Source of the DNA: a virus
Reading direction: 5' to 3' (one strand)
Virus record (IMG/VR): IMGVR_UViG_3300025141_012665
Location: 10,647-74,646 of that record
Length of the DNA: 64,000 nt
Shown here one piece after another: positions 1 through 64,000 of the stretch. How positions within the stretch are numbered: the first letter of the stretch is position 1; every line of letters starts with the position of its first letter. The notes beneath the pieces were generated by a model, which saw only the letters and a program-made list of their open reading frames with translations, was not told the DNA's origin and did no database searches. Made by a program: the position numbers and the translations under genes.

Positions 1-2143
1 CCTCTTCATGGTCACCAAGAGCGCGGAATATGTAATAAAACTTTTTGTTTGGCTTTTGTTTTATTATCTTGCCGATTGAGCCGGCAGTTAGTGCCGTTCT
101 TTCGGCAATATCAGTACTCACAGTCATTAATAATTTATTCTTAAAGTCTGTAATGTCATTTGGGCGTCGAGCCATTCTATAAACCTCGACGAATGCTATA
201 GCACTTGTTGTGTTATAAGAAATTTCTCCGGTTGGTGAGTTTGTCTGAAGAAGATACTGTCTATTGTTTAAATTTTCTCGGTAACTGAATGGGATTGGCT
301 CCTCTAAAGAAGAGCCGATGTTGGAATTAAAGAAGAACATCATCTGATTAGATACGCCCTTATAAGAAATAACATTGACCTCCGGTGGGATCGGAGGAGG
401 AGCCAACACCCTTCCTTTTGCAATAAACAGCGGAATTTCAACGAGCTTTATAATTGGCTCGACTACCGCGTTCATGGAGCCCCATATCCTTCCATCTCCT
501 CCTAGCCACATGTCTTCGGCCGAGGTCAAGTTTTCATATGAATATCTTGCGCCGATGATGGCCCGAAACTCTGTAACGACATATGTGTAATCAACATCAA
601 GCTTAAGCTGCGTATCGATAAATGATAATCTTCTGTTCTCGGCCTGTACGACATCTTCGTCTGTCGAATTATATACATAAAATTCTTGTATAGGAGTGCC
701 CGATGTTGATCTGCCCCTATATTTTCTCACTTTATATAGAACAGACTCTGAATATGCCGACTCTCCTTTCACAATGTCCTCAAAAGTCCTAGTGTGGACC
801 TGCATAAGATCTGTGAATTTTCCTTGCATAGTTGGAATTCCCAAAGCAGCTATCCATTTCTTGTTCCACATATCCTGAATTCTTGCTCCTTCCGGAGGGT
901 TGGCCAAGAAAGAGGAAAGATTTTCCGCGCCGCGGACAGCAAGATCTTCCTGATTTGTGTGCTCAGTGCTGATAAACATCGATGTTGCCGGCAATTTTGA
1001 AGGATTAGTTCCGGCCCAAACAGGGAGATCATACTTCCACCAGTCATTAAGATCCATAGTTAGGAAATTAACAATAAAGTTTTTCGTCTTGTTTGTATTA
1101 TCTCCAGTAAGGTAGTCTATCGAATAAGATAAATTTTCTTTTGAAAGCGATTGAAGTGCGGCAGGCGCGCCGGATCCCTCAACAAAGTCCCTCATGAGGA
1201 CAGAGGCAAGATCTGTTTCTTGAATTGCGCTGGCTATCTCTGAGTCTCTCCCTAGCGGCAAATTAATCTCTGCGTGAAATGGAAACAATTCTTTGTTTCC
1301 TTCAAACGGGGCAATTGTTTTCAATGGATCTCCAACGACCATTTGTGTTTTAAATCTTCTACGCCTTCTCTTTTTTCTTATATTTTTAGCCAATAATTTT
1401 GAGGTGGGGGCCCTGAGATTCATCGGACTATCAGGGTTTTCGGGGTCAACATTGTTGACTTCGTTTTTAAGGTTTGTTACTTGCTCATACAGACTGGGGA
1501 TCGTAACCACCGTTGCTGCCGGACTGCTTAATACTTTCTCATATGCTCGATCACTATAGTTATACTCAAAGGTGACCCCCGCATATTCCGACAAGTCAGA
1601 AGAGCCACCAGCGGCATATGCCTCTTCGTGTGCAATCGGCACTCTCATTTTTGTTGCAAAATCTTCAAAAGTAGTATATCCGCTCGGCGCTTTTACTTGA
1701 TCATATATTTTACTATAAAGAGAGTTTGCCTCGTCTATGTCCTTTGCTCCCTGATCTGACGCGACGGTACCGAAGTAGACCTTTTGTTTAAACTTATAAA
1801 AGTCTGGCTGCTCTTGTTGCTCTGATTCTGGTGAAGTTCCCAATGTATCATCTGACTGATCTATGCCAGAGAAGGGAGCATCGGAACCAAAATCAGATGG
1901 GTCGGCTCCTGATGGGCCCACAGGGGATCCTGCTGGGAGTGTGGTGTCGAGATTGGATTCAGGAAGAGATATTGGATCCTCGAATGTTAGGGTTATAGTC
2001 TTATTCTTCTTCTCGATAAATTGAAAACCAGTTTCCTTAGAATACCAGGAGCCGAAATTCTCCTTGAATTTGTCCTTGTTCGAAGAATCTGTTTCGTTCT
2101 TTAGAAGGCCCTGATTTAATATTGTTACTTTTTTTGAAGACAT
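1..2143 (-). CDS. Large putative virion structural protein, truncated by the window edge (>714 aa; absent from the ORF track)
   Basis: ATG at 2143 overlaps the TAA of the upstream gene (TAATG). Manual translation gives MSSKKVTILNQGLLKNETDSS...QKPNKKFYYIFRALGDHEE, running off position 1 with no stop found. Lies in the structural gene run. Confidence 0.8.
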   Translation of the reverse strand, partial: MSSKKVTILNQGLLKNETDSSNKDKFKENFGSWYSKETGFQFIEKKNKTITLTFEDPISLPESNLDTTLPAGSPVGPSGADPSDFGSDAPFSGIDQSDDTLGTSPESEQQEQPDFYKFKQKVYFGTVASDQGAKDIDEANSLYSKIYDQVKAPSGYTTFEDFATKMRVPIAHEEAYAAGGSSDLSEYAGVTFEYNYSDRAYEKVLSSPAATVVTIPSLYEQVTNLKNEVNNVDPENPDSPMNLRAPTSKLLAKNIRKKRRRRRFKTQMVVGDPLKTIAPFEGNKELFPFHAEINLPLGRDSEIASAIQETDLASVLMRDFVEGSGAPAALQSLSKENLSYSIDYLTGDNTNKTKNFIVNFLTMDLNDWWKYDLPVWAGTNPSKLPATSMFISTEHTNQEDLAVRGAENLSSFLANPPEGARIQDMWNKKWIAALGIPTMQGKFTDLMQVHTRTFEDIVKGESAYSESVLYKVRKYRGRSTSGTPIQEFYVYNSTDEDVVQAENRRLSFIDTQLKLDVDYTYVVTEFRAIIGARYSYENLTSAEDMWLGGDGRIWGSMNAVVEPIIKLVEIPLFIAKGRVLAPPPIPPEVNVISYKGVSNQMMFFFNSNIGSSLEEPIPFSYRENLNNRQYLLQTNSPTGEISYNTTSAIAFVEVYRMARRPNDITDFKNKLLMTVSTDIAERTALTAGSIGKIIKQKPNKKFYYIFRALGDHEE

Positions 2144-5100
2144 TAGTAAGGATCTCCCATAACGATAGGCGCAGGCGCGGCCTCTTCAAAAGTTGGATCA
2201 AGAAGTTCCAAGGCAGTTTTTCCAATCTTCGCGCTGCTTTTCTGCGGTGCGGTCGACCCAAAACTTGTACCAAATTTATTCTCAGCTATCGGTTGACCGG
2301 CCATTTCTGCGGTGCATGTATATTCCGGCTCGATGGCGGGCGCTATGAGTGCTGCGGACAATATTAGTCGCAAAGCTTTATATCCTGTGTTGCTAAAATT
2401 TTCTTGTGCGGACATAAGATCAATGTATGTTCTTCTGGTGGACCCAGTGAAGGTATCAAGTTCTTCATCTTCTGCCGCAGCCTCAGATACGCCCGGTGAT
2501 ATCACAAAAGTTTCATCAAACACTGGAAGATCTAATTTTTTATTGTGTGCAAATCTGATTAAATCATTATCGTATGGTCGTTGCCGGCACATCAATACGC
2601 GATTATTACTCTTGGCCTCTGATAATATCTTTTGAGTCATCGCCTTGAATTTTGGCTTTCCTAGAATATATTCCCCCGTTTGTTTGCTCTTTTTAAACCC
2701 CATAAAAACCTCTATTTTGTTTATCATCTTAAAGTTGTAATACAGCATTGCCTCTAGGCGCGGATCTTTCATAGGATCAGCAGAAAAGAACGAATTCATC
2801 GGCCTCTTAATAAATGGGCGCCCAGAGAAAAAAAGTACTTTATGTTGATTTGGCATCTTGCTCAACAAGCTGGCCACCGTAGCTAGTTCTTCCGGCTTCT
2901 TCCTTGACCGTTTACCTGATTTACTAATTTTTCCGGCCATCTTGCGCTTGGACAAAAGATGCCTCTCTAAAACATTATTTGGATTAGACAAATCAAACGC
3001 CCTAATTCCAAGGGTATCATTTGAGGACATTTTAGATCTACCAAACAATTCATTACCAGACTGTAGGAAACTACCCACAAGCGCAGAAGTAAACTCAGTA
3101 AAATCTCCCATTTCTTCTATATTTTCTTTCTTAAATTGCTCCACAATCACATCGGCGCCTTCGATGTCGTCAGATATCATACTAGAGTTAATTCCAATAA
3201 CATCCTCCGCATCTGCAAAGCCTGAATCGCCTTCTTGATCGTCGTCGTCTTCTTCCTCGGAGTTTATTGATAAACTAAATTCATAATCCTCTGGTGTCGA
3301 TATTGATGTGGAGAACGACATCAATACTTTTGAATTTATAGTATTAACCTTATTTTCTTCTATAAGCATCGATCCTGGATCTTCTGGGTCAAGGTTTGTG
3401 TGCATATTTTTCATTGCAACCAACTTATCTTTCCCTTTGGCCGCGATACCTGGTTTGAACGCTAAAATGGTGGACACGATCTGCTCATAATATTTATAAA
3501 ACCAAAGCATAAGCTGATCAGGGAGCAAAGGAAAAGAGCGTGCCGGACCTAGATTGATATAAGCAGGAGTCAGATAAGAACTTCTAACAGTGGCCCACTC
3601 AATAGAAGATCCTTTAACTTTTGTAGTTGTAGGCATTTTATTCAAATATTTATCATTTTCCTGTCTTATTCTTTTCCTATATTCCTCTACGGACATATGT
3701 CGCACACCAACAAATCTGGTTCTCTCTCCTCCCAGAAAGTCATATCCAGTCTCCTTAAGAATATCACTATCAAAGATTTTTCGGAATCGATGTCTAATAT
3801 ATATCATTGGCTTATCGCTTCTCTTCTGATCGATCTTGCTCTTTTCAGTAAAATCAAGCTCGCCGGTCAAGAGACCCTTTTGTCCCAAGATTCTCTTAAT
3901 CTTGTATTCAAGAGACTGAATTTGATCAATAGTTGTTTCAATTCCTGCTATGGTGCCGGTGGTTGAATTACACAACCTATAGAGCATTGTTGACAATTGC
4001 TCCGCATGCTTGTCCGACATGGTGGTAAGATTAAACAAGCAATCAACATAAGTTGCGACTGGCTTTACCCATGGAGCAGAAACTATGCTCTGACTTAGAA
4101 GTCTGGACCGGTCTGTGGCGCCTGTGGTGAGGACAGACTGTCGAGGCAAAGGATATTTCTTTTCTAGCTGTCTCTGATATGTCTGTTTGAAACCATCAAC
4201 ATTGACATCATAATTAATCGGGAAAGCAGATTCATCGCGATAATTCTCCAGTGCGTCTCGGGCGGCAACAAGCCTTCCCAACATCTCCTTGGCGAATTCA
4301 ACAGTTCCGTCTTCCAATTGGAACCTAATGCTATATTGAAAGGCGCCGTCTGTCCTCAAAGACATGTCATAATCGCTAACAGAAAATGTGCGCACATTTT
4401 TGGTGCCGGCTATCTTGAGTTCTCTGATTGCTCCAATTAATTTTGATTCCGTGTTTAGATCCTCGCTATCTGGATAGGAGCGCCTAGAAGTCAAAGGCAA
4501 AGAGCCAGCATGTTCTTCAGCGGAGATTGCAATCAATTCGGTCCTAGTTTCCCAGTCTACATCTTTTGCGGCTGTTTCGTCCTGTGCCTGTTTAATTCTG
4601 TGCCTGAATATTCTTAAGTTTTTGATTTTGCTTTTGGACAAGATATTTAACTTGGCCTGTTCATCGGCAGTCTCCAACAGTTTCCCAAATTGCGTCTCAA
4701 AGCGAACAATCTTCTCAAAATCCATATGAAACATAAAGTTTGAAGCATTCGACGGAGAACGAGAAAGATAAAGCCCAGACATATACTTTTCTTTTTTACG
4801 AATTTTATTTGCTTCCGGAGTCTTGTGCCTCTTCCCCCTTCTCTTATTCTGTTGCTTCTCTAAAGTATCTGGTCGAAGCTGCAATCTTGCTTCTTTTGCT
4901 TTGTCTAGTAAGCGATAGTCGTCGACAATAAAATTTGGTATTATCTTTTGCACTAGTTGCTCTTGAGGTTGAGATGACGGTGATGCGCCGGAGAAGAACG
5001 CGGAGCCATTGTCGGAGTGTATAGGGCCGGCCCAGATTTGCTTTTTTGATGTTGTATAGACATAGGAATTATTGCTAACAGAACCATCCTTGATTGCAAC

Positions 5101-5760
5101 TTCTGCCGTTGTGTAGCCTTGTATTTCTGACTTAATCTGTTTTGCATATGCGCTTCTGGATGCTGCGACATAACCGGCGTCCAACACAGTCATGGTGAAT
5201 ATCGATAAATGATCAGGATAAAGCTCATCGACAGTAAAACTAACAGAATAGGGAACAGAGTATATCGTCTTTTTTTTGCCGGCGGTGCCTCTTCTTTGGC
5301 TTTTAAGTTCTATAGAGCCAGATTTTTTAAGTGCAATGATTTTTTCTTCAATTTGGCTGGAGGTCTTGGCTTCACTGAGGGCTAGCGGTCGTACTCCATT
5401 CTTAAGAAATTTACGACCAGTGGCCTTATCTTTGCACAATATTACACGAATGTTCAAGTATCTTAAAAGCTCATCGTTATTAAACCAGAACGGCTGGCCG
5501 TCTGTGCCGTAAGCATCCTTGAGGACCAAATCAACGGTGACCGTCATGTTTCTTGAGCCCTCATATCCTTTTGAGCTTTTTACTCCAGATCTAATCTTCG
5601 CCTTTCCATACTGGTTTTTTGTAATGTTGGTTTTTTGTGATTTGTCGTTCGGGTCTCTCCTGTTCGAACCCACATCCCCCTCAGACAGAGTAATCTTACG
5701 AACATACGCCATCGGCAAAGCGTTGTCGAAAATACTAGAAAGATCTACTTTTGCTGCCAT
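2143..5760 (-). CDS. Large hypothetical protein (1205 aa), probable virion component
   Basis: Long intact ORF in the structural module, preceded by an ACTATTTA motif. No recognisable catalytic motif. Confidence 0.75.
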   Translation of the reverse strand: MAAKVDLSSIFDNALPMAYVRKITLSEGDVGSNRRDPNDKSQKTNITKNQYGKAKIRSGVKSSKGYEGSRNMTVTVDLVLKDAYGTDGQPFWFNNDELLRYLNIRVILCKDKATGRKFLKNGVRPLALSEAKTSSQIEEKIIALKKSGSIELKSQRRGTAGKKKTIYSVPYSVSFTVDELYPDHLSIFTMTVLDAGYVAASRSAYAKQIKSEIQGYTTAEVAIKDGSVSNNSYVYTTSKKQIWAGPIHSDNGSAFFSGASPSSQPQEQLVQKIIPNFIVDDYRLLDKAKEARLQLRPDTLEKQQNKRRGKRHKTPEANKIRKKEKYMSGLYLSRSPSNASNFMFHMDFEKIVRFETQFGKLLETADEQAKLNILSKSKIKNLRIFRHRIKQAQDETAAKDVDWETRTELIAISAEEHAGSLPLTSRRSYPDSEDLNTESKLIGAIRELKIAGTKNVRTFSVSDYDMSLRTDGAFQYSIRFQLEDGTVEFAKEMLGRLVAARDALENYRDESAFPINYDVNVDGFKQTYQRQLEKKYPLPRQSVLTTGATDRSRLLSQSIVSAPWVKPVATYVDCLFNLTTMSDKHAEQLSTMLYRLCNSTTGTIAGIETTIDQIQSLEYKIKRILGQKGLLTGELDFTEKSKIDQKRSDKPMIYIRHRFRKIFDSDILKETGYDFLGGERTRFVGVRHMSVEEYRKRIRQENDKYLNKMPTTTKVKGSSIEWATVRSSYLTPAYINLGPARSFPLLPDQLMLWFYKYYEQIVSTILAFKPGIAAKGKDKLVAMKNMHTNLDPEDPGSMLIEENKVNTINSKVLMSFSTSISTPEDYEFSLSINSEEEDDDDQEGDSGFADAEDVIGINSSMISDDIEGADVIVEQFKKENIEEMGDFTEFTSALVGSFLQSGNELFGRSKMSSNDTLGIRAFDLSNPNNVLERHLLSKRKMAGKISKSGKRSRKKPEELATVASLLSKMPNQHKVLFFSGRPFIKRPMNSFFSADPMKDPRLEAMLYYNFKMINKIEVFMGFKKSKQTGEYILGKPKFKAMTQKILSEAKSNNRVLMCRQRPYDNDLIRFAHNKKLDLPVFDETFVISPGVSEAAAEDEELDTFTGSTRRTYIDLMSAQENFSNTGYKALRLILSAALIAPAIEPEYTCTAEMAGQPIAENKFGTSFGSTAPQKSSAKIGKTALELLDPTFEEAAPAPIVMGDPY

Positions 5761-5782
5761 GACCTAATTGTTCCTCTTGTTG

Positions 5783-5790
5783 TAAATAGT
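5783..5790 (-). promoter_or_regulatory. Candidate phage late promoter ACTATTTA
   Basis: + strand TAAATAGT in a 46-bp intergenic gap, 23 nt upstream of the 5760 start. The same 8-mer lies in two other intergenic gaps. Confidence 0.5.
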
Positions 5791-5806
5791 AACTCGCACA
5801 TTAATA

Positions 5807-6847
5807 CTAGCAGTCTTCTCCGTCAGCATCGCTACCATAAATATCGATAGTAAGCACATCTTTTAGATCTGGACAATCAAAATCGATGCCGCAAGGGGAG
5901 TAAAAACTTCTCCCTTGTTTCTTCATTCTAGTAATGGAACTACAGATAACATTTTTTCCTATTTCATCATCGACATCTACATTAAAGTAATATTCTACAA
6001 ATGACGGATCCTTTTCAATTGTATGTCCCTTTGTGCGGCCAGCTTTCTGCCTAGCCTCTTTTGGATCCAGTAAGATATTGTTCTCGACCATCTCTATTGG
6101 TTTAATGAAGGAAAGAGGAATGAGCACTTCTTCCCCCAGAGAGCCTGTTAGTCCAGTCATCTCAAACACTTCAACATCAAAGTTTCTATTATCACATGTG
6201 GCATTTCCTTCTTCGACCAGCAATAGCATTTCGTCAGCACCAACAACCACAGAGAGACCATTATTATAAACTTTTTGTGATGAAAGTGCCGGATCCACCC
6301 TGAATCTAGTAAAAGAATCTTCTGGGTCAACTACAGCCACCTTATATTCGATTGAAGCGTCGACTTGAGGAATCTTTAATAACTGATTTGAGTAGGTTGT
6401 AGAGCCTGTAGTGATGTTTTTTGTACGCAAAGTACCAGTCATATAGTTGATTGAACTGTTAAAAGAATCTCCCTTTAAGCAAGTTAAAGAAAAATAAGGC
6501 ATCTTTGTCGATCCCAAATCACTAGTCCCAAGTGGCTCTGGAAGGGTGAATAGCTTCTCGTAAGTGGCTAGTTCTTTTCTATCTTCGATGTCTCCAACGC
6601 CATCAAAAAGGAACTCGTCCCTTCCTGTGAAACAATGACGGGGTTTCAGCCATGGCGTTTCTTCTTGTATTCTGGCCTCAGCGCTGTTTTTGTCCTCGTG
6701 CATTCCTGCGTGCTTAAAATCATAGGTGACTCCTTCGTCAAAAAATGCATAATAAACTGGCTTCATCTTTCCCTTAGATAGGAGATGCCTACCATATTGG
6801 GTAAGTTGAATGTCTAAAACTTCTTCTTTTGGATTAAAAAATGTCAT
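5807..6847 (-). CDS. Phage structural-module protein (346 aa)
   Basis: N-terminus MTFFNPKEEVLDIQLTQYGRHLLSKGK resembles the 'LT..GR..L' N-termini of baseplate/tail-fibre-associated proteins. Coupled to the upstream gene (TAATG). Confidence 0.6.
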   Translation of the reverse strand: MTFFNPKEEVLDIQLTQYGRHLLSKGKMKPVYYAFFDEGVTYDFKHAGMHEDKNSAEARIQEETPWLKPRHCFTGRDEFLFDGVGDIEDRKELATYEKLFTLPEPLGTSDLGSTKMPYFSLTCLKGDSFNSSINYMTGTLRTKNITTGSTTYSNQLLKIPQVDASIEYKVAVVDPEDSFTRFRVDPALSSQKVYNNGLSVVVGADEMLLLVEEGNATCDNRNFDVEVFEMTGLTGSLGEEVLIPLSFIKPIEMVENNILLDPKEARQKAGRTKGHTIEKDPSFVEYYFNVDVDDEIGKNVICSSITRMKKQGRSFYSPCGIDFDCPDLKDVLTIDIYGSDADGEDC

Positions 6848-9800
6848 TATAAGTTGCCTCCACCGGTGATGCTGTGGCTGGTACCAGTACTGGTGGTTTT
6901 CAAGAAATGAGTTCCATGCTCTCTGTCTCTGGCCGTGGGGATTACAGCATTGTTAATCCAGTTTCCCTGTTGCCGCCAGAGGATAGGTTCCACTTTTTCA
7001 GCAATGGCTTCGGGGTATCTAGCATAGAGATATCCGGAGCCGGCGGCGGACAACGCTGAGGACACCGCGGCTAGGCCCATGATTAGGACGCCGGCGGCGC
7101 CACCGGTCATGATGGCCGCGACGGTACCCCCGATAATGATAAGAATAGAGGAGAGGAGAGAAGTAAAGCTACCCCAATTGAACTCGTCGACGCCTTCATC
7201 GATGGCGAGGTCGTTAGCATAATCATCCCATACGCCGGTGAGGGATTTATTGGAAGAGGCCATGAAGTTGGCCCACTCTGCGGAGCGCTGTGCTTTCTTG
7301 TCTTCGTCTGTGACTAAATTACTGGTGAATGCGCTGATGTTATTGGTGATTCCGGCGGGGCCTGTACTGAGAATGGATTGGAACTGCGCTGCGCCGGCGG
7401 AGGTACCGCCAACTGTGCCTAGTGTCGCGCCAAACCAAGCTTCAGCTTCAGCGTTCAATTTTGCTTGCACTGCATCTTTGAGCTTCATTTCTTCCACTCC
7501 GAACTCAATCTCCGGTTCAAGGCTCGCCATCTCAACAATTGAGCAGAAGTCATATGGCCAGTTATAGCTATACTCCGGTATATCTGCATATGCCGAATGT
7601 TGGGCGTTGCCCATGGTACCAAAATAGTCTGTCTTTGCTCTTTGTTTCGCTTTAAACACCATCCATCTCACCTCTGATTTGATCCCAGAGCGCTCTGTAG
7701 TGGTAGCTTGTAGGTTAGCAACTGACTTCCAATTCCCCATTAATTCATTTGTAAACAGCTCGTGAGAGACTGTTGCTCGCGCCGACTCTGCCTTGACGCC
7801 AAGTTTTGGCGGCAAGTTCTGCCAAATGTGCGAGAGATCATCTTTATCAAGTTTATGCTCGAACTCAAAGATATACATGGCGATTTTCTTGGCTGTATCG
7901 TTTCTAGTGAAATCGAATTTTGGCGGTATAACATATTTTTGCATCTTGATCATCTGATCTGCTATGGATGGGCCTGGCATTACGCCAGAGTCATCAGGTG
8001 GCAGGGTGAAAAACTTTCTCCTTCCTTTTTTAATAATAAACGGTATTGCAACTATAGCTTCCCAAATCTTTTTTGATCCTCGCAATTTGCCGAATTTTTT
8101 AGGGGCAGTACCAAAGCCACAAACATCGATCAATGAACCCATACTTTGAACCGAATAATCCGATCCAAACGCAGAAAAAGATGCTTGGGGCAAATTATAC
8201 TGATTATAATAAGATATTGTTGAGATGTTTGCCGAGGTGAGATTATCATGGATTCGCGGGGTTCGATTGTTGGCGCTTATGATGCCAGCAGGATCATGAA
8301 TCAAGGTTGCGCTTGGATGATTTGCAAGCCAACCATCCGGAATATCAGTAACTTCAAGAAACACACCTTCGTCGGCTTTTGGAAGGCGACCAAATTGATG
8401 CCACATTCCTCTCGGTATGGTGCTGCTAGCATCCAGAGAATCTCGCGGCGTGAAAGTACCATCTGAAGAAGTAACATGGTTAAAATTAAGCATTGGGGTT
8501 TCGAATTTAGACTCGATAGACCAGCGAGTCCCGTCCTGCTTGAAAATGTTCAAACTTGCATCGCCTTGCATTGCCCAATTGTTAATATAGCTCCCGCCGG
8601 CGGGCCCTATTCCAGCCGCGTTGTACCGGTGATAAGAGCTTGGTATCGCTGAACCTAGGTTTCTGCCCAGCTCCTCTTGATCATAGCGCCAATACCTAAC
8701 AAAAGTTCCATCTCCTGGTGTACCTCCATCTCCAGAGTTGAACACGGCGGCGTTGGCCAGAGAGAAAATCTCAGTCATTGTTGGCTGGTATGCTGGATAT
8801 TCGACATCACTTCCAGAGACCATGGCCCATGTGTGCGGCCTGGTCGGGTGGCTGCTGGAAACAGCAACTAATCCCTTGGAGTAGTGCACTATGTCAATCC
8901 ATGATTCTCCATCATAATATGGAGGAGTGTGGGAACCGTATATGCCGTTATCAGAACCAAATTCGAAAATAGATCCACTGGCCCGATACATGCCGGCGTT
9001 GTTGGTGGGCATGACTCCGGCAAGGGGCGGACCGAAAGCAGACGGACGGCTGTACATTGTAAAATTCTCTCTCGGCGTTGCATTGTTGCTCCCCGCGCCC
9101 ATGGCTCGCATCTGCGTGGCCTCGTAATCTCCAATTTCGACGACTTCAGGCTCATATGCGCTAAACAATGCCGCATTTTGTGGAAGTGGAAATTCTCCCC
9201 ATGGACCGGTCGGGGGCTTAACAGAGTTCATACTTCGGCGAATCTTGATTCTCATACCATATGGTCTGCCGGGCGTTATGGACAACCATTCTGACTCTGG
9301 CTTTGATTTAAGCGATGTTGTGGTACCACCTTTCATAAAGAAACTTGTTGTCTCCGCCAAGAAATTGTGCATCATATATTTATATAAATTGTTGCCCCGG
9401 CCGGCCCAGGATGATGTAGCATCCACCCAACAGTAGGGGCTAGGCTCGTCATCGGCGATATTAACATACGACATATAGCGTTCTGGTTCCAGAAGCGCTT
9501 CGAATGGTATTCTCTTATCCCAGCCATGGCCGTGATCGTAGGTTGCAGCTACTGGCCTAGAGTTACTAGCTATAGCAAATGAAGCAGAATAAAGTTGTTG
9601 TTGATATTCGCCGGTTGCGGTGGCGGGATCAGTATAGGCGCTGTTCAGGTCGAAGATGGGCCGTTTGGCGAATGAGCCGGTCATAATCGGGTAATCAACG
9701 GCAATGCCTGATTTGATGGTATTATAAAGGATTCCCGGTGCGAAGAGTGGCGTAACAAATGACCTTAAGGCCGCGGCCTGGGCGCGGTTGGCGCCCGTAT

Positions 9801-12800
9801 ATTTAATGTGGCTACCATACGATTTCGAGAATTGTGACGCCATCTGCAAAGTTCTCTCTGCTGGATAGAACCCATCATATGCGATGAATTTCTTAATTGC
9901 CTTGCATTTTATCGTTATAGACCATGGCTCAACAAAGTCCTTGTGGTCGTCTTTTATGATATCAAAATGTTTAAGGAAGTCTGAATTTGTAAACACTTTA
10001 TAGAATTTATCTTCTGACTCGTTTTGCGGTATATTAGATCCAGTTGGCGCGCCTGGTATTTGTAAAGCTATCGGATTCGTCACTGTGAAATCATAATCAT
10101 TGTTCTTATAGAAACTCATATGCTCGCTTATGCGAAACTCTGGAATGATGGACATCGCCTGTCCTTTTGATCTTATCTCGGAAAACCATTCATCATAAGT
10201 ATCAGCGAATGGGGCCCGGGCCGAGGCGGTGAACGCGCTTGCGGTACCATAAGCTCTCCCTGCTTTGGTGCCTGCTTCCCATTTCGCCTGTCCTCGGAAC
10301 ATTGAACCTTTATGTAGGCCGAAGTTGTAGTCTGAAATACCAGGGGTTCTCAAGTGGTTTTGAACTCCAACCATACCCCACCGCGGTATAACTGAGGCTG
10401 TTGTTGGCATTATGTGGTATCGAGAGTATAGAGGGCCGCCTCTTAAGAACTTCCGGCCGCCGCCTTGTCGACTGCCTGAGTGGAACTGCACATTTCGATT
10501 TTGCAACTCACCGGGCTTATAGCCCGTTGCAGCATGGCCAACTAACCCACCAGTGACCGGATATGTCGTCTGCGTCTGTTCTGCAAAAGTTTCATCGGCA
10601 TCAAGGGCCCAAGCACTCTGTGCAAGGACATAACCCATGGAATTTCTATCCTTCTTGGTTGCTGCAAGAGTTGTCCTGTCTGTTCTGCTGTCTCTCCAGA
10701 AGTTATTCTGATAGCCTGTTCTGCCGCGGACCTTGTTTGTATATGAATTGGCGATTGACGGATATACCACCTCTGAATAGTGAACCCTTCTTACTCCAAC
10801 TACTGGACTGGTTGTGGAGTCCAGTGCGCCGTAAAGATACATTTTCTTTATCTCATCATAAGAAGAGAACCCTCTCCTTGCCTTAATTCCAGTCTTTTGG
10901 TTGAAATTATTATCATCAAAGTATGTTATGCCGTTTGCATATGTTGATCTGACCACAACGGCCTTGATATAATCAGCGCTGACTTCGATAGTGCGCCTCA
11001 CTCCAGACTTAACCAACAACTGCTGTGTAATTGGTTTACACCTAGAAGTAACAACGGACTGAGAAATAAATAGTGATGATGCATATTTGTCCCTAACAGT
11101 CATGAGGCCATTTGGAGTGCTTACGGTTTTTTCGACACCCCCAAGTGGAGTGTGGGTATAGATATTGTTTCTACGATAAAATCTTGCTAGAGCGCCTTCG
11201 CCAACCCTAATTTGCTTCCAAGTTGGGTGACCGTATGGGCCGTTGCGGTGGGAGAGAATAGAATTTAGCGCATATGCATCGTCGCGGAAAGTTTTGTTTG
11301 TCGCGGTCCAATAGCCAATTCTTTGTAAGAACGATTCGGGGTTTGATGTTGCCAGAGCATAGGCGCCCATGTCGGCCCAGTTATAATAATTGTAAGAAGA
11401 TGCCGGTAAAGCATACCCTAGGGTAAAATCTGAACCCGATATTGGCTCTACTATAGATGTATTAAGCCCAACAAAATCAACGGGCGTAAACTCGGCAGGA
11501 TTAGTAGCTCTCGCATACGGTACCGGCACAGTCCCAACAGCGCTACCTAAGAGATTTTCCGCACCCATGGCGCTGGAACTAACAAAGCTCACAGCAGCGA
11601 CCAATCCCGCGGATGAGGACGCAAGACCATCTTTTGGGAAATAGCCAAGAGATTCTGGATCACTGCTCAAGACGGACGCATTTATCCAAGTATATTGCCT
11701 ATCAGATCTTGGAATCATGTGTTGAACATAATAGTTATCATACATAGAGCCAGTTCCACACGCCGCGGCGTTGCCTCCGAATTGGTCATTTGTATAGACT
11801 ATTCGCTGAAGTTTATTTGCGTTAACCTTGTGATAGCTCGCAGTGGTATTCAAAGTATAATATTCAGCCTCTGAAATGAAAGAACCGGAACGAATTCCAA
11901 ATTGTTCAGATCTCTCGACCAATTGAGACTGCAATGGTTGTCGAATTACAAGATTTCTGTAATTTAAATTATTATATGGAGAATATTGTGCAGACGAGAA
12001 ATCCAAACCAGAGCCGCCGGCTGCATCACCCATGGTAGCTGGATCTCCAGGAGCAGAAAATCTTTCAACAATAACATGAGGCGTCTTTCTTCTCGTGGGC
12101 TTTGTGTAGTCCACCAGATCTGAAAACACCTCTGTTCCGGCGCTAGCGCTACTGTACCCTTCATTTCTGACGAAATCACTTTTATTAATAGACCGGTCAG
12201 AAGTCTGCACAATTTCATAAGTATTTGAATAGTTTCCTAGAATAGCAGAGGCCGTTGAATACTGTACATTCTTGATATTAACCGGTCGTTTGGCCAGGCC
12301 ATCACGATGATAACTAGCATACGCCGGCGGGTAATGCATGGAACTTCTGGTTGTAAAGGTATTTCCGTTATGTACCTCCCATGCTTCTGGGCGGTTGTCG
12401 GAAGAAGTTAGTGCAGGGTTTATAGTGGGAGAAATATGCCTATGTTGCTTTCCTCCAACATGCTCACCAGTAAAGGGGCCCTGCATTGGAGTTTCGTATG
12501 ATGGACCATAGACATCTGTATGATAGCCTGCGAACTCTACATTGCTAGTGTTGGATATGTATCCGGTGGTCGCAGATGAACTGTACAGTACCACTGGAGA
12601 GAACACCTCGGCTTTTCCATCTCCTTCAAATTCTCCGCTTATAGAAGAGTTGTCTGTTGTTGTTTGTTCAAACCTTCTTTTTGTTTCGACAATAGGCTTC
12701 CCAGTTTCAGCCGCGGCAATATCCTTAAAGCTACCTTTCGAAACCTTCAAGCTCGTAGGGGAGCCCGGTCGGATGATATTGGCCACAAGATCAGGTTTTT

Positions 12801-15800
12801 GTGATCTTGGAAAGTTATAGCCGCCATGGATAAGTCGATCAGGAGATGATTTAATATCCGCAGTAAGCTTAAACGGGGAAGATAGCTGCCTCAAAGAATA
12901 AGAGGATCCCTGATATCTGTCTGTTCCCTGCCCGCCAAAGTGCTCTTTACTATAAGAAGAAGAATTAAAACTCAGTATAATATCGTTAATGGATCCTCTG
13001 GCGCTGTTTATCGATGTGGATGTTCCGAAGCGTGCATTGTCCCTACCTGCTCTTTCTCTCCACCAAAGAGCATTTGTGCCCTGAGCATCACTTACGGGGG
13101 CGTGGCCATGTTTCCAGTCATAGGCAAGCTCCCCTATTCCTTTCACGCCCCCCTCAACCCCCTCAATCGCCGTGGCCGCGGTATTTAGATCGTTGACCAT
13201 CGGATATTGGTGCCGGTAGCTACTTCTTTCGAAAATGTGGCTCTCAACAACAGTTCTGATCTCGTCTGCAACATTTGCTGAAGCTGGAACTAGCTGCTGG
13301 ATCATTACAGACAAAGAATTATCGATCCATTTATAGTAATCGATAAACTTGTCGAGATCCGGATTGTTCTCGATTTTCTCAAAGAATAGTGCGCGCAACC
13401 TGTCTAAGTCTTTGTAGCCGCTGCGATATTTGCTTGTTACTTCGCCAATAAGATTATTAAACTCAACAATCGTTCCGAATATATTTAACATCTCCTGAGA
13501 GATTATTCCGTACATGCTCTTTTCAAAAGCAAAGAATGTCTGTGAAACTGCGGGATCGCTGGGGAAAAGATCGTCGTCCTGCGACAACACATTAACTGCA
13601 TCATCACTATTAACTACTTCCGGCAGTCTTTGCTTTGAAGATGCGACATAATTCTTATCAACGACTTTAGCGGAGCTTGTTGTAGAAGGGAAATATCCGC
13701 GGCCGGCGTACATATTGGCTATGATGTGCGATAAGTTTCCGTCACTTGGATAACGAGATCGAAGAGATACGGATCCTGAACAAGCGTCGTCAACCTCAAA
13801 CTGACCAAGCGCATCAGAGCCGGTTATTTGTGAGAAGTCCCAGTGCAAGGCCAGCGTTTCACTCTCTAAGAGTTCATTGTTGTCGACCTTATAATCTGTG
13901 GAGTCTGCGGCAAATATGGTATTACGGGCAGGATGAAGAACACCAAAGTTTTCTGGATCCAGAGAGTGTGCCTTAATTACGGCATCATTAAGATATGTGG
14001 CCCAATGGCGCACTGATGATATTTTTACATCTGTATTTGTTGCGATGGCGCCGGTGAAGTTGGTTCGTGAGGCTCCAGCATAGTATCTCCTATGTCCGGT
14101 CAAGAATTTATCATTGAGACCCGATGCAGTTAAGGAAAATTGATTTTTGACTACGCCATATTCAGTATTGTATCCGATAAACTCCATTTTAACATCATTG
14201 GGGGTACCAGATCCAGTGATGCCCGTAGAATAGGGCCACTTTGCATCTTTGAATCTAACTGCGAAGTTCCACTTTTGATTATCATATACATTGCTGTATA
14301 CACTACTAGTCAGGCTAAATCCCGGAAGCGCGCTTGAGGTTATCTGGAAATATACATCTTTTGATTCTTCATGTGTCCGGACAGCGTAAATTTCAAAGTT
14401 TTGATCGAGTATAGTGTTGGCCGGCCAATTGAACTTGGATGGATCCGCTGAAGCCGTGTGGTAGCCGAAGATTGATGCGGACAAAAACGGAGTATAGAAA
14501 TGGCCAGTGTCTGAAAATTCGAGTTTTCGTGGGAAGATGACCTCCACCTCTGCCGTGTTTGCAAAGTTGGCGTTTGTTCCGGAAACATAGGTCACATCAG
14601 TAGTTTCAGTATTACTAGAAGAATTCTGATATACCGTTCCGCCGAAACGATCAAGGCTGTTAAAATCGATATAATTTTTTCTTATTGTGCTATTATAATA
14701 TGTATCATCGAGCTTAAATGTCGTATTGTTGCCGTAAGCATTAAATTTGATAACTTCATCCCCAAGCCCATAGCAGTGAATGAGGTTGCGGAACGCTTTT
14801 TCAGTTCCTTTTGATTTATAAATAAAGATAAGGTTGTTGTATATGTTCTGATAAATTTGATTCTTTACATCATTTATATCAACAGAGTATTCTTTATCAT
14901 CTTTTCGATTCGCGAAATGCTCAAGGATGCTAGCTTCGACGAATATTTCTGGTGCATAAAGCCCTTGTGAACTCAACAAGTGATCTGAAAACGGTACCGT
15001 TTTCATATGACTGGCTGTTGGATATGAAGCTTCTGCGAATTCTGAAAGGCTCTCCACCTGTAAATGCAGAGTATCAAAATATGATCCCATAATCTGCGTA
15101 ATTTTATCTAAGTGGCCGGCGCCGTTAAGTTCCTCATCTTCTTGGATCCACGAAGGAATAGAATCTTTTATGCTCGCATTGTTCTGATTATCATATACAC
15201 TGCCGGTTGCAGCAAGCGTATTATAAAGAGATTGAACCTCGTCATGATGCGAGTATATAATCGGATCTTCAAATTCTGATGGGGCTGCGGAGGCGGAGAT
15301 GATGGCCGATCCAGTGTTTCTAGCATTGCTGCTTGGGTACCCAACCCAGTCTCCATTTGAAATGCGGCCGGAGTAATCTAAAACAGATCTATCGACTGAG
15401 CTTGTGCCCGTAATTCCTTCGTTGAACTTATAATAAACGCCCAATTCGGCGTTCGCAATGTCCTTGTTTGTTCCGCCGCGAACTTGAGTCCACCAGTTTC
15501 TCTGAATATCTCTTTCTGTTCTTTTGCTTTTCCAATAGCGGAACTCGTCAAGAGAGCCAGAAAACTTACCATATCCAGTCATATTAAGCGCTGCGCTGGT
15601 ACCATCAAAATAGGAGTTGCCGGAAGGCGCTGTTTGAAGGGCGCCGATATATGCGATAAGAGAGCCGGTCACTTGACCAAAGGGAACCGTGGTGGTCGTC
15701 TGAGAATCTTGTAGGGTCCCGTTTAAGTAAAAATTTGTCTGCAACTGGTTATCGGCCGAACTGGACAGGAATGTGAAAGCAACATGGTTCCAAGTATCTT

Positions 15801-17136
15801 TTAGGGATGCAGTGGTGGTGGTTGATCCTCCAAAAGACATATCCCATACATTCGAACCAGAAGCGAGATGAACTTTAAACGGATTCTCTGAGTTGCTGCT
15901 ACCAGACAAGGTTATCAACAATCGTCCATATCCAACGCTCGATGAGGCGGCCCCATTCCAGAGATCAAAGACTGCTTCCTCTGCCGGCCGGGCTCGGTGG
16001 GCAACGCGTGATGTGGGGGAGATAAAATCTACTGAGGATGAGAAACTATATGGCTGATATACCGTGTGGGCGGGCACGGCACTGATAGGGGTATTATGCG
16101 GAGGCAGAGAGAAGTAATTGAAAATACCATGATTTCCCGCGGGACCATGAGTCGCCTGTATTAGCTGAACTACATTGCTCATGGCGCTGGGCTGCGATGC
16201 GATTATTTTGCCGTTATGGCCGTTCTCGTGATTAATTGCTGTAACAACCTTAGCAGCTATAGCATTTGCCGACGAATCGCCAGTGATATCGATGCGCACA
16301 CGACGAGGATTAGTCAAAGTGGTGCCGGTCTGGGATCCGTCTTGATCATCATCAAATTGATACTGCCTTCCTGTTCCGTCAGAAGACGACATGACAAGAT
16401 AGTGGCCGTCGTATTCACTGGGCGTGCTGGAGACGATCATGACCGAGCCTCTAGCTCGTCCATATTGATAATCTCCTTTTTTGATCCAAAATTCTGTTGA
16501 AACTCCTTTCGACAAATCAAATTTAAGGTTTGATTCTCGCGTACCCACTCTGCCCATGGAATCGACACCTTCGAAGCCATAAATATCAGAGTTGTAAATA
16601 TTGGAATCATCAAATGTCAATGCCAAAGAGCCAGACATGCCACCGGAGGCGGTATGTGGGCCGCCGACAACCTTAATGTATTCTAAGTCTGCGGAGGCAG
16701 GGGCACCGAACCCTCCGTGAGGACTATCACCAGCACCAGTTAAAGCAGAACCTGGGCTTGAAATAGTCCCCCACCCATCAGCAGAAAAATTAATATAACC
16801 AGTTGTGCGTGGATATTCATTTTCAAACAAATATAAGTCAAGATATGCTGACTTATTAAAGAATTCTTGCTTCTCGCGAGCGGTACCATCATAAGGATAT
16901 TGATTGTATATGCGAGAAATCGCATCCTTATAGTAGGCCTCGGCCGAACCATAATGAACAAAGTTGTTTGGATCGCTGAAATCTACAAGAGGAATAAATC
17001 GATCTATTCTTTCTCTTTGTTCTTTTATATTTTCTGAAGACTCTAACTCAGGAGTATTGCGAACAACCTCTTCTTCGAGGCTGGTTTTTGCAATTATTCC
17101 TGTTGTCTTTTCACTGAATAAATCTTTTATGCCCAT
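6847..17136 (-). CDS. Giant virion protein (3429 aa) with LamG/concanavalin-A-like lectin domain(s); baseplate/tail associated
   Basis: LamG_3-type motifs STEFWIKK...DTWNHVAFTF...NFYLNGTL...FSGSLDEFRYW...YYKFNEG. IYKSKGTEKAFRNLIHCYG resembles the P2 gpI/T4 gp7-type 'KGT' motif. Lies two genes downstream of the gp6-like gene. Confidence 0.75.
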   Translation of the reverse strand: MGIKDLFSEKTTGIIAKTSLEEEVVRNTPELESSENIKEQRERIDRFIPLVDFSDPNNFVHYGSAEAYYKDAISRIYNQYPYDGTAREKQEFFNKSAYLDLYLFENEYPRTTGYINFSADGWGTISSPGSALTGAGDSPHGGFGAPASADLEYIKVVGGPHTASGGMSGSLALTFDDSNIYNSDIYGFEGVDSMGRVGTRESNLKFDLSKGVSTEFWIKKGDYQYGRARGSVMIVSSTPSEYDGHYLVMSSSDGTGRQYQFDDDQDGSQTGTTLTNPRRVRIDITGDSSANAIAAKVVTAINHENGHNGKIIASQPSAMSNVVQLIQATHGPAGNHGIFNYFSLPPHNTPISAVPAHTVYQPYSFSSSVDFISPTSRVAHRARPAEEAVFDLWNGAASSSVGYGRLLITLSGSSNSENPFKVHLASGSNVWDMSFGGSTTTTASLKDTWNHVAFTFLSSSADNQLQTNFYLNGTLQDSQTTTTVPFGQVTGSLIAYIGALQTAPSGNSYFDGTSAALNMTGYGKFSGSLDEFRYWKSKRTERDIQRNWWTQVRGGTNKDIANAELGVYYKFNEGITGTSSVDRSVLDYSGRISNGDWVGYPSSNARNTGSAIISASAAPSEFEDPIIYSHHDEVQSLYNTLAATGSVYDNQNNASIKDSIPSWIQEDEELNGAGHLDKITQIMGSYFDTLHLQVESLSEFAEASYPTASHMKTVPFSDHLLSSQGLYAPEIFVEASILEHFANRKDDKEYSVDINDVKNQIYQNIYNNLIFIYKSKGTEKAFRNLIHCYGLGDEVIKFNAYGNNTTFKLDDTYYNSTIRKNYIDFNSLDRFGGTVYQNSSSNTETTDVTYVSGTNANFANTAEVEVIFPRKLEFSDTGHFYTPFLSASIFGYHTASADPSKFNWPANTILDQNFEIYAVRTHEESKDVYFQITSSALPGFSLTSSVYSNVYDNQKWNFAVRFKDAKWPYSTGITGSGTPNDVKMEFIGYNTEYGVVKNQFSLTASGLNDKFLTGHRRYYAGASRTNFTGAIATNTDVKISSVRHWATYLNDAVIKAHSLDPENFGVLHPARNTIFAADSTDYKVDNNELLESETLALHWDFSQITGSDALGQFEVDDACSGSVSLRSRYPSDGNLSHIIANMYAGRGYFPSTTSSAKVVDKNYVASSKQRLPEVVNSDDAVNVLSQDDDLFPSDPAVSQTFFAFEKSMYGIISQEMLNIFGTIVEFNNLIGEVTSKYRSGYKDLDRLRALFFEKIENNPDLDKFIDYYKWIDNSLSVMIQQLVPASANVADEIRTVVESHIFERSSYRHQYPMVNDLNTAATAIEGVEGGVKGIGELAYDWKHGHAPVSDAQGTNALWWRERAGRDNARFGTSTSINSARGSINDIILSFNSSSYSKEHFGGQGTDRYQGSSYSLRQLSSPFKLTADIKSSPDRLIHGGYNFPRSQKPDLVANIIRPGSPTSLKVSKGSFKDIAAAETGKPIVETKRRFEQTTTDNSSISGEFEGDGKAEVFSPVVLYSSSATTGYISNTSNVEFAGYHTDVYGPSYETPMQGPFTGEHVGGKQHRHISPTINPALTSSDNRPEAWEVHNGNTFTTRSSMHYPPAYASYHRDGLAKRPVNIKNVQYSTASAILGNYSNTYEIVQTSDRSINKSDFVRNEGYSSASAGTEVFSDLVDYTKPTRRKTPHVIVERFSAPGDPATMGDAAGGSGLDFSSAQYSPYNNLNYRNLVIRQPLQSQLVERSEQFGIRSGSFISEAEYYTLNTTASYHKVNANKLQRIVYTNDQFGGNAAACGTGSMYDNYYVQHMIPRSDRQYTWINASVLSSDPESLGYFPKDGLASSSAGLVAAVSFVSSSAMGAENLLGSAVGTVPVPYARATNPAEFTPVDFVGLNTSIVEPISGSDFTLGYALPASSYNYYNWADMGAYALATSNPESFLQRIGYWTATNKTFRDDAYALNSILSHRNGPYGHPTWKQIRVGEGALARFYRRNNIYTHTPLGGVEKTVSTPNGLMTVRDKYASSLFISQSVVTSRCKPITQQLLVKSGVRRTIEVSADYIKAVVVRSTYANGITYFDDNNFNQKTGIKARRGFSSYDEIKKMYLYGALDSTTSPVVGVRRVHYSEVVYPSIANSYTNKVRGRTGYQNNFWRDSRTDRTTLAATKKDRNSMGYVLAQSAWALDADETFAEQTQTTYPVTGGLVGHAATGYKPGELQNRNVQFHSGSRQGGGRKFLRGGPLYSRYHIMPTTASVIPRWGMVGVQNHLRTPGISDYNFGLHKGSMFRGQAKWEAGTKAGRAYGTASAFTASARAPFADTYDEWFSEIRSKGQAMSIIPEFRISEHMSFYKNNDYDFTVTNPIALQIPGAPTGSNIPQNESEDKFYKVFTNSDFLKHFDIIKDDHKDFVEPWSITIKCKAIKKFIAYDGFYPAERTLQMASQFSKSYGSHIKYTGANRAQAAALRSFVTPLFAPGILYNTIKSGIAVDYPIMTGSFAKRPIFDLNSAYTDPATATGEYQQQLYSASFAIASNSRPVAATYDHGHGWDKRIPFEALLEPERYMSYVNIADDEPSPYCWVDATSSWAGRGNNLYKYMMHNFLAETTSFFMKGGTTTSLKSKPESEWLSITPGRPYGMRIKIRRSMNSVKPPTGPWGEFPLPQNAALFSAYEPEVVEIGDYEATQMRAMGAGSNNATPRENFTMYSRPSAFGPPLAGVMPTNNAGMYRASGSIFEFGSDNGIYGSHTPPYYDGESWIDIVHYSKGLVAVSSSHPTRPHTWAMVSGSDVEYPAYQPTMTEIFSLANAAVFNSGDGGTPGDGTFVRYWRYDQEELGRNLGSAIPSSYHRYNAAGIGPAGGSYINNWAMQGDASLNIFKQDGTRWSIESKFETPMLNFNHVTSSDGTFTPRDSLDASSTIPRGMWHQFGRLPKADEGVFLEVTDIPDGWLANHPSATLIHDPAGIISANNRTPRIHDNLTSANISTISYYNQYNLPQASFSAFGSDYSVQSMGSLIDVCGFGTAPKKFGKLRGSKKIWEAIVAIPFIIKKGRRKFFTLPPDDSGVMPGPSIADQMIKMQKYVIPPKFDFTRNDTAKKIAMYIFEFEHKLDKDDLSHIWQNLPPKLGVKAESARATVSHELFTNELMGNWKSVANLQATTTERSGIKSEVRWMVFKAKQRAKTDYFGTMGNAQHSAYADIPEYSYNWPYDFCSIVEMASLEPEIEFGVEEMKLKDAVQAKLNAEAEAWFGATLGTVGGTSAGAAQFQSILSTGPAGITNNISAFTSNLVTDEDKKAQRSAEWANFMASSNKSLTGVWDDYANDLAIDEGVDEFNWGSFTSLLSSILIIIGGTVAAIMTGGAAGVLIMGLAAVSSALSAAGSGYLYARYPEAIAEKVEPILWRQQGNWINNAVIPTARDREHGTHFLKTTSTGTSHSITGGGNL

Positions 17137-17138
17137 CT

Positions 17139-18701
17139 TTAACTCTGCCTCGATTCGACCCTAAACTTAAATGTTTCTGGTTGTTCGACCCAAGATCCGA
17201 CAGAGTTGTTATAATAAGCAAATTTTATTCCGTACATATAACCAGGCTCTAGCATGTTCATGCCTAAGTCAAAGTAACTTCCAGATACATCAAAAGACAT
17301 TTGAGTATGTCGGAGGCTTCCCGTCCCATATGGAATAATTTTCAAATCATCTGCGACTCTGTGAATTTCATACGAACCACTCTCAACTATATTGGTTTCT
17401 GCTTGCGCGACTGCCTTAGTATAAATAGTTGGGCTCCAATCTTTTTGGCGAGTGTAAACTCTGAAGCGCGCTGTTTCGTCATCGCGGTATACGGTTTTCA
17501 AATTTGTAATACTGGAAACATATTCTGTTGATGGCGCCATTGATGAGACGCTGATACTTTTTGGCTTTATCGAGCCAGTATGGTAACGAGTTGCGGCCGT
17601 TGTCGAGTCAGAAACTGTATCGGCAGATTTAAACCATACATCATAGAGCGTACTAAGAGGAGTCGATGCAGCGGTGAGAGCAAGGCTGGCCGTATAGATG
17701 CCCGTTGAAACATAGCCTCCCGTAACAACTGTATTCGCCGCTGTACGGACGCTAGATCCATCAGAAACCAAAATAAGTGCTGATCCGCTTGGCGCGGAAT
17801 CGCCGGCATTACCAGAAAAGAAGCTTACACAGATATTGCCCGTACCGACAGCGGGAATATTTCTCAATTGTCCTCGAAAATAATTATACAGATAAAGCGT
17901 GTTCATGTTATCCTCTGCCGTAGCAAGAGAACTACTATAATAGAAATTTCCTCTATCGTCTTTTTTCGAAGAATCCCATCGAGCCTCAATACATGGTCGC
18001 TTAAAGAAAAACTCGGTACCTCTCCCAAAGAACTTCTTAGTGTAATAGGATCGTTTAGCTGACTCATAAGTGTTTGATATAAATACGCCCACACCCTCGT
18101 CATTTTTAGATCCTAAATTTACGGCTGCTTTTGAATTAGCAGACGAGCTTACCCACTGCTCAACAAGGGTAGTGATATCAAGTTCAATATCCTCAACGCC
18201 GACAGGGAAAGATGCGGTGAAGGAAGAAGTTGTATCAACATAATAATCTCCACCCTCTTTTGTCCAGGTTGTAATGCCAGCAGACGATGTTAGACGATTA
18301 ATCCAGTTTGAGCTTCCCTTATCTTTGTATGCGTCCATATCTAGTCCAGAGCCTTCTTTCCAGTGACCATTAACAGCAGAAACATCCATTGTAAAATCCT
18401 TTGGAAGGGTTTGGCTATGAGGAGTATTAAACATTCTCAGATAGAAACTAACGCTACCGCTGACTGGAATTTTCCCGTCTGTTCTATCTTGTTTTATAGA
18501 GTTCGCTGATGCAGTAACATCAAACTTAAGCAATGCGCGGGATTTTTCAGCAGAAGATGAGTTTGCCTGTCCATATATTGAAAACACTTCCAGAATATCA
18601 GAGGCGCCCATATTAGAACCCGTCGCCCTTGTGGATAAATTCTCCTCAAAGGCGTTAGTTATTGTATTATCAGATTTTGCAAAATATCTTTTAATGGCCA
18701 T
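17139..18701 (-). CDS. DNRLRE-like domain virion protein (520 aa)
   Basis: SDNTI...KSRALLKFDV...WKEGSG...W...GGDY...IELDITTLVEQW pattern resembles DNRLRE/CBM96-like domains. Immediately downstream of the baseplate wedge gene. Confidence 0.6.
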   Translation of the reverse strand: MAIKRYFAKSDNTITNAFEENLSTRATGSNMGASDILEVFSIYGQANSSSAEKSRALLKFDVTASANSIKQDRTDGKIPVSGSVSFYLRMFNTPHSQTLPKDFTMDVSAVNGHWKEGSGLDMDAYKDKGSSNWINRLTSSAGITTWTKEGGDYYVDTTSSFTASFPVGVEDIELDITTLVEQWVSSSANSKAAVNLGSKNDEGVGVFISNTYESAKRSYYTKKFFGRGTEFFFKRPCIEARWDSSKKDDRGNFYYSSSLATAEDNMNTLYLYNYFRGQLRNIPAVGTGNICVSFFSGNAGDSAPSGSALILVSDGSSVRTAANTVVTGGYVSTGIYTASLALTAASTPLSTLYDVWFKSADTVSDSTTAATRYHTGSIKPKSISVSSMAPSTEYVSSITNLKTVYRDDETARFRVYTRQKDWSPTIYTKAVAQAETNIVESGSYEIHRVADDLKIIPYGTGSLRHTQMSFDVSGSYFDLGMNMLEPGYMYGIKFAYYNNSVGSWVEQPETFKFRVESRQS

Positions 18702-20497
18702 TATTTAACAGTTCCCTGTATATCTACTTTAGGATATTTTATTTCGAAAGCAACATTATCTGGACAAGAAAGATATCTGCCGTCCGTTGACATAAAATTA
18801 TCAATACTTAAGCCTGTTTGGGCGTATTTGCCCCCACTCTTATTGACTATCTTCGCGCTTAGAGCGTCAGCAACTCCCGGTACCCTATTCAATATTTTAT
18901 AAACTTCTGTTAGATAAAATCGTTCACCAAGGTACATCTCCCTTGCTAAGTCCGTTCTAAGCCTTTCTGTGCATGCAGACAAAACATCATATTTGTTGAC
19001 GGAGACATCAGACAGCACTGTAAACTCTATCCCTATATTAACAACCTTAGCATCTAAAATATCTATCGTATCGTTAACCATCCTATATCTATTTAGCCAT
19101 TCTTTTAAGTTTTGTTTGAGGGCGGAATTCGCAGTTGCCAATCGGCCGGTGGTGTTCTCTGCGAGAACATACATATTTAAATTCCTCTTCAAGGAATCTT
19201 GATCTCTTACCACACGGCATCGCTTTAAGGCGCCGAGTGAGGCCGGCATCGCATAGGCCAACGCCTCGTAGTCAGAAGCCGTAACTGCCCTGTTTTGAGT
19301 TGGGAAGAAATTCAATGTTTCTCTCCTGATATCTTCCAAAGTTGGAGTAGAAACAGAGCCGTTAATCGGCTCCTCATTAGAGCATTCCAGAGAACCAATA
19401 ACATCTCTGGCGGTTGGGGTATTTTGTAAAGAAGGATCGTTGAATTCAACAATGGCGTTCGACACTAAATTTACGGCGCTAACGGCCGCATTTGAATCAA
19501 TGCCGGCATTTCTACGATAAAAAACTCTTAGCGTGGTGTTGGCCGGCCCAACTCCGAGCTTGTCTGTGCCCATCAGGTCAGATGGGTCAAACGCTGAGTC
19601 TGTTACATAACTCTTAGCATGGCGCTTTAATATCACTGTTGATGGTTCGGCTACAGTGGGAGAAGAGATTTCTGAATCTGATCCTTGGCCAAATTGCAGC
19701 CATGTTGCGCCTCCGCCGCGTTCAACCGTAAACCTTCTTGGTACAGAAAATGGTCTGAGCAAAGAAGGGGCGTTGTCTCTGGTGTTCGCATCCCTGTTCG
19801 GCACAGACTTATACACTACATCGTGTGTTAAGTATTCTACTTCAAAATACTCATTGCCGTCAGCATCTAGTACCTGTAATATCTCTGCTACATGGGAGAC
19901 ATTAATAGGAACTTTTCTGAACTTTTCAAAGTTTCCTATGGTAATATCTTCTATACCAAAAATCCCAGAAACAACAGGCCCCTTTGCTTTGACTGCGTAT
20001 TGGGTGGGAAGACCAGTAGTAGGATCGGTTCGGGAAGCTACAACATAGTTTCCGGGATTATCAAATCTAACATCTTCTGTGAGAATGTAGGTTGAGGCGC
20101 CGGCGCCTGAAACTGTTGAATTCTTTTTAAGAATGGGAAAATATCGGCTGTCGGGGCCTAGGCCAGAGGTGTTTGCGGGTATTAGCGCATAAAATGTGAC
20201 CTCGCCAACAGTTGTGGCGGCGCCTTGATATTTATATCCATGCTCCTTTGCGATTCGAATTATGTTGTCTCGTTCGGTTGCGCTATCAAGAAATGACTCA
20301 TTGGCTTGATAGTCTACATAGAAAGATAACATGTCCCCAACATAAGCAACAGTGTCCAGCATCAAAGAACCGAAAGAAGCTTCGCTAAAATCCTTAAATG
20401 TATCTGGGTAATATCTTTTTGCGTAGTCTACGAGATCGTTTCTTATGGTCTCGAAATCTCTACTCGTGTATTTAACTGGTACCTTTCTTCTGGCCAT
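18701..20497 (-). CDS. Baseplate wedge subunit, T4 gp6-like / baseplate J family
   Basis: YTSRDFETIRNDL...DFSEASFGSLMLDTVAYVGDMLSFY...ESFLDSA...GYK and QNRAVTASDYE motifs; adjacent to a gp25-like gene. Confidence 0.9.
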   Translation of the reverse strand: MARRKVPVKYTSRDFETIRNDLVDYAKRYYPDTFKDFSEASFGSLMLDTVAYVGDMLSFYVDYQANESFLDSATERDNIIRIAKEHGYKYQGAATTVGEVTFYALIPANTSGLGPDSRYFPILKKNSTVSGAGASTYILTEDVRFDNPGNYVVASRTDPTTGLPTQYAVKAKGPVVSGIFGIEDITIGNFEKFRKVPINVSHVAEILQVLDADGNEYFEVEYLTHDVVYKSVPNRDANTRDNAPSLLRPFSVPRRFTVERGGGATWLQFGQGSDSEISSPTVAEPSTVILKRHAKSYVTDSAFDPSDLMGTDKLGVGPANTTLRVFYRRNAGIDSNAAVSAVNLVSNAIVEFNDPSLQNTPTARDVIGSLECSNEEPINGSVSTPTLEDIRRETLNFFPTQNRAVTASDYEALAYAMPASLGALKRCRVVRDQDSLKRNLNMYVLAENTTGRLATANSALKQNLKEWLNRYRMVNDTIDILDAKVVNIGIEFTVLSDVSVNKYDVLSACTERLRTDLAREMYLGERFYLTEVYKILNRVPGVADALSAKIVNKSGGKYAQTGLSIDNFMSTDGRYLSCPDNVAFEIKYPKVDIQGTVK

Positions 20498-20516
20498 ATG
20501 ATCTCTCCATCTTTAG

Positions 20517-20524
20517 TAAATAGT
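20517..20524 (-). promoter_or_regulatory. Candidate phage late promoter ACTATTTA
   Basis: + strand TAAATAGT in a 46-bp gap, 20 nt upstream of the gp6-like ATG (RBS GGAG). Confidence 0.5.
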
Positions 20525-20543
20525 ATTTGACATTTATTATTTC

Positions 20544-20921
20544 TTATACAGAAATGGGAAATATAAATTCATCCACAACCTTTATCGATGGTATGGAATA
20601 CTTGATTCTCAAATTGATCATGTTGTCGTCTCCGAATTCTAATACCTGCAAATCTTGAAGAGATATATATGGAAGATATTTGCTCACCTGTGTTCGCACG
20701 GAAGACAATATCAAGACATTAGTTGAGGGGTTAAGAGGTTCGAACAAGTATGATCGAATCCCAACCCCGAAACTTGGCGCCATGACCCTTTCTCCTGGCG
20801 AAGTTAAAATGATCATCTTTAAGTTCTGGCGCGCAACATCTGATAATTTATCATGTAATGCATAAGCACCATCTCTCGTGCTGATCGCCAACGGCAATAC
20901 TATAGATAATCCTCCTGCCAT
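20544..20921 (-). CDS. Baseplate wedge protein, T4 gp25/gpW family
   Basis: QNLKMIILTSPGERVMAPSFGVGIRSYLFE signature; 125 aa. Confidence 0.92.
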   Translation of the reverse strand: MAGGLSIVLPLAISTRDGAYALHDKLSDVARQNLKMIILTSPGERVMAPSFGVGIRSYLFEPLNPSTNVLILSSVRTQVSKYLPYISLQDLQVLEFGDDNMINLRIKYSIPSIKVVDEFIFPISV

Positions 20922-20933
20922 TTTCTTGTCTCC

Positions 20934-23900
20934 TTATTTACAGTTGTCGCCGTCCATGTTAAACGGACTATTTTTGATTCTCTTTCCTCTTTGCCACCAA
21001 CGCAAGCCGTCTTCGAAATTAAGTTTTGGTTTAAGCAATTCAGCAAACGACAGGGCTGCGGCCTTGGATGAGGTCTCAGAACTATATTCCGCTTGGGTTG
21101 TCTCGTACAGAGCATTAAGTGCGTTCTTGGCCGCCTCTCTTGAGTTGCTGAAAACCTGTTCATCAGCCCTCTCCCAGCCACTAAAGCTGCTCCAAAAGTT
21201 GCCTCCTCTATTTTCCCACATATCGCCGCCCTGATCAGGCCAGCCTTCATTACCTAGCGAATCGTAAAAACCTTGCATACAATAAATAGTTAACAAAGAC
21301 AAAAATCTATGGAACGGAAAAACATACCTAAACAACGATTTATACTCTGCGCTCTTTATCAATTCCGGAATTAGACAATATACATCATATGATTCTGGAT
21401 CGAAAGAGGAAAATTCCTGATCTGGTATTTCTAATTCTGCGGACGCGATGGGGATCAAGAACCTAGATCCTTCAGGACTAGCTAATTCATATGCCTTTTC
21501 TCTCATCCTCGCCTCTTTATCTATCGTTGAAATTATTGGCCGGAATGTATTGCTCTCATCTGCTTCTGGTAAATAACACAAACGCAACCCAAATCTCCAA
21601 GCCGGCATGGGGAGGTCGTGTTCGTGATCGTCGGACTCTTTTACTTTCCAATTTATTATCCTATGTACATGACAATCAAGGCCGTCTTTATCCTCACATA
21701 CCCTAAAAGCAAATCCATTTCCTTTCTCGTCTACCTCATATTCGTGGGTGTGCCCGCTATCGAGTGTCGTCTCCCCAGTTATAGGAGTTTTTCCAAAAAA
21801 TTCAGATATCTTCCCGGTGACTCCCTGAGATTTTATTCTCTGAACATATGTCTTCCAGTCTGACATGTTAACTATATCATAAAGATTTTCTGACCTATTA
21901 GCTACTTCGGCGGGGACAGACTCCTGATCAATTATTCGAACATATTTCTCCAAGACGAATGGCCACTCACTCATACCACCATAAGCAGTTTCAAAACTAG
22001 AGGCCAAGTCTGTTAATCCTGATGATTGTAACTCTGAAATTGCTTCGGAAACAGAAGTGTGTTGGCCGGATGGTATATTATATTTATTAGCTTTTGTCGG
22101 ATCAGATGTTACATCAAGTGGCCCATCTCCATTCACGGCGCCGCGGATCCAGGCAGGGCTCAACAAGAAAAGATGATCTATATTCTTTATAGGTGGATAC
22201 AGTTTCGAATTGAACATGTTGCCAACAATAGGTATTTCCTCTCTAACCATTCTTTTTACAAATACCAACGCGGAGTCTATTGTCTCATCTATCATTAGCT
22301 CAAAGGCATACTCCTTCGCCTTCTCTGCTGCTCCTTTAGAGAAATCTGACGATCCTGCGCCTATTCCGCCAAATTTTGCGGTAGCCGTGTTATCGAACAT
22401 GTTCGCCATAAAAGATTGATGTTTTATTGCCGAGAAAGAAAGAGCCGCTAGATCACCATCATTTTTCTCATAAAATTCGGCAATTTTTGTTTTTATTGTG
22501 TTATATGCTCTTTTCTCTTCGGAATTAAAATCCTTTTCAGGATCTAAAATTTTAGAATCAACCTTTTTAGATACAACATTAAATGCCTGCTCAATGAATC
22601 TGTAGTAATAATCATCATCATTTGTCTTATCGTTCCACCATAACCATTTAGAAACCCCATCGGGCTCTAATCCCCTCTTTATTCTCTCAACAATAAACTC
22701 AACAATTCCAGACTCAATATTGTCTTTGTTAAACTCAAATTGAGAAATTATAGGAACTGCTCTCATAAATGCTTCTGTGATATAAACTCTAGTGGCTGCG
22801 CGTAGAACGCTATCAATATTTGCTATTGTAGAATTTTCAAATATTTTATCATATGGCGCCTCTTGCGTACACAACGGATCCTGTGAAAATCTCTCGTCTT
22901 GTTCCAGTTTCGATGTTAGCTGAGAAGCTTTTTGCTCAAGGTCGCCGAGAGTAAAGAGAGGGCCACGCGCAGGGTCACACCCATCTGGACTAGGGACAAA
23001 TGCTTCTGCAATCTCTTTCCAGCCGGTATATTTAGGAGGTGCGACATAAAAAGGAGGAGGTACCAGATCCGGGAAGAGCCTTCCTAGTGGGCCGCCGTAT
23101 GTTTCATTGTCAAGGAATATAATTTCTGGCCCGTCTTGATTGTATCCATATGAAAAACCTGTTGCAATGTTAGCCATAACAGGATCACTAGGGACATCAT
23201 CAGATACAATATTTGAAACATCCGGCTCTAAAAAGCCGGCTTCATCTGCGTCAGAATCGTCAATATCTATATTGGGGTTTGCAAATGAGCGCCCTGTTGA
23301 TATCCTATTTGCGAGTCTCCTAAAAAATCCAGAAGTGATATCATCAAACTTTTTGCCGGATCCGGAAGTAGAAAAATATGCCCTGACGGAATCAGCAGCC
23401 AGAGCGGCAGATGTCTCGCTCTTATTACTGGAAGCGTCGATTATTGATTTAGAAATCATACGATAGAAAACTTCAGCTTGCCACGAATCATTAACATGAT
23501 TGCTCATTGGAAGTTCATTGATGTATCGTCTTGTGTCTTTGTCTAAGTTCGCCTCCACTTTAAAGCTGTAGTCCGTCCAAGAATAAGCTTTTCCTGTAAT
23601 GATTGGTTCTGAGAATTGTCCTTCTGCATATTCATCTTCTTCTGGCGGGCTGGCCGTTGTGACCTTAATCCGAATAGTGTAGTCATTTCTTTTGCCGATA
23701 AACCCATCTTTGTCGGGGAGATTGTAATCATAAGCAAGATTAAAACTAAATGTAGGTTCGCCCTCATCGTTGGTGTCGTGCGACGAATAGCTCAAAGATA
23801 AATCCGGAGTCATAATGTCGGGCACATCTATTAGCTTCCAGTCGTCGGCAGGGTAGTGGTCTACAAAAATTTTCCCCTCTGTGCCTGCTAGTTCTTGTGA

Positions 23901-26900
23901 GGAATCAGACCAACCGGTTGGTTTTACTTGTTGGACTGAGTATACCGCGGAGTGGCCCATTCCAAGAAATTCGGTGCCGCAACAATCTATTTCGCCACCA
24001 GTTAATAAGATTTCAAGCCAATATACAGATGCCGGGACTTCATAGTCTTCCACTTCTTCCCAATTGTGTCGAATGCCTTTTTCAAAAACCCTTGCAGAGT
24101 AGCAAGCTTTCCGTAGCATTCCGGCAAGTTCCGCGGAATCAGATGTAGCATTGACGCTATCTATTCCGTGCTCCTTAATAAACGCTGAAACATATTTTTG
24201 TCTTGCTTCTATTCTTTCGGCGTTTATGGCTTCTTTCTCTTCGACATCGGCCTTGGCTTCGGCCAAAGAAGAATATCCAGAGGGTATAATCGCGGTTTTA
24301 AGCTCAGGATTCATTGATCTAAATTTCTTGGCCATCCATGCTCCGACTGTCGGAGGAAAACCTCCTTGCGCGCCGGCGCCCAAATTTATGATCCAGCTCT
24401 GGGTGCCTGCATCTTGCCCAGATAATGTATTCCCAAATTGATCGACAGAGCCGCCGCCATCTGGATTTTTGATAGAGTCATCACAGTTCCACCCAAAAAT
24501 TCCCATTTGGCGAGCAAGGGGTGCTCCAAACCATCTAACCTTGGTGTTGTGTGATGTCCAACGCCGGCCTTCAGTATCAGCCAAGATATTGTTAAGAACT
24601 CCATCTGAATCCATTAAATCTTTGATTACCCCTGTTTCTATAGGGGAAAGCAATAATGCGGAAACTGAAGAATTCGCTTGGCCATCGACTGGGCCCGGGT
24701 TGTTGGGATAAAAACCATCGACTGGGCATTCTGCGGAAGATTGGATGGGAGGGAAGTCAGCAAGGGGTCCGTTCTCCATAAGGTTAATGAGATCCTGCAA
24801 GTCTTGAATCGACTTATCTTTTAATTTATCAAGCTCTTCTCGGCACTCTTTCTTGCTGAGTCCCTTCTTGGACAGAAGGCCACATTTTATATCCTCTATC
24901 CTAGCATATGTTCCAGGGGGACACGGGGAAACTGGAAGATCCGGAATATATCTCTCGAAGGCGTTGGCGGGGACAAATATATTGAGAGATCTGAAGAATT
25001 GCGCAATTGCAGCAGGATCTGAAAAGAGATCACGGATGCACTCGGAGGTGGAAATTCTGGCCGTTTCCGTCGCCAAAGCAAGAGTTTCAGGGGTTGCATT
25101 TCCTTGTAATAGCTGCATAACTTGTTCTTGGGTCAGCATCAAAGATATGTCGTCTATATATTCTCCCATCTCTCCATTTGAAAGCGAAGCCAGACAATCA
25201 GAGTCTGGCCCTCCTAGTGCGCCAAAGAAATTTTTCAAAGACGCGTTGAGTTGATCGGCAGAGGCGTCTGGACATAGATTTTCTAACAACAGGTTTCTAA
25301 AATGATCGCTGCCGTCATATAGGTCAGCTAAGTTTGCCCCAAGCATTTTAAGGGCATCGCATGCGGCGGTTAACAAGGAATTTATAAGGCCCCTAAGCAT
25401 TGCAACAACAATGGCTACAACTGCTTTTTTCATGGCTATTTTGACGGCGTTCCAAAGCTGCTTGTGCAGATTGAAGTCACTGAGTCTCCATCTGTCCGCC
25501 AAGTGCGGCATGGTGATATCAAACACTTTGCCTCCAGCGATTTGACACATATCAAATTCAAGCGTATTCAAGAAACTATCAAGCTGTGGATCGAAAGTCC
25601 ATGGAGGTGGCAACTTACAAGGAATAGTTTTGAAAAATTGCCCAATTATTCCACCACCAGGCGCTTTTGATATCATTCCAAAGAGAACATCGACACCGAC
25701 AGCATCCAAAAGAAGGTTCCTGTATGCATCAAAAACCTCTTTTTGAACATCGCCCATGGCTTCTCCATAGGTCCCTCCGGCGCCGGCTGAACCCTCTCCG
25801 AAAGAGAAGTCGTCCGTCTCAGGTGAATAAGCTATTCCCCAGAACTTTTCATCTCCCTCTAGGGCACTGGCTGGATCTGCCGGTGAGTACTTTAGATCAT
25901 ATAGTGCGTCTTCATATTCTTTTTCTAGAATCTTCAGGGCGGCGACTTTGTATTCATCCGACATCTCTTGGGCTTCGAGGTCAGCTTTTTTGGCCTCATA
26001 GTCTGTATGTATGGTTACTTGAGATGTTGTATATTCGGCCGCGGCCTCCTCTGCGCTGGCTTCCTGTGCAGCATCTGCCTCTTCTCCTGCTCCAGTTTCG
26101 CCAGCCATGATGGCCTCATATGCTTCACTGGTCGTCATACCGGGTGAATTATAAGATCCTATCTGGTAAGCCATTGTATCCCATGGCGGAGGGAGATTTG
26201 CATACTTTTCATCGGACAGGGCCTGAATTCGATCTTTATCTTCTTGTGGTAGGCCGGCGATAACACCCTGCAAAACATAATCATTGGCCTCTAGGAGCCA
26301 CGCTTCAACGGTAGCCTTCATAAAAGACTCCTGATCCATTCCCTGCATAAGGCAGTCGAGAGCCTTCATTATTAAGGCAATCCAGCCACAATAGCCCAAT
26401 CTAGACATCAAAGTATCCCAGATGGTGCCCATGGTTTCATCATCTGACTTCTTTTTCTTTAGGATCGATTCCAGATATATGAACACTGAGTCTAAATAAG
26501 GATCTCCTTTTCCTATCTCAGATTTGGCGTCTTCCCATGTTTTGGATAGATCTTCGTCCAATTGGTCTCCGAGTTTAAAATCTTTTTCCTCCATCTGTTC
26601 CTGCGTTAAACACAAGTTTTCTGCTAGCCCACCGAGTATTGCGTCAGGCAAGGCTGAAAGTTCAGCCCCCAGTGCCTCCATCATGGCTCCGATAACGCCT
26701 TCTTCGTCAAGAAGAGAATCTGCTAAACAAGCGCCAAGCGATGGATCGTTAAATAAATTTAAGTTATCTGAATCATAGGACACCTGCAACATTGGATATG
26801 TATACTTTAATACAAATTCTAGCCATGGGACGGGCTCACCAGCAGTCAGATCCTTGTCCATATCCGGGAGGGAGCCAACATAGTAAAGACTACGAGATGC

Positions 26901-28223
26901 CTTGAATGGACTCTTGCCGATCAATTTACGGAAAAACCCCTTGCCCTCTTCATCTTCGTTGCTGAATATTATCTCTGGACATCCTGGCTTATTGAAGATC
27001 ATCTGTTTTAATCTTATTTTCGGATTTGTAACTGTGGTCGGATCTTCTGTTGGTTCAAATTTAAAAGTTATCTTCTCCAGATCTGTCATCGACAACCCGG
27101 TTGCTTCATCAATTATTTCCATAACATTGTCGCGGAAGTGCAGCAGCATCTCGGCTTCGAACTCAAGATCTAATATGGCAGACTTGTTTCCGTCAATTGT
27201 TTTAAGCATCCCCCCTTCCAGATTTCTCCACTTTTCTAGCTGTTTTTGATATAACCTAAATCCGCCGGCGTAAAGGTATAAACCCAAAAATGAGTCTCCG
27301 GCGGCTCTCTTGAACATGGGCTCAAAATCTTCTCCAGTAAAAGTAACCTCATAATCAGTTTCAAATGGAGTATCCGGATCCGTAACGAGCTTTGCCGGCA
27401 CCCTTGACCACGCTTCGGCGTCGATACATACAGCAATCTTTGTTCGGCCCTTAATCTGGATTGGTACCGTATATCTGATCTCTGTATAATCAAGCAACTC
27501 CTCAACTACATCTCTCTGTTCTGCTCTCAAAACATAGCCTGGTACCGGATCCGGAATGGCGATTGCGGCTCCTATGCCGACAATGGCGCCGATTGTTGCT
27601 CCAATGACTGCGCCAACGGGAGTGGCGGCGGATCCTATCGCCGCACCGGTGGCAGCGCCGGCGCCGGCGGCACTGAGTATGAGATTCGCTTCGGTTTCGG
27701 TATCTGTTTTATACCCTTCTTCTTCATAATAGTACACCACAGCAACATCAGACTTGCCATGGTATTCTAGAAGATTTCTTATTCCTATCCTCTTAATGTC
27801 TTCCTGTTTTTTAGTTGGGTTCTTTAATTCAGAAATTTTTGGGCCGCCGCGGTTCGGCGGGGCAACTTCTAACATATAACAATATGTACAAGTCTTTCCG
27901 TCAAAATAAGTATTACCAGGAGTCATGAGAGTATAATCTGGAACATAAGCGTTTGGATTTGGACGACAAACTGGACATTCCACAGGCTCTGCGCCATTAA
28001 TTGATATCGGATCACACTCTAAAAATCTAAATGCCTCAACCTGAGAATCGAGATCTCCGGTGGCGCCAGAAATAGACTTGGCCTTTGGGGGGCCTGAAGC
28101 TTTAGGTAGCTTGTCTTTTCTTTTCTTTCTTTTTGCTGCGCCGGGTCCGGCTGAAAAAGCTCTCTGATCTTGAGCGAAGGAATCTAAGCTGGTCTTGTTC
28201 TGTATATTTTTTATTTTAGGCAT
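20934..28223 (-). CDS. Very large acidic hypothetical protein (2429 aa), probable virion component
   Basis: Intact ORF between the spike-like gene and gp25. Contains a glycine-zipper hydrophobic segment, many Cys and an HxH cluster near the C-terminus. Confidence 0.7.
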   Translation of the reverse strand: MPKIKNIQNKTSLDSFAQDQRAFSAGPGAAKRKKRKDKLPKASGPPKAKSISGATGDLDSQVEAFRFLECDPISINGAEPVECPVCRPNPNAYVPDYTLMTPGNTYFDGKTCTYCYMLEVAPPNRGGPKISELKNPTKKQEDIKRIGIRNLLEYHGKSDVAVVYYYEEEGYKTDTETEANLILSAAGAGAATGAAIGSAATPVGAVIGATIGAIVGIGAAIAIPDPVPGYVLRAEQRDVVEELLDYTEIRYTVPIQIKGRTKIAVCIDAEAWSRVPAKLVTDPDTPFETDYEVTFTGEDFEPMFKRAAGDSFLGLYLYAGGFRLYQKQLEKWRNLEGGMLKTIDGNKSAILDLEFEAEMLLHFRDNVMEIIDEATGLSMTDLEKITFKFEPTEDPTTVTNPKIRLKQMIFNKPGCPEIIFSNEDEEGKGFFRKLIGKSPFKASRSLYYVGSLPDMDKDLTAGEPVPWLEFVLKYTYPMLQVSYDSDNLNLFNDPSLGACLADSLLDEEGVIGAMMEALGAELSALPDAILGGLAENLCLTQEQMEEKDFKLGDQLDEDLSKTWEDAKSEIGKGDPYLDSVFIYLESILKKKKSDDETMGTIWDTLMSRLGYCGWIALIMKALDCLMQGMDQESFMKATVEAWLLEANDYVLQGVIAGLPQEDKDRIQALSDEKYANLPPPWDTMAYQIGSYNSPGMTTSEAYEAIMAGETGAGEEADAAQEASAEEAAAEYTTSQVTIHTDYEAKKADLEAQEMSDEYKVAALKILEKEYEDALYDLKYSPADPASALEGDEKFWGIAYSPETDDFSFGEGSAGAGGTYGEAMGDVQKEVFDAYRNLLLDAVGVDVLFGMISKAPGGGIIGQFFKTIPCKLPPPWTFDPQLDSFLNTLEFDMCQIAGGKVFDITMPHLADRWRLSDFNLHKQLWNAVKIAMKKAVVAIVVAMLRGLINSLLTAACDALKMLGANLADLYDGSDHFRNLLLENLCPDASADQLNASLKNFFGALGGPDSDCLASLSNGEMGEYIDDISLMLTQEQVMQLLQGNATPETLALATETARISTSECIRDLFSDPAAIAQFFRSLNIFVPANAFERYIPDLPVSPCPPGTYARIEDIKCGLLSKKGLSKKECREELDKLKDKSIQDLQDLINLMENGPLADFPPIQSSAECPVDGFYPNNPGPVDGQANSSVSALLLSPIETGVIKDLMDSDGVLNNILADTEGRRWTSHNTKVRWFGAPLARQMGIFGWNCDDSIKNPDGGGSVDQFGNTLSGQDAGTQSWIINLGAGAQGGFPPTVGAWMAKKFRSMNPELKTAIIPSGYSSLAEAKADVEEKEAINAERIEARQKYVSAFIKEHGIDSVNATSDSAELAGMLRKACYSARVFEKGIRHNWEEVEDYEVPASVYWLEILLTGGEIDCCGTEFLGMGHSAVYSVQQVKPTGWSDSSQELAGTEGKIFVDHYPADDWKLIDVPDIMTPDLSLSYSSHDTNDEGEPTFSFNLAYDYNLPDKDGFIGKRNDYTIRIKVTTASPPEEDEYAEGQFSEPIITGKAYSWTDYSFKVEANLDKDTRRYINELPMSNHVNDSWQAEVFYRMISKSIIDASSNKSETSAALAADSVRAYFSTSGSGKKFDDITSGFFRRLANRISTGRSFANPNIDIDDSDADEAGFLEPDVSNIVSDDVPSDPVMANIATGFSYGYNQDGPEIIFLDNETYGGPLGRLFPDLVPPPFYVAPPKYTGWKEIAEAFVPSPDGCDPARGPLFTLGDLEQKASQLTSKLEQDERFSQDPLCTQEAPYDKIFENSTIANIDSVLRAATRVYITEAFMRAVPIISQFEFNKDNIESGIVEFIVERIKRGLEPDGVSKWLWWNDKTNDDDYYYRFIEQAFNVVSKKVDSKILDPEKDFNSEEKRAYNTIKTKIAEFYEKNDGDLAALSFSAIKHQSFMANMFDNTATAKFGGIGAGSSDFSKGAAEKAKEYAFELMIDETIDSALVFVKRMVREEIPIVGNMFNSKLYPPIKNIDHLFLLSPAWIRGAVNGDGPLDVTSDPTKANKYNIPSGQHTSVSEAISELQSSGLTDLASSFETAYGGMSEWPFVLEKYVRIIDQESVPAEVANRSENLYDIVNMSDWKTYVQRIKSQGVTGKISEFFGKTPITGETTLDSGHTHEYEVDEKGNGFAFRVCEDKDGLDCHVHRIINWKVKESDDHEHDLPMPAWRFGLRLCYLPEADESNTFRPIISTIDKEARMREKAYELASPEGSRFLIPIASAELEIPDQEFSSFDPESYDVYCLIPELIKSAEYKSLFRYVFPFHRFLSLLTIYCMQGFYDSLGNEGWPDQGGDMWENRGGNFWSSFSGWERADEQVFSNSREAAKNALNALYETTQAEYSSETSSKAAALSFAELLKPKLNFEDGLRWWQRGKRIKNSPFNMDGDNCK

Positions 28224-28225
28224 TT

Positions 28226-29686
28226 CTAATTTGTCCTATTATAACGGCTATTGATATACACAGGGCTGGCGCCTGGCATCAGATAAGTACGATTGATCCA
28301 CCCTAGTCGCTTTTCGTGTATACTTAGTGCGCCGATGACGCCCGTATTTATTAATACACTGTTTGTCTGTACTGCCCCAATGGCGGCCGGATTCAAAGAA
28401 GACACGACGAGGGCGCCCCAATTACCGACACCAAGATATGGATTTGTACAAAGTACAGTGTTGATAGTCGCTTGTCTGAGAGCCAACTCTTTAACTATGT
28501 TATTTAGGGACCCCAAAGAATCAAGTATCTTTGATAGGGACTCTGCAAGATTGTTTCCTTTTGGGATTGGCTGCAAATACATCTGGGTAGGTTCCAATAC
28601 ATCGTCCCCACTCCAGGCGGCCGGGAAGTCTCTATTTCCAGCTATCAAGTCGATGCCATATGTAATGCCGATGTCTCCGTATAGAGATGTTTTTTGTTGT
28701 GGTCCGCCACCTGTAACTATTTTTATACCCTTATTGGCCATGATCCTTACTGAGTCTGCCTTTATTCCTATGGCCGAATCCGTCATGGACCTGCCGACAA
28801 AACCCCTGCATATTCCAAAGTAGTCATCGATGTCTGCTCTCTGTGATATGTAAATTCGAGCCGCGTCACCGGGCATGCCCGTATTCATGCTACCAAAATT
28901 CTTTTCAACCGCCATCTCGTGGTTCGGGCCATGGCCCTGAAGACCAACAACAAGATCTATGGCGCCGGCTCTGGTGTGCCCCTTTCCTCCATATCCCGAA
29001 GTTGGGCTAGCCGATCTATCTCTGCCTACAATGATCCAAGCGTTGTTGGGTGCGCGGCCGCCCTTGGTGTAGTTTAATATTTCTTCACTTGTATACTCTA
29101 GCGGTTTGTTGGGTGTGCCTGTACCCGGAATCTTCCTATTATATGCCGGTACCGATTCCGAAAGAACACCATTGTTCTTTCCTTTTTGTATATGTTCCGC
29201 TCTTTGTAGCGCCTCAAGGAGTTCGGGCGCCGCACCATCAAAAGGGCTTATAGATTTTTTCGTCCAGTTTTTGAAGTCGTTGAGTAACTCTTCCGGCGTT
29301 TCTGATTCAGCATCTTTCTGTTCTGCGTCCCATCCGTCATCTAAATCTTCCTCCTCTCTAACATCTGCGATATCTAGCGGTTCTTCATATCCTGGCGGAG
29401 TTCCATCGGTTGCGTTTGGCGTATCCGGCTCGACTTGATCTTCGCCGGGAATGATGACCATCCCAGCATTGTCGCCGGAGGCTGAAGAACCTCCAGATGC
29501 AGTTGGAGACACATCATCTTTTTCTGCGTTTGGATCGTACTCTCCTGGCCCCCACTTTGTCTGTGTTGCCTTGTCTCCCGTAAGAGCAAGGGACGACTCA
29601 TATAGGCTTCTCGCGGTCTCAATATCGACCTGAAGGGTCTGCGCGAACTCTTTTAGTCCTTTTTCATCATAGTATATATCGCCCAT
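28226..29686 (-). CDS. Putative baseplate hub/spike protein (gp5 C-terminal-like)
   Basis: NNAWIIVGRDR...AIDLVVG...DAARIYISQ...AIGIKADSVRIMANKGIKIVTG beta-repeat-like region, followed by a KGNNLAESL coiled segment. Positioned upstream of gp25/gp6. Function is inferred. Confidence 0.45.
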   Translation of the reverse strand: MGDIYYDEKGLKEFAQTLQVDIETARSLYESSLALTGDKATQTKWGPGEYDPNAEKDDVSPTASGGSSASGDNAGMVIIPGEDQVEPDTPNATDGTPPGYEEPLDIADVREEEDLDDGWDAEQKDAESETPEELLNDFKNWTKKSISPFDGAAPELLEALQRAEHIQKGKNNGVLSESVPAYNRKIPGTGTPNKPLEYTSEEILNYTKGGRAPNNAWIIVGRDRSASPTSGYGGKGHTRAGAIDLVVGLQGHGPNHEMAVEKNFGSMNTGMPGDAARIYISQRADIDDYFGICRGFVGRSMTDSAIGIKADSVRIMANKGIKIVTGGGPQQKTSLYGDIGITYGIDLIAGNRDFPAAWSGDDVLEPTQMYLQPIPKGNNLAESLSKILDSLGSLNNIVKELALRQATINTVLCTNPYLGVGNWGALVVSSLNPAAIGAVQTNSVLINTGVIGALSIHEKRLGWINRTYLMPGASPVYINSRYNRTN

Positions 29687-29706
29687 TTTTTAAACCTTTA
29701 TTGTCC

Positions 29707-31437
29707 TTATACTTCGTCAGGGGTGGTCGGAATACTCGTACTGGCCTGTGCCTCAGCACTTATTTGAGCTGCCGACTTATAGCTAGGATCCACAGCGACC
29801 CGGTCCGCTTCGGGCCAAGCAACAACCCACCCAGACTCTTCATATCTTGCTATCGCCTCTGCTTTAGTCAAATCCTTGCCAAGTGGTGGCGGGGTCGGGA
29901 GAGCATCTTCGTCAGCCTCCGGGCAATCTGATCGGCCTTCCATTCTAAACCTTACAAATTCATAATTATCCCAGCCGGCTGGATTTACAGACATTATAGA
30001 TACCCTGCCGGAACTCCGATGCGCTCCTAAGATTTTCATACCTTTTCCGTCCCATGGTGACCAAACTATAGAAGCGTGGCCCTGGGAGTCTGGATCGGGG
30101 TATTTATTAGTATGATAAGTATATCCAAGAAAATCACCTGGCTTGGCGTCTTTATAGTTATGGACTCTGTACCCGCAGTCGAAGTGCAAAAAGATCTCCT
30201 CCAAGTTGCCGGTCGATGAGCCCACGGATGGATGAAAAAACTCCCCGCCACCCCACCTGTTGAACATGGCCGCAACGAGAATCTTTTTTTCTAGTTCTCC
30301 AGTTTCTTTGTTTTTTTTGAAGCCGGCATCGCCAGCGGCGCCGGTTGAAGTTCCATCATACGAGAAAACCGGGCTTGTGAATACATTGAACCCCAAATCT
30401 GCAAAAACTTGTTGCGTAAAAGTGGTGCAAACCAACCCATCGGATTTCTTTTTTGTCGCGGTGCCTGGGATTGGATCTCCCTTCTTCGCGTAATCGTCCG
30501 GGTCCTTGCCTTCGGGGACCGGCTCGTCCTTGGCGTATGTCTTCCTCGATCTCAAGACCTCGGCGTCGTCTATATAATCTGTCCCCCAATACTTCAGTGC
30601 GAGTTTAAGGACATCGTTGCCAGAACATATATCTTTGAGTTGTTCCGGTATCGGACCAATGGGAGTTACCGGTACATCCTCCATGGCTGCCTCCTCCATA
30701 ATTTCCTTGATACTGGGATCCTCGGCGGCCCACTCTGGCATCTTTCGTGGTCGTCCTCCGTTGAGAACCTCCACAACCGATCCGGGAGAGTCACCGAAAA
30801 CCTGACGCGGATTCTCAAATTTAAACTTAATTAAAGAGCCGGGGACAAGAGAGAATTTATCCTCCCAATCTGTTATCAGTGGGAGCCTTCTTATGTATTC
30901 TTCTCTTTTTATGGGATTGGGTTCGGCTAGCGGATTTCCGAAGTTCTGGTGGATCGCAGGCGCCATTACTCTATAGCCCTTGTGCTGTCCTATCTGCTTG
31001 GGCGGCTGATGTGTGAGATAATCTGGGTGGGAGAAAACGGGGGTCTCCTCTATGGCGCACACTATTCCAAATTGAACTGCGCGTCCATCGATGGATTGTG
31101 GTTTAAGGTTTTTTTTAAATATTTCGCCGATGACTTCCATAGTATTGTGCGTGAAGTCAAATTCTGTAAGTGTCGGATTGTCCGGATCAAAAAACTCAGC
31201 GCCGAACTCCGGATCGTAAGATAGTTCACTGGGATATCCCAATGTAGAGTTTGCAGCGTTATTGAGCATGCCGATCATTGCGGCGCGGGCTTTGTTCGTA
31301 TCGTTATTGTTGTCTTCAATGAAAGTTTCATACCGGCTGGCTGGATTGTCGACTTCAATGGGAAGTCTATCATCATAGTCAAAATGTCTAGTTCTACTAG
31401 AAGGTTCGTCTTTATCTTTCTTGTTCCACCACGCCAT
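29707..31437 (-). CDS. Putative tail-associated NlpC/P60-like cysteine peptidase/amidase (~576 aa)
   Basis: LALKYWGTDY...DGLVCTTFTQQVFADLG (catalytic Cys)...AKPGDFL...QGHASIV (His) order matches the papain-like NlpC/P60 superfamily. Start re-called at ATG 31437 (MAWWNKK), just after the upstream stop at 31442. Confidence 0.6.
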   Translation of the reverse strand: MAWWNKKDKDEPSSRTRHFDYDDRLPIEVDNPASRYETFIEDNNNDTNKARAAMIGMLNNAANSTLGYPSELSYDPEFGAEFFDPDNPTLTEFDFTHNTMEVIGEIFKKNLKPQSIDGRAVQFGIVCAIEETPVFSHPDYLTHQPPKQIGQHKGYRVMAPAIHQNFGNPLAEPNPIKREEYIRRLPLITDWEDKFSLVPGSLIKFKFENPRQVFGDSPGSVVEVLNGGRPRKMPEWAAEDPSIKEIMEEAAMEDVPVTPIGPIPEQLKDICSGNDVLKLALKYWGTDYIDDAEVLRSRKTYAKDEPVPEGKDPDDYAKKGDPIPGTATKKKSDGLVCTTFTQQVFADLGFNVFTSPVFSYDGTSTGAAGDAGFKKNKETGELEKKILVAAMFNRWGGGEFFHPSVGSSTGNLEEIFLHFDCGYRVHNYKDAKPGDFLGYTYHTNKYPDPDSQGHASIVWSPWDGKGMKILGAHRSSGRVSIMSVNPAGWDNYEFVRFRMEGRSDCPEADEDALPTPPPLGKDLTKAEAIARYEESGWVVAWPEADRVAVDPSYKSAAQISAEAQASTSIPTTPDEV

Positions 31438-31441
31438 AAAT

Positions 31442-31735
31442 TTATTCCCCCTCTTTGTCTTGCAGCATATCAAAAATATCAGCCTTATCATCTTCTGATA
31501 ATCCTTCTGATAATCCTGCTTGTTGCTTCTGGATAAGGGAAGATACTTTTACTAGCTGCTCGTTTGATCTCTGAAGTGTCTCCACATACTTGGCCGCGGT
31601 CTGGCCAACGAACTTGTGATTCTCTTCGTTCTTGCCAATATAGCGGATCACATCATCAAGAAGCTCTCTGGTGACCTCACGGTCATCCTGAATGTTCTTG
31701 ATTGCTTTTCCAAGGTAGTGGTCTAAGTCTTTCAT
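31442..31735 (-). CDS. Hypothetical helical protein (97 aa)
   Basis: Intact ORF overlapping the stop of the sigma-like gene; coiled-coil-like KYVETLQRSNEQLVKV. Confidence 0.7.
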   Translation of the reverse strand: MKDLDHYLGKAIKNIQDDREVTRELLDDVIRYIGKNEENHKFVGQTAAKYVETLQRSNEQLVKVSSLIQKQQAGLSEGLSEDDKADIFDMLQDKEGE

Positions 31736-32475
31736 AAGTCGCCTTTATCCCAGTTGCATCGGAAAACTCTATACTTGGCCCTCATACTGTTTAGGCTGTT
31801 AACAACCTGTTTTGTATTAAGTCCAGTAATTTCCCTCATATATAAGTAAATAGCTTTCTTATTGAAAATTTCGATATTATCAGCCTCATCAAAAAGCATC
31901 CGGATGGCGTTAAGAACCTTTTCTTCGTTGGGCTTCATATCTTCGTGCTCCCAAGAGTCTATTTCTTCGCGAAGCAGGCCTAAGAATTCTTTTGTTTCTC
32001 GATTTTTATCATAAGGGTTTGTGGTCGATATGTGTTTAAGTTCTAGTTCTTTTGATAGTACCGAAAGCTCAACCTCCGTTCTTCTCTTTTTGCTTCTCTT
32101 TTTTGTCTGATGGATAAACCAGTTTTTAGTAATAACACTAAAATAAGAAAAAGCCTTAGACCCTCTGTTGGGATCGTATTTACTAAGAATAGTTATGAGC
32201 CATATTTTGCACTCATCTCTAAGCGCATCAATATTTGGAAGAGTAGTAAATTTATAAGTAAACACTATCTTATCAACCATCTCGCCAAAAGCCGGCTCTA
32301 TATATTTTACATACAGTTCTGTTCTTTCTTTTATACTTTCAGTCTTAACATATTGTATAATTGCATCCTCATGAACCTGAGTAAAATACAGTCTTTTTGT
32401 TCGTTTTCTGCGTTTCTTCTTGGGCGGTGTCGGTAGCTTCACCACCTTCGCTTTGTCGCTCGTAGTCATAAACAT
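31732..32475 (-). CDS. Phage RNA polymerase sigma factor, T4 gp55 (late sigma)-like
   Basis: YFT...AIIQY, KYDPNRGSKAFSYFSVITKNWFI resembles sigma region 2 in gp55-like proteins. C-terminal NKKAIYLYMREITGLNTKQV is HTH-like. RBS GAGGAG. Confidence 0.7.
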   Translation of the reverse strand: MFMTTSDKAKVVKLPTPPKKKRRKRTKRLYFTQVHEDAIIQYVKTESIKERTELYVKYIEPAFGEMVDKIVFTYKFTTLPNIDALRDECKIWLITILSKYDPNRGSKAFSYFSVITKNWFIHQTKKRSKKRRTEVELSVLSKELELKHISTTNPYDKNRETKEFLGLLREEIDSWEHEDMKPNEEKVLNAIRMLFDEADNIEIFNKKAIYLYMREITGLNTKQVVNSLNSMRAKYRVFRCNWDKGDL

Positions 32476-32791
32476 CTATCTCCTCTAAATTTTCTTCTTC
32501 ATCTTCGTCCAAAAGCGTGTAGATTTCTTCGAAATCAACAAGAGTTTCAGAATATTGTCCGACATGTCGAATTAAACTACCGAGAGTTTCATCTCCGTAG
32601 AATGCCTCCAGTTCATGTACAGATTCCAAGTGATCGCGGAAAGAGATAGTCTCATCCACGAGAACACCAAGGTTTTCTGAAACGAAATGGAGGCGAGATA
32701 CAAGATTTCTTAAATACCAAACAAAGAATACATTAAGTAGTAATGAGACAATCAATGCCCCACCTAGCACCAATAACACTACTAGGTTCAT
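32369..32791 (-). CDS. Membrane-anchored hypothetical protein (140 aa)
   Basis: N-terminal hydrophobic helix LVVLLVLGGALIVSLLLNVFFVWY and acidic tail; ATGA overlap with the upstream gene. Confidence 0.7.
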   Translation of the reverse strand: MNLVVLLVLGGALIVSLLLNVFFVWYLRNLVSRLHFVSENLGVLVDETISFRDHLESVHELEAFYGDETLGSLIRHVGQYSETLVDFEEIYTLLDEDEEENLEEIDVYDYERQSEGGEATDTAQEETQKTNKKTVFYSGS

Positions 32792-33045
32792 CTGTCAAGC
32801 TCCTCTTTCATTTTTTTCTTCTCTTCTTTTACTTCTTTTTTTACATCGCGGATAAACTCTTTCACAAGCTCACCAGTTTTCTTCTCTGACGATGCTTTGC
32901 TTTTGGTAGAGTAAGCCACTGACGGAACCCTAAACAGAGAACCATCGGCGGTGCACTCGTCACAGTTTCGAAGCTTCATGAACATTCCATGAACGGCTTC
33001 GAAAGCATGATCGCATTCTTTGCATTTGTAAGCGTACTTAGGCAC
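32788..33045 (-). CDS. FmdB-family zinc-ribbon protein
   Basis: MPKYAYKCKECDHAFE...CDEC...RVPS matches the CxxC-CxxC-SSSS pattern. Confidence 0.85.
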   Translation of the reverse strand: MPKYAYKCKECDHAFEAVHGMFMKLRNCDECTADGSLFRVPSVAYSTKSKASSEKKTGELVKEFIRDVKKEVKEEKKKMKEELDR

Positions 33046-33240
33046 TTACTCCTCTTCCTCTTCTTCGTCACCATGGCCAAGCTTAACTAGCGGAGGGTTC
33101 ATTACCACTAATCCTTCTTCGGACAACCTAAACTTAAAGGCCTTAAGTACCGGGACGATATCGCTTTGCTCTAATAGTGACTTTTGTAGAGCCATCATTA
33201 GTGCGCCTAGCGCTTGGTCAGATAATTGCATTTCATTCAT
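33046..33240 (-). CDS. Small hypothetical protein (64 aa)
   Basis: Fills the gap between gmd and the FmdB gene with coupled start/stop and RBS AGGAG. Confidence 0.7.
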
Positions 33241-34214
33241 CTTATTTCTCCTTTAATCTTTTTAAGATCTGATTCATACATCATTTTAGCTAATTCTTCA
33301 AATCCCACTTTTGGGATCCAATTAAGTTTTCTTCTTGCTTTGGATGGGTCACCCAACAAAAGCGGCACTTCATGGGGCCTAAATAGCCTCTCATCGATTT
33401 CTACATGCTTTTCTGTGTCCAGACCCGCATGTTCGAAAACAGCCTCTAAAAAGGCCCTTACAGAGTGCGTTCTGCCGGTTGCGACAACATAGTCATCTGG
33501 TTCATCCTGCTGGAGCATTAGCCACATCATTTCGACATAATCCCCAGCGAAGCCCCAATCTCGCTTTGAGTCGAGGTAGCCAAGATATAACTTTTCTTGA
33601 ATGCCTAGTTTTATTCTTGCTGCTGCTAATGTAATTTTTCTTGTAACGAAAGTCTCGCCTCTTCGCGGTGACTCATGGTTAAATAGGATGCCCGAAGAGA
33701 CATGCATGCCGTAGCTCTCGCGATAGTTGCGGACTAGATTGTGGGCGAATACTTTTGCGCAAGCATAAGGCGAGGCCGGCATTAATGCAGTATTCTCGTT
33801 TTGTGGGTGCTCTGGGTTGTCTCCGAACATCTCTGACGAGGATGCTTGATAAATGCGAGCATCCGGGACTATGTGTCGTGCCGCCTCTAGAAGGCGAAGT
33901 GTGCCCATAGCGATACCATCAACGGTTGATTCTGGGACTTCGAAGGATACACGGACATGGGACTGTGCTGCCAGATTATAGATTTCGTCTGGCTTGTATT
34001 CCTGTAGAAGTCTCCATATACAACCTGCATCGTTTAGTTCGAAATAACGCATTTCAAAATCTTCATGGTAGTATACATCATCTATTCTTTCCGTGCAGAC
34101 TGTTGAAGATCTTCTTTTGAGCCCAACAACCTTGTATCCCTTTTCTAACAAAAACTCTGCAAGATATGAGCCGTCCTGCCCGGTGATTCCCGTTATTAGT
34201 GCCGTCTTATTCAT
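33237..34214 (-). CDS. gmd: GDP-mannose 4,6-dehydratase
   Basis: [69 protein letters not shown]. Confidence 0.97.
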
Positions 34215-34834
34215 TCGCTCTCGCCCTCTTTGGTCAACAACTCTTCATAGAATGATATGTCTCTCTCGTAAATTCTTTCTATGATTTGTCTCACTCTAGT
34301 ATTTTTCTCTAAAAATTCAATATATTGTTTTTTAATGTCGTCTCTTTTTCTATTATGTTTGTTGTTGACTTTAATTCCAAATGCTTCTTCAAGCGCACAA
34401 TTGACATTATTCATGAGCCATATTTCATCAACATGGATCCTATCATCTTTTGAGTCAGAAATATAAAATAATTGAGGCTCCACATGGGCATCATAAAACT
34501 CTTTCTTTATTTCTTTTATAAATTCCAAAAATCTCTGAGGCTCTTGCTTAATGTAATAGAACTCTTTTTCCAATGTCTTTGGGCAGTCGTGAGTTCTTAT
34601 CAGTATTTCCAAATATGCGCTGCAAAATCTATCTATAGGTTCCCGCGCTATACAGATAACCTTATTTTTTTGCAGAATTTCAGGATTTTCTATAAAATTA
34701 TCAGCTTTATAAGCGATGCTGCTGGATTCCAATTCTCTTCTGAAAGTTGTGCTAGCATTTTTAGGAATGGGAATGAAGCAAATTTTCTGCTTTTCGCAAA
34801 CATACGAAAGACCTTTTGCATGGTTATAAGCCAA
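34211..34834 (-). CDS. Sulfotransferase, Sulfotransfer_2 (HNK-1/CHST-like) family
   Basis: 5'-[16 protein letters not shown], 3'-[21 protein letters not shown]-terminal IYERDISFY. Confidence 0.8.
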
Positions 34835-35755
34835 TTATACGCCTCTTATATTAGGATAATTTAATATAACCCATTTGTAAGTTTTTGTCAAGGCCTTTCT
34901 CAAATCTGTGTAATTTTCTTGTCTCCAGCCAAGCTCGATGAGTCTAGAATTATCTGATGGTTTCCTGTGTTGCCCCGTTGGTTTCGATGTGTCCCAAAGT
35001 ACTTTCCCATCAAAACCTATTATCTCCGCGATCATCTCGGCGACTTCTTTAATCGAATATTCTCGTGTATTTCCAACATTTATTGGATAGGACTCATCAT
35101 AATGCTCTAACAAGAATATCAAGATGTCAGCCAAATCCTTTGAATAGGTGAACTCTCTAAGCGGAGAGCCATCGCCCCACAAGACAACATTTTCATTGTT
35201 TAGCTTCGCTTCGTGCATCTTTCTCATGATTGCCGGGATAACATGCGAATCTTCAAGATCAAAGTTGTCGTGTTCTCCAAAAAGATTATTAGGAATTGCC
35301 GTTGTAAAGTTGCAACCATATTGATCACCATAGGCCCTAGACTGAATATCCAGCATTCTTTTAGCATATGCATATGCATAGTTACTATCATGAGGAGGTC
35401 CATTGTGAATCTGATCTTCAGTCAGTGGATAAATGGCTCTGTCTGGGTATACGCATGTGCTCAACAAAGATATTACTTTTTTGGTGCCGACAGTGTGCGC
35501 AGCAGAAAGCACATTAGTGTTTATCTGAATATTTTCTAAGTAGAAGTCCGCCAAGTAATTAGAATTCGCGGCGATGCCACCAACTCTTGCCGCAAGGTGA
35601 ATCACTTGATCGGGCTTGATATCCTTGAACATATTTTGTACACTATCAGCATTTCTCAAATCACAGTCTTTAGATGAAATATAATATGCGTCCGGAAGAG
35701 ATGTTCTCATGGCGCGCCCAACCATCCCTGTGCCTCCAGTGACCAGAATGATCAT
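34835..35755 (-). CDS. fcl: GDP-L-fucose synthase
   Basis: VTGGTGMVG, HLAARVGGIAAN, LSTCVYP, YAYAKR, PNNLFGEHDNF, SHVIPA, WGDGSPLREF. Confidence 0.95.
   Translation of the reverse strand: MIILVTGGTGMVGRAMRTSLPDAYYISSKDCDLRNADSVQNMFKDIKPDQVIHLAARVGGIAANSNYLADFYLENIQINTNVLSAAHTVGTKKVISLLSTCVYPDRAIYPLTEDQIHNGPPHDSNYAYAYAKRMLDIQSRAYGDQYGCNFTTAIPNNLFGEHDNFDLEDSHVIPAIMRKMHEAKLNNENVVLWGDGSPLREFTYSKDLADILIFLLEHYDESYPINVGNTREYSIKEVAEMIAEIIGFDGKVLWDTSKPTGQHRKPSDNSRLIELGWRQENYTDLRKALTKTYKWVILNYPNIRGV
34863..34891 (-). promoter_or_regulatory. sigma70-type promoter TTGACA-17-TATATT inside the fcl 3' end
   Basis: Minus strand TTGACA aaaacttacaaatgggt TATATT, about 30 nt upstream of the sulfotransferase start. 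Confidence 0.7.
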
Positions 35756-36456
35756 TCTACCCTCTCATATATACCTAAATATTTCTCATAAAGCTTCGGC
35801 CCTACTGTTTTCTTTATCAGAAACCTCATGTTGTCTATCTCATGTTTATTTAAGTCTTTGGAGTGATACCCAACATCACTATGATTACGATTTGAAGATA
35901 GCGCAAGCGAAGAAAAAGCGGCAGAAGGCGCGAGGCCCCTATAGGCATCAAGGCACCGCTCTCTATGATAAGCTATATTCTGCATTAGATTGTCTAAATT
36001 ATCATACATATGTTCCTTAGAAGGAATTTGTCCAGACAAACTATCTGATATGCTATCGACGAACTCGATAAGCGACTCTAGCGTTCTTCTTGGGTATTGC
36101 ACAAATTCCTCATAATAGACTACATGCCCGGGCTTTGAATCGCATAGCCTTTCATGCAAAACTATCAGTTCCGCATACATTTTTAAGTTCTTATCCATCC
36201 AGACATTATCAGCCAATGAGGGCCGGGTTTTTGCATGGCTGCGAATACACTCATTATAGTCTCTTAATAAAATAATATGATTATAGTCGTCTTTGGGCGC
36301 GGCGTGGAGGCCGTAATCGGCCACCTCATGCATGTGAAACAGCAAACCATCAGTGGCGCCAGTATTCCAAAATGCCTCTCTAGATTCAGCCTGTCGTTTG
36401 GATATATACTCAAAACAATACCTCAACCAGTTGCTTCCGCTGCGAGGATAGGACAA
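35752..36456 (-). CDS. Sulfotransferase, Sulfotransfer_1/P-loop type
   Basis: SYPRSGSNWLR (5'-PSB), ILLRDYNECIRS (3'-PB), VYYEEFVQYPRRTL. The true start may be up to 33 nt upstream (see findings). Confidence 0.75.
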   Translation of the reverse strand: MSYPRSGSNWLRYCFEYISKRQAESREAFWNTGATDGLLFHMHEVADYGLHAAPKDDYNHIILLRDYNECIRSHAKTRPSLADNVWMDKNLKMYAELIVLHERLCDSKPGHVVYYEEFVQYPRRTLESLIEFVDSISDSLSGQIPSKEHMYDNLDNLMQNIAYHRERCLDAYRGLAPSAAFSSLALSSNRNHSDVGYHSKDLNKHEIDNMRFLIKKTVGPKLYEKYLGIYERVE

Positions 36457-36488
36457 TAAATATATGTTACTGGCGATGGGATGTGTTA

Positions 36489-36806
36489 TTATTCTTCTCT
36501 AAAAAAATCATCTGCGTTAATGTTCTTGTCGTCTATGAACAAGTCATAGTTTGGCTTTCCAAATTTCAACTCATGATATCTGACGCCCCATTCGGAAAAC
36601 TGCTTCTCCGTCACCTCTCTCCAATCTATACCAGTTGTAGTCCCTCTTGCTGTCCAATAAACAATTGTGTGGCCGTCTTTATATAATTCATTGATTTTAC
36701 TAATATTTTTCATAATTGGAATTCCTTTCGCATACTTCCGGGGTGCGGATGGATTTGAATCTTCATGCTCACAAATGGTTTCATCAATGTCTATGTATAT
36801 AATCAT
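36489..36806 (-). CDS. Small capless HAD-superfamily phosphatase (capsule-biosynthesis EcbF/BcbF-like)
   Basis: YIDIDETIC (DxD), WTARG, GKP..DLFIDDK. Confidence 0.85.
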   Translation of the reverse strand: MIIYIDIDETICEHEDSNPSAPRKYAKGIPIMKNISKINELYKDGHTIVYWTARGTTTGIDWREVTEKQFSEWGVRYHELKFGKPNYDLFIDDKNINADDFFREE

Positions 36807-36813
36807 GCTTTTT

Positions 36814-38406
36814 TCAAGGGGCCGGCGGTTTTGATAATGCAGCAGTTTTTTTCTTTGCTAGTCTTCTCTTTTTTGAAGCTTCGCGCTTGGCCTCTTTGTA
36901 GCCATCGTATATATTCGCCAGACTATTGATGACGCCATCCCTTTTTGTCTCTTTAGTTTCATCTATTCTGCTGGCTGTACAATCGTCGATTTTCATGTCT
37001 GCTTTCTCATCAACAAGATCGGTAAATTTATAAAATATGTCAACCAGTTCCTGATTATCAATTGTCGGAAGATTAATGACTGAATTTTGTCTCATTGTTA
37101 TATTCTTGGCCATTCCTTTAAATCCGGGCTTGTCCCAGGTATCAATCCATCCCATATCTTTTGCAACTTGATGCACAGGAGTGCCAATATAGGGTGCGAC
37201 AAAATTGAGGTCAAAACTATCTGGACCTAATTCTTTCATAAACTCAATGCTTTCAAATATGTCCTCGACAGTCTCGCCAGGAAACCCTATCATTACATTA
37301 GCTGTTGTTCGGATTCCGTAGTCATGTATTAAGTTAACCCTTTCGAGAATATCAACATTTCTCGTACTCTTTTTTAATATATTCTTTCTGAGGCTCTCAC
37401 TACCTGTTTCGATGCCCAGTCCGATGCCGGCGCAGTTGGTCTCCTTCATTACCTTTATTCTTTCTTCATTAATGCTTGAAATTGTTGAGTTAATCCAATA
37501 TGGGAGACCCACTTCACTGGACCATTTATCTGAGAATTCTTCGAGCCTTTCTCTCGGCATTGCAAGAAAATTATCATCAGCAAAAAATATAAGGTCGAAA
37601 TTATGCTTATCATTCAGAGCCTTTATCTCGGCAATGGTGTTATCAATCGTCTTAAACCTCTTGTACTTTCCTGCATCTTTAAAAATATCTTGATATATAA
37701 CATTTACACAATAAGAACATCGAAGCATGCACCCTCTCGAAGTTTCGAAAGGGCCGGCACGACGATTGACACCATCATATGGTTTTACATAATGTTTTTC
37801 ATCCCAGATATCAAAATTTTGTATAGGCAGGGTATTCATATCAAGGAGAGGCCGGATCGGATTTGACTTGATACGGCCGCCTTTTGTGTACCATAAATTA
37901 GGAATATTATCTACTGGCTCTCCTTTGCCATATATCTCACAGAAATCCTTTATTGCGCCCTCTCCTTCCCCTTGGATTATATAATCTATATTCGGATTTG
38001 CCATGAGAATATGAGGCGCCACTGTCGGCGTTGTTCCGCCACAAAGAATAGGAGCAGATGTATAAAATGTTTTTATATAACCCATCAACTCATCTGCAAA
38101 TTCATAATTGTCTTCGACAATACTTAAGCAAATCAGATCTGGTTGGAACCTCATTATTCTTTCTTTTAATAATTCTCTAATCTCTTTTGTACCAAAGCCA
38201 TCAGTATATAAGTGAGACAAGTCAGTTGGCGTGCAGAGGCCGGCCTTGTTTCGAACATCATTATCTTTATTTCCTGTCGACATAAATGTCGTATCAAACA
38301 ACTCCATGTCGTGGCCTTCATCCATCAAGATGGTGGAAATAATGGCCAGACCAGTAGGTATTCTACCATAGCCCTCTATATTTGGATATATAACAAAAAC
38401 TTTCAT
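36814..38406 (-). CDS. Cobalamin-binding radical SAM enzyme (class B methyltransferase-like)
   Basis: N-terminal B12-binding-like domain (PTGLAII...PDLICLS...GGTTPT...IIQGEGE), ETSRGCMLRCSYC (CxxxCxxC), FADDNF, GIETGS, MIGFPGET. Confidence 0.9.
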   Translation of the reverse strand: MKVFVIYPNIEGYGRIPTGLAIISTILMDEGHDMELFDTTFMSTGNKDNDVRNKAGLCTPTDLSHLYTDGFGTKEIRELLKERIMRFQPDLICLSIVEDNYEFADELMGYIKTFYTSAPILCGGTTPTVAPHILMANPNIDYIIQGEGEGAIKDFCEIYGKGEPVDNIPNLWYTKGGRIKSNPIRPLLDMNTLPIQNFDIWDEKHYVKPYDGVNRRAGPFETSRGCMLRCSYCVNVIYQDIFKDAGKYKRFKTIDNTIAEIKALNDKHNFDLIFFADDNFLAMPRERLEEFSDKWSSEVGLPYWINSTISSINEERIKVMKETNCAGIGLGIETGSESLRKNILKKSTRNVDILERVNLIHDYGIRTTANVMIGFPGETVEDIFESIEFMKELGPDSFDLNFVAPYIGTPVHQVAKDMGWIDTWDKPGFKGMAKNITMRQNSVINLPTIDNQELVDIFYKFTDLVDEKADMKIDDCTASRIDETKETKRDGVINSLANIYDGYKEAKREASKKRRLAKKKTAALSKPPAP

Positions 38407-38407
38407 T

Positions 38408-39271
38408 TTAAACTTTCCTCCTGAGTTTCTTTCTGATGGGTGCCTCTGATTGGGTCACAATCTTGTTGGCGTCACCCATCATCACATTAATTCTATCACA
38501 CCTCTTTCTCAACATATGCATGGCGTGAACCTCTAAGCTAGCAGATTGATCTGTTCCCCACATATCATGAGATAGAGTTATGTGTCTTTCTATAACTTGG
38601 GCCCCTAGCGCCACTGCAACCACTGTTGGTTGCAGATCGCTTTCGTGGCCAGAGTACCCAACTACACACCCATATCTTTCCTTAATCATTGGAATCAGAT
38701 TTAAGTTTAACTCTTCAAGAGGAGTTGGATAGCTTGAGTTCGTATGCATCAATACAGGCTTGTGATGTCCTTGCAATAATAGATCTACGGCATGATCGAC
38801 CTCTTCCAGAGTCGACATTCCAGTCGAAGCGATGACCGGAACCCCAGATTTAACTACCTCTTTCAGCAACTCATCGTCCGTCAACATGGCTGAGGGGATC
38901 TTTATAAACGGAGACCCTCTTTCCAATAGGAAATTTAGGCTATCGATATCCCACGCAGACGCAGACCAATCAATAGGTTTCTCTGATGCATATTCGGAAA
39001 TATATTTATAATCGGGGCCGGAGAGTTCTATCCTGTGTTTATACTCTATGTATGTCATCTCGCCCCACGGAGTCTTTCTCATGATTCCTTTCTGGTGTTC
39101 TGGTACACAGACATCCGGGTTTCTTTTTTGAAATTTAGCGCAGTCCCATCCACACGCGTGCACGGCATCCATCAGCTTCTTGGCCACCTGCAAATCTCCG
39201 TTATGATTGATCCCAATTTCTCCTATAAAATAGGGGACTTTTAAGTTCTCAAAATCTACCATGAGGTCCAT
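38408..39271 (-). CDS. neuB: N-acetylneuraminate/nonulosonate synthase family, short form lacking the C-terminal SAF/AFP domain
   Basis: IGEIGINHNGD, AKFQKR, KIPSA, STGMS, MHTNSSYP, GYSGHE, IERHITL, GTDQSASLE. Confidence 0.93.
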   Translation of the reverse strand: MDLMVDFENLKVPYFIGEIGINHNGDLQVAKKLMDAVHACGWDCAKFQKRNPDVCVPEHQKGIMRKTPWGEMTYIEYKHRIELSGPDYKYISEYASEKPIDWSASAWDIDSLNFLLERGSPFIKIPSAMLTDDELLKEVVKSGVPVIASTGMSTLEEVDHAVDLLLQGHHKPVLMHTNSSYPTPLEELNLNLIPMIKERYGCVVGYSGHESDLQPTVVAVALGAQVIERHITLSHDMWGTDQSASLEVHAMHMLRKRCDRINVMMGDANKIVTQSEAPIRKKLRRKV

Positions 39272-39933
39272 CCTCCATCTATCTTAAATTCGGCGCCCGT
39301 GGCATACGAAGACTTGTCTGATATAAGATATTCAACTATTCCATTTATTTCTTCTGCTTTCATCATTCTTCCGATAGGAGTATAGAAGGAATATTTATCT
39401 TTAAATTCTGACGATTGGTTGTGTCCTACTCCGCCTGGCACTATGGTATTTACTCTAATATTTGGCGCCAGATGGGTTGCCAAGTGTTTTGAAAGCATCA
39501 ATACGCCGGCTTTTGATACGCTATATCCTATATGTTTTTCACCATTATAAATATTCTTGTTGGGCGACACAATACCATATGTAGAAGAAAAGTTAACTAT
39601 ACTGCCGCCTTTCGTATTGTATCTCGCAAACTCTCTACAAACAGAAAAGAGAGAAACTAAATTAACTTTCATATATAATTCAAAAGATTCTAGGCTTATA
39701 TCCATTAGCGTTGCTTCAGAATTTCCACCTTCTATGTGATGATTCAATGCAAACAAGTTAATCAGTGCATCCGCAGGATTATATCTAAAAAATTCCCCAA
39801 CAAACTCCTCGTTCGTCAAATCGTGGCCCAATTGTAAATCACAGCGAATAATTTCATTCCCAGCCGACTCCAAGTATCTTGCAATCTCTGTACCTATTAA
39901 TCCCTCTGAGCCTGTGATGATTATCTTTTTCAT
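39256..39933 (-). CDS. Classical SDR oxidoreductase (PtmA-like)
   Basis: ITGSEGLIG, NFSSTYG, YSVSK (YxxxK), IRVNTIVPGG, IDGGW. Confidence 0.9.
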   Translation of the reverse strand: MKKIIITGSEGLIGTEIARYLESAGNEIIRCDLQLGHDLTNEEFVGEFFRYNPADALINLFALNHHIEGGNSEATLMDISLESFELYMKVNLVSLFSVCREFARYNTKGGSIVNFSSTYGIVSPNKNIYNGEKHIGYSVSKAGVLMLSKHLATHLAPNIRVNTIVPGGVGHNQSSEFKDKYSFYTPIGRMMKAEEINGIVEYLISDKSSYATGAEFKIDGGWTSW

Positions 39934-41156
39934 GGTGTCGTCTTGTTTTTGAAATTTAATATTGTCTTTCGCAGAGCCTCTGCTTTGACCTTTGCCAAGC
40001 TCAGGTCGCGATAGTTATTCTTAAACTGCATTATCTTTGATTGAACTTCTTCGGCGATTGGGCATATGCCCTTCTCATATCTGATTTTTTCATAGATGCT
40101 CGGATTAACCTTTACAAAATTTCTTTCAGACATAACGGGCTCAAGGTATGGAACGCTCCATGCTGCATAAATTCCATCTCCACCGTTCTTTATATATTCT
40201 TTTCGAAACTCTTGCCAGCTAACTCCTATTGACTTTTCTCCTTCGTACTTTACAGCAAAAGTCCAACAAGAATTAGTTCTATCGTCTCCGGTTTTCTGAG
40301 GTCTCAGATAATCACATCCTGTTTCCGTTATAACATTCGAGAACAACTTCGAGGCTTTAACTCGAAGCTGTATCAGGTTTTCAAGATTTTCAAGTTGCGC
40401 GGAGGCAATGGCAGCGCTGAATTCTGACATCCTATAATTCCAGCCGATCTCGTCATGTCTCTTATATTCAGGATCCTGAAAGTCATCAAGATTAAGTTTT
40501 GTTCTGCCTGTGGTGGCGGTTGAATTTTTAAATCCATGATTGCTTATTTTTCTTGCAATTGCCGCGTAATGCTCATTGTTTGTAGTAATGGCGCCGCCTT
40601 CACCGCAAGACATATGTTTAGAATTTTCAAAACTATAGCTTGCCAGCGCGCCGAATGTCCCGACTAGTCTTCCCCTATATTCACTCATGAAACATTCGGC
40701 ATTGTCTTCGATTACAGGAATATTATGCTCATTTGCTATTTCCATAATTTCGTCCATATCACACGGCAAACCATATAGGGGCACCACTATGATTGCCTTT
40801 GTCTTGGAAGTTATTTTTCTTTTCAAATCTGCCGGATCAATATTAAATGTCTCTGGATCTATGTCAGCATATACAGGTATGGCGCCTGCATGTATTGTAG
40901 CGCTCGTGTCCATTATTACAGTAAGTGCGGGGGATATAACCTCATCTCCGGGCTTCACCCCGACTGCTACCAATGCCGCATGCAGAGTTGATGTTCCGGA
41001 ATTCATAGTAACTGCATACTCTGATCTAAACTTTTTACAAATTGATTCCTCTAGAAGCTGATTCCAGGTACCAGAAGTAGAAGACCAGTGCTCAGACTCT
41101 AGTACTTTCTTTAAATATTCAAGCTCGTTTCCAAAGTATTTGGGGGGATTTTTCAT
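39930..41156 (-). CDS. DegT/DnrJ/EryC1/StrS PLP-dependent sugar aminotransferase
   Basis: NSGTSTLH, GDEVI, IEDNAE, SFENSKHMSCGEGG (Schiff-base Lys), GWNYRMSE. Start re-called at ATG 41156 (ATGA overlap, RBS AAGGAG). Confidence 0.93.
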   Translation of the reverse strand: MKNPPKYFGNELEYLKKVLESEHWSSTSGTWNQLLEESICKKFRSEYAVTMNSGTSTLHAALVAVGVKPGDEVISPALTVIMDTSATIHAGAIPVYADIDPETFNIDPADLKRKITSKTKAIIVVPLYGLPCDMDEIMEIANEHNIPVIEDNAECFMSEYRGRLVGTFGALASYSFENSKHMSCGEGGAITTNNEHYAAIARKISNHGFKNSTATTGRTKLNLDDFQDPEYKRHDEIGWNYRMSEFSAAIASAQLENLENLIQLRVKASKLFSNVITETGCDYLRPQKTGDDRTNSCWTFAVKYEGEKSIGVSWQEFRKEYIKNGGDGIYAAWSVPYLEPVMSERNFVKVNPSIYEKIRYEKGICPIAEEVQSKIMQFKNNYRDLSLAKVKAEALRKTILNFKNKTTP

Positions 41157-41896
41157 GCCGACTCCTTTTCGAAATACAAAAAGCCCCAAGGAAGATGCAA
41201 CACATCCGTAAACATCAGTCTCTTGTTAGAGTCGCTTTGTATTGTGTATGTGCCCCTACCATCATGAACATTGGAGAGATCAATATCAATTTCAAATTTT
41301 CTCTTAAACTTTATATGAAATCCATACCGGGATGCAATATGTTCCATTTTCTTGATCGAGTGTATATTATACGGATATGCCTTATTGTAGCGTTCATCTC
41401 GAATTGTTATGTCATATTCAAGCGCCCTATTGGTAAAAAGAGAAAACATAAAGACCCCCTTCTTTGCGTTTTGAAAACACTTCTCACAAAAACTTTCGCC
41501 TTTATCAAAATCTAAAAAAGAAAGCACCTGTGTTGAGCCGACTATATCATATTTTTCATTAAGATCTAAAACATTTAAATGTTTAAATGTCGTATTTTTT
41601 ACTTCAAAATGACTATGTGCTTTTCTTGCTTCCTCTAAGTAATGCTTATTTATATCAATGCCCACAAAACTGAAAGATGGATACTGATTGGCCAAGTACA
41701 TAAGGTTGGCGCCGGCGGAGCACCCTACATCAAGGACACTTAAGCTTAGATTTTTTTCATCACCCAAAGATTCATCCAAACAATCAATAATAAATTTAGT
41801 GCTTCGATACATTTCATTATATTGGCGAGCATTGTAGAGATCCATCCCCTTGCATTGGGATCCCCACACAGCATTTGAGCCTCTAATCATGTCCAT
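41153..41896 (-). CDS. Class I SAM-dependent methyltransferase
   Basis: VLDVGCSAG, GIDIN, KYDIV. Confidence 0.85.
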   Translation of the reverse strand: MDMIRGSNAVWGSQCKGMDLYNARQYNEMYRSTKFIIDCLDESLGDEKNLSLSVLDVGCSAGANLMYLANQYPSFSFVGIDINKHYLEEARKAHSHFEVKNTTFKHLNVLDLNEKYDIVGSTQVLSFLDFDKGESFCEKCFQNAKKGVFMFSLFTNRALEYDITIRDERYNKAYPYNIHSIKKMEHIASRYGFHIKFKRKFEIDIDLSNVHDGRGTYTIQSDSNKRLMFTDVLHLPWGFLYFEKESA

Positions 41897-42656
41897 TTTT
41901 CGCCTCTTTAAGTTTAAGCTCGGTTTTGGAAATTTGATTATTTTTCCACCTTTCTTCTAGATAAAAATTAATATTAACCAATTCTTTGTTTTTGTCTAAG
42001 AATGTCAATATGTCTCGTGTATCAAATGCAGGGAGATCTATTTGTTCGACAACCTTTGAGAAGAAGTTAAAATCATCTTTATAGTCTAGTGTCATACGAA
42101 TATCACTTCTCCGATAGGCGGCAGGAATATTTTTAAGCAAAGAAAGCTCAAACAACCCGGTCTCTGTAAAATATACATACATCATTTCGGTGTCGTTGGT
42201 ATCTTTTATTTCGCACACCTTTCTTAGTGCAGTGGTTTTTATACCATATGTAAATGAACCACACACCACTTCATTACTGTGTATGAAATCGCATTGTTCA
42301 TCATCAAACTGCTTAAACGCCACATCCATTAATTCATGGGAACAAAACAGATCATCGCCATCAGCAGTTACAAAAAACTCTATATTATAACGATCACATG
42401 TGTCGAGCCAGCGCTGTAGCTTGTCTTCTTCGCTTCCCCTAAAAAAAGCAATATTATTATTTGTTGCTATTTCGCACAACATATCATCCTCTGTCAATTT
42501 AGTCGTGCATAAAATGATCATATCGGCTAAATTAGATTTTTTGGCTTGATCGATAACATACTCAATGGTGTGCTTTCCTTTAATCTTTTTATAGGACTTA
42601 TTGGGCAACCTAGAAGAGTTGCTTCTAACTGTTATTAAAATTGCTTTTTTGCCCAC
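41883..42656 (-). CDS. Cytidylyltransferase, CTP_transf_3 (SpsF/NeuA/KdsB) family; probable CMP-nonulosonate synthetase
   Basis: ITVRSNSSRLPNKS, FRGSEEDKLQRW, ADGDD, RMTLDYKDDF. Confidence 0.88.
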   Translation of the reverse strand: MGKKAILITVRSNSSRLPNKSYKKIKGKHTIEYVIDQAKKSNLADMIILCTTKLTEDDMLCEIATNNNIAFFRGSEEDKLQRWLDTCDRYNIEFFVTADGDDLFCSHELMDVAFKQFDDEQCDFIHSNEVVCGSFTYGIKTTALRKVCEIKDTNDTEMMYVYFTETGLFELSLLKNIPAAYRRSDIRMTLDYKDDFNFFSKVVEQIDLPAFDTRDILTFLDKNKELVNINFYLEERWKNNQISKTELKLKEAKNGHD

Positions 42657-42680
42657 TTGAACTCACTTTGAATATTAATT

Positions 42681-42709
42681 ATTATAACCTATTTTGCATC
42701 AACTGTCAA
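42681..42709 (-). promoter_or_regulatory. Perfect sigma70 consensus promoter TTGACA-17-TATAAT
   Basis: Minus strand TTGACA gttgatgcaaaataggt TATAAT, 25 nt upstream of the cytidylyltransferase GTG. Confidence 0.85.
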
Positions 42710-43552
42710 ATTATAAGGCAGATTATTCTTCTTAAAAGATAGATTATGTACCCGCACCCCTCGCGAGGAAGCAAGGGTGCACAAGTATTTTAAGTCTCCC
42801 AAAATCTGGACTCTTTCTCGTGGATCATCTAAAGCGTCCATCGGTTTAAACTTCCCATCAATCCTTCCTTCACCCATAGTGGCTTCACCCACCATGAAGC
42901 GTTCATCATTATATCCAGCATGGGTCATGCCCGTAGCCTGTAGCGACTTATTGTATGACAAATCAAAACCAGTAACGCTAATGGGGTTACACCCCAGCCA
43001 CAAAGCAAAGGCAATCATATGATTTGTTACAGTATTGCAACGAGAATAAGTCTTTCGCAATCCATGGTCTTGTGCTAATAAATTTTGAAATATCTGGTGT
43101 TCCCAGAGCCATGGATAGACCATGTTCATCTTTTCGTCTTCCCTTGCAATCTCTAAAAGATCTGAGAACTCGTGCAGTCTTGGTATCGTAACAAATGTTC
43201 TTATGTTTTTTTCCAGACATATCTTAAATGGCTCTTTGAGATCTTTAATATTGTTTGCTGCGCACCAGAAGTCTGGCTTAAAATCATCAAAGAAATTAAT
43301 TTTATGAAACCAATTACATGTAATTTTTAAATGTGATTTATATTTTTCTTTATCAATATCTAAAAGGCTCGGGCCATGGCCCATTACCAAAGCCGGCTTG
43401 TTCAAGAAGCTGTCTTTTAGGTCACAAATCTTATCGAATCCCTCAAGCAAGTCCTTCTTAAAATTTTTCTTATCTTCGTCTCCCAGTATCTGCGCATTAG
43501 GCAGCCTAGTTGAATTATAGTTAGTGGCTGTATATTCTCTCAAATCTATCAT
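42689..43552 (-). CDS. Maf/DUF115 (MptE-like, GT42/Cst-like fold) putative nonulosonate transferase
   Basis: ALVMGHGPSL, ITCNWF, PDFWCAAN, TVTNHMIAFALWLGCNPISVTGFD. Start re-called at ATG 43552, after the rmlB stop. Confidence 0.75.
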   Translation of the reverse strand: MIDLREYTATNYNSTRLPNAQILGDEDKKNFKKDLLEGFDKICDLKDSFLNKPALVMGHGPSLLDIDKEKYKSHLKITCNWFHKINFFDDFKPDFWCAANNIKDLKEPFKICLEKNIRTFVTIPRLHEFSDLLEIAREDEKMNMVYPWLWEHQIFQNLLAQDHGLRKTYSRCNTVTNHMIAFALWLGCNPISVTGFDLSYNKSLQATGMTHAGYNDERFMVGEATMGEGRIDGKFKPMDALDDPRERVQILGDLKYLCTLASSRGVRVHNLSFKKNNLPYNLTVDAK

Positions 43553-43556
43553 ATTT

Positions 43557-44507
43557 TCACCAAATAAAGTTTTGTTTGTAGTGTTTAACGATGTTGACAA
43601 TTTCTTCATTAAACTTCTTTTTAGGCTCCCAACCTAGGCTCCGGAGCTTTCTATCGTTTAGTGCGTATCGGACATCTTGCCCTTCGCGGTAGGCATTAAA
43701 ATCAACATATTGCTCCCAGTTGTCGTCTGTTCCAAAATATGCCTTAATAATCTTCCTCACGGTTTCAGAATTCGGCTGCTCAAAGCCGCCGGCAACATTA
43801 TAGATTTCATTAACATTACCAGACTCAATAACAGTCAAAACCGCTTCGGCTGTATCGTCTGCATGCAACCAATTGCGAATTGGCTTTCCTTCGTCATGAA
43901 GTTTAATCTTCTTTCCTCTAGTAAGGTTTTTCACGGCAAGTGGTATAAGTTTTTCTGGATATTGTCCTATTCCATAATTATTTGTTGGTCTTAACATAAT
44001 ATATTCAACACCATAAGTTCGTGACCATGCATTGATCAGCATATCGCCGGCCGCTTTTGCTGCGGAATATGGGTTACTTGGCTTCAAGACATCGGCCTCT
44101 GAGTGTGCTCCAATCTCGATATCGCCATAAACCTCGTCGGTACTAATATGAATCAAAATTGGTTTATCATTAATGTTGGTAGGCTTATGCCTTATTAAAT
44201 CCAGAAGGTTTTTTACACCCAGTATGTTGCTGTTGATGAAGTCGCCGCTGTTTATTATACTATTCCCAACATGAGATTCTGCCGCGAAATTAACAATGTA
44301 ATCGCAGTCATATAAGTGTTCAATGTCTTTAATATCTATCTTTTTAAAACAAAAATTTGGATAGGCCTGAAACTCTTCTAACAAGGAAATGTCTGCTGCA
44401 TATGTACACTTATCTACGCCATAAACTTTCCAACCTCGCTCCAAGCATTTTCTCGTAAAATAAGAACCTATGAAGCCTAGGCATCCCGTAACATAAACCA
44501 ATTTCAT
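43557..44507 (-). CDS. rmlB: dTDP-glucose 4,6-dehydratase-like
   Basis: TGCLGFIG, DKCTYAA, NFAAESHV, HISTDEVYG, PSNPYSAAK, TNNYG..QYPEKLIP, DVRYA. Confidence 0.88.
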   Translation of the reverse strand: MKLVYVTGCLGFIGSYFTRKCLERGWKVYGVDKCTYAADISLLEEFQAYPNFCFKKIDIKDIEHLYDCDYIVNFAAESHVGNSIINSGDFINSNILGVKNLLDLIRHKPTNINDKPILIHISTDEVYGDIEIGAHSEADVLKPSNPYSAAKAAGDMLINAWSRTYGVEYIMLRPTNNYGIGQYPEKLIPLAVKNLTRGKKIKLHDEGKPIRNWLHADDTAEAVLTVIESGNVNEIYNVAGGFEQPNSETVRKIIKAYFGTDDNWEQYVDFNAYREGQDVRYALNDRKLRSLGWEPKKKFNEEIVNIVKHYKQNFIW

Positions 44508-45835
44508 TTATTTCTCCTAAAGAAATCGTCAACTACTTTTTTAACATAGTCAAGCTTCTCCTCTGTTAGGCCGGCAAAAGTACCTAGAAAGAAGGAATTC
44601 GAAGCCGATAAACTAGCTATTGGAAATGCCTTTTTTAGATCTCCATATTCCCCGGCCAAATGATGGTAAGCAGGGTGAGCAAGAATATTTCCTGAAAAAT
44701 AAGAACGAGTCTGGATTCGATTATTCTCCAAATGCGACACAATGTCCTGACGGGTAAAGTAAGCAGACTCTTTAATTGTAAGTAAATATGCAAACCAGCA
44801 CGGATCAGATTTTTCTGTTGGCTCCGGAAGGTGAAAGTGTTCCTTGTATGGTCTAAATATTTCTTGCAATATTTCAAAATTTCTTCGTCGGGCTGCATCC
44901 AGATCTGGAAGCTTGCATAATTGTTCTAACCCTATAGCCGCTTGTAATTCCAAAGGTTTAAGATTGTAGCCTATTTCATCGTAAACATAGCGGTGATCAT
45001 AAATTGCATCTGGCAAGCCCGGCAGCCAGTTTCTAAACCTATTTCCGCACGCAGTGGAAGACACTGTGCATGTTGTTTTTGCCGAATTGCAATAACATGC
45101 TCGGCCCCAATCACGAATGCTGGATATGGCTTTTCGAGCCGCAGGGTCATCAGTTGCAACAAACCCACCTTCTCCCATAGTCATGTGGTGTGCGGGATAA
45201 AAGGAGCATGTCGAGATGTGCCCAAATGATCCAAGCTTCTTTCCATCATAATAAGAGCCGAGTGCGTCACAAGAGTCCTCGATAAAGATAAGGTCATATT
45301 CTCGCACAATAGACATTAATCTTTCCATGTCTGGCGGGTTCCCAAAAACATGAGCAAACATAATTCCTCGAATACTTGGATCCTTTTTTAGCTCTTCTTC
45401 TACTTGGTCTAAATCTAAATTTAAATCTGGGAGCGTAACATCAACGAAGACAGGCTCGAATCCATTTTGAATAATTGGATTGAGGGTGGTGGGAAAACAC
45501 GACACGGGGGTGATTATTTTAGATCCCTCCGGAAAGTTAAATGCATTCTTAGATCGTAGAGAGGAGACAGCAAGAAGGTTAGCAGAACTTCCAGAATTTG
45601 TTAAAGAGCCGCGTTTCTTTCCAAGATAAGATGGAAATGCCTTCTCAAATTCGCGGGCTTTGTCGCCGAACACTAGCCAACTATCCAACAAGGATTCAAC
45701 TGCTGCACAATATTCGTTCTCGTCAAAGATATGTCCAGAGTATGAAACCCAGTCTTTGTCCGGATTCCAGGCAATATCATTCTTTTTTTTCGCATATTGC
45801 TTCACTAGCTTCAAAATATCTTGTAGCTCACTCAT
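44504..45835 (-). CDS. rfbH: NDP-4-keto-6-deoxyglucose 3-dehydrase (E1; RfbH/DdhC family)
   Basis: TNSGSSANLLA, FPTTLNP, EDSCDALG, SFYPAHHMTMGEGG (His in place of the aminotransferase Lys), RDWGRACYC...C Fe-S ligands, YDHRY.Y..IGYNLK. Confidence 0.92.
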   Translation of the reverse strand: MSELQDILKLVKQYAKKKNDIAWNPDKDWVSYSGHIFDENEYCAAVESLLDSWLVFGDKAREFEKAFPSYLGKKRGSLTNSGSSANLLAVSSLRSKNAFNFPEGSKIITPVSCFPTTLNPIIQNGFEPVFVDVTLPDLNLDLDQVEEELKKDPSIRGIMFAHVFGNPPDMERLMSIVREYDLIFIEDSCDALGSYYDGKKLGSFGHISTCSFYPAHHMTMGEGGFVATDDPAARKAISSIRDWGRACYCNSAKTTCTVSSTACGNRFRNWLPGLPDAIYDHRYVYDEIGYNLKPLELQAAIGLEQLCKLPDLDAARRRNFEILQEIFRPYKEHFHLPEPTEKSDPCWFAYLLTIKESAYFTRQDIVSHLENNRIQTRSYFSGNILAHPAYHHLAGEYGDLKKAFPIASLSASNSFFLGTFAGLTEEKLDYVKKVVDDFFRRNK

Positions 45836-46778
45836 CTTTTAAATAATCCCACTCGTAGCTGTTTCTGTGTGCTGACCATGGTATATTGGTGTCCTTATAC
45901 TTTTCTAGAATCTCTTCTCTTTTTTCCGGTATCACATAATCAGAATGCGCGTGAAATCCCCATTTTTCATGAAATAATTTATGCGCTTCTTCCGAAAATC
46001 TTAATTCAAGGCGCCGGCGAAAAGTATTCTTTGGATTCGGATGTGTCAAAATCACCGAAGGAACCCAAATATTTATAAGATTATTTTTAAGGGATTCTAG
46101 TGCCCAATCTTCGTCGATGAGCATGGTATATGGCCCAAAATACGCACATTGGCCAATTTTCTTCATTGCTTCGGAGCTTACTACCATAAAATCCCATGGG
46201 CCATGGCACCTAACAGCGCGATCTGGAAAGTCCATTAGGTGTTTATTTTCGTTCGTTAATCGAGCGCCTTTGCTAAAATTGTGGCATTCATACACAAAGG
46301 GAAAATTTTTCATGTCGGAATGGAAGCCATTTCCAAAAGAATTTGGCATAGGGCCCTTGGGTAAGTTATAATAATTATTATTGGTGTACACTATCCAGCC
46401 AACTTCTTCTTCGCGACCCTCTATCTCCTCTAGTGTCTTACCAAAAAAATTAGGAGTGTGCATTATGATATCATCATGAGAAATGAGAACATACTTTGTT
46501 GTATCCCTATACCTTTCAAAAAACTCGTTGTAATCAGTTGCCCACGAATCTTTAGTGTATACCACTTCCAGCAACGAGCCATCCTTAATAAATTGCTTTA
46601 AATTTTGATCGCTAAATATTTGCTTTACAAAGGTCTCGATCTTTGGATCGTCAACAACAATGTAAAACTTATAATCAAAATCTCCTATATTTTTTGCAAT
46701 TGAATAAATTGTTTCAATTAGATTTGTCTTAAAAACATTAGGGCCGGCCGAGGCGATAAATACAGTGAGATCAGTCAT
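45828..46778 (-). CDS. Putative GT-A (GT2-like) glycosyltransferase
   Basis: ISHDDII (DxD-like), IDEDWAL, and H...F.EKW C-terminus; location in the island. Confidence 0.6.
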   Translation of the reverse strand: MTDLTVFIASAGPNVFKTNLIETIYSIAKNIGDFDYKFYIVVDDPKIETFVKQIFSDQNLKQFIKDGSLLEVVYTKDSWATDYNEFFERYRDTTKYVLISHDDIIMHTPNFFGKTLEEIEGREEEVGWIVYTNNNYYNLPKGPMPNSFGNGFHSDMKNFPFVYECHNFSKGARLTNENKHLMDFPDRAVRCHGPWDFMVVSSEAMKKIGQCAYFGPYTMLIDEDWALESLKNNLINIWVPSVILTHPNPKNTFRRRLELRFSEEAHKLFHEKWGFHAHSDYVIPEKREEILEKYKDTNIPWSAHRNSYEWDYLKDE

Positions 46779-47760
46779 CCACTCCCTCTTTGTTCAGCTT
46801 TAGCATCCAACTATCGATCATGTCGTCCATTAAAGTTTCGAAGGTAAACTCAGGCTGCCATCCAAGAACTTCGCGGGTTCTGGTAGAATCTCCTTTCAAA
46901 TATTTCAACTCTTCGGGCCTCATATATATCGGGTTCTGTGTTACATGATTTCTATAGTCCATACCCAGTTTTTCAAAAACATATTTACATAAATCTCGTA
47001 CCGAGTTGGTTTCCCCTGTGGCTACTATCCACTCATCAGGGGTTTTATGGTTTATAATCATATGCATTGCTTTAACATAATCCCTGGAGTGTCCCCAGTC
47101 CCTATAGGAATCTAAATTTCCCAATTCAAGCTTGTCTCGTATGCCCATCTTGATTTCAACTGCGGCTTTCACTACTTTGTTGGTTACAAAATTTGTGCCG
47201 CGGCGAGGTGATTCATGATTAAATAAAACACCATTGCAAGCATGTAAACTGTAGGCATGCCTGTAGTGTCTTACTAGATTGAAAGCCAAAAGTTTAGCAC
47301 ACCCATATGGGCTAACTGGCTTCATGGGCGTCGACAGTCGCTGGGCGCCGTCGTCGTCTACTGAGTTCCCGAACATTTCTGAGGAACTGGCTTGGTAGAA
47401 TTTGGCTTTCGGCGCGAACAACCTATAAGCCTCAAGAAGATTCAACACCGCCATGCCATTTGTCTGAATAGTGAACGCCGGCATATCGAAACTGATCCGG
47501 ACATGGCTCATGGCGGCTAGATTATATATTTCATCTGGCTGTACATCTAGCATAATTTTAGTCAATGAGGTATTGTCCAGCATATCACCATAGTATGTGT
47601 GAATTTTATCACCTAAGTGAGCTATTCTACTGTCTTGGTTCTCTGCTACAGAGGACCTTCGTATGATCCCGTGAACTTCATATCCCTGCTCTAGCAAATA
47701 TTCCGCCAAATAACTTCCATCTTGTCCGCTAATGCCGCTAATTAATGCTCTCTTTTTCAT
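46771..47760 (-). CDS. gmd: GDP-mannose 4,6-dehydratase, second paralog
   Basis: [55 protein letters not shown]. Confidence 0.95.
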   Translation of the reverse strand: MKKRALISGISGQDGSYLAEYLLEQGYEVHGIIRRSSVAENQDSRIAHLGDKIHTYYGDMLDNTSLTKIMLDVQPDEIYNLAAMSHVRISFDMPAFTIQTNGMAVLNLLEAYRLFAPKAKFYQASSSEMFGNSVDDDGAQRLSTPMKPVSPYGCAKLLAFNLVRHYRHAYSLHACNGVLFNHESPRRGTNFVTNKVVKAAVEIKMGIRDKLELGNLDSYRDWGHSRDYVKAMHMIINHKTPDEWIVATGETNSVRDLCKYVFEKLGMDYRNHVTQNPIYMRPEELKYLKGDSTRTREVLGWQPEFTFETLMDDMIDSWMLKLNKEGVDD

Positions 47761-48347
47761 TTAAAAATCTCCATCTGTGTTAAATCTGGCCAATCTGATA
47801 TCACCCACTGCCTGGGGCTATTCTCGATTGCATCTCCAAGCTTTTGAAGGCCAAGCTGGGCTATCTCTGGCGTCATATAATAATGATACCCTATTGTATC
47901 GATATTTTGTCCTCTCCACGGCGCATCAGGCCGGCGACCATCATAGGACATTTTTTTTAAAAGCATTGCAGCCTCTTTGTTATCGGTAAGAATCATGCCG
48001 CCTCTGCCTAAGCTCAAATGCTTTCTGAATTGGAAACTCAAGCACATAAATGTGTCTGGTATATATGAATTCTTTCTCCACAATACCGCAGCATCTATAA
48101 TATTTGTGCCCCCCAAATAATAAAAATCGGTCCAATCCTCATTGCGCCATTCTAAATCAATATTTAATTTATGCGCTAAAAAGGGTACCGATATATATGT
48201 GCGTTTCGGGACGCTGTACCGCTCTACTTGTTGAAGTCGCAGACACAACTCAATAGCATGAGTGCAGCAATCCACAGCAACGGCATAGGGAGAGCCAAAA
48301 AAGCTAGCTACGCTGGCTTCAAACTTCTCTATTGCTTCAAAGCTCAT
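47757..48347 (-). CDS. Short DegT-family PLP-dependent aminotransferase-like protein (196 aa)
   Basis: YAVAVDCCTHAIEL, IIDAA, SFQFRKHLSLGRGGMILTD, GYHYYMTPE.A..GL. Confidence 0.8.
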   Translation of the reverse strand: MSFEAIEKFEASVASFFGSPYAVAVDCCTHAIELCLRLQQVERYSVPKRTYISVPFLAHKLNIDLEWRNEDWTDFYYLGGTNIIDAAVLWRKNSYIPDTFMCLSFQFRKHLSLGRGGMILTDNKEAAMLLKKMSYDGRRPDAPWRGQNIDTIGYHYYMTPEIAQLGLQKLGDAIENSPRQWVISDWPDLTQMEIFK

Positions 48348-48880
48348 TTAACACACTCTACATTCAAACTGATAAGTGTTCCTTTTTCTTTATCCATGTG
48401 AGGAATATAAGCCTGTGAATGATCATCACAATGTGCATGATCTGTTTTGCGCCAGTCATATAGCCTTATATCACGAAAACCACACTGCGTCAGCAGAGTA
48501 CTTAAGCTTTTATAGTCGTATGAGGTCTTGTGATATATTATTTTATCTTCCATCTTCATCTTCCCGTACAATGGACCTAGCAGGTTTTCCAGCTTTATAA
48601 TCTTTTCGGTATATAATCTGGCCATGGATTCGAAGTCCGGCACTGCTACCCTTAGCGTGCCTCCCTTTTTTAAGACTCTGCGCCACTCTTCTAACACTCC
48701 TGTTATTTCTGTTCGATCAAAATATTCTATTACATGAGAAGAATAAATTAAATCAACAGTGTTATCAGCAAAATCTAACGCGGTTATGGATTTGTAATCC
48801 AAATGGTCATAGTCTCCGCCATCGATATGAACCCACGAAGGGCCAAAATTTCTCCAGCCGCATGCCATATTTATTTTCAC
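48344..48880 (-). CDS. SAM-dependent methyltransferase (type 11-like)
   Basis: KINMACG, FADNTVDLIYSSHVIEYF, EWRRVLKKGG.LRVAVPD. Confidence 0.85.
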   Translation of the reverse strand: MKINMACGWRNFGPSWVHIDGGDYDHLDYKSITALDFADNTVDLIYSSHVIEYFDRTEITGVLEEWRRVLKKGGTLRVAVPDFESMARLYTEKIIKLENLLGPLYGKMKMEDKIIYHKTSYDYKSLSTLLTQCGFRDIRLYDWRKTDHAHCDDHSQAYIPHMDKEKGTLISLNVECVK

Positions 48881-48896
48881 AATCCATATCCCATTC

Positions 48897-49310
48897 TTAA
48901 ATTTCTTCCTTGTCTACATCGCGGCCATAATAGGGCCCAGTCTTATATTCATACACTGCTGTTCCTTCTTCCATAGAAAGATAGTTGTGACCACCCCTAA
49001 ATGTAATAGAAATGTCGCCAGGGTTTAAAACCACTTCTTCTATTATTGCGTCATCAATATCGTACAGTGTGGCTTTAATTTGGCCACTTATTACCGCCCA
49101 CGATTCCTGACAAATGTCCGATGTTCTTATTTGGGTCTTATGTTTGTGCGGTATGAATGTCTTTCCTTCCGGCATTTCGAAACACGCAACTTGCAAATAC
49201 TGCTCTGGTGCGCAGATATCCACTCTTTTTTGCGTAATATCTTCTCTTCTGTTGATTATATGTAACAACAAATCTTTATCAACTCTAGAATAAATTTCTC
49301 TCACCGGCAC
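48897..49310 (-). CDS. Cupin-fold protein (WbuC-like / sugar isomerase-like)
   Basis: PHKH...QESW.VISG...GD......GGH...YEYKTGPY. Confidence 0.75.
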   Translation of the reverse strand: MPVREIYSRVDKDLLLHIINRREDITQKRVDICAPEQYLQVACFEMPEGKTFIPHKHKTQIRTSDICQESWAVISGQIKATLYDIDDAIIEEVVLNPGDISITFRGGHNYLSMEEGTAVYEYKTGPYYGRDVDKEEI

Positions 49311-50155
49311 TCCAGGTCTTTAATCATTTGTTCGATGCCCTTGTTTAGTCCATCAGTTTTTATGCCCAAACTAAGAAATCTTCGCGGGTCACCGCTATAA
49401 GACAGGGCTTTACTTCTTTCCTTTAATATAACACCATTCGAAGCGCCTGTCAAGTTTAAAATTAGATAAGCTATATCTGATAAGTTAACCTTATTCTTAT
49501 AACAAAGATTTAGATCCTTATACAAACAGCGATCTGGATTCTTTATTAAGAAGTCGACTGTTTTTAGGACATCCCCAATCGAAATAAAGTCCATTTCCAT
49601 ATCTTTATGTATGAGGATCGGCAGACCCTCCATCAGCCTGTTAATAGAGTTCTTCACAAACCTAGATGACAGCTCATGAGGCCCGAAACAACCGAAAAGC
49701 CTTAAATTTATAATATTGTTATGTTTATTTATTTCTCTAGTAATTAAATTCTTAGACTGGCCATAATAATCAGACGGCCACCTATTGTAGATCTCGTCCT
49801 CTCTCATGTTTTCAATTTGTCTACTTCTATCAAATTCTGCTCCGGAACCAAAATTTATCATCAACTTATATTGCCCTGAATGGCGGGAGAGGTTTCGGAA
49901 CATTAACATATTATCAATAAAATCATCAAGCGTGTCCGGATTTTCTCGACGACCCCCCTTTACGGCCGTATGTAAAACAATATCGATATTATTGTTAAGA
50001 AAGAATTCTTCTACGGCTTTCTCGCTTGTAACATCTAATTGTTGTCTTCCAAGCGAATATACTTTATGTTCCCCGCCGGAATAATGTTCTTTAAAGTGCT
50101 TCCCCAAGAAGCCATTGGCGCCGGTGATCAAAATGTTCAAAGCTTTTGTTTCCAA
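49301..50155 (-). CDS. NAD-dependent epimerase/dehydratase (extended SDR), candidate sugar ketoreductase
   Basis: ITGANGFLG, NFGSGAEF, YYGQSK (YxxxK), LRLFGCFG. Confidence 0.88.
   Translation of the reverse strand: METKALNILITGANGFLGKHFKEHYSGGEHKVYSLGRQQLDVTSEKAVEEFFLNNNIDIVLHTAVKGGRRENPDTLDDFIDNMLMFRNLSRHSGQYKLMINFGSGAEFDRSRQIENMREDEIYNRWPSDYYGQSKNLITREINKHNNIINLRLFGCFGPHELSSRFVKNSINRLMEGLPILIHKDMEMDFISIGDVLKTVDFLIKNPDRCLYKDLNLCYKNKVNLSDIAYLILNLTGASNGVILKERSKALSYSGDPRRFLSLGIKTDGLNKGIEQMIKDLECR
49425..49453 (-). promoter_or_regulatory. sigma70-type promoter TTGACA-17-TATATT (extended TG) inside the epimerase gene
   Basis: Minus strand TTGACA ggcgcttcgaatggtgt TATATT, about 115 nt upstream of the cupin start. 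Confidence 0.6.
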
Positions 50156-50493
50156 CTAGAGACATTCAAGGCCTTATCATCTAGATATATGTCCGCCACA
50201 GGCTTTGGGCTTGGGCCGGACTTTTTTATAAATTCTGGGATGTTCTCGTTGATCGCATCGAATTCCAATCCTTTTTCTTTACACCAATTCACCGCATCAG
50301 TTAAACATGGATAATCTTTATTGTCTCCTCTGCAAGTATATAATATTAATTTATGGCCATCTACTCTAAGCTCTTTAAGTCTATCCATTAATTCAATCTG
50401 ATCTTCTGTTTGTTTTCCAATCCCTGGAAAAGCATATTCACACAGAGTACCATCGAAATCTACCGCGATAGTTAATCTCTTTTTATTCATCAC
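50137..50493 (-). CDS. Small HAD-superfamily hydrolase (BT0820-like)
   Basis: IAVDFDGTL, ILYTCR, FDAINEN, KPVADIYLDDK. Confidence 0.85.
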   Translation of the reverse strand: MMNKKRLTIAVDFDGTLCEYAFPGIGKQTEDQIELMDRLKELRVDGHKLILYTCRGDNKDYPCLTDAVNWCKEKGLEFDAINENIPEFIKKSGPSPKPVADIYLDDKALNVSSWKQKL

Positions 50494-51622
50494 TAAACTC
50501 TCTTATATTTATGTCTACTAATTCTTTTGCCGCCAAGTAGGCCAAGCGTATCTTTGTTTTATTGCTCCAAAAATCCAAGCTCTCTGTATGTTTTTCAACC
50601 ACTTTTCTTGCGTATGTTCCCACGGCGACACCGTTGCAGCGCACTCCAGTCTTATTTGCAAGTTCCTTAGTTAACTGATTCGTTCCACCTGATAAAATTA
50701 TATACACATTTTTATTATGACCATGAGATCGATATTTCAATTTTCCTCTTTTATCTCTTTTCATATTAAACCTTTTATTAACTACATCGGCACAGGCAAC
50801 CGCCTGTAGGGTCGTATTTAGATCACCTTCCCCACCACTCATTGGATAGCCATCAGCCTGAATTGCGAACCGGTTGCCGGATATTTTTCTTACGCGTTCG
50901 ATTCTCTTCTCTAGGTTCAGATTTCCTAAATTAAGTCGATCTAAGCACATGAAATTCATATTATGTGGGTTAATTTCATTTATTAACGACCACTCCCTCA
51001 TAGTAATATCATCATCCTGAACGCTAGCATGCAATTCAAACATCTCTGCGCCAGCAGCAAGACATTCTGGAAGCAACTCCCGAAGTTCGAACTCACTATT
51101 TCTGTAAGAAATGATATCACTTTTTGGACATATATTGCTGCATTTTCCGCACCCGATACATAGCTCCTTAGTCACTATCTCTTTAGACTGGTCTTGCAAC
51201 TCGAAGGTGGCGCCAAGCTTCTTAAATGCTTCTAAATTATCTTTGATGTGAAAATCATAAGGTATGGCATCAGTGGGGCACACAGGAGCACACAGGCCAC
51301 AAGAAATACACTTAAAAGGATCTATATAAGATTTTCTAACATGGTGGTCGCCCGGCATGCCGAGACTAACCATTATATAAGGCCTCTCCTTCGGTGGGGC
51401 ATCAAACTCCTCTAATAGCTCAAAAGCCCTATCTACCCCCTCTGTGGCTGCGGTGATGACATCCAAATTTGCCGACACATCCAATATTTTTGCGCCTGCT
51501 AGCGTATATACTAGCGCAAGACTACGAACCATAGACGCATCTTCGTTTCCGGCGCCACAGATCATTTTAAAGCACTTCTCTTCATTCAGTAAGCGCTGAA
51601 TATCTTGTAGCCTGTCGCTCAA
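50483..51622 (-). CDS. ldpA: LdpA-family iron-sulfur protein (2x[4Fe-4S] ferredoxin domain plus LdpA C-terminal domain)
   Basis: FKMICGAG...LVYTLAGA..LDVSA, PYIMVSL...GDHHVRK, CISCGLCAPVCP and CIGCGKCSNICP, ELHA, QADGYPMSG, LSGGTN, GVAVGTYAR follow the cyanobacterial LdpA motif order. Confidence 0.82.
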   Translation of the reverse strand: MSDRLQDIQRLLNEEKCFKMICGAGNEDASMVRSLALVYTLAGAKILDVSANLDVITAATEGVDRAFELLEEFDAPPKERPYIMVSLGMPGDHHVRKSYIDPFKCISCGLCAPVCPTDAIPYDFHIKDNLEAFKKLGATFELQDQSKEIVTKELCIGCGKCSNICPKSDIISYRNSEFELRELLPECLAAGAEMFELHASVQDDDITMREWSLINEINPHNMNFMCLDRLNLGNLNLEKRIERVRKISGNRFAIQADGYPMSGGEGDLNTTLQAVACADVVNKRFNMKRDKRGKLKYRSHGHNKNVYIILSGGTNQLTKELANKTGVRCNGVAVGTYARKVVEKHTESLDFWSNKTKIRLAYLAAKELVDINIREFSDE

Positions 51623-52443
51623 CCGATTCTACCTTTTAAAGTGTTCGCTCTCTCTAAATAGGAATTACCTACACTAGTATAATTCAGAGCCTTAAAGTTT
51701 AGCCAATCGATTTCGAAAGTCAGAACAGATTTAATGGTATTATGAAGGTCGCCAATATTCGAATCATTTAACCCAACAACAACATTCCTTGTTTCGATCT
51801 TATCAAGAAGATTCTTGTCGTACAAATGTTTTATAAAATCAATACTGCTGGACGAAATATTCCCGCCCATGGTCGTCTTTAAATTTTTATTTTTAGCCCT
51901 CGTCAGAATATCCTCTACTATACGGCTTATTTTTTCGCTGTCGGCATGAGATTTGTCTAATCCATAAGATTTTGTCAAATCAGAACGGCCGACAATAATT
52001 CCGTCTAATTTCTCTGCGTGTACAGAATTTAAAATACTATCCAGATTATCATATGAATTACGGCTCTCACACAGGAAATATAATTCAATATCTCCTATAA
52101 ATGTTGTTGCATCAATAAACTTTCTCAAAGCAAAATCCGTCTCAATCATGGGCGCCACTATAGAGTTGATTCCCATGCTAACACAATTATTTATATCTGT
52201 AATTGCCTCGCAGCCACCAATTTTAATATACATCATCAATCCACACATTTCAGTTATTCTTCTCATTGTTATAACATCATCTAATATGGCGCCTTCGTCT
52301 TCAAAGGACTGCTTTATTCCAACAACATTGCTTTCCGTGCTGAGAATCGAAAGCTTATTGGCTAGTGCCTGTGCTGTTTGCTTCTCTAGATCGTCATAGT
52401 CGTACCTTTTTCCTTGCCACGCTCCTGTTATCTTCTTGTCCAT
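51619..52443 (-). CDS. HpcH/HpaI aldolase / citrate-lyase family protein
   Basis: GIKQSFEDEG, IKIGGCEA, IVAPMIET, FLCES, IIVGRSDL. Confidence 0.75.
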   Translation of the reverse strand: MDKKITGAWQGKRYDYDDLEKQTAQALANKLSILSTESNVVGIKQSFEDEGAILDDVITMRRITEMCGLMMYIKIGGCEAITDINNCVSMGINSIVAPMIETDFALRKFIDATTFIGDIELYFLCESRNSYDNLDSILNSVHAEKLDGIIVGRSDLTKSYGLDKSHADSEKISRIVEDILTRAKNKNLKTTMGGNISSSSIDFIKHLYDKNLLDKIETRNVVVGLNDSNIGDLHNTIKSVLTFEIDWLNFKALNYTSVGNSYLERANTLKGRIG

Positions 52444-52446
52444 TTT

Positions 52447-54210
52447 TTAAATCCTCCTCTTAGTAGTGTGTGTATCAATGATCATTTCTTTCTCGAATTC
52501 CTCCTTTGAGAGAAAAGGCGACATGTTCTCTAAAGGTTGAGATGTCAGACTACCATCTTCTTCTTGTCTAGATGCGGCCGTTGGGAATATTTTTTCTTCA
52601 GGGGGGCAAATAATCTCGCACATACATTGACCACTGGAGTTTATAATTTTAGGCAACAAATTCTCAAGCTCTCGCATGTTGGTTATCTTATAAAACTTTA
52701 TCCCATATGCAGCAGCGATCTTTTCACATTCAGGAAATGAAATTCCGGATTCCGGATCGACACCAGAGAACCTATTATCAAAATACTTAATTTGAGTATT
52801 TCTTATCGATAAATATCCACCGTTGTTGAGAATAAAAATTTTAATAGGCATCTTGTTGTGGACTATTGTTTGAAGTTCCTGTATGTTGAACTGAAACGAA
52901 CCCTCGCCAGTGATGGCTAACATATTTACATCCGGATCGGCTAAATGTGCACCTATCGATGCGGGTATGGCGAAACCCATTTCTCCTTGGGCTGCCGGCA
53001 ATATAAGTCGATTATCTGTCATCGACTGAGCCATTACATAATAAGCAGATCCGGCATCCGCAACAACGGCAGCATCTTGACCCTTAGTTTCTTCTGAAAG
53101 CTTTTTCGAGAAAGAATACATGTTTAGTTTATCCATATCTGGCCTATCAAACACTGGCCAGATTTTCTTCCAGTGGGCGGCCTTATTTAGCCAATAATTT
53201 GAAGTCTCGTAATCAATGGACATATTTTCCAATATGAATTGTTTGGCATCCATTTCTATAATGGAATCAATTTTTATTGTATCCTTAAGGTGCTCACCAC
53301 CATCAATATCTACAGCAATCTTTTTGGCTTCTCTGGCGAAAAGATCATATCTGAATCCGATGGATGGGATACTCAACGAACTACCTATCGAAATAACCAA
53401 ATCCGAATTGGCTACTGCAAAGTTGCCGGCTCTTGTTCCTTTTATTCCAATTCTTCCAATATATAAAGGATGATCGGATGGTATAAGATCTGTACCTAAA
53501 AATGTAAAAGCGCAGGGTATGTTATATTTTTCTATAAATCTTAAGAATTCTTTACGGGCGCCGGAAAGATGTACTCCATTTCCCGCTATTATAATTGGTC
53601 GTTTCGATTTCTTTAAATATTCCTCAAATTCGCAGAACTTTTTAAGGGCGGGCGTTTCAATTATAAAGTGTTTTAAATCTTCCGGAGAGATTTCCGATGC
53701 TTGTACATCCAATGGTATATCTAGCCACACAGGGCCTGGACGGCCGGTTGTGCATAAATGATATGCTTTTTCTAGCTCATATGCAATATCTTCGGGGTCT
53801 TGTACCATGGTCGCATATTTTGTTATAGTTTTCACTATTTCTACTATGTTAGCTTCCTGTACTCCTAATTTCCGGAGGGGAACTTTTGATAAATAGGTAG
53901 TGTCTTTTCTGTTTGCTTGACCAGAAACAACGATGACGGGATGACTATCTTGCCATGCATCTAATATTCCAGTTATAGTGTTAGTGCTTCCGCAGCCAGA
54001 TGTCGGAACGACCAAAGCAACCTCGTTGTTCATCTTTGAATAGCCGACCGCGGCCATGGCACAAGATTGTTCATGATGAAAAAAAACTGGCTTTATATTG
54101 CTTTTTGTTACCGCATCGTTTAAAAACATTGCGCCGCCGCCCGGAACCTCAAATGCAAATTTGACTCCCCTTTCGGACAAAAAGTTCATGATGTAATCAG
54201 CTACTTTCAA
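52447..54210 (-). CDS. ThDP-dependent enzyme, acetolactate-synthase-like (YerE-type sugar C-C ligase candidate)
   Basis: VPGGGAMFLND, HHEQSCAMAA (catalytic Glu), GRPGPVWLDIPLDVQ, GEMGFAIPA, GEGSFQFNIQEL...LNNGGY (ThDP motif), PLENMSP tail seen in sugar-cluster homologs. Confidence 0.88.
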   Translation of the reverse strand: MKVADYIMNFLSERGVKFAFEVPGGGAMFLNDAVTKSNIKPVFFHHEQSCAMAAVGYSKMNNEVALVVPTSGCGSTNTITGILDAWQDSHPVIVVSGQANRKDTTYLSKVPLRKLGVQEANIVEIVKTITKYATMVQDPEDIAYELEKAYHLCTTGRPGPVWLDIPLDVQASEISPEDLKHFIIETPALKKFCEFEEYLKKSKRPIIIAGNGVHLSGARKEFLRFIEKYNIPCAFTFLGTDLIPSDHPLYIGRIGIKGTRAGNFAVANSDLVISIGSSLSIPSIGFRYDLFAREAKKIAVDIDGGEHLKDTIKIDSIIEMDAKQFILENMSIDYETSNYWLNKAAHWKKIWPVFDRPDMDKLNMYSFSKKLSEETKGQDAAVVADAGSAYYVMAQSMTDNRLILPAAQGEMGFAIPASIGAHLADPDVNMLAITGEGSFQFNIQELQTIVHNKMPIKIFILNNGGYLSIRNTQIKYFDNRFSGVDPESGISFPECEKIAAAYGIKFYKITNMRELENLLPKIINSSGQCMCEIICPPEEKIFPTAASRQEEDGSLTSQPLENMSPFLSKEEFEKEMIIDTHTTKRRI

Positions 54211-54937
54211 TGTCTTTTTCTTCCCATCTATCTCTCCATATTTTTTTGATCTTAAGATCCATATTGTTGAAGTTTCTGTGCATTCCCCATGTCGACTGGT
54301 CTTGGTGCCACCTATAATTATATCCGATCCACTTTGGAAACGGATAAATAAACACTCCTTTGTCCGCTAAATTAAAATAGCAATAATAGTCGCCGGCGCC
54401 GTAGAAGTCTTTTGAATTCCACTCTATAAAGCCGTCATCATACAAGTCCTTAGAGTAAACCAATGTTGGAGTAGTGACTACGCACTTTTCAAAAAGTTGT
54501 TTTTTAAAATCTTCCAAATTATGATAGAAGTGTCCAATTTCCCCAACCAAGGTACCTTCTCTTGTTCCCCTCAGAGGAGATTGTAGGGCCCTGATCTTGC
54601 CTGCTGATTTAGAAATGATGTTGACTATATTCTTTATATAATCTTTGTCGATGAAATCATCTGCCCCTAATATAGTAAAATAATCACCAGTGCACAAGGT
54701 CATGGCTTTTTCAACAGGCTCTTCCCAGGAATAATCATACAAATTTGGGGCCGAGTCAACTATTAATTTCGGATTTTCTTTTTGTATTCTCTCTGCTATT
54801 GACTTGCTCTTATCTGTACTCTCATTGTCGACAAAAATAACTTCAACATTGCTGTATGTCTGATTAAGGGCCGACATTATGCTATCTTCTATCCACTTTT
54901 CAGCGTTATAGCACGGTATTATTATCGAAACCTTCAT
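54197..54937 (-). CDS. Glycosyltransferase family 2
   Basis: VSIIIPCYNAEKWI, VDNESTD, ILGADD, YRWH. Confidence 0.92.
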   Translation of the reverse strand: MKVSIIIPCYNAEKWIEDSIMSALNQTYSNVEVIFVDNESTDKSKSIAERIQKENPKLIVDSAPNLYDYSWEEPVEKAMTLCTGDYFTILGADDFIDKDYIKNIVNIISKSAGKIRALQSPLRGTREGTLVGEIGHFYHNLEDFKKQLFEKCVVTTPTLVYSKDLYDDGFIEWNSKDFYGAGDYYCYFNLADKGVFIYPFPKWIGYNYRWHQDQSTWGMHRNFNNMDLKIKKIWRDRWEEKDIESS

Positions 54938-55851
54938 TTTAGCTCCAATAGCGCTTTGACTCTTTCTGTGTAAGCATGTTTGGTGATGATATTTTGACGA
55001 TTTTTTATTTTTATTTCAAGCCTGTCCTCTGGTGTTTTATCAAAAACATAATGTTGAGCAGCTTCCACCATTTCTTTAACACCATTTGTTAAAATAGCGT
55101 TTAATTTCAACTGTTTGATTTGCTCTATGTTATCACTAATCAGCAGGCCGTTAGAGCCCAAGGACTTGAATGTTCTTTCATTTGTATCCAACCCAAGGCG
55201 CCTTTGATAAGCATCGTGTATGTTTATTGATACCTTACTGTTATACAGTATAGCATTTTCTTGTTCATGTGTCAAGCCACTGTTAACAAAAAAACCATAG
55301 CTTAAACCAGAGTCCTTAAAGCCGTCAAAATATTTGAGCATGATTTCGCGCTTTTCATTAAAGCCATTGTTTGCCCAGCCGCCAACAAAACACACATCGT
55401 ATTCACACCTGCTGTCGACGACAGGCTTATAGTTTATTGAGTCAAACGCTAGCGGAACAGTGTTGACCTCCTTCCACTTATTATGATAATGAGATTGTTC
55501 TGCGAAAGACCATAAATAGACATTGTACATTGCATTTATCTTGCTGATTAAATAATCTGGACAATGGCATTGAAAATTTGGGTGGGATCCCCATGGCTGC
55601 GGGAACCAATTAGGTTGAGCATAAAGGAATGTTTTTTGAGAATTTAAAACCGCAGAGAGGGCCTCCGATGTGTTTATATCTCCATCGGTAGCCATTAAAT
55701 AATAGTCGCTAGCAAAATCCCTGATGTCCGATAAGTCATCATAGTAATGCGCTTGATATCCCAGACTTTGCCAAGCTTGTCTGTACCCTTCATAAATCCA
55801 TTTTCCAGCATGAGAGGAATGTCTCTTTACGAATACATCTTTGGCTAACAT
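54934..55851 (-). CDS. Glycosyltransferase, CgeB/Glyco_trans_1_2-like (GT-B)
   Basis: YDVCFVGG, YNSKVSINIH, NERTFK..G..GLLISD, HAYTERVK. Confidence 0.8.
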   Translation of the reverse strand: MLAKDVFVKRHSSHAGKWIYEGYRQAWQSLGYQAHYYDDLSDIRDFASDYYLMATDGDINTSEALSAVLNSQKTFLYAQPNWFPQPWGSHPNFQCHCPDYLISKINAMYNVYLWSFAEQSHYHNKWKEVNTVPLAFDSINYKPVVDSRCEYDVCFVGGWANNGFNEKREIMLKYFDGFKDSGLSYGFFVNSGLTHEQENAILYNSKVSINIHDAYQRRLGLDTNERTFKSLGSNGLLISDNIEQIKQLKLNAILTNGVKEMVEAAQHYVFDKTPEDRLEIKIKNRQNIITKHAYTERVKALLELK

Positions 55852-56747
55852 TTGCCTATATCCTCCAAAACATTTTGAAGTCTTATCTTTGATTGATGGT
55901 CTTTAAGAAACCTCTCGTGTCCAGCTTTAGCAATTTGTTCTACTATTTTTGGGTGCTTGATTAAAAATTTCGCTTTCTTATGAAACTCATCAGGACTACT
56001 AAAAGTTATAATCTCTTTATCAATTTCGAAATACCTCTCAACTGCCGGATGATATTCGGAGAACAGCAAGCCATGGCCGGCCGGGACTTCAAACACCCTT
56101 TGTTTCATTTGGGTTTTTCCTTCTGGGTCGTTATCGTTTGTACTGAGATTTATTCCTATTTTACTATTAGCGTGGGACGCAAAGATCTCTTCAGGTGAGA
56201 CATTAAATATATTATTAACCTCCACACTTGAGCGGCCAAAGAAGGCTTTTCTGCTTGGAGTTAGAAACCCAATAAAGGACATGTACAGTTCTTTATCAGA
56301 GAAATTTATATCTGGATATGGCTCTGGATTAGCATGCCACGACCCGTGGACGATATTGTTGTACCCAATAGACCTATATTTCTCCAAATAATCAGGCTCC
56401 GGAGTTGAACAAACATTGAAATTCCAGCATGCTCTGTTAGAAAAAATAGGAAACCTCCATGTATCATCACAGAACCAGTTGAATGTTTTAGTTCTTCCGG
56501 ATTTGGTCTCTTCCGCAACCTCTTCCCATGGCTCATGAGGAGTAATTGCTTTATCTCCAGTAAATTGACAAAAAATTAAATCAGGCTTAAAGTCCTCGAT
56601 TACTCTCTTATAATCTTTTTCTTCTGGATTTACCGTATCATAAAAATAGACTTCATGGCCCAGTTGCTTTAAAGGCGCATACAAGTACCAATGGCCCATA
56701 TCCATCTGAGCGCGGTAAGTCTTATTGGTGGTCAGTAATATCTTCAT
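55845..56747 (-). CDS. Glycosyltransferase, CgeB/Glyco_trans_1_2-like (GT-B)
   Basis: SKIGINLS, KQRVFEVPA..GLL.SE, FEIDKEII, IAKAGHERFLKDH. Confidence 0.82.
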   Translation of the reverse strand: MKILLTTNKTYRAQMDMGHWYLYAPLKQLGHEVYFYDTVNPEEKDYKRVIEDFKPDLIFCQFTGDKAITPHEPWEEVAEETKSGRTKTFNWFCDDTWRFPIFSNRACWNFNVCSTPEPDYLEKYRSIGYNNIVHGSWHANPEPYPDINFSDKELYMSFIGFLTPSRKAFFGRSSVEVNNIFNVSPEEIFASHANSKIGINLSTNDNDPEGKTQMKQRVFEVPAGHGLLFSEYHPAVERYFEIDKEIITFSSPDEFHKKAKFLIKHPKIVEQIAKAGHERFLKDHQSKIRLQNVLEDIGKC

Positions 56748-57591
56748 AAAAAGCCTCGGACACTCTTCTTGGTATTTCTTTTCTTTTGTCCCTCATTAAC
56801 TCAATCAATTCAGCGCCTTTCTTTGGAAACCAATCTTCATGAACTGCGCCAATGTTCTTGGTTGTAATGGCCGACATGTTCATCATTCTTGATTCCAACA
56901 AAATCCTAGAAAGAGTTTCTGGCGACTTAGGAAAGAATACTAGTGTTTTGTTTTTTCCTAATTTTTTAAGAAATTTTTGGGGGGAGCAAAGCTCTATCAA
57001 GTCATATTTTAAGTTTTTCGCCAAACAATACCGGATAGATCCTTGTGTGTTTTTGTGCGTGGTCGTATAGTTCACCACAGCATATGAATCTTCCTTATCT
57101 ATTTTACTTAACTTTTCCAGCAGATCTAAATGTTCTTCAGACCACAAATTTCCAGACAAACTTATTAGGTTATCTATTTGCAAATTCTTCTTTAAGATTT
57201 CCATATGAAAATTGGTTTGACAGAAAACTGCTTTGGCTCTGGCGTAAAAATCTCGATTTATTATTTCTTCTTTTGGAACTTTAAAGTCAGGATATCCCAT
57301 GGGATTTCTTGTTAATATATATTTATGATCGTGTTCATAAATAACATACTCCCCGCGTGACGCGAGCAAATCTCTACATTGAAGACTGAGATTGCAGAAA
57401 TTAGAAACTATAAATTTATGTCCAGATTTCGAAAGCTCTTTAACAGTTTTTTCAGTAACCTCATGAGATCTTTTGCGCTGAACCTCGTGCCCTTGTTCGT
57501 TCAGTATTGATACAAGTTCCCAATCATTTAGCTCTCCTCCGCCATCTACTTGATCTGCAAAGAAATCAGATATGAAGCAAATTTTATGCAT
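56722..57591 (-). CDS. Putative GT-B glycosyltransferase-like protein
   Basis: GGGELND...GHEV N-terminus, YEHDHKY, PETLSRILLESRMM (GT4 ExxxxxxxE-like). Confidence 0.6.
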   Translation of the reverse strand: MHKICFISDFFADQVDGGGELNDWELVSILNEQGHEVQRKRSHEVTEKTVKELSKSGHKFIVSNFCNLSLQCRDLLASRGEYVIYEHDHKYILTRNPMGYPDFKVPKEEIINRDFYARAKAVFCQTNFHMEILKKNLQIDNLISLSGNLWSEEHLDLLEKLSKIDKEDSYAVVNYTTTHKNTQGSIRYCLAKNLKYDLIELCSPQKFLKKLGKNKTLVFFPKSPETLSRILLESRMMNMSAITTKNIGAVHEDWFPKKGAELIELMRDKRKEIPRRVSEAFYEDITDHQ

Positions 57592-58858
57592 ATTCCTCGA
57601 TATCTAGACCATCAAGCCAATTGTCAATATCGAATTCTTCTTCTTTGTAAACATAGTTGACAAACTTCTTATATAATTCTTCTTCCTGAAAGTTCTCCAA
57701 TATCCACTCCTGAAGATTTTTTGCTTTCTTATTCCATTTGGAATAATTCTTTCGAACATCGCGCAGCTTCATCTTGAAAGATCCTTCCCGCGGTGAGCAC
57801 CACATGGAATCTTCTACAACGACACCATCCCAGATAGCATTTTCCGATACAGGGACTATATCAAACTCAACCTCTGCAAAATAGGGATGCTTTTCTTTTC
57901 CTTTACCTTTGCCCTTCTTCGCTTTAATTGGCGCGTAAAGGAAATCACATTGTCCAGACCATCCGGGTGCAATAACAGGTAATCCGCCATAGGCTGCTTC
58001 AAAAAGAGGAAGACCAAAGCCTTCTCCGTGAGTGGCCGAAACAACACATTTAATTTGTGGATGCGCGTAAAGAGAGTGCATTTCAGCATCAGTCATGTCG
58101 CCATGCAAAAGATATACCTTGCATTTTCTATCTGGGTATTTCTTAAGAATTTCAGACAGTACCGGTTGGACATGCATCCTATCAACGACTGATCCATTTT
58201 TGAAAAAGGCCTTAACAACAAGGCCAACCTTTTGATCAATATTCTCTTCTACGAACCATCGGATGGTGTTTTCAAGGTTTTTTCGAGGACCATGTTGGGC
58301 CACGACCAGATAGTTAAAATCATAATCTAATTCTAAATCTAGTTCTGGTAGGGTTTCATATTTCTTAACTGGATAGTGTACAACCTTCACTGCCGTTTTG
58401 CAACTCAATGTCATTGGCTCTCCAGTTTGTGAATTTTGGCCATCATATGAAGTATTCTTAAAACCATGCTGTGAATGTTCAGATATAGTTATAACCTTGT
58501 CCATCATATTTGCTTTCTCAAGCCATATTGGCGCCACCTTTGTGGTTTCTATTCCGGCTGTTACGCCAATGTTTACTGGTGCCAACCTCTCCCATTCATT
58601 TGGAACAGTCACTTGAACAGATATATCAAAATTGCTGTTTTCCTGCCCAAGATTAGCCGTGGCCTTAATTCTTTCATCCATCCATGAGCGCTCTTCGTTG
58701 GATTCGGCTATCCACCCTGTCTCTCCCCAGTTGATAGGGATGATATAAATATCAAATAAATCCTCTCTTGTGCGCAAAGCTCGAAGGACAAACCTTCCGT
58801 GCTCTCCATAGCCGCTGCGGGTCAAAACTGGTGCTCTCACTAATACTTTTTTACGCAA
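57584..58858 (-). CDS. Glycosyltransferase family 4 (GT-B)
   Basis: SGYG, RKNL, THGEGFGLPLFEAA..GLPVIA..WSG..DF. Confidence 0.9.
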   Translation of the reverse strand: MRKKVLVRAPVLTRSGYGEHGRFVLRALRTREDLFDIYIIPINWGETGWIAESNEERSWMDERIKATANLGQENSNFDISVQVTVPNEWERLAPVNIGVTAGIETTKVAPIWLEKANMMDKVITISEHSQHGFKNTSYDGQNSQTGEPMTLSCKTAVKVVHYPVKKYETLPELDLELDYDFNYLVVAQHGPRKNLENTIRWFVEENIDQKVGLVVKAFFKNGSVVDRMHVQPVLSEILKKYPDRKCKVYLLHGDMTDAEMHSLYAHPQIKCVVSATHGEGFGLPLFEAAYGGLPVIAPGWSGQCDFLYAPIKAKKGKGKGKEKHPYFAEVEFDIVPVSENAIWDGVVVEDSMWCSPREGSFKMKLRDVRKNYSKWNKKAKNLQEWILENFQEEELYKKFVNYVYKEEEFDIDNWLDGLDIEEYA

Positions 58859-60128
58859 TTTCTTTTATCTCCCAAGCTTTGTAGCCTTTTCTAGTTTCCC
58901 AAGAGCCATAGCGCTCATGTATTCCGTCCATTAGTTCAATCCATTTATTTTGGTAATCTTTAAAGTTATAATTTTTGCGGACATGTTCTTTTCCTTTTCT
59001 CCCCATCTCTTCTCTCTCTTCTTTAGACATATTATACATTTTGTGTAAGGCAGCAATAAAATCTTCTTTGCTTGTCCTGTCTTCATAAATATATGGAACT
59101 TCTTGGGAACCAATAATCGACTTTGAGGCCGGCTCAAGTCCAATACCAAACCACTCTTCACCATCTGTTACTTGTTCCTGCAACCCTCCAGTCATCGTAA
59201 CAATAATAGGCGTCCCGCAAGAAAGTGATTCGAGCGTTGCCAAGCCAAAACCCTCTGCGTCTGAAATATTAATTGTGCAATCAGCCATATTATACATGAT
59301 GGCCAGTTCCGTGGGTGGTACCTTTTGAGGGGATATTTGTACTCTGCCGTCTGTATATCCATGATCTCCCAGTACTGCCTGCAAGTCTTGTCCGTGAGGG
59401 TCTTTCGGGTCTGTATGCATTATCAAACATACATTCTCTGGGCCCACTTCTTCTGCAAACTCTGAGAACCAAAGGGCCAGTGTGCCGGATTGCTTTCTTC
59501 GGGCGTTTCTATTGTTCCAAAGAAAAATAACCTTACTATCCCCTTCCTGGCCAAAATTTTGTTTTCTTATTGTGGTGATATCTTCTCTTGGTAGTTCCTT
59601 AAATATTTCAATATCTACTGCGTGTGGAAGATAGTGGCTCTCCACATCTGGTGCGACATTGTTAACAATATCATGAGTTACTTTTGATATCGATGCAATA
59701 ACATCTGTTGAGTCATACCATTTTTTATTATATTTCGGATAAGGATAGTTGTCCCAAACATGATAGTAAACCATCGGTATTAGTGGCCTAACTTCATTCT
59801 CAATTTGCCATAGCCATGGATAAAAACGAGGGTCAGTCATGAACCACAACATATCAGGTTTCTCCATCCAAATGATTGATCTGATCATCTCAGCATTTCC
59901 ATATCCATCTACAGGGAAAACTCTCCAATCACCATCTTCCCAATCCTTATTGGTTATTGTCTGTGGTTCATATTTTTCATGTTTAATGGCGCCACCTATG
60001 CAAACAAACTGATATCGGCCCGTCTTTATGAGAGCCTCTATCATATACTTTGTTTGTGTCCCAACTCCGGACGGAGCCAGTGGGTGGTCTGATATAACAA
60101 ACACTTTTATTTTCTTTTCTTCACTCAT
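58851..60128 (-). CDS. Glycosyltransferase family 4 (GT-B)
   Basis: SGVGTQ, NNRNARRK, YNMAD..INISDAEGFGLATLESLSCGTPII...GGLQE. Start re-called at ATG 60128 (ATGA overlap). Confidence 0.92.
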   Translation of the reverse strand: MSEEKKIKVFVISDHPLAPSGVGTQTKYMIEALIKTGRYQFVCIGGAIKHEKYEPQTITNKDWEDGDWRVFPVDGYGNAEMIRSIIWMEKPDMLWFMTDPRFYPWLWQIENEVRPLIPMVYYHVWDNYPYPKYNKKWYDSTDVIASISKVTHDIVNNVAPDVESHYLPHAVDIEIFKELPREDITTIRKQNFGQEGDSKVIFLWNNRNARRKQSGTLALWFSEFAEEVGPENVCLIMHTDPKDPHGQDLQAVLGDHGYTDGRVQISPQKVPPTELAIMYNMADCTINISDAEGFGLATLESLSCGTPIIVTMTGGLQEQVTDGEEWFGIGLEPASKSIIGSQEVPYIYEDRTSKEDFIAALHKMYNMSKEEREEMGRKGKEHVRKNYNFKDYQNKWIELMDGIHERYGSWETRKGYKAWEIKEIA

Positions 60129-60895
60129 GTGCAATGTTCCGTTTTGTAAAATGAACAATACTTGCAAGAAAGACGGTTTTTGATACATGTCTTATTTTCT
60201 ATGTTTTGTATTGCCTTGTTTAATAGCGCCATGGCGCTGGTTGTTTTCCTTGGGCCACTTGTAACTCGGAAGATTTCTACCTTGCTACCTTTCTTCGCTG
60301 TCCTCTTGAGGAGTGCAAAGTGTGTCTCAATTTTGCTTGGATCGATGCCGTGCTTCTTGGCATAAAAGTTTTTATAAAGCGTTAACTGGTAAGTCGTCAT
60401 TGGCTCTGAGCGGCGTTGCCTATTCCAGCCCCAAGAGCAAGTCTTCCAGTCAATAATGTGAATCTTTCCATCAGGTGTTTTCACAACGAGGTCGATGAAG
60501 CCCTTGAACTTATAGTCAGTGCCTTCCATGTTCTCATAGAGTTCTTCCTCTGTTTTGAGAACCTCAAAGCCATCCTCAAAATAGTCGTTTATTCCAGGAA
60601 GAACTTCAGGCAAGATGCCCTCGCCTTGCGGCTCCATTTGAGTAACGAGTTTCTGGTCAAGCTCGACACCATCGACTATTAATCTTTCAAGGCCCTTCAC
60701 AAATTCATCAGCGAAGAGTTTATTGGGGTCTTTGACCTCTCTGAGGAGAGCTTGTTCGCAGTAGCTATGAACGGCTGTTCCGAATGCAGTATACTCATTG
60801 CCCATGAAGGATCGGAGACCTTCGAGATACTCTAGTTTATGACGATAAGAACATTCGTTCCAAATCTTCATTTCCGAAAAGGAAATATGTGACAA
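60125..60895 (-). CDS. PD-(D/E)XK nuclease, Cas4/AddB/RecB-like, with Fe-S ligands
   Basis: SFS......C, FGTAVH, E...KGFIDL...IIDWKT, YQL.LY, C-terminal CKYC......C. Confidence 0.88.
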   Translation of the reverse strand: MSHISFSEMKIWNECSYRHKLEYLEGLRSFMGNEYTAFGTAVHSYCEQALLREVKDPNKLFADEFVKGLERLIVDGVELDQKLVTQMEPQGEGILPEVLPGINDYFEDGFEVLKTEEELYENMEGTDYKFKGFIDLVVKTPDGKIHIIDWKTCSWGWNRQRRSEPMTTYQLTLYKNFYAKKHGIDPSKIETHFALLKRTAKKGSKVEIFRVTSGPRKTTSAMALLNKAIQNIENKTCIKNRLSCKYCSFYKTEHCT

Positions 60896-60904
60896 TACCC
60901 ACCT

Positions 60905-61240
60905 CTACTTGCTTGTCTTTTTCTTCGCCTTGCTTTTATTTTTAAGAGCAGGCTTTTCTTCTTTACTTAATATAACCTTTTCAGCAGGTTTGTCAAGCGG
61001 TTTTATTGTTTTTTTCTCAAAAATCCAAGTTCCGCGGCGAGTGTTCTCTCTCCAATTATGTATATTGGATTCCTTTATCGCCTTTCCGTGCTTTATCTTT
61101 TTTTCTGATAATTTACTGATTATATCTTCCGTCTGTACACGAACGAAGATACGATCCCTTGAACCTTCTGTTTCTCTCTTGTATGGAATCTCCACAAAAA
61201 CGAAAACCTTACCATCTTTTTCTTCAATTTCAAACTTCAT
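60905..61240 (-). CDS. Basic hypothetical protein (111 aa)
   Basis: Intact ORF overlapping the upstream stop; RBS GGAG. Confidence 0.7.
   Translation of the reverse strand: MKFEIEEKDGKVFVFVEIPYKRETEGSRDRIFVRVQTEDIISKLSEKKIKHGKAIKESNIHNWRENTRRGTWIFEKKTIKPLDKPAEKVILSKEEKPALKNKSKAKKKTSK
60969..60996 (-). promoter_or_regulatory. sigma70-type promoter TTGACA-16-TATATT upstream of the nuclease and glycosyltransferase run
   Basis: Minus strand TTGACA aacctgctgaaaaggt TATATT, about 75 nt upstream of the 60895 start. Confidence 0.55.
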
Positions 61241-61925
61241 CTAAAATTACTCCCATTAGTTTGCTAAATAGTTCTGGACTTATCCTTTTTAAGTGTTCTC
61301 TGTTTCCCAAGAAGAATTCTTCAAATCCGTTGGCGAAATATTCTCTTAAGGATGTAGCGCCATAAGGCGATGCAAACAAGCCTGTCGTAAGAGAATGCAA
61401 ATTATCGTAACCAATCTCTTTATAAAGAAACGAATCAAATTCTGGATCGTATTCAGGATCCGAGAAGTCTAGGCGTGAAACTCCGATGCCGTGACTTTTT
61501 AAGGTTGCAGCCAATCTCTCGCGTTTTCCCAAAAACTCTTGTTCTATTCTTCTATCGCCATATATTTCTAATCCCCTCTGGGCTTCTACTGCATGAGCAG
61601 TCTCATGAACGATGTTCTCTATATAGTCTCCATTTGTCGGAAGATCGCTGGTTATATATATTGCTCCCGATTCATATCGAGCCTCAAGTTCTCTTTCCTC
61701 ATTTTCTCCGAAAGATCCAATAAAGATCTCATCAACCTCTTCCATTAGGTGCGGAGGAATAAGACTCTCGATCTTACCCAACATCGAGGACATGTCGACA
61801 TTAGGTAGCACCGGATCTTTTACATAAACAAGAATTCTTCCAAATAGGTAATGCTCTCTCTTTTGCTCTTCAGATTTTTTGAGAGAGTCTCGTATTATCT
61901 CTTCTATCTTGCTATTCTTCAGCAT
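61230..61925 (-). CDS. Putative zincin-type metallopeptidase (HExxH)
   Basis: IVHETAHAVE with downstream YGATSLREYFANGFE third-ligand motif. Confidence 0.6.
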   Translation of the reverse strand: MLKNSKIEEIIRDSLKKSEEQKREHYLFGRILVYVKDPVLPNVDMSSMLGKIESLIPPHLMEEVDEIFIGSFGENEERELEARYESGAIYITSDLPTNGDYIENIVHETAHAVEAQRGLEIYGDRRIEQEFLGKRERLAATLKSHGIGVSRLDFSDPEYDPEFDSFLYKEIGYDNLHSLTTGLFASPYGATSLREYFANGFEEFFLGNREHLKRISPELFSKLMGVILDEV

Positions 61926-62241
61926 CGGCCTGTGCAGCTTCTTCTGTCAACTTAAAGCCTTCTATGGTGTCTTGTAATGCCTGCTCATATCCTCTCATAA
62001 AATTCTCTTCTGCAAGGGCCATAATAAACTCAGGAAATTCAAGTGACATGTGCTCTACAATCATCTCCACCGTCACATTGCCGTCCCAATCAATCGACTC
62101 TTCTTCTTCTTCAGAATTGTGCTTTTCTAATGCCGAAGAATAAGTTTCCCCAACATAATTAACCAACCATTGCTTCATTGGATTTTCAGGCGACACAACC
62201 TCTTTAAGGATTATATTTTCAGTATTCATTTTGTTCTCCAT
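61912..62241 (-). CDS. Acidic hypothetical protein (~105-109 aa)
   Basis: Intact ORF. An alternative start at ATG 62229 has RBS GGAG. Confidence 0.7.
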   Translation of the reverse strand: MENKMNTENIILKEVVSPENPMKQWLVNYVGETYSSALEKHNSEEEEESIDWDGNVTVEMIVEHMSLEFPEFIMALAEENFMRGYEQALQDTIEGFKLTEEAAQADAEE

Positions 62242-62247
62242 AATATA

Positions 62248-62276
62248 ATTATAACCTATATTATTACTAAAGTCAA
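62248..62276 (-). promoter_or_regulatory. sigma70 promoter TTGACT-17-TATAAT
   Basis: Minus strand TTGACT ttagtaataatataggt TATAAT in the intergenic gap after phoH. Confidence 0.85.
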
Positions 62277-62283
62277 GTAAAAA

Positions 62284-63639
62284 TTATAAATTTTTTGCCG
62301 CGACGGTTGCTAGCTTGGATCTTTCGCCCTTTCTTAAGGTAATATGCCCAGCAATATCAAACTTTTTCAACCTCTCAACGGCGTGTACAAGGCCAGTAGA
62401 AGTCTCGTTGACATAGATGTTGTCTATCTGTTCAATGTCGCCAGTGAGCACAATTTTTGTCCCTTCGCCTGCCCGGGTAAGAATAGTTTTAACTTCGTGG
62501 CGAGACAGGTTCTGAGCTTCATCAATGATAATGAATGCATTTGCGATGGATCGTCCGCGGATGTAGGTAAGTGCCTCCATCTCAATGATGCCCTTCTCCA
62601 TGTACATTTCCAGTGTAGAGTTGTCGTCGCCGGTTAGAAATTTCAAGTTATCTTCAATCGGAGCCAACCATGGCTTCATCTTGTCTTCCATAGTTCCGGG
62701 GAGGAACCCGATGTCTTTCCCCATGGGCTGTATTGGGCGAGATACGATTAAACGCTTATAAAGGCCGTCTGAGAAGCCTTTCTCATCAAGGGCCATGGCC
62801 ATTACCGTTTTATTGCTTATAACCTGTTCTAGGCCCGCTGCAATAGCCAATAGAGTCTTTCCTGAGCCGGCCTTACCAATGAGAGATACGATTTGAACTT
62901 TTGGATCCATTAGCAAGTCAAGAGCAAATGCTTGCTCTTTATTCCTCGCTCGAACTCCCCATAAACCCTGCTTGTGCTCCTGAATCTTCCGTAGTGGTCG
63001 CATGTAGCCCATAAATCGGCAGATGGCGGTTTTCTTCTCGTTTGTATTGGAGACGAGCATAATAAACTGGTTCGGTAGAAGCCCAAGCTTCTCATCTTTC
63101 TCGATGAAGACACTTTCTCCAGCATAGAACTGATCAACCATCTGCTCATCGACGAGATGCTTGGCGAAGCCCGAATAAAGCTCGCTTTCCTTTCGTATCG
63201 CCTGATTCTTGTTGTAATCCTCAGACAGAATTCCGATGGAGTCGGCGATGACTCGCATGTTGATGTCTCGGCTTACAAGAATTACTTTCCTTTTCTCGTG
63301 AAAAGCCTTTTCTGAGAGGGCTGTAGAAATAATAATGTGATCGTTGTGTTCACAATCCAAATCATCAGGCAAAGCCGGAATTCCATGTGTAGCGACTTTT
63401 AGGATGCCCTTGCCCTTTCCGAGTCTCACACCCTTTTGCAAAGAACCCTTCGCCCTCAACTCGTCAAAGTTGCGAATTATTCTTCTGGCGGTTGAGCCGA
63501 CAGTATCCTGTCGCTTCTTGTGTCCATCGATCTCCTCCAACACCTTAAGAGGAATAACGATATCGTTATTGTCGTAGTCAAAGATACAGTTCGCATCAGA
63601 CAAGCAGACACTAGTGTCTAAAACATATATTTTCTTCAT
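62284..63639 (-). CDS. phoH: PIN-PhoH fusion (PhoH2/YlaK-type ATPase)
   Basis: PIN: YVLDTSV, VIP..VLEEID, ND..I, SRDINMR. PhoH: GKAGSGKT, GFLPG, YIRGRS, IIDEAQN, TRAG, GD..QID. Start re-called at ATG 63639 with RBS AAGGA. Confidence 0.93.
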   Translation of the reverse strand: MKKIYVLDTSVCLSDANCIFDYDNNDIVIPLKVLEEIDGHKKRQDTVGSTARRIIRNFDELRAKGSLQKGVRLGKGKGILKVATHGIPALPDDLDCEHNDHIIISTALSEKAFHEKRKVILVSRDINMRVIADSIGILSEDYNKNQAIRKESELYSGFAKHLVDEQMVDQFYAGESVFIEKDEKLGLLPNQFIMLVSNTNEKKTAICRFMGYMRPLRKIQEHKQGLWGVRARNKEQAFALDLLMDPKVQIVSLIGKAGSGKTLLAIAAGLEQVISNKTVMAMALDEKGFSDGLYKRLIVSRPIQPMGKDIGFLPGTMEDKMKPWLAPIEDNLKFLTGDDNSTLEMYMEKGIIEMEALTYIRGRSIANAFIIIDEAQNLSRHEVKTILTRAGEGTKIVLTGDIEQIDNIYVNETSTGLVHAVERLKKFDIAGHITLRKGERSKLATVAAKNL

Positions 63640-63675
63640 CTGGTTTCCTTTCCACGAGCCCTTGACCCTTACCAA

Positions 63676-63683
63676 TAAATAGT
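63676..63683 (-). promoter_or_regulatory. Candidate phage late promoter ACTATTTA
   Basis: + strand TAAATAGT immediately downstream of a terminator and 37 nt upstream of the phoH ATG. Confidence 0.5.
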
Positions 63684-63688
63684 TCCGG

Positions 63689-63722
63689 AAAGAAGAAACC
63701 CACCGACGAAGCGATGGGTTTC
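63689..63722 (-). terminator. Rho-independent terminator
   Basis: Minus strand GAAACCCATCG-cttcgt-CGGTGGGTTTC (11-bp stem including one G-U) followed by TTCTTT. Confidence 0.75.
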
Positions 63723-63727
63723 AAAGA

Positions 63728-63832
63728 AGAAGAGAGGGCGAAGGGGCGAATTCGGGTCACCAATGGTTTTAGGCTAACCCAGTCCAGCCAACGGACTTAG
63801 GGGGGGGTAGTTATTTTTCCGCCCTCTCTTCT
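63728..63832. repeat. Perfect 13-bp inverted repeat enclosing two small hairpins
   Basis: AGAAGAGAGGGCG (63728-63740) and CGCCCTCTCTTCT (63820-63832). Confidence 0.8.
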
Positions 63833-63990
63833 AAACATTCTGTAATTTGTAATATTCTTTCTGCGTCTTTGTTTCCTGTAACGACTTGATAGATTAGTGT
63901 TCCCATAATCGAAGCGATGATCGATCCGAATATAGTTCCGATTCCAAATGCGACATAAGCCGCACCGGCTTTCTTGAGTTTATTGAACAT
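63811..63990 (-). CDS. Small single-pass membrane protein (59 aa; below the ORF-track cutoff)
   Basis: Manual translation MFNKLKKAGAAYVAFGIGTIFGSIIASIMGTLIYQVVTGNKDAERILQITECLEERAEK*; basic N-terminus plus one hydrophobic helix. Confidence 0.6.
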   Translation of the reverse strand: MFNKLKKAGAAYVAFGIGTIFGSIIASIMGTLIYQVVTGNKDAERILQITECLEERAEK

Positions 63991-64000
63991 TCCATTTTAC

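What the first reader, a model, noticed from the sequence alone, without database searches (positions are those of the whole stretch)
50483..51622. LdpA ('circadian input') homolog embedded in a phage sugar-biosynthesis operon
Seen: the full LdpA motif series with two CxxCxxCxxxCP ferredoxin motifs, translationally coupled to an HpcH-type aldolase upstream and a HAD phosphatase downstream, between a ThDP enzyme and an SDR. Established: LdpA is known as a redox-sensing Fe-S component of the Synechococcus clock input, with no defined catalytic activity. RfbH/DdhC (E1) needs an electron donor: E3 (DdhD/RfbI), or ferredoxin/flavodoxin for SpnQ-type enzymes. No E3 gene is visible here. Inference: LdpA-family proteins may be Fe-S enzymes or electron carriers in sugar metabolism, here possibly replacing E3 or working with the aldolase to make the branching unit. 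That would give the family a biochemical function.
Basis: partly seen in the sequence, partly recalled or inferred. Interest (0 to 1): 0.78.

Follow-up and report, generated by a model that had tools for sequence, protein, structure and literature searches.

The report
Iron-sulfur barrel enzyme in phage sugar operon
A giant marine phage carries a relative of the cyanobacterial clock protein LdpA that looks like a real enzyme, and it travels with, and is sometimes fused to, a pyruvate aldolase and a phosphatase that build a sugar side chain, so it is not a stand-in for the missing E3 reductase.

Summary
Window 50483-51622 (-) encodes a 379-aa LdpA-family protein with two CxxCxxCxxxCP motifs. 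It is translationally coupled to a divergent HpcH/HpaI aldolase upstream and a BT0820-type HAD phosphatase downstream, between an ALS-like ThDP enzyme and an SDR.

The AlphaFold model (pLDDT 94) is a phosphate-binding (beta/alpha)8 barrel with a 2x[4Fe-4S] ferredoxin domain inserted after strand 3. Eighteen barrel residues are invariant in 85 homologues, including ten bona fide clock LdpAs.

The E3-replacement idea is not supported:
- Of the 80 viral loci with the closest RfbH/E1 relatives, 79 lack an LdpA-like gene, and none has an E3.
- The aldolase/LdpA-like/HAD triad occurs in records with no E1.

The partnership with the aldolase and phosphatase is well supported:
- All 35 non-cyanobacterial loci have a HAD gene directly downstream, of two unrelated HAD types.
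- 37 of 46 loci have an HpcH-family aldolase within 2 kb.
- Natural fusions exist with the HAD and with a DmpG-type pyruvate aldolase.

Best reading: a ferredoxin-wired redox enzyme acting on a phosphorylated intermediate, in a module that makes a 2-oxo acid. That acid is consumed here by the ThDP carboligase, and elsewhere by a CMP-transferase. The exact reaction is unknown.

This scan noted the same family in sugar clusters on other DNA. I found no paper describing it.

The parts
50483..51622 (-). LdpA-family Fe-S TIM-barrel protein (379 aa): the finding
   Evidence: Pfam and NCBIfam hits. AF2 model pLDDT 94, (beta/alpha)8 barrel. Sits in a 99%-supported clade of HAD-adjacent homologues.
51098..51337 (-). 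Inserted 2x[4Fe-4S] ferredoxin domain (residues ~96-175), between barrel strand 3 and helix 3
   Evidence: Secondary structure of the model. Fer4 hits at residues 99-120 and 146-171. All eight Cys are invariant or nearly so in 85 sequences.
51275..51310 (-). First CxxCxxCxxxCP motif (C105-P116)
   Evidence: Translation
51125..51160 (-). Second CxxCxxCxxxCP motif (C155-P166)
   Evidence: Translation
51619..52443 (-). Divergent HpcH/HpaI-superfamily (class II pyruvate aldolase-like) barrel, 274 aa
   Evidence: Pfam 32.5 bits. Its profile hits YfaU/HpaI across the metal-ligand strands. AF2 model pLDDT 92, best fold matches HpaI/HpcH/YfaU. Stop overlaps the LdpA-like start.
50137..50493 (-). Small capless HAD phosphatase (BT0820 family); likely ATG start at 50490
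   Evidence: NCBIfam NF046079 82 bits. PDB 2OBB E 4.6e-17 with DFDGT motif. Overlaps the LdpA-like stop.
52447..54210 (-). ALS-like ThDP enzyme, 587 aa; candidate YerE/ErwE-type carboligase
   Evidence: TPP_enzyme_N/M/C domains. Below every acetolactate synthase cut-off. Context and PMC9306805.
49301..50155 (-). Extended SDR, 284 aa; candidate side-chain ketoreductase (YerF/ErwF role)
   Evidence: Epimerase and RmlD_sub_bind domains. Conserved next to E1 in related loci.
48897..49310 (-). WbuC-family cupin
   Evidence: NCBIfam TIGR04366 36.5 bits, below its cut-off of 42
44504..45835 (-). RfbH/DdhC (E1) 3-dehydrase
   Evidence: NF011936 469 bits, cut-off 423
43557..44507 (-). NDP-hexose 4,6-dehydratase
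   Evidence: TIGR01181 301 bits, below its cut-off; Pfam
41883..43609 (-). KdsB-like cytidylyltransferase plus MptE-like/DUF115 protein: a possible alternative consumer of a 2-oxo sugar acid
   Evidence: Pfam. The same pair directly follows the triad in L105.

Best explanation
The gene encodes an LdpA-family enzyme. It is a phosphate-binding (beta/alpha)8 barrel whose catalytic face is capped by a built-in 2x[4Fe-4S] ferredoxin wire. It is the middle member of a conserved three-gene module: a divergent HpcH/HpaI pyruvate aldolase, the LdpA-like protein, and a HAD phosphatase. I infer that this module condenses pyruvate with a phosphorylated carbonyl compound, changes its redox state, and removes the phosphate to give a free 2-oxo (ulosonic-type) acid. 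In this phage the product is most likely the acyl donor that the adjacent ThDP carboligase attaches to the 4-keto-3,6-dideoxyhexose made by the 4,6-dehydratase and RfbH. The SDR then reduces the side-chain ketone. In sister loci the same module feeds a KdsB-like CMP-transferase instead. Shown: the fold, the invariant site, the gene linkage and the fusions. Inferred: that the substrate is phosphorylated (from the phosphate-binding motifs and the obligatory phosphatase), that the step is a reduction (from an NAD(P)H-flavin reductase next to it in L001), and the order of the steps. The exact reaction is unknown.
For: Fold: the model has pLDDT 94. Its best matches are phosphate-binding barrels: KDPG aldolase Z 17.2, hexulose-phosphate synthase 16.7, DERA, TrpA and RPE. 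Invariant site: K19, D48, S86, D92, H94, K97, E196, H198, Q255, D257, plus the SGGTN and GxxxGTxAR phosphate-loop motifs, in 85 of 85 or nearly all sequences. Linkage in 46 non-clock loci: a HAD sits directly downstream in 35, which is all the non-cyanobacterial ones. Two unrelated HAD types fill this position. An HpcH-family aldolase lies within 2 kb in 37, ThDP in 17, E1 in 14. Fusions: P0125 is LdpA-like fused to a BT0820-type HAD. Nineteen clusters of about 885 aa combine a DmpG-type aldolase, a DUF115-like region and an LdpA-like domain at 50% identity over its full length. The sister clade pairs the triad with CTP_transf_3 and DUF115, without ThDP or E1. In L001 an FNR-family flavin reductase follows the HAD. 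Published frame: pyruvate aldolase, then ThDP ligase, then reductase, for erwiniose and caryophyllose (PMC9306805).
Against: No substrate, cofactor or activity has been shown. The fold matches are generic and flat (Z 17 down to 14.7), so they name no reaction. The described acyl-branched pathways need neither an Fe-S protein nor a phosphatase. The window also holds NeuB, a CMP-transferase and DUF115, so the consumer of the product here is ambiguous. A ThDP gene of the window's type occurs without the triad (L210). Whether the barrel holds a flavin or a metal could not be tested.
Confidence: 0.6

Rival explanations
1. E3 surrogate. The two [4Fe-4S] clusters pass electrons to the [2Fe-2S]/PMP enzyme RfbH (E1) for C3 deoxygenation, replacing the missing DdhD/AscD.
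For: RfbH is present and passes its cut-off. No FNR or Fer2 gene is in the record. None is found in 16 of 17 related viral records, including a 296-kb record rated 100% complete. E1 and the LdpA-like gene co-occur in 14 loci.
Against: 79 of the 80 closest E1 loci in IMG/VR have no LdpA-like gene, and still no E3. E1 there must therefore use host donors. The triad occurs in five viral records and three MAGs with no RfbH above cut-off. An electron carrier would not need an invariant barrel pocket, an obligatory phosphatase neighbour, or fusion to an aldolase.
Confidence: 0.08
2. Non-redox barrel enzyme. It would be a sugar-phosphate isomerase, epimerase or aldolase filling the KdsD slot of a Kdo-like pathway (KdsD, KdsA, KdsC, KdsB), with the Fe-S domain serving a structural or regulatory role.
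For: The cassette in L105 parallels the Kdo pathway one to one apart from this protein. The nearest folds are isomerases, epimerases and aldolases that act on phosphosugars. The invariant Lys, Asp, Glu and His residues suit acid-base chemistry.
Against: All eight cluster cysteines are invariant or nearly so (83-85 of 85) across a family down to 27% identity. Fully Cys-ligated dicluster ferredoxin modules normally carry electrons. A dedicated NAD(P)H-flavin reductase sits beside the gene in L001.
Confidence: 0.2
3. Redox sensor or regulator like clock LdpA, tuning the sugar pathway to the host's redox state without catalysing a step.
For: Published LdpA work describes only redox sensing (PMC13421787).
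Against: The gene is translationally coupled inside a biosynthetic operon. It is fused to enzymes. No regulatory or DNA-binding domain was found. The pocket is conserved like an active site.
Confidence: 0.05

Closest known systems
LdpA (light-dependent period A) of Synechococcus elongatus; NCBIfam NF045992, Pfam PF12617 + PF25160
   Same: Same architecture from end to end: barrel plus inserted dicluster ferredoxin. All eight cluster Cys and 18 barrel residues are identical in ten true LdpAs.
   Different: Only 27-30% identity to true LdpA. Scores 141 bits against the 450-bit equivalog cut-off. Separate clade. True LdpA loci have no aldolase, HAD, ThDP or E1 neighbours in 12 of 12 genomes. No clock context here.
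Acyl-branched sugar pathways: yersiniose (YerE/YerF), erwiniose (ErwI/J/E/F), caryophyllose (MMAR_2331/2332); PMC9306805
   Same: A 4,6-dehydratase and E1 make the 4-keto-3,6-dideoxyhexose. An aldolase/citrate-lyase-family protein and an ALS-like ThDP enzyme and an SDR lie together, as in the caryophyllose cluster.
   Different: The published schemes include no Fe-S barrel protein and no phosphatase. The aldolase here is a very divergent HpcH relative. Whether the ThDP enzyme belongs to the YerE/ErwE clade was not tested by sequence.
Kdo pathway (KdsD, KdsA, KdsC, KdsB)
   Same: In sister loci the order is aldolase, LdpA-like, HAD phosphatase, KdsB-like cytidylyltransferase, then a transferase. 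This is the same logic: make a phosphorylated 2-keto-3-deoxy acid, dephosphorylate it, activate it with CMP.
   Different: It uses a pyruvate (class II) aldolase in place of the PEP-dependent KdsA, and an Fe-S barrel in place of the SIS-domain isomerase KdsD.
DmpFG/BphIJ aldolase-dehydrogenase complexes (ErwI/ErwJ in erwiniose)
   Same: A pyruvate aldolase is tightly partnered with a redox enzyme that handles its aldehyde substrate. Here the LdpA-like domain is fused to a DmpG-type aldolase in about 885-aa proteins.
   Different: The partner is an Fe-S barrel, not an NAD/CoA-dependent acylating dehydrogenase. Channelling is only an analogy.
E3 (DdhD/AscD/RfbI), the CDP-6-deoxy-delta-3,4-glucoseen reductase
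   Same: An Fe-S protein encoded in an E1-containing deoxysugar cluster.
   Different: E3 is a plant-type [2Fe-2S] domain joined to an FNR-type FAD/NAD module. This protein has neither, and it does not track E1.

Membership tests
LdpA family (Pfam PF25160 LdpA_Fe-S-bd + PF12617 LdpA_C) | Both Pfam models above their gathering scores | tested here: met
   38.1 bits against 27.6, and 30.5 bits against 22.2
LdpA family | Two CxxCxxCxxxCP dicluster motifs inside a larger domain | tested here: met
   C105-C115 and C155-C165; conserved in 83-85 of 85 sequences
Clock LdpA orthologue (NCBIfam equivalog NF045992) | Score at or above the 450-bit curated cut-off | tested here: not met
   141.4 bits. True LdpAs score 484-630 bits. 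Caveat: the sole family member of many small-genome Cyanobacteriota also scores only 120-180 bits.
Clock LdpA orthologue | Groups with cyanobacterial clock LdpA in a tree | tested here: not met
   Clock LdpAs form a 100%-supported group on a long branch. The window sits in a 99% clade of HAD-adjacent viral and marine proteins (quick LG+G4 tree).
Clock LdpA orthologue | Binds KaiA/CikA/SasA and alters the circadian period | not testable with these tools
   Needs genetics and biochemistry
E3 reductase (DdhD/AscD) | FNR-type FAD/NAD(P)H domain plus a plant-type [2Fe-2S] domain | tested here: not met
   No PF00970, PF00175 or PF00111 hit in the protein
E3 reductase (functional surrogate) | Co-occurs with E1 | tested here: not met
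   1 of 80 closest E1 loci has an LdpA-like gene. The triad is present without RfbH in eight records or genomes.
Acyl-branched sugar gene cluster (PMC9306805) | Genes for the 4-keto-3,6-dideoxyhexose (4,6-dehydratase, E1) | tested here: met
Acyl-branched sugar gene cluster | ThDP carboligase of the YerE/ErwE type | tested here: inconclusive
   A three-domain ALS-like enzyme below all ALS cut-offs. No YerE/ErwE reference sequence was on hand for comparison.
Acyl-branched sugar gene cluster | Pyruvate aldolase that supplies the 2-oxo-acid donor | tested here: inconclusive
   HpcH-superfamily fold with the Glu and Asp metal ligands retained, but K74 stands in the VKIGG motif where I expected HpaI's catalytic Arg70. 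That equivalence rests on my own comparison of motifs and was not covered by any alignment. Activity is unknown.
HAD phosphatase (neighbour gene) | DxDxT nucleophile motif | tested here: met
   DFDGT aligned to PDB 2OBB

The most novel reading that the evidence does not exclude
The whole LdpA family, including the cyanobacterial clock input protein, is a catalytic Fe-S TIM-barrel enzyme that turns over a phosphorylated carbonyl metabolite. The clock's 'redox sensing' would then be a consequence of that chemistry or of ligand binding. The sugar-cluster, HAD-fused and aldolase-fused homologues point to the substrate class.
Probability: 0.35. Interest if true: 0.8.

Novelty: new variant of a known kind. 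Interest (0 to 1): 0.64.

Why it matters
LdpA has been described since 2003 only as a redox-sensing clock input. A 2026 review still calls its mechanism unknown (PMC13421787). An invariant barrel pocket shared by clock and sugar-cluster members suggests the family is enzymatic. The obligatory phosphatase and aldolase partners, and the natural fusions, narrow the search for a substrate. That makes the question open to bench testing. It also adds an undescribed redox step to the newly outlined biosynthesis of long-branched and Kdo-like bacterial surface sugars. Finally, it shows that jumbo marine phages carry this chemistry.

Tried and rejected
I took neighbourhoods from the search for related loci and the genome search instead.
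- The single-protein scan of genome contigs found nothing. The alignment-based scan worked.
- Megablast of the operon against GenBank phages gave no match.
- The ESM Atlas gave no usable hit.
- A PDB sequence search with the family profile found only ferredoxin modules.
- Pfam on the barrel halves alone gave only sub-threshold DUF561/Ycf23 hits (E 0.01-0.04). This is a lead, not a result.
- I considered a third, substrate-binding cluster made from C17, C22, C187 and C226. I rejected it as a family-wide feature: C17 and C226 are replaced (by Trp and Ser) in all ten true LdpAs, and only C22 is kept there; C187 was checked only in the 53-sequence set, where it is Cys in 24.
- I considered using the NCBIfam cut-off alone to call the protein a paralogue. 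I rejected that because most sampled Cyanobacteriota have a single low-scoring copy.
- I considered PEP mutase/phosphonate chemistry for the HpcH-like and ThDP pair. I set it aside on recalled knowledge that phosphonopyruvate decarboxylases lack the middle domain; the ThDP enzyme here is the three-domain ALS type, and the barrel's best matches are HpaI/YfaU aldolases.

Full report
**What is there.** The window is part of a 74.6-kb IMG/VR virus record that CheckV rates about 23% complete.

- A PHROG baseplate-wedge hit (18701-20497), a late-sigma-like gene, a PhoH gene and a PD-(D/E)XK nuclease indicate a phage. The 23% completeness of a 74.6-kb piece implies a very large one.
- From about 33 kb to 60 kb, every gene lies on the minus strand in one tightly packed glycan operon.
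- Its order is: glycosyltransferases, ThDP enzyme, HpcH-like, LdpA-like, HAD, SDR, WbuC-type cupin, two gene fragments, Gmd, an unknown gene, RfbH/E1, a 4,6-dehydratase, an MptE-like/DUF115 gene, a cytidylyltransferase, a methyltransferase, an aminotransferase, an SDR, NeuB and a B12-radical-SAM enzyme.

**The observation.** E1 is genuine at 469 bits against a cut-off of 423. No E3-type gene is in the record.

**The protein.**

- An AlphaFold model built on 53 diverse homologues has pLDDT 94.2 and pTM 0.92.
- It is a (beta/alpha)8 barrel. The ferredoxin domain (residues ~96-175) is inserted after strand 3, at the C-terminal ends of the strands, where TIM-barrel active sites lie. That the clusters sit over the pocket is inferred from this topology; I could not measure it.
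- Structure searches return only generic phosphate-binding barrels: KDPG aldolase Z 17.2, hexulose-phosphate synthase 16.7, DERA, TrpA and RPE. Class II FBP aldolase tops the Foldseek list. No single match stands out.
- No solved structure is related by sequence beyond the ferredoxin module.
- In 85 sequences spanning the family, these residues are invariant or nearly so: K19, D48, S86, D92, H94, K97, E196, H198, Q255, D257, G258, M261, the strand-7 SGGTN and strand-8 GxxxGTxAR phosphate loops, and all eight Cys. The set includes ten proteins scoring over 600 bits on the clock-LdpA model.
- This looks like an active site. It is the same in clock LdpA.

**Family placement.**

- The window protein scores 141 bits against the 450-bit equivalog cut-off and is 27-30% identical to true LdpA.
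- In the tree it lies in a 99%-supported clade of 23 proteins, viral plus Pelagibacteraceae and Chloroflexota MAG sequences. Its sister is a 100%-supported clade of viral and Flavobacteriales sequences. Clock LdpA is far away.
- This subfamily is abundant in marine metagenomes, with hundreds of 90% clusters at about 60% identity.

**Neighbours.** I compared 46 non-clock loci and 12 true-LdpA loci by tblastn, using the window's proteins and a few reference proteins from related loci.

- A HAD phosphatase gene lies within 70 nt downstream in 35 of 46 loci, which is every non-cyanobacterial locus.
- Two unrelated HAD types fill that position: the capless BT0820 type, and a capped 256-aa DKDGT type in L009, L011-L014, L023 and L107.
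- An HpcH-family aldolase lies within 2 kb in 37 of 46. It belongs to at least two subfamilies.
- ThDP is present in 17 and E1 in 14.
- None of the 12 clock-LdpA loci has any of these genes.
- Eight of 20 sole-copy genes from small-genome Cyanobacteriota also have a capped HAD directly downstream.

**Fusions.**

- P0125 is an LdpA-like protein fused to a BT0820-type HAD that is 57% identical to the window's HAD.
- Nineteen clusters of about 885 aa combine an N-terminal DmpG-type pyruvate aldolase (PDB 3DXI, E 1e-53), a DUF115-like middle region and a C-terminal LdpA-like domain. That domain is 50% identical over its full length.

**The E3 idea, tested both ways.**

- Among 80 IMG/VR loci with the closest E1 relatives (56-73% identity, same glycosyltransferase/SDR/E1/dehydratase synteny), only one carries an LdpA-like gene. 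It lies on the same contig as L087. None carries an FNR-like gene. Twenty-six have a ThDP enzyme without the LdpA-like gene.
- The reverse also holds. The triad is present in five viral records and three MAGs with no RfbH above cut-off. Those records are incomplete.
- A related 296-kb record rated 100% complete has E1 and the triad but no FNR-type gene.
- So phage E1 evidently relies on host donors whether or not an LdpA-like gene is present.

**What the module probably does.**

- In the sister clade the order is GT2, HpcH-like, LdpA-like, HAD, KdsB-like cytidylyltransferase, DUF115. This parallels KdsD/A/C/B.
- In the window's clade the module sits between a ThDP carboligase and its reductase, beside the E1 genes. 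This fits the published aldolase, ThDP ligase, reductase scheme for erwiniose and caryophyllose (PMC9306805).
- Both consumers need a free 2-oxo acid. That is the simplest common product.
- The phosphate-binding motifs and the obligatory phosphatase argue that the LdpA-like enzyme works on a phosphorylated intermediate.
- The dicluster wire, together with an NAD(P)H-flavin reductase placed right after the HAD in L001, argues for electron input, that is, a reductive tailoring step.
- I cannot tell which bond is changed. I also cannot tell whether the enzyme acts before the aldolase (making the aldehyde acceptor) or after it (modifying the keto acid).

**Literature and earlier notes.**

- I found no paper linking LdpA relatives to sugar biosynthesis. 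A 2026 review still treats LdpA purely as a redox sensor of unknown mechanism.
- Earlier notes of this scan reported LdpA-like barrels in sugar cassettes on other genomes and reached a similar reading. I re-derived the linkage independently here.

**Verdict.**

- The E3 reading is rejected, at about 8%.
- The reading as a partner enzyme of the aldolase and phosphatase is favoured, at about 60%. A non-redox isomerase-like role is the main rival, at about 20%.

Noticed in passing
window 47757-48880 (-): Two short adjacent ORFs look like gene remnants. One (178 aa) matches only the C-terminal part of SAM-methyltransferase models. The other (196 aa) matches only positions ~164-236 of the 360-position DegT aminotransferase model.
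   Followed up: no
window 6847-17136 and 20934-28223 (-): Two giant ORFs of 3429 and 2429 aa flank a baseplate-wedge-like gene at 18701-20497 (PHROG E 1e-24). I did not search the giant ORFs themselves against PHROGs. Of the nine other proteins searched, five had no hit and the rest matched only the baseplate-wedge, a late-sigma-like and a nucleotide-sugar epimerase family.
   Followed up: partly
window 33237-60188 (-): About 27 kb of the phage fragment is one glycan operon with at least three sugar routes: Gmd (GDP-sugar), 4,6-dehydratase + RfbH (3,6-dideoxyhexose), and NeuB + cytidylyltransferase + DUF115 (nonulosonic acid). It also holds a B12-radical-SAM enzyme and six or more glycosyltransferases.
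   Followed up: partly
G006-G085 (Cyanobacteriota sample); L219-L238: Each of 80 sampled Cyanobacteriota genomes has exactly one LdpA-family gene, but only 27 pass the NCBIfam LdpA cut-off. The small-genome members score 120-180 bits. The picocyanobacterial copies placed in the tree group with non-cyanobacterial sugar-cluster proteins, and 8 of 20 small-genome copies have a capped HAD directly downstream. The model, or the orthology assumption for picocyanobacterial 'LdpA', may need revisiting.
   Followed up: partly
L139-L218: RfbH/E1 cassettes are common in large marine viral contigs. None of the 80 has an E3-like gene within 10 kb. 27 of them have an ALS-like ThDP enzyme, which suggests yersiniose-type branched sugars are widespread in phage glycan islands.
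   Followed up: partly
L001 11525-12247 (+): A 240-aa FNR-family NAD(P)H-flavin reductase with no Fe-S domain lies directly after the HAD gene. It is the only such case among 17 related viral records.
   Followed up: partly
L016 (G005:C21:6022-6249): In one Prochlorococcus SAG, a second open frame of 292 aa weakly similar to the N-terminal part of the LdpA model (27 bits) lies right after the LdpA-like gene.
   Followed up: no
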